This document shows, one piece after another, positions 1 to 37,733 of a stretch of 37,733 nucleotides of DNA (positions within the stretch are counted from its first letter, which is position 1; every line of letters starts with the position of its first letter). Source of the DNA: a virus (Duplodnaviria > Caudoviricetes); the IMG/VR virus record IMGVR_UViG_3300010376_000080, positions 1 to 37,733 of that record; one strand, 5' to 3'. The notes beneath the pieces were generated by a model. That model was not told where the DNA came from, did no database searches, and worked only from the letters and a program-made list of their open reading frames with translations. The position numbers and the translations under genes are program-made.

Positions 1-2
1 CG

Positions 3-263
3 ATAGCCGGTGGGGTGACCATGACAGGTCTCCTCACTTTATCAGGGGCTCCCAGTGCTGCGAACGGTGCCGCAACCAAAGCCTACGTGGACGGACGCAC
101 TCCAATTACTGTTGATGCACCTAATGATGGTCAGTATTATACTCGACATAATCTTGCCTGGGCCGTGGCTCCAGGTGGTCTTACAGATGCTCCGTCAGAT
201 GGTTCTACCTACGGCCGGTTGAATGGTGCGTGGTCCAATGTTATTGATGCAGGAACATTCTAA
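3..263 (+). CDS. C-terminal part of a tail-fibre/virion structural protein (runs off the window start)
   Basis: Open frame from the window edge. Contains MTGLLTLSGAP..AATKAYVD and two DAP(N/S)DGxxYxR repeats that also occur in the 1947-3794 fibre. Its stop overlaps the next ATG (TAATG). Confidence 0.7.
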   Translation: MAGGVTMTGLLTLSGAPSAANGAATKAYVDGRTPITVDAPNDGQYYTRHNLAWAVAPGGLTDAPSDGSTYGRLNGAWSNVIDAGTF

Positions 264-1579
264 TGGCGACTAATCCTATTAAGCTCCTGCGTTCCCTAAC
301 CGCGGGCAACCGGCCTTCTGGCCGTGTTTATGGTGAGCCATATGTGAATCTGGCTGATGGTCAGCTCGGCATTATCAACAACTCTGGTGGTGCCCAGGAC
401 TTAATCGGCGTTCCAATATTTTCGGCCAATGCGAGCTACCCGGCTAATTCCACAGTTAACTATGGAGGTCTGCTTTATACGAACCCAAGTGCGGTGACAC
501 CTGGAGCCTTTAGCCCATCTCAGTGGAATGCTTATTCTCAAGTCCCATTGTTTTCGACAGGTGGTGTCGGTAATATTCTACTAAATCCTGACCATGCGGT
601 TAATCAGTTTCAGCCGGGTTATTCAGGTGGTCTTACTGCTGGAGCTTCTAAATATTATTCTGATCAATGGTGTCTGAGTGCGAATAATAACGCACAGGTT
701 GGAGGACAGGTTACAGGACAGCCACCGAACACTGGTTATGTGAATTGTCTGGCAATGGTTAATGAAAAGACTATTGCAACTCCGGCGGCTGCTGATCTTG
801 CTTATATATTTCAGCCGGTAGACTCGACTTATATGATGCGTTTAGATTGGGGCAACCAATCTCAAGGCCCGTTTCCAAGTCCACAGCCAGTTGTCATTTG
901 CTTTTGGCTCAATTCAACTGCTGCTGGAACATACGCTCTTTCAATTAATAATGCTCAAGCCTCATCATCTATTGTATTTGATATCACTATTACAGCCGCG
1001 AATGTTTGGCAGTTCTTTAGTGTGCTTGTGCCTCCTGATACTGGTTCTGCCTATAGTCTTGGTGGTGGTCAGAGGCAAATGACAGTTGCTCTCGCCTTCG
1101 GTGGTGGAGCTAACTGGAAATGTACAGCCGGACAAATTGGTCAATGGGTTGCTGGACAGAGTAGGTATCTTACACCAAATACATCTGGGGCTTGGCTTGC
1201 TGCACTCAGTACCGTGTATATGACTGGCATGGTGATGTTGCCAGGGAATCTGGCTCCTTCTTCAGCTAATCTGCCCATGCTTTTTCGACCCATTAGTGAT
1301 GAGACATTTCGGTGTTATCGTTATGCCATGTATGCTGATGGGGGTATCTATGTTGCTGGAGCGCTCGCTGGTCAGACGTGGGGAGCTATTGTTAATCTTC
1401 CTGTTGTTATGCGAGCTCCGCCAACAGTCGCATATTTTCAGACAAATTCATCAAGTGGATTTACGATGCCACCTTCTATGGCGTATATATCACAACAAAG
1501 CTTTGTTGGAACGGCTGTGACAAGTACAACTGGGTCAGTTGCTTGGAGCGCGAAATACATAGTCAACGCTCGTATGTGA
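263..1579 (+). CDS. Putative tail fibre / receptor-binding protein, 438 aa
   Basis: N-terminal IKLLRS..AGNRPS....GEPYVNLADG head motif typical of fibre proteins. G/S/T/A-rich beta-type body. C-terminal ETFRCYRY...LPVVMRAPPTV motif common in phage fibre C-termini. Confidence 0.7.
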   Translation: MATNPIKLLRSLTAGNRPSGRVYGEPYVNLADGQLGIINNSGGAQDLIGVPIFSANASYPANSTVNYGGLLYTNPSAVTPGAFSPSQWNAYSQVPLFSTGGVGNILLNPDHAVNQFQPGYSGGLTAGASKYYSDQWCLSANNNAQVGGQVTGQPPNTGYVNCLAMVNEKTIATPAAADLAYIFQPVDSTYMMRLDWGNQSQGPFPSPQPVVICFWLNSTAAGTYALSINNAQASSSIVFDITITAANVWQFFSVLVPPDTGSAYSLGGGQRQMTVALAFGGGANWKCTAGQIGQWVAGQSRYLTPNTSGAWLAALSTVYMTGMVMLPGNLAPSSANLPMLFRPISDETFRCYRYAMYADGGIYVAGALAGQTWGAIVNLPVVMRAPPTVAYFQTNSSSGFTMPPSMAYISQQSFVGTAVTSTTGSVAWSAKYIVNARM

Positions 1580-1585
1580 GGGGCC

Positions 1586-1750
1586 ATGAAACTCCGCTAT
1601 CATGACAATCGACTCAAGGAAGCTTATGATACTGAGACTGCTATGAGCATTCCTTGGGACTCTGAAAAGAACCAACCCCTGGATATCGATGGCGAGATCG
1701 GGCGGCTTTGGAAAGAAGCAGGGAGCCCTAAGCCAGAACCGCCGCCATGA
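1586..1750 (+). CDS. Small 54-aa protein, possible tail-fibre assembly chaperone (not in the ORF track)
   Basis: GAGGGG RBS, ATG at 1586, MKLRYHDNRLKEAYDTETAMSIPWDSEKNQPLDIDGEIGRLWKEAGSPKPEPPP. The stop overlaps the next start (ATGA) and the ORF exactly fills the gap after the fibre gene. Confidence 0.65.
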   Translation: MKLRYHDNRLKEAYDTETAMSIPWDSEKNQPLDIDGEIGRLWKEAGSPKPEPPP

Positions 1751-1950
1751 GCAATGGTGAACAGCCTCCTCGTGTTCATGTACAAGATCCATATGTCACC
1801 CCTCCGGCAGTCAATTTCGGAGGGACTTGGTATGGTTTGATCCCACCAGATAACCCTGAAACAGGGTGGCTCTGGTTCAACACTAATACATTTGGATTAT
1901 ACGTTTACGAAGATTCCAACACTTGGGTCCAAATAGGAACTAACTGGTGA
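1747..1950 (+). CDS. Small virion-associated protein, 67 aa
   Basis: PPxNPxxGWLWFNTNTxxLYVY...WVQ motif typical of fibre-associated modules. Coupled at both ends (ATGA, GTGA). Confidence 0.65.
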   Translation: MSNGEQPPRVHVQDPYVTPPAVNFGGTWYGLIPPDNPETGWLWFNTNTFGLYVYEDSNTWVQIGTNW

Positions 1951-3794
1951 GCTATGCAGATTATACTCCTAATGGACCTTGGACAGACGGCCAGTCTGTT
2001 ACCAGAAATGTTGACGGCACTCTCTTTTCTTATTCTGCAGTGTGGAATGCCCTTAGTATAGTCCATAATACTTCGGGAACCACTAAGAACGCCAACGGGT
2101 TCTTAGTCACAAACCTCCCAACCCCAGTCAACCCAGGAGATGCGGCGAACAAAGCATACGTAGATGCGCATTCTGGTGGAGGCGGAGGCCTTCCAGATGC
2201 CCCATCTGATGGGACCACGTATGGCCGATATAACGCCACGTGGGTGAACGTAGTCAATAGGGCCGGTGACACTATGACGGGGCTCCTGACACTGTCAGGA
2301 GCCCCGACTGCGTCACTACATGCCGCAACAAAAGCCTACGTGGACGCTGTATCGATCCCAGCGCCAAGTAGCACAACCCCGTCTATGAACGGAACAGGAG
2401 CTCCAGGTGTTGCAGTCACCTATTCAAGAGGCGATCACGTCCACCCAACAGATACTAGCCGAGCTCCATTGGCTTCCCCTAGTTTCACTGGGAGTCCAAC
2501 TGCTCCAACTCCTGCTACTGGTGATAATAGCACTAATCTTGCGACGACTGCTTTCGTTAAAGTCCAAGGATACATCACTGGAAACCAATCCATAACCCTG
2601 TCTGGTGATGCCAGCGGTTCTGGTACTACCACTATCACTGTCACATTTGCTACGGTGAATGCCAATGTTGGAACTTACCAGGGCATCACAGTCAATGCCA
2701 AGGGTCTGGTTACAGCAGCAACGAATCAGAACTATGCTCCACTCGCTTCTCCTGCGCTCACCGGGACACCCACTGCCCCGACGCAAAGCCCAGGAGATAA
2801 TACCACCAATATTGCGACGACTGCATTCGTTACTGCCGCGGTCGTGGCAGGTGGAGGTGCTTCACCATCCAATGCCAATCCGGGTATGGATGGCACCGCG
2901 GCTCCAGGTACATCAGCTCTTTACTCAAGAGGAGATCACATTCATCCGACGGATACTAGTCGGGCTCCTCTTGCGTCTCCTGCACTTACTGGATCCCCAA
3001 CGGCTCCCACGGCTACGGCTGGAACGAACTCCACCGTATTGGCAACGACCGCTTTTGTTGTAACCGCGATACTGAACGCCGCAGTTCCGGCGCCCTACAC
3101 CTCCAACCCGGCTATGAACGGCACGGCCGCGCCGGGTGTCTCAGCAAACTATTCACGAGGAGACCACGTACACCCTATAGATACGAGCCGGGCACCATTG
3201 GCGTCTCCCGCTTTCACGGGAACACCAACTGCTCCAACTCCGGCTACATCTGACAATTCGACTAACGTTGCGACGACAGCATTTGTTCAGGCACAAGTTA
3301 AGCCTGCAAAAGTTTTGCTGAATACTTTGACTGCTAGTAACTCTGCTAATCTTCAAGACACTACCAGCTTCACAACTGCTTATACGTTTTATGAGCTGAT
3401 TTTTGAAGCCCTTATTCCAGTTACAACTTCCAATTCGTTTAATCTTCGGGCTTATTCTGGTGGTGCCTTTCAGAATACGAGCTATTTAGGTTCAGTTTGT
3501 TCATTTGGTACATCAGGCACTACATCTGCGGCTATACCGACTTCGGCTGTTCAGATGTCGCAAACGAATACAGTGTCTGGTTCTGGCATTAATGGATATT
3601 GCCGCATCTACAATATGGCTGTAACAGGATATTGTCAATTTACTGGACAATGTATACATGCTAATGGTACAATCTTTATTCCTGTAATATTTGGTGGAGG
3701 ATATAATGCAAGTGTATTGACAACTGGAGTTCAAGTCTTCTTTAGCACAGGTAATATTTCATCCGGTGTTATGAAAATCTACGGTATCACATAG
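1947..3794 (+). CDS. Tail fibre protein with internal repeats, 615 aa
   Basis: Four APLASPxxTGxPTAPT...N(S/T)Txx ATTAFV repeats (P2 gpH-type fibre repeat), three YSRGDHxHPxDTSR repeats, a ITVNAKGLVTAA motif and a distinct C-terminal domain ending MKIYGIT. Confidence 0.85.
   Translation: MSYADYTPNGPWTDGQSVTRNVDGTLFSYSAVWNALSIVHNTSGTTKNANGFLVTNLPTPVNPGDAANKAYVDAHSGGGGGLPDAPSDGTTYGRYNATWVNVVNRAGDTMTGLLTLSGAPTASLHAATKAYVDAVSIPAPSSTTPSMNGTGAPGVAVTYSRGDHVHPTDTSRAPLASPSFTGSPTAPTPATGDNSTNLATTAFVKVQGYITGNQSITLSGDASGSGTTTITVTFATVNANVGTYQGITVNAKGLVTAATNQNYAPLASPALTGTPTAPTQSPGDNTTNIATTAFVTAAVVAGGGASPSNANPGMDGTAAPGTSALYSRGDHIHPTDTSRAPLASPALTGSPTAPTATAGTNSTVLATTAFVVTAILNAAVPAPYTSNPAMNGTAAPGVSANYSRGDHVHPIDTSRAPLASPAFTGTPTAPTPATSDNSTNVATTAFVQAQVKPAKVLLNTLTASNSANLQDTTSFTTAYTFYELIFEALIPVTTSNSFNLRAYSGGAFQNTSYLGSVCSFGTSGTTSAAIPTSAVQMSQTNTVSGSGINGYCRIYNMAVTGYCQFTGQCIHANGTIFIPVIFGGGYNASVLTTGVQVFFSTGNISSGVMKIYGIT
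2360..3295 (+). repeat. Coding repeats within the tail fibre (MNGTAAPG-YSRGDHxHP-APLASP-TAPT-ATTAFV units)
   Basis: YSRGDH units begin at 2421, 2922 and 3150. Codons have diverged while the protein repeat is conserved. Boundaries are approximate. Confidence 0.85.
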
Positions 3795-3803
3795 GAGAGA
3801 CAC

Positions 3804-4727
3804 ATGGATAACTACTGTATCAGCGTGGGCCACGGCCTCAAGGTCCGTGGCGCCAAGGGATATATCGATGAGGTGGACGAGGCCAAGTGGCTTGTGGGTG
3901 AGCTGGAAAAGGAGATTGAAAAGCGCGGCGCAACCGTGGACACATTCTTCGACACTACATCCACCACCCAAGACCAGAACCTCAAGACCATTGTCAACTG
4001 GCACAACAGCAAGAAGCGGGTGGGTGATATCAGCATCCACTTCAACGCCTATGAAACCACATCCAAGCCCATGGGCACGGAGTGTCTCTACGTAACCCAG
4101 AGTGCAATTGCTCAGGCAGTCGCCTCCGCGATAGCCGGGGTTGGTTTCAAGCCTCGCGGAGCCAAGAAGCGCACTGATCTCTACTTTCTTAACAACACGG
4201 AGGAGCCAGCCATCCTGATTGAGGTGTGCTTTGTCGATAGTAGCGCCGACGCGAATCTATGGAAAAGCAAAAAGAGTGCCGTGGCCCGCGCGCTGGCGGA
4301 CTTGGTCCGACCCCTTGACCCGGAGAAACAGGTCAGCCGTCCGGCTACTATTCCTGACAACCAGAAGGGTATCACTGCCTCAGTCTTTGGAGGAGAGTCT
4401 GATCCTAACTGTAGTGCTTACGATGAAGACAAGATGCTCAATGATACAGACCTTTACATCGCGCTGCCAGATAGGTTCGAAGACAATCGCCCTGAAGTCC
4501 GAGTGCATAACCGGCAGACAGGTAAGAGTGCGGTGGCGGAGATATGGGACGTCGGCCCTTGGAACATTGACGATCCGTATTGGGACAAGGGGACCCGGCC
4601 CCAAGCCGAATCTGGTACTGATATGTCGGGGCGTAAGACTAATGGGGCAGGAATTGATTTGTCTCCAGCCCTCGCAAAGCAGCTCGGTGTTGACGGGATG
4701 GGGGAGGTAGACTGGGAGTTCGTATAA
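3804..4727 (+). CDS. Endolysin: N-terminal Amidase_3 (N-acetylmuramoyl-L-alanine amidase) plus C-terminal RlpA/DPBB-like domain
   Basis: Zn-amidase motifs ISVGHG, E, ISIHFNA, GTE and PAILIEVCFVDS. C-terminal AEIWDVGPW...GIDLSPALAKQLG resembles the RlpA double-psi beta-barrel DRGP/IDLS motifs. AGGAG RBS. Confidence 0.85.
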   Translation: MDNYCISVGHGLKVRGAKGYIDEVDEAKWLVGELEKEIEKRGATVDTFFDTTSTTQDQNLKTIVNWHNSKKRVGDISIHFNAYETTSKPMGTECLYVTQSAIAQAVASAIAGVGFKPRGAKKRTDLYFLNNTEEPAILIEVCFVDSSADANLWKSKKSAVARALADLVRPLDPEKQVSRPATIPDNQKGITASVFGGESDPNCSAYDEDKMLNDTDLYIALPDRFEDNRPEVRVHNRQTGKSAVAEIWDVGPWNIDDPYWDKGTRPQAESGTDMSGRKTNGAGIDLSPALAKQLGVDGMGEVDWEFV

Positions 4728-4924
4728 TGCAGGGTCGAGTACCCCCTATCGGCGGAGCCTTTCCGCAAACACAGCCAAATATCCAACAAGACGCGGCCAC
4801 CAGTCCGGTGGCCCCGCAACCCGCTCCAGTCTGGGTCAACCCTCCGCCCTTGGCGGTAGTGCAGAGGGCTCTCGTTATTAAGAGGCCAACGATGCCGCAC
4901 CCGCCCTGGATGTATACAAGATGA
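4727..4924 (+). CDS. Pro-rich hypothetical protein, 65 aa
   Basis: Coupled to the endolysin (TAATG) and to the next gene (ATGA). Confidence 0.55.
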   Translation: MQGRVPPIGGAFPQTQPNIQQDAATSPVAPQPAPVWVNPPPLAVVQRALVIKRPTMPHPPWMYTR

Positions 4925-5133
4925 ACCCAGGTATCTCTGAAGATGTTAGCAAGGTAGCTCAATCAATTGTCGAGGGCATGAAGGCCCAGCCCATTGCCCT
5001 CGGCCTTGTTGTTCTTAACTTAGTCTTTCTTGCAGTGTTCTATCTGCTATTCTCAGCACTAAATGTTAGGACTACTGCGGACCTTGAGCGATCTGACGCT
5101 ATCATAGTAAAAATGTTAGAAAAGTGCAAGTAG
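4921..5133 (+). CDS. Holin-like single-TM membrane protein
   Basis: Hydrophobic segment IALGLVVLNLVFLAVFYLLFSAL, basic C-terminus, last gene of the lysis cassette. Confidence 0.6.
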   Translation: MNPGISEDVSKVAQSIVEGMKAQPIALGLVVLNLVFLAVFYLLFSALNVRTTADLERSDAIIVKMLEKCK

Positions 5134-5240
5134 GCTACGTAGATACCAGTCTCCTTGCCCCATAACTGCCTTGTAATGCGCATAAAATGATTCCCATGGG
5201 GCCTAGTAGCGCCCCCAGGCACCCCTACCCCTAGAATCTC

Positions 5241-5693
5241 CTAATGTAGGTGCTTTGGCGGAAAAAAGTCCACAAACCGGCCGCTATCTCGGCTTGTGTC
5301 CTCAACTGTCCACGGCCCCAGGCTTGGTTTTCCGGGCCCTCTAATAATATCGGCATCCCCGCAGTATTTCTCCCCTGTTCTGAATTCTATTTGGACATGA
5401 ACTATTTCACGCCTATTCTTGGGCATCTCACCATGCTGATCTAACTCTCCAGACCAAGCCTCAGCTATCATAATTACAGTATCAGGCATCATATCTCTAA
5501 CCAATCTCTTAAGTTCCATGCTTATCATATCTTTTTCTATACTATTATTGAAAGGTGGTAGGTCACAAATAATTCGATGCCCTTCCTTAATGAAAACAGC
5601 CATGGGATGAAAGCTCCCTTGCCGGGAAAAGAACTCCCGCACCAGAGACAGTTCATCATCGATAAATTTTCTTAGCTCTGGTTGAGATACCAC
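5241..5693 (-). CDS. Hypothetical protein, ~150 aa
   Basis: Probable GTG start at 5693 with GGAGG RBS. Contains an IAEAW...RREIV motif seen in phage hypothetical proteins. Confidence 0.65.
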   Translation of the reverse strand: MVSQPELRKFIDDELSLVREFFSRQGSFHPMAVFIKEGHRIICDLPPFNNSIEKDMISMELKRLVRDMMPDTVIMIAEAWSGELDQHGEMPKNRREIVHVQIEFRTGEKYCGDADIIRGPGKPSLGPWTVEDTSRDSGRFVDFFPPKHLH

Positions 5694-5896
5694 GGCCTGT
5701 TCCTCCACCTCACATAAACATCCTTGACTGCCATGTGGCTGAGACCAACTTCTGCAGCCAGCTCTCGCCAAGACCAGTCTTTATCATCACGCAGGCGAAT
5801 GATCTTTTTAACCAGAGCCGGGTCCCTTGGTGTACCCAAGGGACCAATCTGCACACCCGGCACTCTCCCGCGTGGTCTTCCAGTCTTCTTGCGCAT
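5672..5896 (-). CDS. Helix-turn-helix DNA-binding protein with an AT-hook-like GRPRGR
   Basis: IIRLRDDKDWSWRELAAEVGLSHMAVKDVY HTH pattern, N-terminal TGRPRGR, own upstream promoter. Confidence 0.75.
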   Translation of the reverse strand: MRKKTGRPRGRVPGVQIGPLGTPRDPALVKKIIRLRDDKDWSWRELAAEVGLSHMAVKDVYVRWRNRPWYLNQS

Positions 5897-5921
5897 GACA
5901 CTTACCCCTTAACTTCATGGT

Positions 5922-5950
5922 ATTATAGCACAACCCCATTACAGATGCAT
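5922..5950 (-). promoter_or_regulatory. sigma70-like promoter for the HTH gene
   Basis: Minus strand ATGCAT-N17-TATAAT, with TG upstream of -10 (gttgtgcTATAAT). Confidence 0.6.
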
Positions 5951-5958
5951 GGTTGAAT

Positions 5959-7446
5959 TTATTCTAACCACTTTTTGAATTCGTCCCCAACCAGTGTCTC
6001 ACTCATGCGTAGCTTCTTACGTAGTACCTGGATCAATCTCTCATCCAGAGTACCCCGCGCACGCAAGTCGATGTATGTGACGGATTTGGTTTGTCCGATT
6101 CTGTGGGCTCTGTCTTCGCTTTGCTGCCGATCCTCATTATCAAAACTATTGGCGAAATATATAACCATATCGCACCTCGTCCATGTGTTGCCAAACTTTC
6201 CCACGCTTTGGTTACTGACGATGAAGCGCGTAAGATCATCTCTTTGAATACGCGCCCTCGCAGCCAGCCGGTCAGCCAGCCTATGTTCGCCCCAAAATCC
6301 CACCGTACTGTCATGCCCAAACTCCTCTCTTAACCTCTCCACTATCTTGCGAAGTGCTTGCGGATAGGGCGCCCATATTATAGCCTTGCCCGTGTGTTGA
6401 TGCAGTATCTCAACTACGGCTTCAGTTCTGTTCTCTGGAATATCGTACAGGGTCTCCCCATCTTCTTGGCGCACGTGTCCACATAGAATGTGCTGCATCT
6501 TCCCAAGTTGGTCCAGCTTGATTTTAGCCGTGCTAAAGACGCCTGCTTCAAGCTGTGTGAATGCTTTTTCTTTCATCTGGTTGTAGTGGTGTTCTTGCTC
6601 AGGGGTAAGTTCAACATCCCAGTATTGGAAGATTTTTGGAGGCAGATCAAGGACTTGATCCTTGGTCACTCGATAACTTCGCCGGTTAATTTTTCCTCGA
6701 AGCTCTTCAATATTTCTCCATGCGACAACCACATTGGTGAGTTTGGCCCTGACACCATTTTTCTCATCCTCTTCACGCTTGGCTCTGGGACGGAAGTCCA
6801 CCTTCTTCATCTCGGCGTAACGGACCTTAAAGTTCCACCAATCCTTTACGCCAATGATGTTAGGGTGCAAGAACCAATACTGTGTGAACAAGTCGCCAGG
6901 GCTTTCAGGCGCCACCATGCCAGATAAAATCCGCCGAGCAACAAAGTATCCGTTATGGTACATAAAGAACTTGGTTCTAGCTGCCGTTTCATGAGCAATG
7001 GTAGTTGATTCATCGACGACCCCAATTACCTTCCGGCCACTACAGAATTTGTGGAGATATTCTCTTGCAGGGCCACTCAGATTAAAGGCTTCAATGTTCA
7101 TGGTGAGAAACCGTGGCCCTTGGACCCGAAGGAAGTTCTGCAACCCTGCTTTGATCGTGGTATTCCCACCACTAATCCATGGCATGACACGGATGTCTTT
7201 GCGCATCTGTGGTGGAGTCCACAATTCAATCTCTCCTGGCTCCTCCTCTGTGCCTATCCAATTCATATAACAACCCTTGGGGCCGAAGACGACAAGGTCC
7301 TGTGCCCTGCCATCAGCCACCCGTATGAGCCAATCCTCGATTATTGGCCGGGACTTTCCGGTGCCCTGCTCCATCAGCAGGGCATAGAAGTCGTACATAT
7401 GCAGCTTTTCTCTGGCGATCACTTGGTGCTGATATGCCGGGAGCAT
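5959..7446 (-). CDS. SNF2-family (SF2) helicase/ATPase
   Basis: Walker A MEQGTGKS, VDEST (DExx), LSGMVAP, GNTWT and motif VI QQSEDRAHRIGQ. Start set at MLPAYQHQ (TAATG coupling). Confidence 0.92.
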   Translation of the reverse strand: MLPAYQHQVIAREKLHMYDFYALLMEQGTGKSRPIIEDWLIRVADGRAQDLVVFGPKGCYMNWIGTEEEPGEIELWTPPQMRKDIRVMPWISGGNTTIKAGLQNFLRVQGPRFLTMNIEAFNLSGPAREYLHKFCSGRKVIGVVDESTTIAHETAARTKFFMYHNGYFVARRILSGMVAPESPGDLFTQYWFLHPNIIGVKDWWNFKVRYAEMKKVDFRPRAKREEDEKNGVRAKLTNVVVAWRNIEELRGKINRRSYRVTKDQVLDLPPKIFQYWDVELTPEQEHHYNQMKEKAFTQLEAGVFSTAKIKLDQLGKMQHILCGHVRQEDGETLYDIPENRTEAVVEILHQHTGKAIIWAPYPQALRKIVERLREEFGHDSTVGFWGEHRLADRLAARARIQRDDLTRFIVSNQSVGKFGNTWTRCDMVIYFANSFDNEDRQQSEDRAHRIGQTKSVTYIDLRARGTLDERLIQVLRKKLRMSETLVGDEFKKWLE

Positions 7447-7733
7447 TAGACCCTCTTCTTCGTTCTGCGCTCTTCCACCAGTTCCCACATGGTCGGCCTA
7501 TAGGCGGTGGACAGGGTGTTCTTCGGCCATGCAGAATGATTGAGCCCCTCACCTACCCGGTTAATTGCCTTGAAGAATGGCTTGGAGCCGATTACATCCG
7601 GTCCTTCCCCCACAATGCAGATGTCCTGCATTGTTACCCCATAGACAAGGACCCGAAACACCGCGGGTGCCGGGTACTTATCGTAATCCCTAATGGTCCC
7701 CCAGACCATTTGCCGGTAATCGAACTTGCTCAT
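7446..7733 (-). CDS. Hypothetical protein, 95 aa
   Basis: Translationally coupled at both ends within the operon. Confidence 0.65.
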   Translation of the reverse strand: MSKFDYRQMVWGTIRDYDKYPAPAVFRVLVYGVTMQDICIVGEGPDVIGSKPFFKAINRVGEGLNHSAWPKNTLSTAYRPTMWELVEERRTKKRV

Positions 7734-7915
7734 TCTGGCTCCACTGGTTCAATTGTTAAATAGTTGGGGTTCGTTAGCACCTCACGCCGATACCCACGTA
7801 GACGCTTCACCCGGCAATCATCGCACATATAGCCGAGTGGAATGCGCTTGGCATCAAACTCAAGCCATGCTTCCTTACCGCTGCCACAGATGCAGGCATC
7901 AATCTTCAGCTCCAC
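7730..7915 (-). CDS. Small Cys-rich (zinc-binding) protein, 61 aa
   Basis: CICGSGK and CDDC motifs, GGAGG RBS before a GTG start. Confidence 0.65.
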   Translation of the reverse strand: MELKIDACICGSGKEAWLEFDAKRIPLGYMCDDCRVKRLRGYRREVLTNPNYLTIEPVEPE

Positions 7916-7965
7916 AGCAACCTCCTGTTACAGTGTAAAGTATTATAGCCGGTATTTTTGTGGAT

Positions 7966-8385
7966 TTAAAGCTTGATTATACTTTCGACTTCAGCAAAGT
8001 TCCAGTTGGAAGGACCCCCATCCCAATGCCAAGCCGACACTCCATCTAGACCATAGTCGTGTAATGACTCAGCTTGACCTCCGTCCATAAACCAGAGTTG
8101 ATCTACGCCTGCTTCTTGTTTCGTTTTGGGGGTACGACGGACAGCAATCCAGCAGCCGCGGTTATATCGCCAGCGCCTCATAAGCCATGCTACTTGAAGG
8201 GGTTTAATCTGGGTATAGTATCGGTCGGTCCACTTCAATTCAATCCAAGCCTGCACACCATCTGGTGTGCAGAACTCGTTGTCCGGTATGCCTCCGGCCG
8301 TGGACCCAACCTCAATAGTGGACCAGTGCCAACCTGGAAACTGCTTCTGAAATATGCCTCTTAGTCCACCGTCTTTAAGGTGCAT
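7966..8385 (-). CDS. PD-(D/E)XK nuclease, VRR-NUC / Holliday junction resolvase-like
   Basis: IE..TAGGIPD...WIELK...IKPLQVAW motif set, next to the SNF2 helicase. Confidence 0.8.
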   Translation of the reverse strand: MHLKDGGLRGIFQKQFPGWHWSTIEVGSTAGGIPDNEFCTPDGVQAWIELKWTDRYYTQIKPLQVAWLMRRWRYNRGCWIAVRRTPKTKQEAGVDQLWFMDGGQAESLHDYGLDGVSAWHWDGGPSNWNFAEVESIIKL

Positions 8386-9103
8386 AGATCACGTGATAGC
8401 CCATGTGCTTCAGCGTGAAGATCACGTCTGGCTCAAGCTCCTTTTGCTTACGAAGCCAGTCGAAATAGCCGGGGTCTTTCGTCACTACCTCGCTTGGAGC
8501 GAGTCCTTTGTGCTTGCCGAACGTCATGATCTTTAGGAGTTGTGGGGTATAGCAGATGCGATAGAGCTCATCGGGGGTGTGTCGCTCAAGCATCTTGAGA
8601 ACGATGCCGGTGGTGGTGGCGACGTCGTAGAGAGCTTGATGTGGAGCTCGCTGCTTAATGGTCGTGGCAATGGTGAGATCTGGTTTAATTCCAAGCCAAT
8701 ATCTGAGAACTTGGTTAGAGTGGGCTGGTGCCTCGGGCCAAATGCGCTTTGAAATCTTAAGGGTATCGAGCCACTTGGCGACGATTTCAGGGAGCACTGC
8801 GGCATCAAAGGGAGAATTGTGGGCGACCAAGTACGTATCTTCGCGTATATGTCGTTTAAGAAGTATGATGGCGTTCTCACGAGTGATCGCACCTGATTCT
8901 GGAGCCAATCGTTGGGGATCAATATGGTGACTAGCATGAGCCACAGGATCAATAGGCCCGGCATACTGGACATAAGTTTCGTGGGCGAAGGTTGAGGTCC
9001 ATTTTCCATCTTGCAACTCCAAATTGTTCCAGGCCAGTTCCAATAGTTGGCCGCCTTTCTCAGGTAAGTTGGAGGTTTCGGTATCGGTTACCAGTAGGTT
9101 CAC
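8375..9103 (-). CDS. DEDDh 3'-5' exonuclease (ExoX/DnaQ-like) with a C-terminal MTFGKHKG domain
   Basis: DTET, VAHNSPFD and HQALYDV motifs. GTG start at 9103 overlaps the upstream stop (GTGA). Confidence 0.9.
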   Translation of the reverse strand: MNLLVTDTETSNLPEKGGQLLELAWNNLELQDGKWTSTFAHETYVQYAGPIDPVAHASHHIDPQRLAPESGAITRENAIILLKRHIREDTYLVAHNSPFDAAVLPEIVAKWLDTLKISKRIWPEAPAHSNQVLRYWLGIKPDLTIATTIKQRAPHQALYDVATTTGIVLKMLERHTPDELYRICYTPQLLKIMTFGKHKGLAPSEVVTKDPGYFDWLRKQKELEPDVIFTLKHMGYHVIYAP

Positions 9104-9294
9104 CGCCACATCCTTCCATACTCGTGAATGGGGACACGTAGGCACATATTCGCCTTTAGGAGCAGCACCCCGTAAGACGTTTCCCCAATATCTTCAATCC
9201 TAGCCGGGAGCCAGACCTCATGGACCATGGCCCCGCGCTTGTCTAACCCCTTGATTTCGATGATGTCCCCGATCCGAAGCGATTGTCCAACCAT
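9100..9294 (-). CDS. Hypothetical protein, 64 aa
   Basis: GGGGA RBS, coupled to the exonuclease. Confidence 0.6.
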   Translation of the reverse strand: MVGQSLRIGDIIEIKGLDKRGAMVHEVWLPARIEDIGETSYGVLLLKANMCLRVPIHEYGRMWR

Positions 9295-9311
9295 ATCTCA
9301 ATCCCCCAGCA

Positions 9312-9347
9312 TAAAAAGACCCCAGCCGGAAGCTGGGGTCTTTTATT
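9312..9347. terminator. Intrinsic terminator, potentially bidirectional
   Basis: aaaaGACCCCAGC-cggaa-GCTGGGGTCtttt with A/T tracts on both sides, directly after the 9348 stop. Confidence 0.85.
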
Positions 9348-9740
9348 TCACGACTGCGGAGCAGGCGTCGGAGCAGGCTGAGGCTTCAGGTCCGGACGGA
9401 ACCGTGAATCTACGGCGATAAAACCGTGGTCCAGGTCCCAGCGGATGTCGGCGAAGGTCTGGCCCTCGGTGCGGCCAAACTTCTCCTTGATGAGGTCGAC
9501 ATACTGCCGAACCGTCTGGTTGTCCTTGTACTCCATGAACCGGTCGTGGGCGCCGCGCGCCTTGGAACCCGGCTTCAAAATCGTGAAGACATGGTCCTCC
9601 GGGGGCTTGGGAAGCCGCGGCCGAGTCACAGCCGCCGGATCCTTGGCCTTCTTTTCCTTCTTGGGCTTCGCCTCGCCGGGCGCAGTCTTAACAGCCTTCG
9701 GCTTGTCGGTGGTGTGAGTCTGCGGAGTTCCATTCGACAT
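9348..9740 (-). CDS. Basic K/P-rich putative DNA-binding protein, 130 aa
   Basis: Lys-rich N-terminus and a KPGSKA..RF..YK...TV..Y...ADIRWDLDHGFI domain. GGAGA RBS, own promoter and terminator. Confidence 0.7.
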   Translation of the reverse strand: MSNGTPQTHTTDKPKAVKTAPGEAKPKKEKKAKDPAAVTRPRLPKPPEDHVFTILKPGSKARGAHDRFMEYKDNQTVRQYVDLIKEKFGRTEGQTFADIRWDLDHGFIAVDSRFRPDLKPQPAPTPAPQS

Positions 9741-9780
9741 TGTTCATCTCCCTATGAGTGTAATCTTCCTGTACCTTCTT

Positions 9781-9809
9781 TATATAGCACAACTTGCAGA
9801 GGAATGCAA
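9781..9809 (-). promoter_or_regulatory. sigma70-like promoter
   Basis: Minus strand TTGCAT-N17-TATATA. Shares gttgtgcTATA with the 5922 promoter. Confidence 0.6.
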
Positions 9810-9815
9810 CCCCCC

Positions 9816-11852
9816 TTATAGATTAATTAATTCGAGGAATCCCCAATTATTTCCCCACTTAATGTCAGTAAGCATTGGAATAGTGATCACGGGCATAGCT
9901 TCTTCCATAATCTTGGCAGCCGCGTAAGCATCGGCCTTATTACTGAAACTGAATCCAAGTTCGTCATGTACTTGCAGGAGCGGAAAATACCCGGCATCGT
10001 CGACTTGGACCATAGCCTCTTTCATTTGCCGAGCGCCGCTACCCTGGATCATTCTGTTAAAAGCCTTATGACAGAAGGCTCGCTTGTATCGTTCACCATA
10101 CCATGGATGATTGGGATTATCTTTACGCCGCTGCATCTCTTCGATAAAGCAGGGCTCTGTAGTGATCTCTGGGTTGTTATCCTTAAACTCAGCTTCCCTA
10201 GAGTAGTCTCGATACACTGGCTCCCATAAATTGAAATGATTACGCGCCCCATCAATCATCCTAATGTGGCCGTTCTTGGCCGCATATCGGTTGTAATGTT
10301 CAGCAGCCTGCTTCACAAATGGCAGGTTTTCATCATAGATATCCATAGTCTTTATTGCTTCAGCTAAATCCATGCCAGTCATAAGGGCGAACTTGTCTCT
10401 ACCTGCCCCATAGCTCTTTGCGAAGTTAGTATCCTTGGCCTTGGGTCGTGGTAGCCGGGTGAGGGCCATCACGTAATTGTGGAAATCAGTATTAGGATCC
10501 TTGCGGTACATATCCGCAGCTTCTTTGGCACCTCGCTTGTGTAACAGCTCGGCTATAAAGACTATGAGCCGATACTCTTGTTGCCGGTAGTCGATGCTAC
10601 ACCAATATTCACCTTCTTCAGGAAGGAAGCACTGCCGAATAAGAGCGGCGTATTGATCATCCCGGCTAGGAGTTTGTTGAAGTGGTGGATCACTGTAGCT
10701 AAACCGATGAGATCTGGCCCCACCCTCTTCGTTCCTAAACTGATTAACTGTTGGATAAACGCGGCCATTGTGAGAATAATTTAAGATGTACTTGCGTAAG
10801 AACTTATCAGCTAACTGTTTCTGGTGGCGGATTGCGTGGACTTCGCGGGGGAACCAGTGCTGGTGATTACTGAGGAACTCTTTTTCGAAACTTGCTTGGC
10901 CTTCGGGGTGCTTCTTGGAGGATAGTGTTTTGGGATAGTAGAGGTTGTACTTTTCAAACTGTCGTTTTAACCATGCGTTCTGACGTACATTCTTTATGGT
11001 TGCCTTTTCACCTATGCTTGAACTGAGCCGGTACAGTCCCTCTTCTACCTTCTTATCTATCTGGTCTGCTAGTTCTTCGGCTCGTAGGGTATCTACTCGT
11101 ATACCCCGTTGTTTCATCTTCAAGGTTATTGGCATCAGCCTACGTTCAACATTGTAGGCATGATCTAGGTTTTCTGCCGTTATCATAGGCCGTAGTTTGC
11201 GGGCGGATAACAGCGTCTGTCCGGCATCTTCTTCAGCATATGGCCCGACGTATTTGCCTTCGTATTGCCAAAGGTTTTCTTTGATCTTGTTCTCTGGTAC
11301 CCTATACTGAGCAGCTATTTCCTTTAAGAGGCGCTCATCTTTACCGGGATATCCTAACCATTGTGCAATGTAATCTAAGCTGAATGAGGGTATATTCTCA
11401 TTTACCATTGAGGCCATTGCTGCGATGTCATCGATCTGTTCCGGCGGCTCAATCCCAAACGTAGCCTGAATCCAACCCCAATCAAACTGAAAAGAGTGGA
11501 AAACAAATCGAGTACGTCTTTGTTTTGCAAGTGCTTGAAGCCACCGTCTAACATTATCATAATCGAAGCATTGTGTATTTGGATGTCGTAATGGGACGTA
11601 GATTTTACTAAGGTCACACTCGCCTCCCCAGGCGAGGGATAATCCACATATAAATCCAGTCTTGTCGTTTGTCCTTTCGTATGCGTAATAACCCGGTCCT
11701 TTATCTTTTGCGAGTGACGGGTCTTTTTCTTCTGTGTCAATTGCGATCTCCTCTACATTCGACAAGTCCGGCAATTCTGCCGGACATACCCATGGGCTCT
11801 CAGGTGCGAATAGTAGCCCTTGTGCGAACGAGGGCTGCTTGCGCGTGGCCAT
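9816..11852 (-). CDS. Family A DNA polymerase with 3'-5' exonuclease domain
   Basis: Exo I IAIDTE, Exo III YAEEDA, RFSYSDPPLQQTP, motif A SIDYRQQEYRL, motif B RPKAKDTNFAKSYG, motif C LQVHDEL. Confidence 0.95.
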   Translation of the reverse strand: MATRKQPSFAQGLLFAPESPWVCPAELPDLSNVEEIAIDTEEKDPSLAKDKGPGYYAYERTNDKTGFICGLSLAWGGECDLSKIYVPLRHPNTQCFDYDNVRRWLQALAKQRRTRFVFHSFQFDWGWIQATFGIEPPEQIDDIAAMASMVNENIPSFSLDYIAQWLGYPGKDERLLKEIAAQYRVPENKIKENLWQYEGKYVGPYAEEDAGQTLLSARKLRPMITAENLDHAYNVERRLMPITLKMKQRGIRVDTLRAEELADQIDKKVEEGLYRLSSSIGEKATIKNVRQNAWLKRQFEKYNLYYPKTLSSKKHPEGQASFEKEFLSNHQHWFPREVHAIRHQKQLADKFLRKYILNYSHNGRVYPTVNQFRNEEGGARSHRFSYSDPPLQQTPSRDDQYAALIRQCFLPEEGEYWCSIDYRQQEYRLIVFIAELLHKRGAKEAADMYRKDPNTDFHNYVMALTRLPRPKAKDTNFAKSYGAGRDKFALMTGMDLAEAIKTMDIYDENLPFVKQAAEHYNRYAAKNGHIRMIDGARNHFNLWEPVYRDYSREAEFKDNNPEITTEPCFIEEMQRRKDNPNHPWYGERYKRAFCHKAFNRMIQGSGARQMKEAMVQVDDAGYFPLLQVHDELGFSFSNKADAYAAAKIMEEAMPVITIPMLTDIKWGNNWGFLELINL

Positions 11853-12070
11853 TAGCCCACCCCGTGGAACGAGTCTACAGAGCTAAAATACTGCCTTGTA
11901 ATGCGCACACAAGGAGGCTCAGGTGGCCAAGCCCACGGGGCCATCAACGCGCCTGTACGGGCCTTGGATGGCGGCCACTCCGCACACCTGCTGACCACAA
12001 CAGCAAACAGGATCATAAGGAATAGGCACGCCATCCCAGTAAGAAAGCCCCTGAAAAACTGCGGACTCAC
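11852..12070 (-). CDS. Small membrane protein, 72 aa
   Basis: N-terminal hydrophobic helix, coupled at both ends (GTGA, TAATG). Confidence 0.55.
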   Translation of the reverse strand: MSPQFFRGFLTGMACLFLMILFAVVVSRCAEWPPSKARTGALMAPWAWPPEPPCVRITRQYFSSVDSFHGVG

Positions 12071-12405
12071 CCGGCTGATTCCTCTGCGGCCGTAATAAGT
12101 TCATCCAAGTTACCGGGCCAACCCTCAGTTTTCTCAAGCTCCCCTTCTAGTTCCTCACAGCTACCTACTACCTCTTCCATCTTTTCGATTGTTTCAGATA
12201 GCTCGGTACCTTTCTCACCCTCCTGTGCCTTCTCCCCCAACTCGTCAAACTTCTCTTGTATCTCATCCCGAAGCCCTTCGAAGGTAGTCTTGGCATCGGC
12301 AATAGCCGAAGTGACAAGCTGCCAGTCCACCTTCTCAAGTACGGCCTTGGCATTCATAAGGTCCTTAACCGCAGCTTCAATCTTCTTCCTTTGTTCCTTG
12401 TTCAT
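12067..12405 (-). CDS. Acidic helical / coiled-coil protein, ~112 aa
   Basis: GGAGG RBS before MNKEQRKK, very Glu-rich. Confidence 0.7.
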   Translation of the reverse strand: MNKEQRKKIEAAVKDLMNAKAVLEKVDWQLVTSAIADAKTTFEGLRDEIQEKFDELGEKAQEGEKGTELSETIEKMEEVVGSCEELEGELEKTEGWPGNLDELITAAEESAG

Positions 12406-12862
12406 GGTGTCCTCCATTCTCCGGTGTGCCGGGATAGTTGGGCTCAACTTTCTTGGTCTCATTAATTATGAAGTCAGCAGCCTTGGCAACTTCGATTAGC
12501 GCGCACAAGATACCGCGCGCTAATTCCAATTCAAGTTTGCTTCTATAGGAACAAAGCAAATGAATGTATTCCTCCTCTTCTCTACAGAGCTTATTGGCTA
12601 GAGCAAACCGTTGAACCTCCTTGGTAATTTCTGCCTGCTTCATAACCCGTGGTGACCATGTACAGGTCGCCACTTCCAATAACTTATCATGATAATGGAG
12701 GGCCTTTTGCAGGTCCTCCAAACCATTCTTCTTACGCCACCGAGCCACATATTTCGTGGCAGTGCCTTCCATATAAGGGAGCTGGCATACGATGGCTAAG
12801 TCCCAATGCTCATACTCCGTCTTGTAGTGGCTCCCGCCAACTTGCGTCTCGTTTGCCCCCAT
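12377..12862 (-). CDS. DUF3310 (SaV / T7 gp1.7-like) putative nucleotide kinase
   Basis: ANETQVGGSHYK...ATKYVARWRKKNGLEDLQKALHY signature. Confidence 0.85.
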   Translation of the reverse strand: MGANETQVGGSHYKTEYEHWDLAIVCQLPYMEGTATKYVARWRKKNGLEDLQKALHYHDKLLEVATCTWSPRVMKQAEITKEVQRFALANKLCREEEEYIHLLCSYRSKLELELARGILCALIEVAKAADFIINETKKVEPNYPGTPENGGHHEQGTKEED

Positions 12863-13463
12863 ATCTCACCTCCCAGTATAATGGGTTCCACCATTCATCT
12901 TTAGAATGGTCACCTCTCAGGCTAAGGTACTGTCGGTAAAACAACTTCAGCCTAATAGTAACATAATCCGCCAGCCTCGGGCAAGGGGGCGGGTTCCAGT
13001 TATACACAGCCTTTAGGCACCGATCAGCTACGATCATGCCATGGTTATTACCGAGTAAGATTTGATCCATACCGAACTCGGCAAACTCAACGTGTTCGAT
13101 TTGCTTTAGTAGGATTCTATCTTCTGGTGATACTGCCACTGGAAAGAAAGCGTTCCAGTGTTCCAACTGTGTGGCATAGGACCAGTGCTCGAGCCTATCC
13201 AACGACTCTTTCACACTAGGGTTGTCCCGTTTCATTGGATAGGGAGGATCTCCTGTGTAATGTTCCCCTATGTCATGGAACATTATCTCCCGCACCAAAT
13301 GGATATCGGGCTCTTCATCCACCATTAGGTAGATGCGAAGGAAGTTCCAGCAGTGGTCAGCTATAGTCTGACCACCGATGATCGGCCAAGTATGATAGCG
13401 TTTGATCTGCCCAGCTAACCGGGTATCAAGTCTCACCGGGTCCGCGGGATCTTCGCTGTGCAT
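12810..13463 (-). CDS. HD-domain deoxynucleotide hydrolase (YfbR/DatZ-like)
   Basis: IKRYHT..QTIADH..FHDIGEHYTGDPPYPMK motifs. Confidence 0.85.
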   Translation of the reverse strand: MHSEDPADPVRLDTRLAGQIKRYHTWPIIGGQTIADHCWNFLRIYLMVDEEPDIHLVREIMFHDIGEHYTGDPPYPMKRDNPSVKESLDRLEHWSYATQLEHWNAFFPVAVSPEDRILLKQIEHVEFAEFGMDQILLGNNHGMIVADRCLKAVYNWNPPPCPRLADYVTIRLKLFYRQYLSLRGDHSKDEWWNPLYWEVRYGGKRDASWREPLQDGV

Positions 13464-14463
13464 GGTGTCTCTCCAACCATTCCATTGCTGCTCTGCGCCA
13501 ATCGTGACTGATTATCGAAGAGGCCCACTGTATCGCCTCTGTGGTATTTCCTGTCTTATATAGTTGATGTGCAACGGCCATAGGGATAACCACCCCGGCC
13601 AAGAACGGGTTCTCTACGTGTGCCCACCGAGCTCCCATGTCGTTATGTATATCATCAATAGCTTGCATGGCGCAATGGAGGTTTGAATCAAAGCCATCAT
13701 CAGCATACAATGGATAGGGCTGTTCGTATGTATCCCGGGTCCACAGGTAGGGAACAATATCAGCCGGGGTTATAGGCTGACAACGTTCGTTTAGTTGTTC
13801 CATATGAAAACGATATAGGTGCAGATTAGTAGTGACCTGCCAATATCCACCAACTTCAACCTTTAGCCTCCCGGCTAAGTACTCTTGAAGAAATGAAAAG
13901 TGAACTGCGTTGGCCCCACAAGCTCCCCATATTAAATCATTAGACCTATTGAATACGGTCATATCTAATCGGTTATCGTGTATACGAAACGTAATTACGA
14001 GGTTGCAGGGCTTGGTATCCATTTCACTAATTAGGTCGGGCAGCCCCGCTCCCCACATCTGCAAGACCACTTGCCGGGAGTATGGGTTACGTTCAAGTTG
14101 GCGAACCACTTCCTCAATCTGGTCGAATGGAAAGCCGTGGCGCCAGCGGTATCCATAAGCATCCATGATGACACCGCCCACCCCATACTTTTCACTGAAC
14201 CCTTTGATGTAGTGATCCAGAAACGCCCCGTCATTTCTACCGGCTAACATCCACATGGCTTCCATAATATGAAAGAAGGGGTTAGCATCCCTAATTGGGT
14301 TGACCAGCACTCGCTCTGTGGGGTTGGTGTAATGAATGGTGACAGGGCCTGGAGCTACGAGTGCATGACCTAGCCGGGTATCTTCTGGGTAGCCTTCGTC
14401 CATGAGATACTGAACAGCCATCGGTAATGCTTCACGGACATTCTGTGCTACAATCACGTACAT
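13426..14463 (-). CDS. Thymidylate synthase-fold enzyme, probably dUMP hydroxymethylase
   Basis: NPFF..EAMWML.G, AYGYRW, SRQVV, catalytic KPCN, RSNDLIWG.CGAN and NLHLY. Asn at the specificity position implies dUMP; T4-type dCMP hydroxymethylases have Asp there. Confidence 0.85.
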   Translation of the reverse strand: MYVIVAQNVREALPMAVQYLMDEGYPEDTRLGHALVAPGPVTIHYTNPTERVLVNPIRDANPFFHIMEAMWMLAGRNDGAFLDHYIKGFSEKYGVGGVIMDAYGYRWRHGFPFDQIEEVVRQLERNPYSRQVVLQMWGAGLPDLISEMDTKPCNLVITFRIHDNRLDMTVFNRSNDLIWGACGANAVHFSFLQEYLAGRLKVEVGGYWQVTTNLHLYRFHMEQLNERCQPITPADIVPYLWTRDTYEQPYPLYADDGFDSNLHCAMQAIDDIHNDMGARWAHVENPFLAGVVIPMAVAHQLYKTGNTTEAIQWASSIISHDWRRAAMEWLERHHAQRRSRGPGET

Positions 14464-14464
14464 C

Positions 14465-15148
14465 TTACTTCTCCTTTATGATGTGTGCCCCGCTGAGTGT
14501 AATATCTCGTGGTGTACCCCACTCCATCGGCGTATAGGTGGTGAGTACCGCGGTGGTGTTCACCTTAATGTACTCGAATACTTGACTAACGTAGGGTTCC
14601 TTATGGAATGAAGTGACCTCGTTGAGCCCGTGCATAAGATCTGGCATTGCTTCTTCGGAGAAGTAATAGGCCCCGCGCACCGCGTATTTGGATATACGCT
14701 TCTTCTCCTCGACACGGCTGAACTTGCCCAGCTTATCCACATAGGAGAATGCCGGGTTGGCACTCTCGCTCACCAGTACGCCACAAGCTTGGATACTCAA
14801 TCGAACTAAATCATTGGTAAAGTTTAGGACATCGGCATCCATAATCATAGCTGGCCCCGTGCCCCCGAGTACATTCAATATCTGCAAAGCTGTATCAGCC
14901 GGGCCTCTTGTCTTAGCAATCTCATGGTAGTAAACGGAACGACCTGTAAGGATCTTTGTGCCAATTCGCATATAGCCTGTAGGGATGGCGACAGCCACAC
15001 TGAACCCACATGGTACGGTACAGATCACATGGTCCAGCATGGTTTGGATATTGCCGCGGTAATCAATCTTGAGGAATGGTTTGGGAGTATTGTATCCAGC
15101 TTCAACAAACCGATGACTCAGGCCCGCGGCAAGAATTATAGCGCGCAT
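14465..15148 (-). CDS. Sugar-phosphate nucleotidyltransferase (NTP_transferase, GT-A-like)
   Basis: IILAAGLSHRF..AGY..PKPFL, TRGPADT, IMDAD, VEEKKRIS..A..GAYYF and WGTP motifs. Confidence 0.85.
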   Translation of the reverse strand: MRAIILAAGLSHRFVEAGYNTPKPFLKIDYRGNIQTMLDHVICTVPCGFSVAVAIPTGYMRIGTKILTGRSVYYHEIAKTRGPADTALQILNVLGGTGPAMIMDADVLNFTNDLVRLSIQACGVLVSESANPAFSYVDKLGKFSRVEEKKRISKYAVRGAYYFSEEAMPDLMHGLNEVTSFHKEPYVSQVFEYIKVNTTAVLTTYTPMEWGTPRDITLSGAHIIKEK

Positions 15149-15927
15149 TGCATCAACCTTCCTGCAACTTCTTCTGCCCACATACCAGCATGGCATGTAT
15201 TATTGCGGAGCGCAATACGTCGTAGAGCGACGATACACCAGAACACAGCCCTCCGTGCTGTCTCATATTCAAGCATGAAGCTAGGCATTGAGTATTCGAT
15301 CTCTGGCATACCACGCAGGACAACTTCCCACCCAAGTAGGGATTGGAGTACCTTGGCATGGTCTATAGCACGAATGGAGGGACGCACCAATCGGTGAGGT
15401 GGTATGGGATCTGCTATTTTCACATGCCCATCTTTAGTGACCAAGGTATTATCAATGGTTGGATCACCATGGATAATGCAGGGAGTATCCATGACCCACA
15501 CTGGAACATTTATCCCAATGGTATCGTAGAGTGCCGCGGCCCAAGAAGTATCACCTAACTCCTTGGTGAAGGGGCTATCTTCCAGTGGCCGGTTCCACAC
15601 ATAGCAGTCGAGGAGTTGCTCGATCATGAGTAGGGTGCCTTTGGAGGTTGCAATTGGCTGCAGATACTCCATCGTAAAACTAACATCGTTGGTACTCAAT
15701 ATCCGTGGGCACACCTTCTCTCCAAGGAAAAGCATGAACGCAGCCTGCTCCCCGGCGAACTCAGGTGGCTGCGTCGTCTTGTGAACTGCCAGGGTCAACT
15801 GAGAATGTCCATAGCCCCGCATCTCAAAGTTATATCCATCCAACACAACCGGGAGGAAGTCGGGCGTATACCACTGAGCAATGCGGGATAGCTCTCTCAC
15901 AGTATTAAGGAGATCTGGCAGCTTCAT
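15136..15927 (-). CDS. APH / choline-kinase-fold small-molecule kinase
   Basis: Brenner motif IIHGDPTIDNTL, VKIADP and DHAKVLQS. Confidence 0.8.
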   Translation of the reverse strand: MKLPDLLNTVRELSRIAQWYTPDFLPVVLDGYNFEMRGYGHSQLTLAVHKTTQPPEFAGEQAAFMLFLGEKVCPRILSTNDVSFTMEYLQPIATSKGTLLMIEQLLDCYVWNRPLEDSPFTKELGDTSWAAALYDTIGINVPVWVMDTPCIIHGDPTIDNTLVTKDGHVKIADPIPPHRLVRPSIRAIDHAKVLQSLLGWEVVLRGMPEIEYSMPSFMLEYETARRAVFWCIVALRRIALRNNTCHAGMWAEEVAGRLMQCAL

Positions 15928-15933
15928 GGTGGT

Positions 15934-16086
15934 TTACCTTAGACTGAGGAAGTAGGTGACTTGTAGTAGGACTAGGGCAACGATTGATGCCCCCATCGGC
16001 CATATGAAGGAGGCGTGGTTACGACCAAAGGCTACCCCTATGATAAAACTAAAGAACACCTGGAGAAGTGCGAACCAGATGTTCAT
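15934..16086 (-). CDS. Small two-TM membrane protein, 50 aa
   Basis: GAGG RBS, ATGA coupling, two hydrophobic segments. Confidence 0.6.
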   Translation of the reverse strand: MNIWFALLQVFFSFIIGVAFGRNHASFIWPMGASIVALVLLQVTYFLSLR

Positions 16087-16874
16087 GGCTTCCTCGACCT
16101 GACACCATCCTCTAGTGCCTTTTGCCACTGCACGATCACTTCGACACGAGGCACAGAAGCTTTATAATCTTTCTTGACCGTGGACACATATCCAGGATGT
16201 AGTTCTGAGAGTTTAATAGCGTCATCATTCGAGCGTTCCATTGTTCGCTCGTCAGTCGCTCCGCCCGGAGCATCGAATTTACGTTGGTCATTAACTGTCG
16301 TATGCCAGATGGCGTTGGGGTATCCCTTCCGCAAAAGTTGCAGTGTGACATCCATATCTTCCCTAGTTTCAATGCGCCCGAGCTCAACTTCTTGGGCTAC
16401 TACCGGGAGGTAGTATCCCAAGGAGTAGCACATCTTGCCGGGTGATTTCCAACCCACCTCTTCCATCGTGTTGTTGCCTTGGCGAGGACCGAACCCCACG
16501 TGTGGAACCTCCCGGCTAAGCATTAGTTCCAGCCGCTCGAACTCAGGAATAAGTTCCTTGCCTCTGATTTCCTTAAGGTGCCAGTCGGTATCACTCATAC
16601 GGGTGGCAAAGCGTAGGTCATCGTCGAGCATAATGATCTTTTCGTAACCCATTGTAGCCCACTCTTCAATGATCCATTTACGCTTTTGGGCAATAGTCCA
16701 GCTTGGATCAGGTTGTTCCATAACTGTAACGTCTTCACTCAACCCAGATAACGTGAAGACTTCACTCTTTGGGCATACGATAGTTGTTCGTTTCTTTAGT
16801 TCACTTGGGAGTTGGCTGAGTGTCAGTTGTTGGTTGGTTCGACCCCTGGTTGGAATTATGATGTGCATGTACAT
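16083..16874 (-). CDS. GT-A glycosyltransferase, TAGT / JGT / GREB1-like DNA base glycosyltransferase
   Basis: IIIPTRGR, IAQKRKWI, MLDDDL (DxD), EDMDVTLQLLRKGY, PGGA and LHPGYV motifs. Confidence 0.8.
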   Translation of the reverse strand: MYMHIIIPTRGRTNQQLTLSQLPSELKKRTTIVCPKSEVFTLSGLSEDVTVMEQPDPSWTIAQKRKWIIEEWATMGYEKIIMLDDDLRFATRMSDTDWHLKEIRGKELIPEFERLELMLSREVPHVGFGPRQGNNTMEEVGWKSPGKMCYSLGYYLPVVAQEVELGRIETREDMDVTLQLLRKGYPNAIWHTTVNDQRKFDAPGGATDERTMERSNDDAIKLSELHPGYVSTVKKDYKASVPRVEVIVQWQKALEDGVRSRKP

Positions 16875-17646
16875 ATTCTTCTCCCTGTCTCACGGCTGCC
16901 TTCCAATCAAATCGAACCTTGTATCCTTGCGGGTGGCGTGTGCCATCTTTCCTCGCAGGATACTCGGTATATGTGACGATACCCGGCCAGAGCTGTGCCA
17001 TGCGCTCAATCTCTGACATCATGATTTCTGTGGTACGCCAGTCGCTGCAACCTCCCTTACTGTACGGCCGATCGACTTTACTATATTCAGTAATTATGGC
17101 GGTTTTGTGACCGCGAGTAATAAGTTGGAGCATGATGTCATGCTCCTCGGCAATCAGCCCACGGAACTCGGGCCAAGGCTTGGGGAACCGATCTCGGTTG
17201 AAACATAACGTCTGGTTGAAACGGTGGCATTCGATATGTCCACGCGGGAGGCTCTGGCTCATAAACTTATCCGCTAAGCCTACCATAGTATATTTGCCGA
17301 GTAAAGTGCAGATATTGTTAATCATCTCGACAGTTTGTTCAGGCTTAGTGGGTAAGAAGCGACTGCCATCCTCGATGCGCCGGTAGAACTTCAAGTCGTC
17401 GTCTAGCATGAGTATCTTACCAGACTCTTTCAAGCGTAACATGAACTGGCGTTTAGCGGCAATGCCGAATCCATCAAATGGTAAGATCTTGACATCCATA
17501 GGGGTTACTTGGCGATACTGAATGTACTGATCGAAGGGCACGACCAATGTGATGTACGGCCACAGCTCCTCAGAAAGACCCTTGATAGTCTTCTGGTTTA
17601 GTGGGCGAGAACGTGAAGGTATGCAAATTTGCATATCATGATCCAT
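16801..17646 (-). CDS. Second GT-A glycosyltransferase, paralogous to 16083-16874
   Basis: ICIPSRSR, IAAKRQF, MLDDDL, EEHDIMLQLITRGH, KGGCS and WPGIV motifs. Confidence 0.8.
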   Translation of the reverse strand: MDHDMQICIPSRSRPLNQKTIKGLSEELWPYITLVVPFDQYIQYRQVTPMDVKILPFDGFGIAAKRQFMLRLKESGKILMLDDDLKFYRRIEDGSRFLPTKPEQTVEMINNICTLLGKYTMVGLADKFMSQSLPRGHIECHRFNQTLCFNRDRFPKPWPEFRGLIAEEHDIMLQLITRGHKTAIITEYSKVDRPYSKGGCSDWRTTEIMMSEIERMAQLWPGIVTYTEYPARKDGTRHPQGYKVRFDWKAAVRQGEEYVHAHHNSNQGSNQPTTDTQPTPK

Positions 17647-18538
17647 TGTATCGCCTCTTTAGCCTCCCGCCCAGGCGGGCCTTTTCATACTTACTGAACT
17701 CGCAGCAATGGTTCTGTGTGTCTTGGGCATGGAATGGACCCATGCCATTCTGGGCTAAGATAGCATTCTCCTTAGCCCGCAATTGCAGCAATTGATCTAT
17801 CCATTCTCCTGGTAGCCACTTCTCACTCATCATACGGCCTAAAACAGCATTCAAACCACGTTGTGACCCCGGACCAGGGGAAGCCCAGCTCCACCAATCC
17901 TCCACTTGCATCATGAATGGCAAGTATTTCAGGTCCGCAACTAATTGTGCCGTCATAAAAGACCCTAGTCCAGAAGCACTTTCCTGCAACCATACATACA
18001 TTGATTGTAGAAGAGGTGGATTCTTTAGCCATTCTTCCCACTTAGCCTCCCATGGTTTCTGGCACCAATGGTGGAAGTACCGAGCAACCCCGATGCCTTT
18101 TGGAAACCCCGACTCACCGTTGATGATATAGGCCCCGGTCACGTGAGGGAAGGGTAGCTTGTTAATGAATTCGAATAGGATGCTGGGCTTCTGGCACCCG
18201 CTGTCAATGTACTCTTCGAAGACAGAACGGTTACCGATGTTGGGCTCGTTAAACAGACGAGCACAAGTTTCTATCCGGTTAAACCACCGATATAGGACTG
18301 TAGCCGGGAGTACCAGGGGGTTCTCCTGTCCGTAGTAGTCCCGGACGGTCTTCTGGTAGTGGATGGAGGTCTTATCGATTTCGCGGTACACATTGGTGAA
18401 GCTGAACTCTTGAAGTATAGGGTCATCAGTCCATGGCTTTGGCTCATGTCTCGACTTCTGGTGGTAGATGTTGTTGCGCTCCCAGAGGAAGGCACAGTAC
18501 CGCTCAAAGGGGTCCTTTATTTCGTAGATTGATACCAT
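17636..18538 (-). CDS. 5-hmdU DNA kinase helical-domain protein (aGPT-Pplase1 family)
   Basis: ER..IY.K....PKPWTDDPIL..F.FTNVYRE.D, YRWFN, TGAY, GLGSFM..Q..ADL, PGPGS.RGL and CEFSKY. No P-loop is visible in this ORF. Confidence 0.85.
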   Translation of the reverse strand: MVSIYEIKDPFERYCAFLWERNNIYHQKSRHEPKPWTDDPILQEFSFTNVYREIDKTSIHYQKTVRDYYGQENPLVLPATVLYRWFNRIETCARLFNEPNIGNRSVFEEYIDSGCQKPSILFEFINKLPFPHVTGAYIINGESGFPKGIGVARYFHHWCQKPWEAKWEEWLKNPPLLQSMYVWLQESASGLGSFMTAQLVADLKYLPFMMQVEDWWSWASPGPGSQRGLNAVLGRMMSEKWLPGEWIDQLLQLRAKENAILAQNGMGPFHAQDTQNHCCEFSKYEKARLGGRLKRRYNGS

Positions 18539-18897
18539 GACCTATACTCTCGCAAGAGGGCGGGGTTGAGCAGTGGGTTGGCCCAGTCACCATCGAACCT
18601 TATGCAGCGATCGTCGATGGTAAGGAAGGCGCGCGGCTTGGTGATTGGGAAGTCGAGTTGCCGCACAAACTCTTCTGACGTATGCTTTAGAATGTATTCG
18701 AACATGGCCCTTCGGCCATGTGGATCTTCTGACCGGCTAGAGTAGATGGCTATGTCGAAGTGTAGCATTGCATCAGCCATCCACTCAAATACCCCCGGCA
18801 CGGGTGGATCGGGTATAACTTCAATACCCTTCCATCCGCTGGAATAGCTGTTGATTACGCCGTCGAAGTCCATAAGAAGTATCGGACGGAACATCAT
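18517..18897 (-). CDS. Capless HAD-superfamily phosphatase
   Basis: DFDGV motif I, YSSR motif II, KP...IDDR motifs III/IV. Confidence 0.85.
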   Translation of the reverse strand: MMFRPILLMDFDGVINSYSSGWKGIEVIPDPPVPGVFEWMADAMLHFDIAIYSSRSEDPHGRRAMFEYILKHTSEEFVRQLDFPITKPRAFLTIDDRCIRFDGDWANPLLNPALLREYRSWYQSTK

Positions 18898-19544
18898 GCA
18901 GCCTCCGGTAAAAGTTTCATGGCTTCAGCCACCCGCTCATCGATCATACGCATGGCTGTTGGGTCGTAGTTGTCGGCTTCTCGTAGTAGTGGAAGTCCCG
19001 TGACTATGGAGGCTAGAACCTCATCACGGGTAGCTGGGCGACCTTGGGCAAAGAACTCCACGCCCTCTGGCTTACCCAACTCAAATAGGATGCCACCATT
19101 GACCTTGACTGGTTTGAAGTCGTAGGTAGTCCACAAGACACAGACACCAGGGTTGCGCATAATAGGGATACCAGCAATCTTCTTGTTTTCTGGTAGCTCC
19201 CTGACCTCGTTGCGGCGCATCTTGGGTTGGGTTAGGAATGGGCAGGTCATCGCGGCATAGGTCGCACAAGCCCGGTGGCTCGGTGGTTCGGCATTAACCC
19301 GGTTGATCATACACATAGGTCCGATCACAAAGGTCTTGTATTTACCGAGGATCTTGCCGCAAAGCCAGCATCGGTTGTTTTGAAATGCTGACCTAAACTT
19401 TTCTTCGTTGAACACTCGGAAGTCGGGCGTGTTTTCGTCTACCCAATGCACGAACCAGGGCACTGGATAGCCCTCTTCAGAGATACGTAGGTGCTTCATC
19501 TGGTTGGGGATGCCGATTTCAGCTATGCGTTTGTTGAGGTTCAT
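18894..19544 (-). CDS. Conserved-looking Cys/His (zinc-binding) hypothetical protein, 216 aa
   Basis: GYPVPWFV, RCWLCG, GPMC and EPPSHRACA.YA..TCPFL motifs. Coupled at both ends. Confidence 0.7.
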   Translation of the reverse strand: MNLNKRIAEIGIPNQMKHLRISEEGYPVPWFVHWVDENTPDFRVFNEEKFRSAFQNNRCWLCGKILGKYKTFVIGPMCMINRVNAEPPSHRACATYAAMTCPFLTQPKMRRNEVRELPENKKIAGIPIMRNPGVCVLWTTYDFKPVKVNGGILFELGKPEGVEFFAQGRPATRDEVLASIVTGLPLLREADNYDPTAMRMIDERVAEAMKLLPEAA

Positions 19545-21097
19545 TCGAACAAGCCTCCGAAATGCCGCCGTCTGTCTGACTGTACTACTATCAGGTCCTC
19601 ATAGGTCCTGGTGATGCCGGTGTAGAACACGCGGGTTTCTTCGTCGTTAGTGGTGGTGAAGGCTTTATCCGCTGCCTTCGCCGTTTCTGACAGGAGAACT
19701 ACTGTGTCGGCTTGCCCTCCCTTGACTCGATGGATCGTGGAAATGTGGATGTTGGGCCTCTGCAGGATGTTGTACCCCTTGGATAACACCCGCTGAATGT
19801 AGGCCACATCATTAGGATGTACTTCCGTAAACACTTCTTCCCACGTCCCCTCGGCCAGGAGCCCCCATTCATTTCTAAGTTCCAGCATGTTCAGGCTAGG
19901 CGGTTCTGGCTGGTCAGCTAAGCGTCTCAGCGCAACCTTATATCCATGCTTGACCAACCCCTTCTTTTTCTTATGCCCTTCCGACGGCAGCAAGTCATAT
20001 ATTCGCACCGCTTGGTCGGCGGGTATCGACAGCTTGTTCTGTAGCTGGTTCCACGCATCGATTGCCAGTGCTTCAGTTTGCTTGATACTTTGGTTCTCAA
20101 AGTATCGGTATGGTAACCCATTCCGACGGCAGAACTGGACCAGTTGCCGCAGAGACTTGACCGTGCGGCCTAGCATCATAACTGAACCTAACCCTGGATC
20201 CAATAAGCCGGGGTCTAGGTTTGATATATCTCCGAGTGTGCTGTGAGACCCTTCAGCATCCCGAGGTGACCACACCTTCGGCCGCCGTCGGAGAACCCCA
20301 CCAATCACCCGGTTAGCTAGATCATGAACTTTGCGAGGTACCCGGAAGCTTTGCTTCAATTGGGTAACATCACCCTCTAAGGTGATAAACCGCTCAGAAG
20401 CACCAGCCCAGGTGAATATGGTTTGATCATCATCCCCAGCAATGTAGAGCCGCTTGACCCAGCGAGCCAGTATTTCAACCATCCGCCATTGCAATTCACT
20501 AAGATCTTGTGCTTCGTCAATGAATAATACTTCTAGCCGGGGTGGGTCGTCTAGCTTAATAAACTCTTCTATCATGTCAGTAAAATCATAAAGACCTTGG
20601 TTTTCTTTCCATTCTTTAAGCTGTTTGATTATGCGCCATGCTCGTTCCATATCAGGTATAACTTGGTCGTAAGCGACTAATACTTCTTCTATTGGTCGGC
20701 GGGTAATACGAGCAAAGTTTTCAAGGAACAGAACAAGGTCATCCCCGTAGAAGTTGGTATAAGTTCCATCGTCAGACGACAGCCCACCGTGTAATTCAAG
20801 CCCATGTTCTTGTCCAAATTCTCGAACCAGTTTGCCAGTAAATGTCTGGCTGGATTGCAGGCCAAGATGTCGAAAGGCTGCTGCATGGAGAGTATTGAAA
20901 TAGCGAAACTTAGTTCCATGTATGCCGAATCTTGCTGCCGCACGATTAATGGCCTCCTCTACGCCTCGTTTGGTAAATGTCATAAACCCAATGCGATCAG
21001 GTGGAACACCGTGTTCCATTTCCTTTTCTACAGTGTCTAAGAGAGTATTGGTCTTACCAGTTCCAGGTGGGCCAAGAAATATGACTGGCTTAAACAT
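19541..21097 (-). CDS. UvrD/Rep-like SF1 helicase
   Basis: GPPGTGKT, TFTKR, TLH, IDEAQDLS, GDDDQTIF, QSFR, STIHRVKGGQAD and FYTGITR. Start set at the ATG at 21097. Confidence 0.92.
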   Translation of the reverse strand: MFKPVIFLGPPGTGKTNTLLDTVEKEMEHGVPPDRIGFMTFTKRGVEEAINRAAARFGIHGTKFRYFNTLHAAAFRHLGLQSSQTFTGKLVREFGQEHGLELHGGLSSDDGTYTNFYGDDLVLFLENFARITRRPIEEVLVAYDQVIPDMERAWRIIKQLKEWKENQGLYDFTDMIEEFIKLDDPPRLEVLFIDEAQDLSELQWRMVEILARWVKRLYIAGDDDQTIFTWAGASERFITLEGDVTQLKQSFRVPRKVHDLANRVIGGVLRRRPKVWSPRDAEGSHSTLGDISNLDPGLLDPGLGSVMMLGRTVKSLRQLVQFCRRNGLPYRYFENQSIKQTEALAIDAWNQLQNKLSIPADQAVRIYDLLPSEGHKKKKGLVKHGYKVALRRLADQPEPPSLNMLELRNEWGLLAEGTWEEVFTEVHPNDVAYIQRVLSKGYNILQRPNIHISTIHRVKGGQADTVVLLSETAKAADKAFTTTNDEETRVFYTGITRTYEDLIVVQSDRRRHFGGLFE

Positions 21098-21136
21098 GAA
21101 ACCCCCAAGCGAGGCCGGGAACACCCACCACGGACT

Positions 21137-21201
21137 CCCTGTTCGCGGATTACTCCGTACAACGAGGTACTTGTGCCGTGAGCCAGAGCGTTTTACCTTG
21201 C
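21137..21201 (-). ncRNA. Candidate HDV-like self-cleaving ribozyme
   Basis: Elements appear in HDV order: P1 GCAAGGU/ACCUCGU (G1.U wobble, one A.C mismatch), P2 CUCUG/CAGGG, P3 GCU/AGU, P4 CGGA-GUAA-UCCG and J4/2 CGAA. L3 and P1.1 deviate from consensus. Confidence 0.5.
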
Positions 21202-21230
21202 GAACCGGCCTCTTGCCGCGCGGGTATGCT

Positions 21231-21259
21231 AGTATTGCACTTTAATATTATGAAGGCAA
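21231..21259 (-). promoter_or_regulatory. Putative promoter upstream of the structured leader and UvrD
   Basis: Minus strand cTTGCCT-N17-AATACT with an AT-rich spacer. Confidence 0.45.
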
Positions 21260-21261
21260 GC

Positions 21262-22065
21262 TCAGAAGGGTATGTCCCCGTCCTCACCCCTTTGGCCTTC
21301 AGCTATTGGTGCTTCAGCCCGCTTTTCACCCTTTATGACTTGATCGTAAAACTTACGACAAGCCGGATATTCAGTCTTAAAATCCACCCATCCGAGGTCT
21401 TCAAACTTAATGCCGAACCAATCGCCAACGGCATTGCTTTGAGGCCATGTACTCAGTTTGTACTTACGACTATAGGCTGGCATCACATCATTGGTTTTGG
21501 GATTGTGGAATTGAGTGAACATCGTATTCCATTGCTTGGCGAATGTGTGCTTGGTTCCAGCACAGGGCAGAACGAAAGGTTGCCCGTTCACCATGAGATA
21601 AAACTCACGAGTATCTTGGATGTGGTTGCCGGTGCTCTTCCGCACCCGAATAGTTTTCTCCTTGCCATCATCATCGTGGATGATCTTATCCTCGGTGTCT
21701 GCTGGCTCGGCATCGTGCCGGGCAACGAACCCCTGCCTCTTCGGCCGCCACTCAATCCAAGTGCGTACCATCATACACGGTATGGCAGTGAATCCTTCTT
21801 CTCCCTTCTTGACAGGATCCAATGCACCGCGAAACCAAAAGTCACCCGGCTCAGCATCCTTTACATACGCCTCACCGCGTTTGTTCACAGCCGGGGAGTT
21901 CGTCTGCAACACATAAATCAGAGGCAGAAGCTGATCTTCTGCCTTGAAACTGACACCCTTCCCTGCGTCTTGCGCGGTGATATCAATCGCATCTTCTGGG
22001 AGGGCCATATCCCTCACATTAACGGTTGCCACTTCTTGGGCCATAGATCCTAGCTCCTGGTTCAT
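21262..22065 (-). CDS. Single-stranded DNA-binding protein (phage type)
   Basis: Acidic C-terminal tail EDGDIPF, LQTNSP..WIEW.P...GFV..H and N..GDWFG motifs, located in the replication arm. Confidence 0.75.
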   Translation of the reverse strand: MNQELGSMAQEVATVNVRDMALPEDAIDITAQDAGKGVSFKAEDQLLPLIYVLQTNSPAVNKRGEAYVKDAEPGDFWFRGALDPVKKGEEGFTAIPCMMVRTWIEWRPKRQGFVARHDAEPADTEDKIIHDDDGKEKTIRVRKSTGNHIQDTREFYLMVNGQPFVLPCAGTKHTFAKQWNTMFTQFHNPKTNDVMPAYSRKYKLSTWPQSNAVGDWFGIKFEDLGWVDFKTEYPACRKFYDQVIKGEKRAEAPIAEGQRGEDGDIPF

Positions 22066-22087
22066 GCAGAGCGATTCTGCAGCGTTT

Positions 22088-22116
22088 ACTATAGCCTACG
22101 GGTAGACGGAGCGCAA
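22088..22116 (-). promoter_or_regulatory. sigma70-like promoter for SSB
   Basis: Minus strand cTTGCGC-N17-TATAGT. Confidence 0.65.
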
Positions 22117-22191
22117 GCGGGGAGACAATCCTGCTAGTGTTCATTATATATGTGTGGTATAATTAAGGTGATAGTAATAGGGAGAATACTT

Positions 22192-22446
22192 ATGTCAGGT
22201 AAGAGATATTTTGGGATCGTACTCCCAACACAGAATGAGAAAGCCGCTATGTGTCTTATCCTGTGCTCTAATGAACGGGGTGCTCACATCTTGGAGAAGG
22301 GTACCAAAACGGGAGGAGCAATAGATTACTACCCCGATGAAGAAACGCAACACAGAAAAGATTGGGGTAGGTACATAATTGGTGACTACCCAGATCGTAA
22401 GACAGCCGAGGAGGCTGTTGAAAAACATCTTAACAATTCAGCCTAG
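22192..22446 (+). CDS. Hypothetical protein, ~84 aa
   Basis: GGGAGA RBS before MSGKRYFG. Upstream TGnTATAAT at 22155-22163. Confidence 0.6.
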   Translation: MSGKRYFGIVLPTQNEKAAMCLILCSNERGAHILEKGTKTGGAIDYYPDEETQHRKDWGRYIIGDYPDRKTAEEAVEKHLNNSA

Positions 22447-22459
22447 CTCCTAGTATTTC

Positions 22460-22586
22460 GGTGGCGTAAAGTGGCATTAGTGGCATTAGTGGCACCCTTT
22501 TGCGCGCGGCCCCCGCGGCGCGCGGGTGGCCCCACCATGGCCCCGTTTTTGGGTGCCACTTTTGCTACTTTTGCCACTTTTGCTAC
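22460..22586. repeat. Inverted arrays of 9-bp iteron-like repeats around a GC-rich core (putative replication origin)
   Basis: Left: gGTGGCGtaa, AGTGGCATT x2, AGTGGCACCC. Right: GGGTGCCACT, TTTGCTACT, TTTGCCACT, TTTGCTAC. Confidence 0.8.
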
Positions 22587-22599
22587 GAAGGAGAAAGCT

Positions 22600-23739
22600 A
22601 TGGAAAAGAACCTGTACAATGAATTAACCGATGTGTTTCAATACTATATCAAAACGGACAAGGAGGAGAACTATCCGGTAATGGCATTGTGGGCACTCCA
22701 CTGTCACGTGTTTGAGCAGTTTCGGCATACACCTAAGCTCATAGTTACATCAGGAGAAAGTGAAACTGGCAAATCAGCCATTCTTAAATTACTCCTTAAA
22801 CTGGTGCCAAGGCCCGAATATATGATTCCTCCGGTTACAACTGCATACTTCCGAGATGAATGTGCTGAAAGGTCAACCATATTGTTCGATGAGCTGGACA
22901 ATATTAAGATTCCTGGTGCTATTATCTCTATCATAAATGCTGGGTTTGAACCTTGGGGACGCAGTGGGCTCAAAAGAAGCTTCAAACCTAAGCCGCCAGC
23001 ATTCACTCCCGTTGCCCTGTGTGGTATCGATCTCGATGCACAGTTGCCCCGAACCACCGTATCGCGAGCCATTGTCATTCAAATCGAGCCGCCTATAACC
23101 GGGGTTGAAATACCGGAGCTAGTGTTTCATGCCGAACTCGAACTACAGTTACTGGAACTACAAGTCAAAATGGCAGTGTGGGCCGAACAAGTTCAATTAA
23201 ACCCCTTTCCAGAAATGGGGACTCTTCGCCAACGGTCACGCGATAAATGGCGGGTGCTCATAGCTATAGCCGATAGCTTTGGGATAGGGGATTTAGCCCG
23301 TGAAATGGCTATAAAAATCGAAGCATCTGAAAGGAAGCCCTATGGCAACCGGCAACTGCTTCGTAGTGCTGCTGAAGCTTTAATCGAGTTTAAGCGGCTG
23401 ACTTTTACTGATCAGGAAATGTTTGCTTGGCTACAGGACCTTGGTACTGACAGAAGCCCAAGGTCAACTGACTGGGAAGCACTGAAAGGCTTTAACATTC
23501 AAGCAATGCGGGCTGGGCTCAAAGCTCTTGGTATACACCGAAAATCGGTGAAAATATATGGGGCTTGGAAAAGGGGTTATCACCTCGAACAGTTTATCGA
23601 ACCAGTTAGTCGCTATGTTCGAGACATCACCCTACCGGACTTAACGGAAACCAAACAAAAGAATAGGGGCGTGGTACTTCCCTTGGCACCACCTCCTAAA
23701 CGTGTTCGTAAGCCAAGGGTTAAGAAGGAAACTACATGA
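22600..23739 (+). CDS. DUF3631-like P-loop ATPase (replication initiator / helicase-like)
   Basis: AAGGAG RBS and ATG at 22600. ALWALHCH, TPKL..TSGESETGKS (Walker A), TILFDELD (Walker B), IINAGF, LPRTTVSR and RDKWRVLIAIAD motifs. Confidence 0.75.
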   Translation: MEKNLYNELTDVFQYYIKTDKEENYPVMALWALHCHVFEQFRHTPKLIVTSGESETGKSAILKLLLKLVPRPEYMIPPVTTAYFRDECAERSTILFDELDNIKIPGAIISIINAGFEPWGRSGLKRSFKPKPPAFTPVALCGIDLDAQLPRTTVSRAIVIQIEPPITGVEIPELVFHAELELQLLELQVKMAVWAEQVQLNPFPEMGTLRQRSRDKWRVLIAIADSFGIGDLAREMAIKIEASERKPYGNRQLLRSAAEALIEFKRLTFTDQEMFAWLQDLGTDRSPRSTDWEALKGFNIQAMRAGLKALGIHRKSVKIYGAWKRGYHLEQFIEPVSRYVRDITLPDLTETKQKNRGVVLPLAPPPKRVRKPRVKKETT

Positions 23740-23954
23740 GCATACAGGAAACGCTAAACGGGCTGATCGCAAGGTCAGTCCGTCTCTTTGAAAAGGCTTT
23801 TGAGGCAGGGGATTTACACGTTGCTGAAAAAGCCTTACGATATGAGCGTGATGGCTGTAACTTCCTGGTTCGGGCTGCTACGCTACAGAGCAGAGCTGCC
23901 GGAGGATATGTGTCTCCCGAGTTTTTTGGGGAAGCTCCAACCACACGACAGTAA
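23736..23954 (+). CDS. Hypothetical protein, 72 aa
   Basis: ATGA-coupled to the ATPase, AAGGA RBS. Confidence 0.55.
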   Translation: MSIQETLNGLIARSVRLFEKAFEAGDLHVAEKALRYERDGCNFLVRAATLQSRAAGGYVSPEFFGEAPTTRQ

Positions 23955-23961
23955 AGAGAGG

Positions 23962-23983
23962 GACCGGGGCTTAGGCCCCGGTC
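23962..23983. terminator. GC-rich hairpin between convergent genes
   Basis: GACCGGGGC-ttag-GCCCCGGTC, with a pyrimidine tract following on the minus strand. Confidence 0.65.
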
Positions 23984-23984
23984 A

Positions 23985-24386
23985 CTATCGCTGCTGCCCC
24001 ATGCCACCTTTCGGGGTTCGGCTGTAGGCACGTTTGATTGCAGCATACTGACGCTCGGTCAGATAGGCATTTGCCAGATAAGACTCAGAAATACTCACAA
24101 CAAATTGATAGAAACTATGTGCCGGATTTACGTTTTCGAGCAGATAAGCTATCATCTCCGGAACAAAATGCTCCCGGCCAAACCGGGGACCATGGTACTC
24201 CCAGTGACTATCCTCGGCTCTGCCATCATTATGGGGATTATACGGGTTCAGTCTTTCAATAAATTCCCGCCAATTTAGATTAGATTTCGCTAGTTCAGCA
24301 TTTGCCATACGAATCGCATTGAGGCATTCCCCATCATGCTCACTCGTCGTCATAAGCAGGAGTTTTATTAGCTTTTCCCTGTCCAT
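23985..24386 (-). CDS. Hypothetical protein, N-terminus DUF2786-like
   Basis: KLIKLL.M.TS.HDGE.LNA.RMAN..L pattern, GGGGA RBS before MDREK. Confidence 0.65.
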   Translation of the reverse strand: MDREKLIKLLLMTTSEHDGECLNAIRMANAELAKSNLNWREFIERLNPYNPHNDGRAEDSHWEYHGPRFGREHFVPEMIAYLLENVNPAHSFYQFVVSISESYLANAYLTERQYAAIKRAYSRTPKGGMGQQR

Positions 24387-24975
24387 CTTTATCCCCCAGG
24401 ATCTTATTGTCAAGGATTTTGACCTCGTCAAACACGTATACCCCGAGAAGTTCTCGGGGTATTATGTGATTTGCCTTGATTTCACGTTTTACGAACGCAC
24501 GGAGCGTTTGATGGTGAATAGACTCGTTGGTATAATATTGTATACCAGCCGCTTTAAGAATTTGCATCACCCGGAGTCGTTCCTCGTGTTCCTGCATACC
24601 GAATACGATATTGATTATAGACTTGATTAGATCTCCATGTCCCTGGCTCTCAAACCATTCAAACGCTTCTTCCCTTTTATCATCTGGAATTTTAGCTGTA
24701 TATACAGTTGATCTCTCCACTCGAAATGCCGGGTGATTGCCTATAGGGTCGACGTCTACCCCGGAGACTTTCGCATCATTGACCATCTGTAAGAGTTCAT
24801 CCCGCTCAATCTTGGTGATGCGGGACTTGACTTGATTAGCCCGCTGAATCAAGTCAGCAAGCTTAAGATATTGCTCGCGGAGCTCGACCGCTTTCCTGCG
24901 AACGAGTTTGATGTCCATGGTGGGTTGTGGAGTATCAGCCGCCACTGCGTTGAAGAGGTCTTCTTCGTTGCTCAT
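24340..24975 (-). CDS. Phage replication-module hypothetical protein, ~211 aa
   Basis: AFEWF...GHGDLIK and IHHQTLRAFVKRE motifs, typical of the gene that usually precedes SSB in PolA phages. Confidence 0.7.
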   Translation of the reverse strand: MSNEEDLFNAVAADTPQPTMDIKLVRRKAVELREQYLKLADLIQRANQVKSRITKIERDELLQMVNDAKVSGVDVDPIGNHPAFRVERSTVYTAKIPDDKREEAFEWFESQGHGDLIKSIINIVFGMQEHEERLRVMQILKAAGIQYYTNESIHHQTLRAFVKREIKANHIIPRELLGVYVFDEVKILDNKILGDKDGQGKANKTPAYDDE

Positions 24976-25100
24976 TGTAACAATCCTATGATGAAGAAGG
25001 TTGTGAAGCAGACGACACATATTCCGGCATGAAAATAGTCTTTTTTATAGACTAGAGTACCAACGGTGATTAGAATGATACTGAGTGCTGCAACATTCAT
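24972..25100 (-). CDS. Small two-TM membrane protein, 42 aa
   Basis: GGAGGAG RBS, ATGA coupling. Confidence 0.6.
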   Translation of the reverse strand: MNVAALSIILITVGTLVYKKDYFHAGICVVCFTTFFIIGLLQ

Positions 25101-25169
25101 AAGCTCCTCCCTTGAGCTCTTAATATGGTACTGCAAAATTTGTTGGAAGGCAATAGGGGAGGGGGTACG

Positions 25170-25209
25170 TGCCCCCGAGCCAGAGGTGTGCAGCCAAGGC
25201 TCGGGGGCA
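25170..25209. other. Perfect 12-bp hairpin
   Basis: TGCCCCCGAGCC-N16-GGCTCGGGGGCA in an intergenic gap. Confidence 0.75.
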
Positions 25210-25337
25210 GTGCGCCGACTAGGAGTGTAAAGGATATAACCACCCTGAAGCGCAACGGATACGCCGCGTACCAAGGCAATATTAACAAATTGCGGCGCTG
25301 ACCGCAATACTGATAATATAGGCTAACCGAAGATCGG

Positions 25338-25505
25338 TTAGACTCGCACTTCAGTCTTATACACAACCAAAGACTCAATCACCCCGATTTCTTGTTTGTA
25401 TTCTGTTTCTCGGGCGACTCGGTCCGCCAGTTCCCTCGCAGCGTTATAGTCTTCCATCTCCGCCACAGTTTCCTGTGTCGTGAGATTCATGACATGGTAT
25501 CTCAT
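25338..25505 (-). CDS. Hypothetical protein, 55 aa
   Basis: GGGGGA RBS before MRYHVMNL. Resembles 30864-31067. Confidence 0.6.
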   Translation of the reverse strand: MRYHVMNLTTQETVAEMEDYNAARELADRVARETEYKQEIGVIESLVVYKTEVRV

Positions 25506-25520
25506 AGTTCCCCCGTGGTG

Positions 25521-25553
25521 AAAACCGGTTGTGTGGGAGGACCGAACAACCGG
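25521..25553 (-). terminator. Terminator/attenuator-like hairpin
   Basis: Minus strand CCGGTTGT-tcggtcctcccac-ACAACCGG-TTTT. Confidence 0.5.
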
Positions 25554-25608
25554 CAAATCGGTGAGACAGCGTTCTGTGGCAGCTCTAGAGCATAGCCACC
25601 CCTCCAGC

Positions 25609-25743
25609 TTATTCAGCCGGTTGTTTCTCCGCCTGTTGTGTCGGAAGAGACCCGGCTGCACGTTCCAGAGCCTCGGAAATCTTGTCCCGGCCCTCGGTGT
25701 CGATGTGCTTCGCAATCAAAGTACGCAGCTCTTCTTCAAACAT
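25609..25743 (-). CDS. Hypothetical protein, 44 aa
   Basis: GGGAGA RBS before MFEEELRTL. Confidence 0.55.
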   Translation of the reverse strand: MFEEELRTLIAKHIDTEGRDKISEALERAAGSLPTQQAEKQPAE

Positions 25744-25762
25744 AGTCCGTCTCCCTTGGTTG

Positions 25763-25811
25763 AAAGAACCCGCCTCCCCTGAGCAGTCCAATTGTGGGAT
25801 GGGGAGGCGGG
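25763..25811 (-). terminator. Terminator/attenuator-like hairpin
   Basis: Minus strand CCCGCCTCCCC-N21-GGGGAGGCGGG-TTCTTT. Confidence 0.55.
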
Positions 25812-25936
25812 CGATGCCAGACACGGCCCCGGAGTGCAACATAGATGGTCGGGGTTGAGGCCCTGTGGCAAAAAGTACCATGCCACAACCAAACGCGGAA
25901 CGCAAGGGCTGATATTCTATCTATATTAATTCTTGG

Positions 25937-25965
25937 TTGTGTCCAGGCAATCTGCACTTTATAAT
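25937..25965 (+). promoter_or_regulatory. Rightward early promoter at the strand switch
   Basis: TTGTGT-N17-TATAAT preceded by an AT-rich tract. Confidence 0.7.
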
Positions 25966-25991
25966 AGGGGTACAGTTAAACGGAGGTTGCT

Positions 25992-26282
25992 ATGGACTTA
26001 ATGGAACAAGAACCCTGGCGCTCGGTGGTTATTTTCTTGTGTCACGACCAAGGGGATGACTTTCCGATCCCCGGTGAATTTGAATATAAACCGGGTAGAG
26101 ATAGGGACATAGTAGCTGCCGAACGCTACCTCGGTAAGCTCTGCCTCAAGTTTCTAATCGATTTTTGCTGTGCGGACCAAGATGATATTAACCGCATGAT
26201 CAGGGCCGGTGGCGAAGATGCCAAACGCGCCCACGAAATCGTGGATGATATATACCTCTTGATCATAGGAGAAGAGCCATGA
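25992..26282 (+). CDS. Hypothetical protein, 96 aa
   Basis: GGAGG RBS, first gene after the promoter. Confidence 0.7.
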   Translation: MDLMEQEPWRSVVIFLCHDQGDDFPIPGEFEYKPGRDRDIVAAERYLGKLCLKFLIDFCCADQDDINRMIRAGGEDAKRAHEIVDDIYLLIIGEEP

Positions 26283-26512
26283 GAAACAACTATCCGGTAG
26301 ACCTGCCTATTGATCGTGATGCCAAGGCTCTTGCTCGATGCCCATGCGGTGCCATTGGTCAGCATATCGTAGGGAAAGATGTTCTCTGCATGAAATGTAT
26401 GGAAAAGTGGGTGGCGAAGGCCAGAGCTACCCCGCCCAAGAGCCGAAGTGTAGCGCGGCGCCCATTTAGATCAAGCAGCGATGATGGAGGGGATGATCCC
26501 TATATAGCATGA
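26279..26512 (+). CDS. Small Cys-rich protein, 77 aa
   Basis: CPCG..CMKC motifs, ATGA coupling. Confidence 0.65.
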   Translation: MRNNYPVDLPIDRDAKALARCPCGAIGQHIVGKDVLCMKCMEKWVAKARATPPKSRSVARRPFRSSSDDGGDDPYIA

Positions 26513-26820
26513 TCCCTATCTTTGCATGGCCGGAAATGCAGTACTTCATATCTGCGTACAGAGCAGAGCTGGGGACGCGGATGCACAACAAAGCGATGCA
26601 ACGCAAACTGGAATCCGGCCATTGCATAGACGTGTCGGGATACCCACGTTATGGGGGAGCCTACATTTTGCCACAATTCTGGGATGGGAAAGACTATTGC
26701 AATGCTCAGACCGAGCGGTGGATCTGGAGCATAGGAAGACGCAGTGATGGTGTCATCCTCGCTAGTCATTCTACCGAATTTTACGGCAACGCGGAGTTCG
26801 AATGCTTATGGCTAAGATAA
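26509..26820 (+). CDS. Hypothetical protein, 103 aa
   Basis: ATGA coupling, DYC...WIWSIGR...CLWLR. Confidence 0.65.
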   Translation: MIPIFAWPEMQYFISAYRAELGTRMHNKAMQRKLESGHCIDVSGYPRYGGAYILPQFWDGKDYCNAQTERWIWSIGRRSDGVILASHSTEFYGNAEFECLWLR

Positions 26821-27206
26821 CGTGGATTGCCATTGTCGCATTTGCCGGGGTGGTCGCTTGTGGGGTCACGGCATTGCTGCCTGAGCAAGGAAGCCGATCC
26901 TATAAGTTCTTGGAACAGCCCAAGCCCGTGAAGACAACCGCGCTCCCACCAGACCCGGTGCTAGATCTGTCTAAGAACACTTCGATCCCAGTGACAGATA
27001 AGACCCCTGTGCGGACCATTTCAATCCCGAAACCAGAACCAGTAGTGACTCTGCCACCTCCGGCCACACCGGAGACAGTTATTGTCGAACGACGCATTGT
27101 CGTAGGGCATCACCACAAGGGTGGAGGAGGATGCAGACATGGGGGCACCAGAGTCGCCGGCGGGAAAGCTCCCGGCAAGACGTGGCACTGTGAGTACCAC
27201 CACTGA
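26808..27206 (+). CDS. Signal/TM-anchored Pro/Thr-rich protein
   Basis: N-terminal hydrophobic helix, P/T-rich linker, C-terminal C..HGG..V....WHC. Confidence 0.65.
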   Translation: MAKITWIAIVAFAGVVACGVTALLPEQGSRSYKFLEQPKPVKTTALPPDPVLDLSKNTSIPVTDKTPVRTISIPKPEPVVTLPPPATPETVIVERRIVVGHHHKGGGGCRHGGTRVAGGKAPGKTWHCEYHH

Positions 27207-27540
27207 TAAAGCATTCTACGGGAAGTGGAGCAAGCCCGTGAAAGAATTGTTTTCAGTTATTGCTGTGCATTCACGGGACGCACATCAGATATTAAAGCTA
27301 ATGAATCCTGGCACACAGCTATGGATGATGAAAGAAGGACACCGTAAAAATCCTAATGGCATCGGTGTATTTCACGAGAACAAGCGTTTAGGGTATCTTC
27401 CCAAGTCCATATGCGACAAGATTAGACCACTAATGGAGGCAGGCAAGTTCGTAATCTGCGTTAAGACCAAGGATGGACCAGCAACCGTGAAGTTTGTAAT
27501 AGGGGACGATAATGCTACAGGTACAGAAAAAGCAGTGTGA
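27190..27540 (+). CDS. HIRAN-domain-like protein
   Basis: L.MMKE....NPNGIGVF....RLGYLPK resembles the HIRAN signature. Start uncertain. Confidence 0.6.
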   Translation: MSTTTDKAFYGKWSKPVKELFSVIAVHSRDAHQILKLMNPGTQLWMMKEGHRKNPNGIGVFHENKRLGYLPKSICDKIRPLMEAGKFVICVKTKDGPATVKFVIGDDNATGTEKAV

Positions 27541-27811
27541 TACGTGCATCTTCAAGCAGGGTCTGGGTTGGCCTATCGAAGCTTTGTTGGACGATGTTAG
27601 AGATCCAAACATGGAAGGCCATTTTCGTGGCTATCGCATCTGCCATAGTAGCAAAACTGCGTGCTGTGCTGGATTCTGGGCTCGATACAAGGATAACTTT
27701 GATCTGGGGCAAGTGGCTCAACGACTTGGGTTTGTGGAATATGTGGTTCACAAGGAGAAACCATGGGAAGACGTGGTGACGGAAGTAACGATCTCCGTAG
27801 TACAGCCGTAA
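27512..27811 (+). CDS. Cys/His-rich protein (CxxC..CH..CAG, DUF6283-like)
   Basis: KKQCDTCIF...ICH....CCAGF motifs. Confidence 0.6.
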   Translation: MLQVQKKQCDTCIFKQGLGWPIEALLDDVRDPNMEGHFRGYRICHSSKTACCAGFWARYKDNFDLGQVAQRLGFVEYVVHKEKPWEDVVTEVTISVVQP

Positions 27812-27831
27812 AGCAACGTGAAGATGTAGAA

Positions 27832-28128
27832 ATGGAACGGTATCGTGAAGCACAGGATGCCCATGGCACCGCAGATCGGATCTATGCAGCAATAGCGAAA
27901 CACACGACCGAGCAGCAGCGGCGAAGTATTATGATTGATTTGTTAACGGTTACTGATCCAAGTCATCGTGATATTATTAGCCGATTGGTTGCGGTTCACA
28001 ATGCAGGGGTGAGAGGGGAACCGATTACTACTCAGTCCCGTATATTTACACGAGTTGCCAAAATTAAACCTGGACCACGGCCCAAAGCTAAAAAGACTAA
28101 TGCATCCCCTAAAACTGGTGTGGCATAA
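27832..28128 (+). CDS. Hypothetical protein with basic C-terminus
   Basis: Fills the operon gap. Start uncertain. Confidence 0.55.
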   Translation: MERYREAQDAHGTADRIYAAIAKHTTEQQRRSIMIDLLTVTDPSHRDIISRLVAVHNAGVRGEPITTQSRIFTRVAKIKPGPRPKAKKTNASPKTGVA

Positions 28129-28191
28129 TAACGCACTTAAAAACTGCTAAGGGAGATTCAAACCTTAACCCGGGGACAGGGGTAATGTGAC

Positions 28192-28461
28192 ATGGGCGAA
28201 GTTATCAGCTTCAAATACGGAGTACAAAACGTAGATGAATACATGGAATTGGTAGAAACTGCAGAAAGGTATATAGCAGAACTGCGCGTTCTTCGGATTA
28301 AGCGCGGCACGGTCAAGGGGGACTTAGCTAAAGCCGAAAGTATCCTCAAAGAAATCAAATTCTGTGCTCGGTTTAGCCCCACGTTTCGAGAGCTGAGCGT
28401 AGGCGAGTTAGAGAGCATTCTCGACGAGTTGTATGTGGAGTTAAACGAGGGGGAACCGTAA
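28192..28461 (+). CDS. Hypothetical helical protein, 89 aa
   Basis: Non-overlapping ORF in the operon direction. Confidence 0.65.
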   Translation: MGEVISFKYGVQNVDEYMELVETAERYIAELRVLRIKRGTVKGDLAKAESILKEIKFCARFSPTFRELSVGELESILDELYVELNEGEP

Positions 28462-28468
28462 CTCCAGG

Positions 28469-28497
28469 TTGTATTCGTGGCTTCCTTGCCTTATAAT
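28469..28497 (+). promoter_or_regulatory. sigma70-like promoter, probably giving a leaderless mRNA
   Basis: TTGTAT-N17-TATAAT, with only 5 nt before the ATG at 28503 and no RBS. Confidence 0.7.
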
Positions 28498-28502
28498 AGC
28501 CT

Positions 28503-28748
28503 ATGTGGTACAACCTGAGAAATATACCCGAAGGCTACCGGATGGTAAAGTTTAGTGAGCACCTGGAAATCGAGGCGATATACACTATCCGGTATAGCCG
28601 GGGTAAGTTCTCCTGCGAATGTCCTCAGGGCACCAAATCACCGACGTGTCGTCATCGGGAGATGGTGCCTATATTCTGTCAGCATAGGGCCGTGGATAGT
28701 GGCAAGTTCTATTGTTACGATACAGGGAATTGGCATTCAGCATTGTAA
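28503..28748 (+). CDS. SWIM-type zinc finger protein
   Basis: Y.I......FSCECP......TCRH (CxCx8CxH). Confidence 0.7.
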   Translation: MWYNLRNIPEGYRMVKFSEHLEIEAIYTIRYSRGKFSCECPQGTKSPTCRHREMVPIFCQHRAVDSGKFYCYDTGNWHSAL

Positions 28749-28770
28749 TCCATACTCATCCTGCTATAAT
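28743..28770 (+). promoter_or_regulatory. sigma70-like promoter
   Basis: TTGTAA-N16-TATAAT with extended -10 TG. Confidence 0.6.
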
Positions 28771-28811
28771 GGTTGCAAGGTACGGGGCTAAGATGTTAAA
28801 GGATACGTGCT

Positions 28812-29282
28812 ATGAAGAGGTTGCTTTTAGCGAGCGCAGCGGTCGTATTCGCGACCGGGGCGCAAGCGAACGGTTGGATGCGTAACTTCTGCACTGACCC
28901 AACTGGTCTGAACATTCGGAGCGGCACCAATATGGACTTCCCCATTCACGGTGCCATCCCTCCGGGCGAATTTGTAATGACCGGGCAGTGCAAAGATATG
29001 ACCCCATGGTGGAATGGGCGGCAGTTTGTCGTCGGTGCCCCATGGTGCCACGTGAACTACCATGGCATTGTCGGGTGGGCTTCCACCTCGTGCCTTGAGC
29101 CAGCAGCAGCGGAAATCGCCGCTCCTGTGGTGCCTGCTCCCGGGTATGCGGGGCCAGTTGTCACTCAGCAACAGGCCAATCCTACCATTATCGTGCAGCC
29201 GCAAATCACGGTTCCGGCACCGGTGATCATTGCACCTACCGACAGCTCCAAAACTGTCACGCAAGGTGCAGAAAAGAACTAG
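28812..29282 (+). CDS. Secreted SH3b-domain protein
   Basis: Signal peptide ending AQA. LNIRSG....PI.GAIPPG...C...WCHVNY.G..GW.S..L pattern. Confidence 0.8.
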   Translation: MKRLLLASAAVVFATGAQANGWMRNFCTDPTGLNIRSGTNMDFPIHGAIPPGEFVMTGQCKDMTPWWNGRQFVVGAPWCHVNYHGIVGWASTSCLEPAAAEIAAPVVPAPGYAGPVVTQQQANPTIIVQPQITVPAPVIIAPTDSSKTVTQGAEKN

Positions 29283-29312
29283 GGGCCGCGCATCGTAGTC
29301 CCTGGGCGAGCT

Positions 29313-29379
29313 GGGGTGGGCCACAGTGATCCCGCGTTGTGGGGCGTGAGCCGGGGGAGTCAGCACCTCCCCCACCCCA
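29313..29379 (+). ncRNA. Cloverleaf-like structured intergenic RNA (not a canonical tRNA)
   Basis: 7-bp GGGGTGG/CCACCCC plus A, 8-bp arm CCACAGTG/CGTTGTGG, GGC-GTGA-GCC, and a 5-bp/7-nt arm GGGAG-TCAGCAC-CTCCC. Confidence 0.45.
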
Positions 29380-29393
29380 ACTAGGAGGTTTAT

Positions 29394-29576
29394 ATGGATT
29401 GGGTTTTACTCGCAATCTTAAACGGCGCTTTAGTGATTAGTGGGTGGCCGGGCGAAGCCACTTGCAATGATCAGGCCAAGCGACTTGTCGAAGGCCACAA
29501 GTTTCAAGAGGCCAAGTGTATTCATATGGATCACACTTTCGACGATGGTCGTTATCTTAAGTGGATTGTACGGTAA
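29394..29576 (+). CDS. Hypothetical protein, 60 aa
   Basis: AGGAGG RBS. Confidence 0.7.
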   Translation: MDWVLLAILNGALVISGWPGEATCNDQAKRLVEGHKFQEAKCIHMDHTFDDGRYLKWIVR

Positions 29577-29857
29577 TGCGTATCACGTATCGGTTTATCG
29601 TTTGTCCATTTTGTATCCACCAGATGTGTTGGACCAGTGCTCGGCTGCCCAACTACTGCCCGGAGTGTGGCAGGCTGATTATCGCCGAGCTAAGAAAAAC
29701 GAAAATCATCCCGGAGGCTCGTGATGCGTATCTACTCAACGACGTGGTGGCGAAGAAGAAGGCGGTATCACCGTCTACTAGAGATGAGGGAGAATCGCAT
29801 GGTGTTAGAAAACAAAGAAAAGCGCAGTGTGGAAGAGCACGCGGTAGCGGCACTTGA
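29576..29857 (+). CDS. Zinc-ribbon protein
   Basis: CPFC...PNYCPECG motifs, TAATG coupling. Confidence 0.65.
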   Translation: MRITYRFIVCPFCIHQMCWTSARLPNYCPECGRLIIAELRKTKIIPEARDAYLLNDVVAKKKAVSPSTRDEGESHGVRKQRKAQCGRARGSGT

Positions 29858-29963
29858 AGACTATGAAAATAAGACTGTGCCCGCGTACCTGAAGGCCGTA
29901 ATGATCTGGTTGGGGAAACATAAGGGGGAAAAAGATGCTCTGCGACGAACTGGCTCACGATGA
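29799..29963 (+). CDS. Hypothetical protein, 54 aa
   Basis: GAGGGAG RBS before MVLENK. Confidence 0.55.
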   Translation: MVLENKEKRSVEEHAVAALEDYENKTVPAYLKAVMIWLGKHKGEKDALRRTGSR

Positions 29964-30867
29964 GCTAATGCGAAGTTGCATTCAAGGTTCTGCTCAGTAT
30001 CAACGTGCAATTCTGGCCTCAGAAAAGTTTGTTCTGGGGCCAGACTTCGCGTTGGCTGCCGATGGATTAGTGGAAAACTACAAAGAGTTAGAGCGTATTG
30101 CTCCGTGGTGCCGATTGCCACATCCACTGTGTTGGTTCGAAGTGAGCCATGCTGACCGGGAGTTGTGGAAGGCTCGTTCTACTTTTCACTTCCCGGAGGA
30201 GCAGTTTCCACCTTCGAGAGTGGGCTACCTGCTCAAGCAAAAGGGCGATAATGCTGCTGATTTTGATGCCTATTTGTTCTGGTCACTAACCGATTTTACG
30301 AACAACGGTGGCCGACATAATATGAGTGATGGTATGGTCCATTACGACTTTACCCGGACACCTGTGCCAGATACCGAAGAATTACCGGTAGACCCTAAGT
30401 TCCCTATGTATGAAGGGCGCACACACCTAGGATGCTATGTCGATCTGGGTATGGCCCGCATCAGTCGCATGTTTCGCGATATAAAGGTCACACCAGAGCA
30501 TGTTGCTGATCTGGTGCGTAGCGATTGGGCTGGTGAGATACGCTACATCATTGCAATACTTGGGCTGATTAATGCCAAGAATGTATATGAAACAGGCGAT
30601 CCTATATATCGCAACCTGGATAAGATGAATAAGAAGCGTGTGCAGCAAGGGAAACACCCACTCGCTCCGCACACGCTACTTAAGATCAGAGCAATACACA
30701 AGGATAGCCTGGTGAACCGGAGGGCGGGTACCGCTACCGAAATACGCGGGCGCTTTGTTCGTGGGCACTTTAAGACACGTAAAACGGGTATCTTCTGGTG
30801 GTCTCGGCATTGGCGTGGACCGCACGACAACCCAGCCGAACCCCGACCATATAAGGTGGTGACATGA
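29935..30867 (+). CDS. Conserved phage protein with C-terminal VRGHF...W...HWRG motif, 310 aa
   Basis: RLPHP.CWFE N-terminal motif and RGRFVRGHFKTRKTGIFWWSRHWRG C-terminal motif. Confidence 0.8.
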   Translation: MLCDELAHDELMRSCIQGSAQYQRAILASEKFVLGPDFALAADGLVENYKELERIAPWCRLPHPLCWFEVSHADRELWKARSTFHFPEEQFPPSRVGYLLKQKGDNAADFDAYLFWSLTDFTNNGGRHNMSDGMVHYDFTRTPVPDTEELPVDPKFPMYEGRTHLGCYVDLGMARISRMFRDIKVTPEHVADLVRSDWAGEIRYIIAILGLINAKNVYETGDPIYRNLDKMNKKRVQQGKHPLAPHTLLKIRAIHKDSLVNRRAGTATEIRGRFVRGHFKTRKTGIFWWSRHWRGPHDNPAEPRPYKVVT

Positions 30868-31067
30868 AAATCACAGACCGCAGCTACCGTGTCATAAACC
30901 CAAGCACCGAGGAAATAGCCGCGGAGATGGGTGGCACTGATTTTAGCGTCGCTATCGCCCTCTGCAACAAGCTTGCCGAAGAAACTAAGACACTCTGGCA
31001 GGTCCAAGAGACAAGAGTAATATATTCGCGTGATCCAAGCGGGAGTGGACACCATGCCCCCAAGTGA
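30864..31067 (+). CDS. Hypothetical protein, 67 aa
   Basis: ATGA coupling. Resembles 25338-25505. Confidence 0.65.
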   Translation: MKITDRSYRVINPSTEEIAAEMGGTDFSVAIALCNKLAEETKTLWQVQETRVIYSRDPSGSGHHAPK

Positions 31068-31221
31068 GCAACAGCTTCTTGAACTTCTCGCCGAGGCCGT
31101 AGAACTGATTGAGAATAGAACTTCGCCTGGGTGTGAATGTCTCTCGTGTGTAGCTGAACAGAAATGGCTAAGGAGGTACCGTGAAGAAACTCAGCCAAAA
31201 GACCCGTCGTCACTTAATTAG
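31054..31221 (+). CDS. Small Cys-containing protein
   Basis: GGGAG RBS, CECLSC. Confidence 0.55.
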   Translation: MPPSEQQLLELLAEAVELIENRTSPGCECLSCVAEQKWLRRYREETQPKDPSSLN

Positions 31222-31375
31222 GAAGGCCCGGAGAGGCAATGCTCCGGCTAAGCAGCGCATTGAGCGAGTCCTTACGCCAGATCAACAAGCTGCGTGGAAC
31301 TGGCGTTATAATCGCATCTACAACCTCGTCTTCGGTCATGGTCTGGGGCAAGTGGAAACTCTGCCAAAATCGTAA
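31181..31375 (+). CDS. Basic hypothetical protein, 64 aa
   Basis: AAGGAGG RBS before GTG. Confidence 0.65.
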   Translation: MKKLSQKTRRHLIRKARRGNAPAKQRIERVLTPDQQAAWNWRYNRIYNLVFGHGLGQVETLPKS

Positions 31376-31538
31376 CACAATCTAGCTGTATAACGGCCAT
31401 ATCTTTGTGGCTTTCCGTACCTGCTTGTGGTAATATGCTGACGGTACGGGGGTTTTAAAGGATGTGTGCCATGAACAACCAAAAATCTGGTGAAGGTGAC
31501 CTTGAAGGTGGGGAGTCAGGACCGGAAAATGCCTAGCC

Positions 31539-31739
31539 ATGGATTTAACCCCAATGGACCTCTCACAATGCTTAGCCATGGCGAGTCTTGTAGGATTCTG
31601 GATCAATGCTACTATGCCGAAAATCCCGGGTCTGCGAGATGTGTGGTGGGGTGCGATGATAATGTTCCTGCTATGTTGTCTGGCAGCAGGAATAATAAGA
31701 CCAGACCTGCTTGGGTTCGGTTCATCCCATATGGGCTGA
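31539..31739 (+). CDS. Small two-TM membrane protein
   Basis: Two hydrophobic segments, TGATG coupling to the next ORF. Confidence 0.5.
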   Translation: MDLTPMDLSQCLAMASLVGFWINATMPKIPGLRDVWWGAMIMFLLCCLAAGIIRPDLLGFGSSHMG

Positions 31740-31879
31740 TGGCGGTTGCATTCGTGGCCGCTATGGGCTGGATCTGTATCTACGGCCACGTCTGGGCCGT
31801 ATCACATGAACCGGTGGAAGGTGGCTTGTTTGACGATTACGTTGAACTCCTACTCAGGGTGCTACGTGGTGATACTTGA
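31739..31879 (+). CDS. Small membrane protein, 46 aa
   Basis: TGATG coupling, hydrophobic N-terminus. It is the 3' part of track ORF 31490-31879. Confidence 0.45.
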   Translation: MAVAFVAAMGWICIYGHVWAVSHEPVEGGLFDDYVELLLRVLRGDT

Positions 31880-32096
31880 CATCAAACTGCCACCTAAACA
31901 TCGGCATCGTGTAAGAAACCGGAACCGCGCCGAGTGGCGCGGTTCCGACGATGCTGTGACATGGACTCAGTGGTACCCACTCTATAGTAAGGATATGCTC
32001 GTTCTACATTACAATTACTATCAAGCCAGGATTGAAGTCTGTGGAGAATGGTTTACCTCCCCTATTACTTTTCGTGATAATTTATTTAAATTCTAA
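31869..32096 (+). CDS. Hypothetical protein, ~75 aa
   Basis: GTG start overlapping the upstream gene end. Confidence 0.5.
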   Translation: MILDIKLPPKHRHRVRNRNRAEWRGSDDAVTWTQWYPLYSKDMLVLHYNYYQARIEVCGEWFTSPITFRDNLFKF

Positions 32097-32097
32097 G

Positions 32098-32126
32098 TTG
32101 TATCCACCACATCTTCATAGTACCTT
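32098..32126 (+). promoter_or_regulatory. Early-family promoter
   Basis: TTGTAT-N17-TACCTT, with cttcatag before -10. Confidence 0.55.
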
Positions 32127-32161
32127 ACACTGTGGCAACAACGCCACAGAAGGAGGTTGCT

Positions 32162-32461
32162 ATGAGGAAACAGCTCCTGTCGCTACTAATAGCGGCTCAG
32201 CCGGGGTGTGTCTTCTATATGGATGGGCACACGGTCGCTGCTGAATCTGTGCCGCGGCCCCGGCCCAATTTCGAAATGTCGGAGCAAATTCACCAACCGA
32301 TCTACATGTGGAGCTGCAACGGAACGACATGCACTCCGCCTGAACCGGGTGCTCACTGGCATCTCGGCGAGGGTAACTTCGGTGCTACTCTCAGTAAGAT
32401 CGGGCTCGTGTGTTCACACCAATGCTGGAAACTTACCGGATGTCGAACCTATTGTTGGTGA
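32162..32461 (+). CDS. Cys-rich, possibly exported protein, 99 aa
   Basis: AAGGAGG RBS, seven Cys. Confidence 0.65.
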   Translation: MRKQLLSLLIAAQPGCVFYMDGHTVAAESVPRPRPNFEMSEQIHQPIYMWSCNGTTCTPPEPGAHWHLGEGNFGATLSKIGLVCSHQCWKLTGCRTYCW

Positions 32462-32646
32462 AACAGTTTGTGGCGACACACTTCGACGTGGTGTGGGCTT
32501 GGATACAGTTCGGCACATTGGCCGCCTATATCACGGTCCATGCCGCGTGGACAAACCGCCACGAGAAGCGCCTTCGGGCTCTAGAGGAGCGGAAGCAATG
32601 GCATCTGCCATCTATATCGCAATTGGAGCCGCCATCGGCTGGATAG
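32458..32646 (+). CDS. Small membrane protein
   Basis: GTGA coupling, hydrophobic segment followed by HEKRLRALEE. Confidence 0.5.
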   Translation: MKQFVATHFDVVWAWIQFGTLAAYITVHAAWTNRHEKRLRALEERKQWHLPSISQLEPPSAG

Positions 32647-32708
32647 CCAGGAGCCATTTCATTAACCGAGCCTATAAGAAGGCCCGTCGTATACAGGGGA
32701 GGAGGTGA
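32598..32708 (+). CDS. Single-TM peptide, 36 aa
   Basis: GAGGAG RBS, MASAIYIAIGAAIGWIARS followed by a basic tail. Confidence 0.55.
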   Translation: MASAIYIAIGAAIGWIARSHFINRAYKKARRIQGRR

Positions 32709-32876
32709 TAAGAAAGATAGGGATATCTTCATGTTGCGTAATAGCCACATCTCCGCCTAAAATGTGGTATCCTTGCATAAACCATTTGCATTCCAGCCAA
32801 AAATATGCCATCGTTAGGCCACGTTACGGGGGCATCCTCACCTACACTGTAATCTGCACAAATAAGGGGACACTTT

Positions 32877-33623
32877 ATGCAGAAGCTGAGACTATCTCTA
32901 TTGGTCGGGATCGTTACGATCCCAACAATGGTACAGGCACAGACAGCGACTGGAGTTGGCGTAGGGGTTGCCAACTCTAGGTCTAATTCTGCGGCTGCAT
33001 CTCGTTCAAACGCGGTTGCTATCTCTGGGCAAGGTGGAAGGGGCGGCAACGCTCGCTCCAATGCCACGGCTACCGGCAATGGAAACTCCACTGTCAACAT
33101 TGGTGGGGCCACGACTCCAGCATTTTCGGCACAAGATATCAATCAACATGGGTCCATCAGCAACGTCCCCAATGCCTATGCTCCAGGGCTAACCGCAGCA
33201 GGATTGGAAACGTGTCTTGGATCTGTTAGCCTCGGGGCCTCGTGGCTTGGCACTGGAATTACAGGTGGTGGAACTATTCCAGACGCGGGCTGTTCAGCGC
33301 GATTAGATGCGCGCACGCTCTGGAGCTTCAATTTGAAGAAGGCCGCAATTGCCCGGCTATGTCTCATGCCCGACATATACAATTCGATGCCTGAGGTGTG
33401 CCAGCAATATCTGCCTCACTATGCAGTCACGACTGTGTCAGTTTCGCCGGCAGGGTACGGTGAATACCGACCTGCATCCGAGGCGGACTACCAACAATAT
33501 TCCGGCGGCCCTGTTGAGGTGTACGACAGGAAAGGTCGCCTCCGCACTTGCAACGACTATGACGTTACCGAGCGACGCTGCCGCGCTTGGGCTCGTTCTG
33601 CGTCTATCTCACGGCAGCCATAA
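32877..33623 (+). CDS. Secreted protein with a G/S/N/A low-complexity region and a Cys-containing domain, 248 aa
   Basis: Signal peptide ending VQA. VP.A.AP....ETCLGSVS.G...G..GGT..D..C..R..A.TL...AA...LC pattern. Confidence 0.75.
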   Translation: MQKLRLSLLVGIVTIPTMVQAQTATGVGVGVANSRSNSAAASRSNAVAISGQGGRGGNARSNATATGNGNSTVNIGGATTPAFSAQDINQHGSISNVPNAYAPGLTAAGLETCLGSVSLGASWLGTGITGGGTIPDAGCSARLDARTLWSFNLKKAAIARLCLMPDIYNSMPEVCQQYLPHYAVTTVSVSPAGYGEYRPASEADYQQYSGGPVEVYDRKGRLRTCNDYDVTERRCRAWARSASISRQP

Positions 33624-33633
33624 GGAGTACGGT

Positions 33634-34002
33634 ATGAAGTTCCTGACTATCGCTCTGTTAGCTACGACCGCGGCCTTTGTCCCTCCGGGGGCCAAGGCTG
33701 CTTCCACTCTCGCCATTGGCACTGGTTTCTCAACTGGAACCGCGGCCACGACTCAACATGCTGCAACAACTGGAACCGCGGCAGCGGGTGGTCTTTCTAC
33801 CGCCACCACGACCCAGATGGGCGCTGGTATCGCAGTCAACTCTCCTGTTGGCAGCACCTCCGCTGGTATTGGAGCATCGGCGGGCAACGCGGGCTCAATT
33901 AACGGTGCTTTCAGCATCGGTAACGGGACCGCCAACAGCAATGGTGCCGGAGCCCAGGTCGGCGTCGGTGTGGGCGCTGGGTTCACCAACGTCCTCCCTT
34001 AA
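33634..34002 (+). CDS. Secreted G/A/T/S/N-rich protein, 122 aa
   Basis: AAGGAG RBS, signal peptide ending AKA. The mature part has no D, E, K or R and shows alternating G-x patterns. Confidence 0.75.
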   Translation: MKFLTIALLATTAAFVPPGAKAASTLAIGTGFSTGTAATTQHAATTGTAAAGGLSTATTTQMGAGIAVNSPVGSTSAGIGASAGNAGSINGAFSIGNGTANSNGAGAQVGVGVGAGFTNVLP

Positions 34003-34041
34003 TTTGGTGGAAGCTTAACGAGGAAGATTTACCGCCTCGTT

Positions 34042-34081
34042 AGGGGCAGCGGTGGGAAACCACCGCTGTCCTTTTTATTTT
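34042..34081 (+). terminator. Intrinsic terminator
   Basis: GGGCAGCGGTGG-GAAA-CCACCGCTGTCC followed by TTTTTATTTT. Confidence 0.9.
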
Positions 34082-34094
34082 GACATAATCATCA

Positions 34095-34123
34095 TTGTAA
34101 TCACAACCTCATTATATTACCCT
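34095..34123 (+). promoter_or_regulatory. Early-family promoter
   Basis: TTGTAA-N17-TACCCT. Confidence 0.55.
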
Positions 34124-34162
34124 ATGGGCATAACGCGGTAAACACGAACAGGAGGTTGTGTT

Positions 34163-34564
34163 ATGCGACTATATGACCATAGGCGGAACTGGTGGATTAA
34201 CGGCCAGTTCATTCGCGCCGATCTGCCCAAGGAGATCCCGGTGATCTTCGAACATCGGGTGGATTGGACCACTCGTACGTTTCACGAGCCGGGTGCCGCA
34301 CGCACGAAACAGGACCCACGCAGCATCAAACTCATTGCCTTTGCCAAGCAACACGGCATGATCGCCGTTCGCTTCGTCAAGGACAACCAAGTGGAGTTTG
34401 TGGGCATTTTCAAGCTGCTCGACTTTGCGCATGGCCCGCGGCGCGGTGGCTCAGGCGACGATTGGATTAGCGGCCGCCTCGGTGAGACGGTGTGGGCTGC
34501 CAAGACGCCCAAGTCCGACAATCACTTGAGCCGATACTACGGCGCAGTGTCGTTCACACTGTAA
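34163..34564 (+). CDS. Hypothetical protein, 133 aa
   Basis: AGGAGG RBS, own promoter, downstream hairpin at 34567-34595. Confidence 0.7.
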   Translation: MRLYDHRRNWWINGQFIRADLPKEIPVIFEHRVDWTTRTFHEPGAARTKQDPRSIKLIAFAKQHGMIAVRFVKDNQVEFVGIFKLLDFAHGPRRGGSGDDWISGRLGETVWAAKTPKSDNHLSRYYGAVSFTL

Positions 34565-34625
34565 TACGGGGACCCGGCAGTAGCCGGGTTCTCCGCTGGG
34601 GTGATTATTTCATAGCATTATGTGA

Positions 34626-34654
34626 TTGCATTGATAACCTCATCATAGTACACT
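34626..34654 (+). promoter_or_regulatory. Early-family promoter
   Basis: TTGCAT-N17-TACACT. Confidence 0.7.
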
Positions 34655-34685
34655 GTGGTTGTAACGCAAACACATGAGGTGTGCT

Positions 34686-35159
34686 ATGGAACGAACCCCC
34701 AAAATTCTCCTCGTGTGCGCCGCGACTGCCACGGGCGCATTAGGAATGGCATTAGGCTTTTCTCTGCCGATGCCAGCAAACGCAGGTGAACAAGATGCCA
34801 TGGTCGGCCAGACATTTGTGGTCACCGAGGACAAGTGGTCGTGTTCAACGTATGAGGAGCACAACAAGCTTTCTCATGCTGTCGAATATGGCACCTTGTT
34901 CGATGTGAGCCGGGCCGCGTCAGAAGCCAAGGAGTGCATGGTCTTGCACAAGGGCGACCAAGTTCGCGTAGTGTCCACCGAACCAATAGTCTACTTCAAG
35001 TCAGGCAAGCGCACGTGGTCGGCGGAAGTGCAGTTCGCTTCTTATCCGTACCATGTCAAAATTGATATTGAGTTCCTGGAAAAGCCGGGGACTCGGGCTA
35101 CCAGTGGGACCACCGAGGTTGCCAAAGGATGCCACACGCTCGACGGTGCTTCCTGCTAA
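34686..35159 (+). CDS. Secreted/periplasmic protein
   Basis: GAGGTG RBS before MERTPK, signal peptide ending ANA. Confidence 0.7.
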   Translation: MERTPKILLVCAATATGALGMALGFSLPMPANAGEQDAMVGQTFVVTEDKWSCSTYEEHNKLSHAVEYGTLFDVSRAASEAKECMVLHKGDQVRVVSTEPIVYFKSGKRTWSAEVQFASYPYHVKIDIEFLEKPGTRATSGTTEVAKGCHTLDGASC

Positions 35160-35190
35160 CGCAGGAAGTGCTTAGGTGATATTGTCATCC

Positions 35191-35219
35191 TTGCATTCCA
35201 TGCCTCATAGTAGTACCAT
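35191..35219 (+). promoter_or_regulatory. Early-family promoter
   Basis: cTTGCAT-N17-TACCAT. Confidence 0.7.
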
Positions 35220-35261
35220 AGGCTTGTGCAGCCATACATGAACATATAAAGGATAGATGTC

Positions 35262-35525
35262 ATGCTTAAGAACAAGTGGGGCCGATACATGCAACAGCAC
35301 GAACTGTATCCGTTGCTGGGCATCCCGGCTGGTGGACATTTGCCTGCCGATGGCTGGCTGTGTCGCGAGGTTACACACGAGGGTTACACGCGCAACTTCA
35401 AGTGCGCTCCGGCTACTACCGATGGCCGTCGTAGCAAGCATCGTGTTAAGTATCTCTGCACCTGCGGCGAGTGGATACCGTTTGGTCGAGCTGGCCAGCA
35501 CCTTAAAGCGAAGGGGCATGTGTGA
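35262..35525 (+). CDS. Small zinc-finger-like protein, 87 aa
   Basis: HRV...CTCG.WIPFGR..QH motif. Confidence 0.65.
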   Translation: MLKNKWGRYMQQHELYPLLGIPAGGHLPADGWLCREVTHEGYTRNFKCAPATTDGRRSKHRVKYLCTCGEWIPFGRAGQHLKAKGHV

Positions 35526-35926
35526 TGGATAGCCAAGACCTCGCATGGAGGCTTGCTAAGCGAGCCATCGAGAAATCCGACCAGCTTACCAAGGAAGAAT
35601 TGACTAATGTGTTGCGTCGGATCGAACTGAACCTGCGGCCAATAGGGAGATGTGTTATGATTGAACAAACTCACACGCTGTACGAGCTGGGTGCGGTTGA
35701 GTTTCCCATGCTCTGCGCCCTTCGCACACTAACCCTGAGCCTGAGCAACACAATGCAATCGGCTCCAGGCTGTACTTCACAGTTTACGGTGGAGAAGTGG
35801 CGTGAATATGAGGCCATTTGTGCCCGGATGCACGTCACCGACTTTGTGGACATTGCCACATGCACAGAGCGTGGCGATGCCATAATGGATGTTGAGTTCC
35901 CCGGCTGGTCCGATGATTGGGAGTAA
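35522..35926 (+). CDS. Hypothetical protein
   Basis: Coupled at both ends. An internal RBS and ATG near 35657 could give a second start. Confidence 0.55.
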   Translation: MMDSQDLAWRLAKRAIEKSDQLTKEELTNVLRRIELNLRPIGRCVMIEQTHTLYELGAVEFPMLCALRTLTLSLSNTMQSAPGCTSQFTVEKWREYEAICARMHVTDFVDIATCTERGDAIMDVEFPGWSDDWE

Positions 35927-36117
35927 TGGCCATGGCAAGGAAGTGGGAAGTGGTGATTACGAAGCCCATGCTTCAATCTAAAAACGATTACCCGCATAAC
36001 TTCTTTCCGCGCGGGTGTCACTACGTTAGGGATGCCAAAGATCTGGTGGAAGAAGTTCGCCGCAAGGGTGGCGATGCCGAGGTAAGGAGAGTGAGCAATG
36101 CGCAACGCACTCTGTAG
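35926..36117 (+). CDS. Hypothetical protein, ~63 aa
   Basis: TAATG coupling, GGGAG RBS. Confidence 0.6.
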   Translation: MAMARKWEVVITKPMLQSKNDYPHNFFPRGCHYVRDAKDLVEEVRRKGGDAEVRRVSNAQRTL

Positions 36118-36502
36118 TGGATTCAATATGCCTCCGGGCTGTTTCCCCAAAGATATACCCGGCTATTACGATCAGCCGTGCGATGTCTGTGGAAATATGC
36201 CAGACGATTGCATATGTCCCGAATGTCGTTGGGGCCATGGTCCCGGAGATCCACACTGCTACACCGATCGGTGTGGTATGGTGAAAAGCGCGAATCAATT
36301 GGCGACATATGCGAACAATGCCGCCAAATGGAAGGGCGACGTGGGTGGCCCTGAAGCAATGATGTTCCCAGATGACTATTACTGGAACCACATCTTTTGT
36401 TGCTGGATGCTGGAGCCCATGTGGATAGGGTGGGGCGAGCAGGCCGAGCCCACGGACAATGCCGACACGATGGAAACCTACGGAGAAATATCCGGTTATT
36501 AG
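36098..36502 (+). CDS. Cys-rich protein, 134 aa
   Basis: AAGGAG RBS, PPG....IPG..D.PCDVCG...DDCICPEC....GDP.CY pattern. Confidence 0.7.
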   Translation: MRNALCSGFNMPPGCFPKDIPGYYDQPCDVCGNMPDDCICPECRWGHGPGDPHCYTDRCGMVKSANQLATYANNAAKWKGDVGGPEAMMFPDDYYWNHIFCCWMLEPMWIGWGEQAEPTDNADTMETYGEISGY

Positions 36503-36517
36503 CCGGGTATTTCACGC

Positions 36518-36546
36518 TTGCGTTGAGTATTTCATCCTAGTATTAT
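36518..36546 (+). promoter_or_regulatory. Early-family promoter
   Basis: cTTGCGT-N17-TATTAT. Confidence 0.7.
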
Positions 36547-36576
36547 GGGGCACAACACAGGCTAAAGGAGGTTGTT

Positions 36577-37011
36577 ATGGACGTGTCAATCGCATTTCTC
36601 GCCGACTGTTTGGATGATGAGTATGCCAGGATAGACTTCCCTGGTAACGAGTCAGACTTTCCGCCCGATGGCTTGGGCGATAAGCATCTCACCGATATCG
36701 TAGATACCGAAGGGGTAATCAAAATTCAATTTGATTATCCCCTGCGGTCCCCCGTCATCTTCGACTTCCACCACGAGGGTGGGTTCACTCTCGACAACTT
36801 TCTGTACGCTGTCGGCAAAGGATACAAGCGCATATACGATGAGGAAGACCAGGGGCAGCGCGCACCGACATGTGCTGAACAGGGCGGGTTCTTGCTCAAC
36901 CGCGTGCAGACAGATGGCCCATATGGGATCTGGGGGCACGTCATTGAGGATCTGGTAATTGTGGGGATGGACAAGCGCGAAGGAGTGTGGCATCTGGACA
37001 TCTGCTCATGA
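36577..37011 (+). CDS. Acidic hypothetical protein, 144 aa
   Basis: AAGGAGG RBS. DYPL...GFT.......Y..IY.EE...NR..T.G.YGIWGH...DL motif. Confidence 0.75.
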   Translation: MDVSIAFLADCLDDEYARIDFPGNESDFPPDGLGDKHLTDIVDTEGVIKIQFDYPLRSPVIFDFHHEGGFTLDNFLYAVGKGYKRIYDEEDQGQRAPTCAEQGGFLLNRVQTDGPYGIWGHVIEDLVIVGMDKREGVWHLDICS

Positions 37012-37136
37012 GGCTATTTGCCTGGATGTGTAGGTGGATAGGGCACAACTGGCAGATGGAGTTCCACCCAGGCCACGGCCTTCGGTGGTTCTTCGTCTGC
37101 TCCAGGTGCGGAAAGAAGCAGGGCGATATGCCCTGA
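37008..37136 (+). CDS. Small zinc-finger protein, DUF1660-like, 42 aa (not in the ORF track)
   Basis: MRLFAWMCRWIGHNW...VCSRCGKK, ATGA coupling. Confidence 0.65.
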   Translation: MRLFAWMCRWIGHNWQMEFHPGHGLRWFFVCSRCGKKQGDMP

Positions 37137-37148
37137 GCCAATTCATGC

Positions 37149-37177
37149 TTGCGTTGAAATATTCCATGTATTACGCT
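37149..37177 (+). promoter_or_regulatory. Early-family promoter
   Basis: cTTGCGT-N17-TACGCT. Shares TTCAyGCTTGCGTTGA with the 36518 promoter. Confidence 0.65.
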
Positions 37178-37207
37178 AGGGGGTAGCAGGCAATAGGGGA
37201 ACACCAA

Positions 37208-37513
37208 ATGAATGTAGTATCACACACCGACCCACCATGCTGTGATGGGCTTCGCCAATACCCACATCTGTACCACCTCGCCCGGCTCATATGGATGGAC
37301 CAGAGATACAATGAGCCATATCTGGGCAATACACTACCGGAAGAATTGGCAGAGGCAGAACTTTCTCTTGCCGAGATACCATATAGTGTCGTGCTCGCAT
37401 ACGTGACACTCGATACTATAGATGTGCCAAGTCGCTTAGATAGGACTGTGCCAGATGTTATGACCAAGGTCCACAACCTCTTCTGCGAGCTTGGCATCGT
37501 CGAAAACACATGA
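37208..37513 (+). CDS. Hypothetical protein, 101 aa
   Basis: AGGGGA RBS, own promoter. Confidence 0.7.
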   Translation: MNVVSHTDPPCCDGLRQYPHLYHLARLIWMDQRYNEPYLGNTLPEELAEAELSLAEIPYSVVLAYVTLDTIDVPSRLDRTVPDVMTKVHNLFCELGIVENT

Positions 37514-37590
37514 GGTACAATAGCGGGGCTTGCGCTCCGGGCCGGGTGGGGCGTAGGCTGTTACACTTTTGTAATCGTTACAAAATCAGT

Positions 37591-37618
37591 CCGGGCTCCT
37601 GTCCCCACAGGAGCCCGG
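37591..37618. other. Perfect 12-bp hairpin
   Basis: CCGGGCTCCTGT-cccc-ACAGGAGCCCGG. Confidence 0.8.
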
Positions 37619-37626
37619 TATTGCGA

Positions 37627-37659
37627 TTCAACCGAGGTTCAACCGAGGTTCAACGGAGA
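37627..37659. repeat. 11-bp tandem repeat, three copies
   Basis: TTCAACCGAGG TTCAACCGAGG TTCAACGGAGA. Confidence 0.85.
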
Positions 37660-37682
37660 CTATCTCGTGACTACCAGCACCA

Positions 37683-37711
37683 TATATAGCACCTCTGCGG
37701 TTGGATTGCAA
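37683..37711 (-). promoter_or_regulatory. Leftward sigma70-like promoter
   Basis: Minus strand cTTGCAA-N17-TATATA with gtgcTATATA, matching the 9781 promoter. Confidence 0.55.
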
Positions 37712-37733
37712 GTAGTAATTTCGGGGGAACACG

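Follow-up and report, generated by a model that had tools for sequence, protein, structure and literature searches.

Introduction

To our knowledge, the characterised phage thymidine hypermodifications based on 5-hydroxymethyldeoxyuridine (hmdU) pass through phosphorylated hydroxymethyluracil (phospho-hmU) and depend on a transferase for an amino acid or amine; where phages have been shown to attach a furanose of their own making to DNA, the acceptor base is cytosine. Several described systems resemble the locus analysed here. Phages M6, PaMx11 and ViI (PMC8989533, PMC5889632) share with it an orthologous thymidylate-synthase (TS) homologue, the helical protein aGPT-Pplase1, an HD protein and a DUF3310 protein, in the same order before the DNA polymerase PolA. 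They also have their own P-loop 5-hmdU kinase (5-HMUDK) and an amino-acid:DNA transferase (AADT), whereas our locus has glycosyltransferases (GTs) and a sugar-donor trio instead. In the arabinosyl-hydroxycytosine pathway of T4-like phages (RB69, DLP3, LC53 and HY126, AfhE/AfhF; PMC13326640), a kinase, a HAD phosphatase and a nucleotidyltransferase make an NDP-furanose, UDP-arabinofuranose, for successive DNA GTs. That pathway's cytosine, D169N/N177D hydroxylase, GT-B-like transferases, fused AfhE and arabinose-5-phosphate isomerase are its own, and none is seen in our window.

The same three activities are clustered in the EcbF/BcbF capsule trio (Pasteurella multocida BcbEFG), where the fructose side chain depends on BcbE and BcbG (PMC13552107). 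From gene order rather than sequences, we infer that the capsule genes flanking TIGR01689 EcbF/BcbF are BcbE and BcbG. This trio encodes the nearest non-viral relatives of our nucleotidyltransferase, but its acceptor is a polysaccharide, and its kinase far exceeds ours in length and resembles it only weakly. According to the Pyle preprint, TAGT-type GT-A enzymes move sugars onto DNA and are similar to the glucosyltransferase of base J synthesis. Base J synthesis (JBP and JGT) and the phage TET/TAGT systems likewise transfer a sugar to a hydroxymethyl-pyrimidine in DNA, but the hydroxymethyl group is made by a dioxygenase after replication and the sugars are drawn from host pools, whereas our locus would act before replication and with a phage-made donor.

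The cultured Ralstonia jumbo phage phiRSL1 (ORF228-238) has an M6-type TS, aGPT-Pplase1, TAGT GTs, an APH kinase, a nucleotidyltransferase and a HAD protein. It differs in having three GTs, a sulfotransferase and APS kinase, a long capsule-type kinase and a TS with the Asp discussed below; literature searches turned up no account of its DNA chemistry. The predicted clusters of phiJL001 (gp19-26), LuckyBarnes (gp38-41) and HTVC023P-type pelagiphages (PMC9599517) hold a TS, aGPT-Pplase1 and a TAGT-like GT near PolA, without an AADT, and phiJL001 and the pelagiphages also share the HD gene. The core of TS, Pplase1, GT and HD is thus already published for pelagiphages. These clusters differ from ours in having no donor trio and a single GT (two in LuckyBarnes).

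Results

Organisation and conservation of the locus

The window is a 37,733-nucleotide stretch of a Caudoviricetes virus (IMG/VR record IMGVR_UViG_3300010376_000080). It covers about 49% of its genome; statements of genome-wide absence refer to the relatives G001 (complete, with a terminal repeat), G002 (97%) and G005 (complete or near-complete). Clade counts refer to 27 rows, and the outside comparison to 72 rows, of the TS alignment.

Ten open reading frames, all on the minus strand, run from 18897 to 12377 with junctions of -74 to +6 bp (Table 1). This bears out the ten-gene overlapping operon upstream of the polymerase that a sequence-only reading of this DNA had described, in order, strand and junctions. 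Two small ORFs separate the cluster from polA, which starts at 11852. The gene order is repeated in independent contigs at 40-78% identity, and the cluster is therefore not a chance arrangement. The kinase and nucleotidyltransferase are found in 14 of the 27 clade rows, and the trio is absent from 13.

Profile searches confirmed HMUDK_hel, TAGT, thymidylate synthase and DUF3310 among the families that the sequence-only reading had named, while YfbR/HD and NTP_transf_3 fell below their cut-offs and the APH kinase gave no Pfam match for its fold. That reading did not include the kinship of the donor trio to BcbEFG and AfhE/F, the cultured RSL1 analogue, or the clade's loss of the hydroxymethylase Asp. 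The 64-aa hydrophobic ORF had no homologue by tblastn in six related contigs, leaving the window as sole carrier among seven, and it is missing at the corresponding place in G001 and G002. It is probably outside the pathway.

Table 1. Features of the predicted modification cluster and the adjacent polymerase gene.
Feature	Coordinates	Strand	Basis
Small HAD phosphatase, 126 aa	18517..18897	-	PHROG 23773 E 3e-18; 1238 E 3e-8
aGPT-Pplase1 / HMUDK_hel helix-hairpin-helix protein, 300 aa	17636..18538	-	PF18723 E 9e-37
GT1, TAGT-family GT-A glycosyltransferase	16801..17646	-	PF20691 E 1.9e-12, 48 bits; phrog_842
GT2, TAGT-family GT-A glycosyltransferase	16083..16874	-	PF20691 E 3e-18, 66.9 bits
64-aa hydrophobic ORF, GT2/kinase junction	15934..16128	-	window only
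APH-fold small-molecule kinase, 263 aa	15136..15927	-	invariant catalytic motifs; AF2 and Foldseek
Sugar-1-phosphate nucleotidyltransferase, 227 aa	14465..15148	-	NTP_transf_3 below cut-off; AF2 and Foldseek
M6/PaMx11-type thymidylate-synthase homologue	13426..14463	-	thymidylate synthase profile E 2.7e-24
HD / YfbR-like nucleotidase	12810..13463	-	phrog_6047 E 9e-24; YfbR/HD Pfam below cut-off
DUF3310 protein	12377..12862	-	PF11753 E 1.3e-6
Family A DNA polymerase (PolA)	9816..11852	-	PF00476 E 6e-38; position shared with relatives

The thymidylate-synthase homologue and its companions

The TS homologue is 45% identical to that of Ab18, 44% to PaMx11 gp51 and 40% to M6 gp58, and nests among M6/PaMx11-type enzymes in a tree from a quick IQ-TREE run. 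It retains Cys153, Asp176 and Asn185, with Thr at Cys-3 and Lys at Cys-2. Asn177, which confers dUMP specificity and corresponds to Asn185 in the window, is present in 27/27 clade members, so the specificity residue claimed earlier is indeed there. The PCN and RSND motifs are also kept, and the Leu143 of canonical ThyA is not. These features point to a likely dUMP hydroxymethylase. An RB69-type 5-hydroxy-dCMP synthase (D169N with N177D) was ruled out by the retained RSND and Asn; Asp169 is kept, and the protein is therefore not a D169N hydroxylase. Arabinosyl-hydroxycytosine as the product was ruled out by the TS residues together with the absent isomerase.

The clade nevertheless departs from known hydroxymethylases at one position. 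L143D is a mark of these enzymes (PMC13326640), and an Asp at Cys-3, the Leu143 position, occurs in 0/27 clade members against 66/72 rows outside; an hmdUMP product is therefore not assured. This loss, the Lys at Cys-2 in 25 of the 27 members, and the lack of a dCMP deaminase in the window or the complete relatives would suit an enzyme that makes dTMP or another 5-substituted dUMP, in which case the acceptor base and product would differ from glycosyl-hmU. We consider this improbable, given the placement and motifs described above and the GT gene that lies upstream of TS in every intact clade locus, as a GT needs a hydroxyl acceptor.

The HD protein is orthologous to M6 gp59 and PaMx11 gp52 and likely trims the dTMP/dTTP pool. 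The DUF3310 protein is the orthologue of M6 gp61 and PaMx11 gp53, a conserved companion of M6-type TS.

aGPT-Pplase1 and the missing kinase and transferase

The PF18723 match spans the full-length helical domain (127 bits against a cut-off of 25), the Atlas structure agrees with a TM score of 0.85, and the protein is orthologous to M6 gp55, PaMx11 gp50 and phiJL001 gp19. It had been called a 5-hmdU kinase-family protein; it is instead the helical aGPT-Pplase1, and a kinase role was ruled out by the lack of a Walker A motif in 17636-18538 and of a PF18748 match. Glycine transfer in lysates did not need M6 gp55, and the proven 5-HMUDKs, M6 gp54 and PaMx11 gp49, are P-loop kinases (PMC8989533). 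The Pfam name HMUDK_hel likely goes back to proteins such as SP10 gp186, in which the domain is fused to a kinase.

Profile searches found no P-loop 5-HMUDK (PF18748) in the window, G001, G002, G005, G006 or G007, and UvrD is the sole credible Walker A protein in the window, G001, G002 and G005. AADT (aGPT-Pplase2, PF18724) was found in 0/4 and 0/4 records, of which three have a completeness of 97% or more, and a custom profile was also negative. HMUDK, AADT and Ploopntkinase3 were found in none of G001, G002 and G005. The sequence-only reading had reported no AADT, PLP enzyme or radical SAM gene in the window, and this stands for AADT, PLP and M6-type radical SAM genes; the search for aGPT-Pplase2 beyond the window, negative in G001, G002 and G005, covers these relatives alongside about half of the phage's own genome. 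Because the 5-hmdU kinase and AADT are missing from the window and the complete relatives, phospho-hmU is unlikely.

The function of Pplase1 bears on a second alternative, in which the sugar would activate hmU only transiently. A Pplase1 Cys would attack C6 of GT-modified hmU and the sugar would leave; reduction of the methylene to T, or its capture by a nucleophile, would follow, and virion DNA would hold little sugar. PMC5889632 states that the post-replicative route from hmdU to T is unknown, Cys279 is conserved (the Cys is kept in 15/15 aligned clade-1 proteins), and 52 of 82 Pplase1 loci, in a sample enriched for GT loci, have a GT only, compared with 18 with a P-loop kinase only, 2 with both and 10 with neither. 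However, Cys279 aligns with AADT Cys247 in MAFFT only, the profile-profile alignment of Pplase1 with AADT is not significant (0.7%), and the AADT Glu243 position is Gln; Pplase1 gave no match to PDB sequences. The dedicated rare-sugar pathway, the second GT and the tailoring genes of sister loci (radical SAM, FkbM methyltransferase) better suit a retained glycan, and we rate a transient sugar as slightly less probable than an altered TS product.

The predicted sugar-donor trio

The HAD protein has the motifs DxDG/SSR/KP/IDD and is predicted to be the sugar-bisphosphate phosphatase of the trio. It is present in 6/6 trio-bearing TS rows whose locus is intact at this position, and absent from the complete, trio-less G005. 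Its hhalign score against BcbF is 18%, the window HAD and two orthologues lack the TIGR01689 (NCBIfam) match of the capsule enzymes, and comparison with the HAD of the AfhE/AfhF route gave E 0.11.

The kinase, which is predicted to phosphorylate a furanose phosphate at its anomeric position, has the invariant residues K50, HGD153-155, N160 and D173. Its AF2 model (pLDDT 92) matches APH(2''), FN3K and CcrZ in Foldseek (E ~1.5e-3, probability ~1), and its Atlas neighbours agree; a profile search against PDB sequences found no match. Weak similarity links it to RSL1 ORF236 and to the AfhE-like kinase domain of LC53 (E ~1e-5; hhalign 83% against AfhE). The kinases of bacterial capsule trios are also weak matches (E 0.006-0.07; hhalign 84% and 29%, from differing template sets). 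The kinase of locus L095 had no match in cultured phages.

The nucleotidyltransferase is modelled with pLDDT 94, with 4evw as the top Foldseek match (E 7.9e-15). Its counterparts in EcbF/BcbF loci are close (E 1e-17 to 7e-9, hhalign 98-99%) and the LC53 AfhE N-domain is more distant (E 5e-4); the window's trio genes are split, not fused. Searches found no match in cultured phages, nor did its alignment in bacterial genomes.

The SIS isomerase PF13580 was found in 0/5 records, and the LC53 arabinose-5-phosphate isomerase had no match. No isomerase is encoded, and the substrate should therefore come straight from host metabolism. Fructose-6-phosphate is a tentative candidate and host arabinose-5-phosphate a slightly more doubtful one; sedoheptulose-7-phosphate and other sugars jointly fall somewhat short of an even chance. 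In G006, the closest relative, a true transaldolase of Glu/Phe type (TIGR02134 above cut-off) lies between kinase and nucleotidyltransferase, and the donor segment is 40-47% identical to the window's against 66-78% for the flanks. For the L136 gene, an FSA-type aldolase was ruled out by the transaldolase Glu/Phe.

Two glycosyltransferases with different neighbours

GT1 has the variant motifs RSR/DDD/EEHD, and GT2 has RGR/DDD/REDM (R..DDD..REDM). In the GT tree, built with FastTree, the GT1 clade comprises 11 rows and another GT adjoins in every one. The GT2 lineage stands immediately before the kinase in four lineages (the window clade, RSL1 ORF237, L095 and L146), and in L146 it is the sole GT found. 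GT1 alone as user of the trio's donor was rejected, as the tree favours GT2. From these positions, GT2 is likely base-proximal and the user of the trio's donor, and GT1 likely adds a second sugar. The assignment is not clean, because the trio has been lost from a five-row GT2 subclade and is also missing from one locus with GT1 (L070).

The bacterial relatives of the trio serve capsule and O-antigen loci, which would suit GTs and a trio that act on a non-DNA acceptor, such as a host surface glycan or virion protein, beside the hmU genes. We give this a slim chance: both GTs belong to the TAGT/T-even DNA-GT family, every intact relative has the pair in its replication module, flanked by Pplase1 and TS, and the same trio adjoins C5-DNA methyltransferases in other phages. 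Slimmer still is the chance of the sequence-only reading's version, in which hmU is phosphorylated on DNA by a 5-hmdU kinase and bears a phosphodiester-linked sugar or polyol (compare SP-15 and Carin-5): phosphate-bridged sugar-thymidines exist (PMC12686479) and two of the 82 loci, L095 and L148, both outside the clade, have a P-loop kinase alongside GTs and the trio, but the window and complete relatives have no such kinase, the HMUDK_hel gene does not encode one, and GT-A TAGT enzymes form glycosides.

Proposed pathway

We favour, at a probability of roughly 55%, a reading in which the cluster would place sugar-linked hydroxymethyluracil at part of the thymine positions, with a phage-built furanose attached via GT2 and a second sugar via GT1. 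The earlier proposal is supported in so far as it described a cluster that glycosylates thymidine, makes its own activated sugar and lacks an AADT. The TS homologue would convert dUMP to 5-hydroxymethyl-dUMP, as its M6/PaMx11 orthology and Asn177 suggest and the missing Asp makes less firm. HD and DUF3310 would reduce competing dTTP, and PolA, downstream of the cluster, would likely incorporate the modified nucleotide, hmdUTP. By analogy with the AfhE/AfhF route and BcbEFG-type trios, the APH kinase would phosphorylate the anomeric hydroxyl of a host furanose phosphate, the HAD protein would strip the distal phosphate, and the nucleotidyltransferase would yield the NDP-furanose. Gene trees and neighbours suggest that the hmU hydroxyl in DNA would then receive the furanose from GT2, with the second sugar added by GT1. 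The searches gave no 5-hmdU kinase gene, and the pathway should therefore lack a phospho-hmU step. Pplase1 would be unneeded for the sugar step; our guess is that it turns unmodified hmU into T or aids base flipping.

The modification may shield the DNA from host nucleases. The palindromes CAGCTG and GCATGC each occur 0 times against 9 expected, and protection of T-containing sites is not evident. GC-rich 6-mers are avoided more than AT-rich ones (0.59, 0.52, 0.83 and 0.99 in the window for 0, 2, 4 and 6 A/T), which fits both T modification and simply a host with GC-rich restriction sites.

A more specific version is unlikely, though slightly less so than any of the alternatives above. Host fructose-6-phosphate (sedoheptulose-7-phosphate in the transaldolase-bearing relative) would become an NDP-ketofuranose via a trio taken over from capsule fructosylation and be transferred to hmU, with the second GT extending it, to give ketose-coated DNA. 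Swapping of the donor segment between relatives would change the sugar, and aGPT-Pplase1 would turn leftover hmU into thymine after replication without a 5-hmdU kinase.

Discussion

The cluster combines genes for a predicted pre-replicative hmU backbone, base-J-like GTs and a swappable sugar-donor module. Literature searches found no description of the predicted glycosyl-thymidine, possibly with fructose. The natural dropouts, 13 of 27 relatives without the trio, and the cultured phages RSL1, phiJL001 and LuckyBarnes make the idea testable. Pplase1 persists without the kinase and therefore offers a test of hmdU conversion to T on phage DNA, and new hmU-specific GTs could become DNA-labelling tools.

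Conservation and gene families of the cluster

The cluster is real and conserved, and we read it, with a probability of roughly 0.55, as specifying a retained glycosyl-hydroxymethyluracil (hmU) made with a phage-encoded sugar donor. The glycosylation proposed in the sequence-only reading stands, with two TAGT-family glycosyltransferases (GTs) and a donor module in a conserved cluster. The window is an entire contig and covers approximately 49% of the phage genome. Pfam matches were obtained for HMUDK_hel (Pplase1; E 9e-37), both TAGTs (E 1.9e-12 and 3e-18), the thymidylate synthase homologue (TS; E 2.7e-24) and DUF3310, and matches to the NTP-transferase and HD families fell under the cut-off. 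PHROG matches back up the HAD, TS and nucleotidyltransferase assignments, and both GTs match phrog_842. The AlphaFold model of the nucleotidyltransferase (pLDDT 94) matches sugar-1-phosphate nucleotidyltransferases (4evw, E 7.9e-15), and that of the kinase (pLDDT 92) gives weaker matches to APH, FN3K and CcrZ kinases (E ~1.5e-3, probability ~1). Residues K50, HGD153-155, N160 and D173 are kept by the kinase across 33 aligned sequences, and 322 relatives were found at E 1e-10 in a 50% cluster library. Of the families first assigned from sequence alone, HMUDK_hel and the TAGTs are confirmed by Pfam, and the nucleotidyltransferase and APH kinase are supported by their structural models. A 61.5-kb contig carries a gene for an identical nucleotidyltransferase.

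The window's gene order recurs in loci L005, L009, L011, L017, L026/L027 and L136, and in other loci only truncated versions are present. In a quick-search TS tree of 100 distinct rows, the window TS falls in a 27-row clade (SH-aLRT 100), in which the kinase and nucleotidyltransferase are present in 14 rows and absent from 13. HAD is present in all six rows with these genes that are intact at the HAD position and in none of the 13 without them, several of which end short upstream. The complete genome of one such relative, G005, lacks all three genes throughout. The HAD, kinase and nucleotidyltransferase behave as a single module, here termed the trio.

Coordinates of features in the window and in homologous loci are collected in the table. 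NusG-like and AEP primase genes occur in the window's relatives. GC-rich 6-mer palindromes (CAGCTG, GCATGC, GCCGGC, GGGCCC, CCCGGG) are strongly avoided in the window and in the relative genomes G001, G002 and G005, which suggests that the host has numerous restriction sites of this kind.

Features of the window and of homologous loci
Sequence	Coordinates	Feature	Context
Window	18897-12377, minus strand	Modification cluster	Ten ORFs, junctions -74 to +6 bp; then two small ORFs, then PolA
Window	13426-14463	TS homologue	With 26 relatives, hydroxymethylase Asp at Cys-3 lost clade-wide, Lys gained at Cys-2
Window	18894-19544	216-aa Cys-rich ORF	Between UvrD and HAD; no known family; 74% identity in G006/G007, elsewhere in G005, absent from G001 and G002
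Window	21262-22065, 24340-25020, 3804-4727, 28812-29282	Pam3 gp34-/gp33-like genes, Amidase_3 endolysin, SH3-domain gene	
L136 (G006, G007)	10707-11453	True transaldolase	Flanked by kinase and nucleotidyltransferase genes; scores 306 bits on TIGR02134 and has the Glu/Phe signature
L055 (RSL1 ORF228-238)	5235-14889	TS, Pplase1, three TAGTs, kinase, nucleotidyltransferase, HAD, sulfotransferase, APS kinase	Cultured Ralstonia jumbo phage
L095; L147; L148	2983-10107 (L095)	True 5-hmdU DNA kinase (PF18748), two GTs, kinase, nucleotidyltransferase	Rare loci
L058 (Microbacterium phage BouleyBill)	1357-2830	Pplase1, Ploopntkinase3 kinase, different TS	No amino-acid:DNA transferase in fetched stretch
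L020; L031; L021; L038; L037; L039	8413-11935; 415-6074; 9074-16589; 8535-13482;;	APH kinase, HAD, nucleotidyltransferase	Other phages
L070, L082, L099, L100, L104, L106, L115, L122, L150; L060, L074, L076, L089, L117, L127; L162		Radical SAM-SPASM, FkbM methyltransferases, or UDP-glucose dehydrogenase and epimerase	TS and Pplase1 loci

The thymidylate synthase homologue

The window TS is 44-45% identical to those of PaMx11 and Ab18 and 40% identical to that of M6. It keeps the catalytic-site Cys, Asp169 and Asn177 and is therefore of the dUMP type rather than a D169N hydroxylase. An acidic residue at the Leu143 position (Cys-3) is described as a mark of hydroxymethylases (PMC13326640); it occurs in 0/27 rows of the window clade and in 66/72 other rows, and 25 of the 27 clade rows have Lys at Cys-2. 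The most probable product is still hmdUMP, although no other step of the proposed pathway is less secure.

Pplase1 is not a 5-hmdU kinase

The kinase and phosphodiester part of the sequence-only reading did not hold. Enzymes proven to be 5-hmdU DNA kinases (5-HMUDKs), M6 gp54 and PaMx11 gp49 among them, belong to the P-loop proteins (PMC8989533 Table 1). A kinase role for the HMUDK_hel gene is ruled out, as it is the orthologue of M6 gp55, PaMx11 gp50 and phiJL001 gp19 and not of P-loop gp54; M6 gp55 is reported as dispensable for glycine transfer in lysates (PMC8989533). SP10 gp186 fuses P-loop kinase and HMUDK_hel domains, and the Pfam name likely derives from fusions of this type. Searches covered the window, G001 (77,961 bp with a terminal repeat) and G002 (97%), both with the full cluster, and G005 (complete, short cluster). 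They returned no gene for a 5-HMUDK, Ploopntkinase3, PLP enzyme, M6-type radical SAM enzyme, SIS isomerase or dCMP deaminase, and none for an amino-acid:DNA transferase (AADT, aGPT-Pplase2), for which a search had been proposed. UvrD is the sole credible Walker A protein; Pplase1, the positive control, was detected in 7/7 records. From these searches, which took in about half of the window phage's own genome, phospho-hmU is therefore unlikely. The best candidates for a phosphate-linked sugar are L095, L147 and L148.

Pplase1 lies in the fetched flank of 82/99 TS rows, many of the other 17 flanks being incomplete. These 82 loci carry a GT only (52), a P-loop kinase only (18), both (2) or neither (10), a tally in which GTs are over-represented, since a GT query retrieved 41 of the loci. 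PMC5889632 describes the route from hmdU to T in phage DNA as unknown, and we infer that Pplase1 is a candidate for this conversion. In a forced alignment its Cys279 aligns in 18/18 rows with Cys247 of the AADT PaMx11 gp46, the residue that contacts the target nucleoside; the profile match between Pplase1 and this AADT is not significant, and AADT Glu243 is Gln in Pplase1. Ketose-coated DNA combined with Pplase1 as an hmU-to-T converter appears improbable.

The donor sugar

In T4-like phages a kinase, HAD and nucleotidyltransferase convert arabinose-5-phosphate, supplied via a phage isomerase, to UDP-arabinofuranose (PMC13326640 section 27). The window kinase matches the LC53 version weakly (profile E 1e-5). 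The nucleotidyltransferase matches counterparts encoded next to TIGR01689 EcbF/BcbF genes at capsule or O-antigen loci of bacteria (E 1e-17 to 7e-9, hhalign 98-99%) and is far more distant from the LC53 domain (E 5e-4). From gene order, the flanking capsule genes compared are probably BcbE and BcbG. The match of the window kinase to bacterial trio kinases is marginal (E 0.006-0.02), and no clear match of the window HAD to BcbF was obtained. We take KfoE of E. coli K4 to be the kinase-type member of the capsule trio. Deletion of kfoE is reported to abolish fructose (PMC8858990).

The closest relative, G006 (L136; TS 76-77% identical), carries a transaldolase within its module. Transaldolase products are F6P and S7P, ketoses that require no isomerase, and Araf5P, Fruf6P and sedoheptulofuranose-7P share a common ring stereochemistry. 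Since G006 and the window are 40% identical in the kinase and 47% in the nucleotidyltransferase, far below the 66-78% of the flanks, the donor segment has been exchanged. The trio relatives, the isomerase-independent ketoses and the shared stereochemistry together argue that the window trio would produce an NDP-furanose donor. Fructose is the single likeliest sugar, although far from certain.

The two glycosyltransferases

In a FastTree phylogeny of 77 GTs, GT2 falls in a 20-row clade with RSL1 ORF237, L095 and L146, whose GTs lie directly before the kinase; at L146 this enzyme is the only GT found at the locus. GT1 belongs to an 11-row clade with an altered EEHD motif, in which a second GT adjoins in every row and the trio is present in all except L070 (10/11). 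These clades and gene neighbours suggest a base-proximal GT2 that draws on the donor of the trio and a GT1 that extends. GT2 would place the trio-made sugar on hmU and GT1 would add to that sugar. Five GT2-clade rows have lost the trio, which counts against this pairing.

Relatives and wider family

Pelagiphages are already reported to carry a TS, Pplase1, a nucleotidase and a GT next to PolA (PMC9599517), and a metagenome survey counted GT-A enzymes encoded close to ThyS, as well as secondary GTs and APH genes (Pyle preprint section 9). The neighbourhood may already be listed in Iyer 2013, as it may in Pyle Table S4 and Fig. S13. Among cultured phages, phiJL001 and LuckyBarnes have shorter versions, and the RSL1 cluster, whose ORF234 scores 187 bits on TAGT, is predicted to make a sulfated sugar on hmU. 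In the literature searched, which covered few subscription papers, no study was found that characterises hmU glycosylation by a TS/TAGT cluster of a phage.

In the other phages listed, the genes next to the trio encode a C5-cytosine DNA methyltransferase, a product resembling dUTPase, and a conserved protein of 350-490 aa that matches nothing in Pfam or NCBIfam; these loci are possibly another DNA-glycosylation system. The window cluster itself brings together a predicted hmU backbone, GTs resembling those of base J and an exchangeable module for a furanose donor, each of a known kind. Radical SAM genes are present in L070, L082, L099 and others, and the TS and Pplase1 loci with tailoring genes are predicted to form a wide family of tailored modifications.
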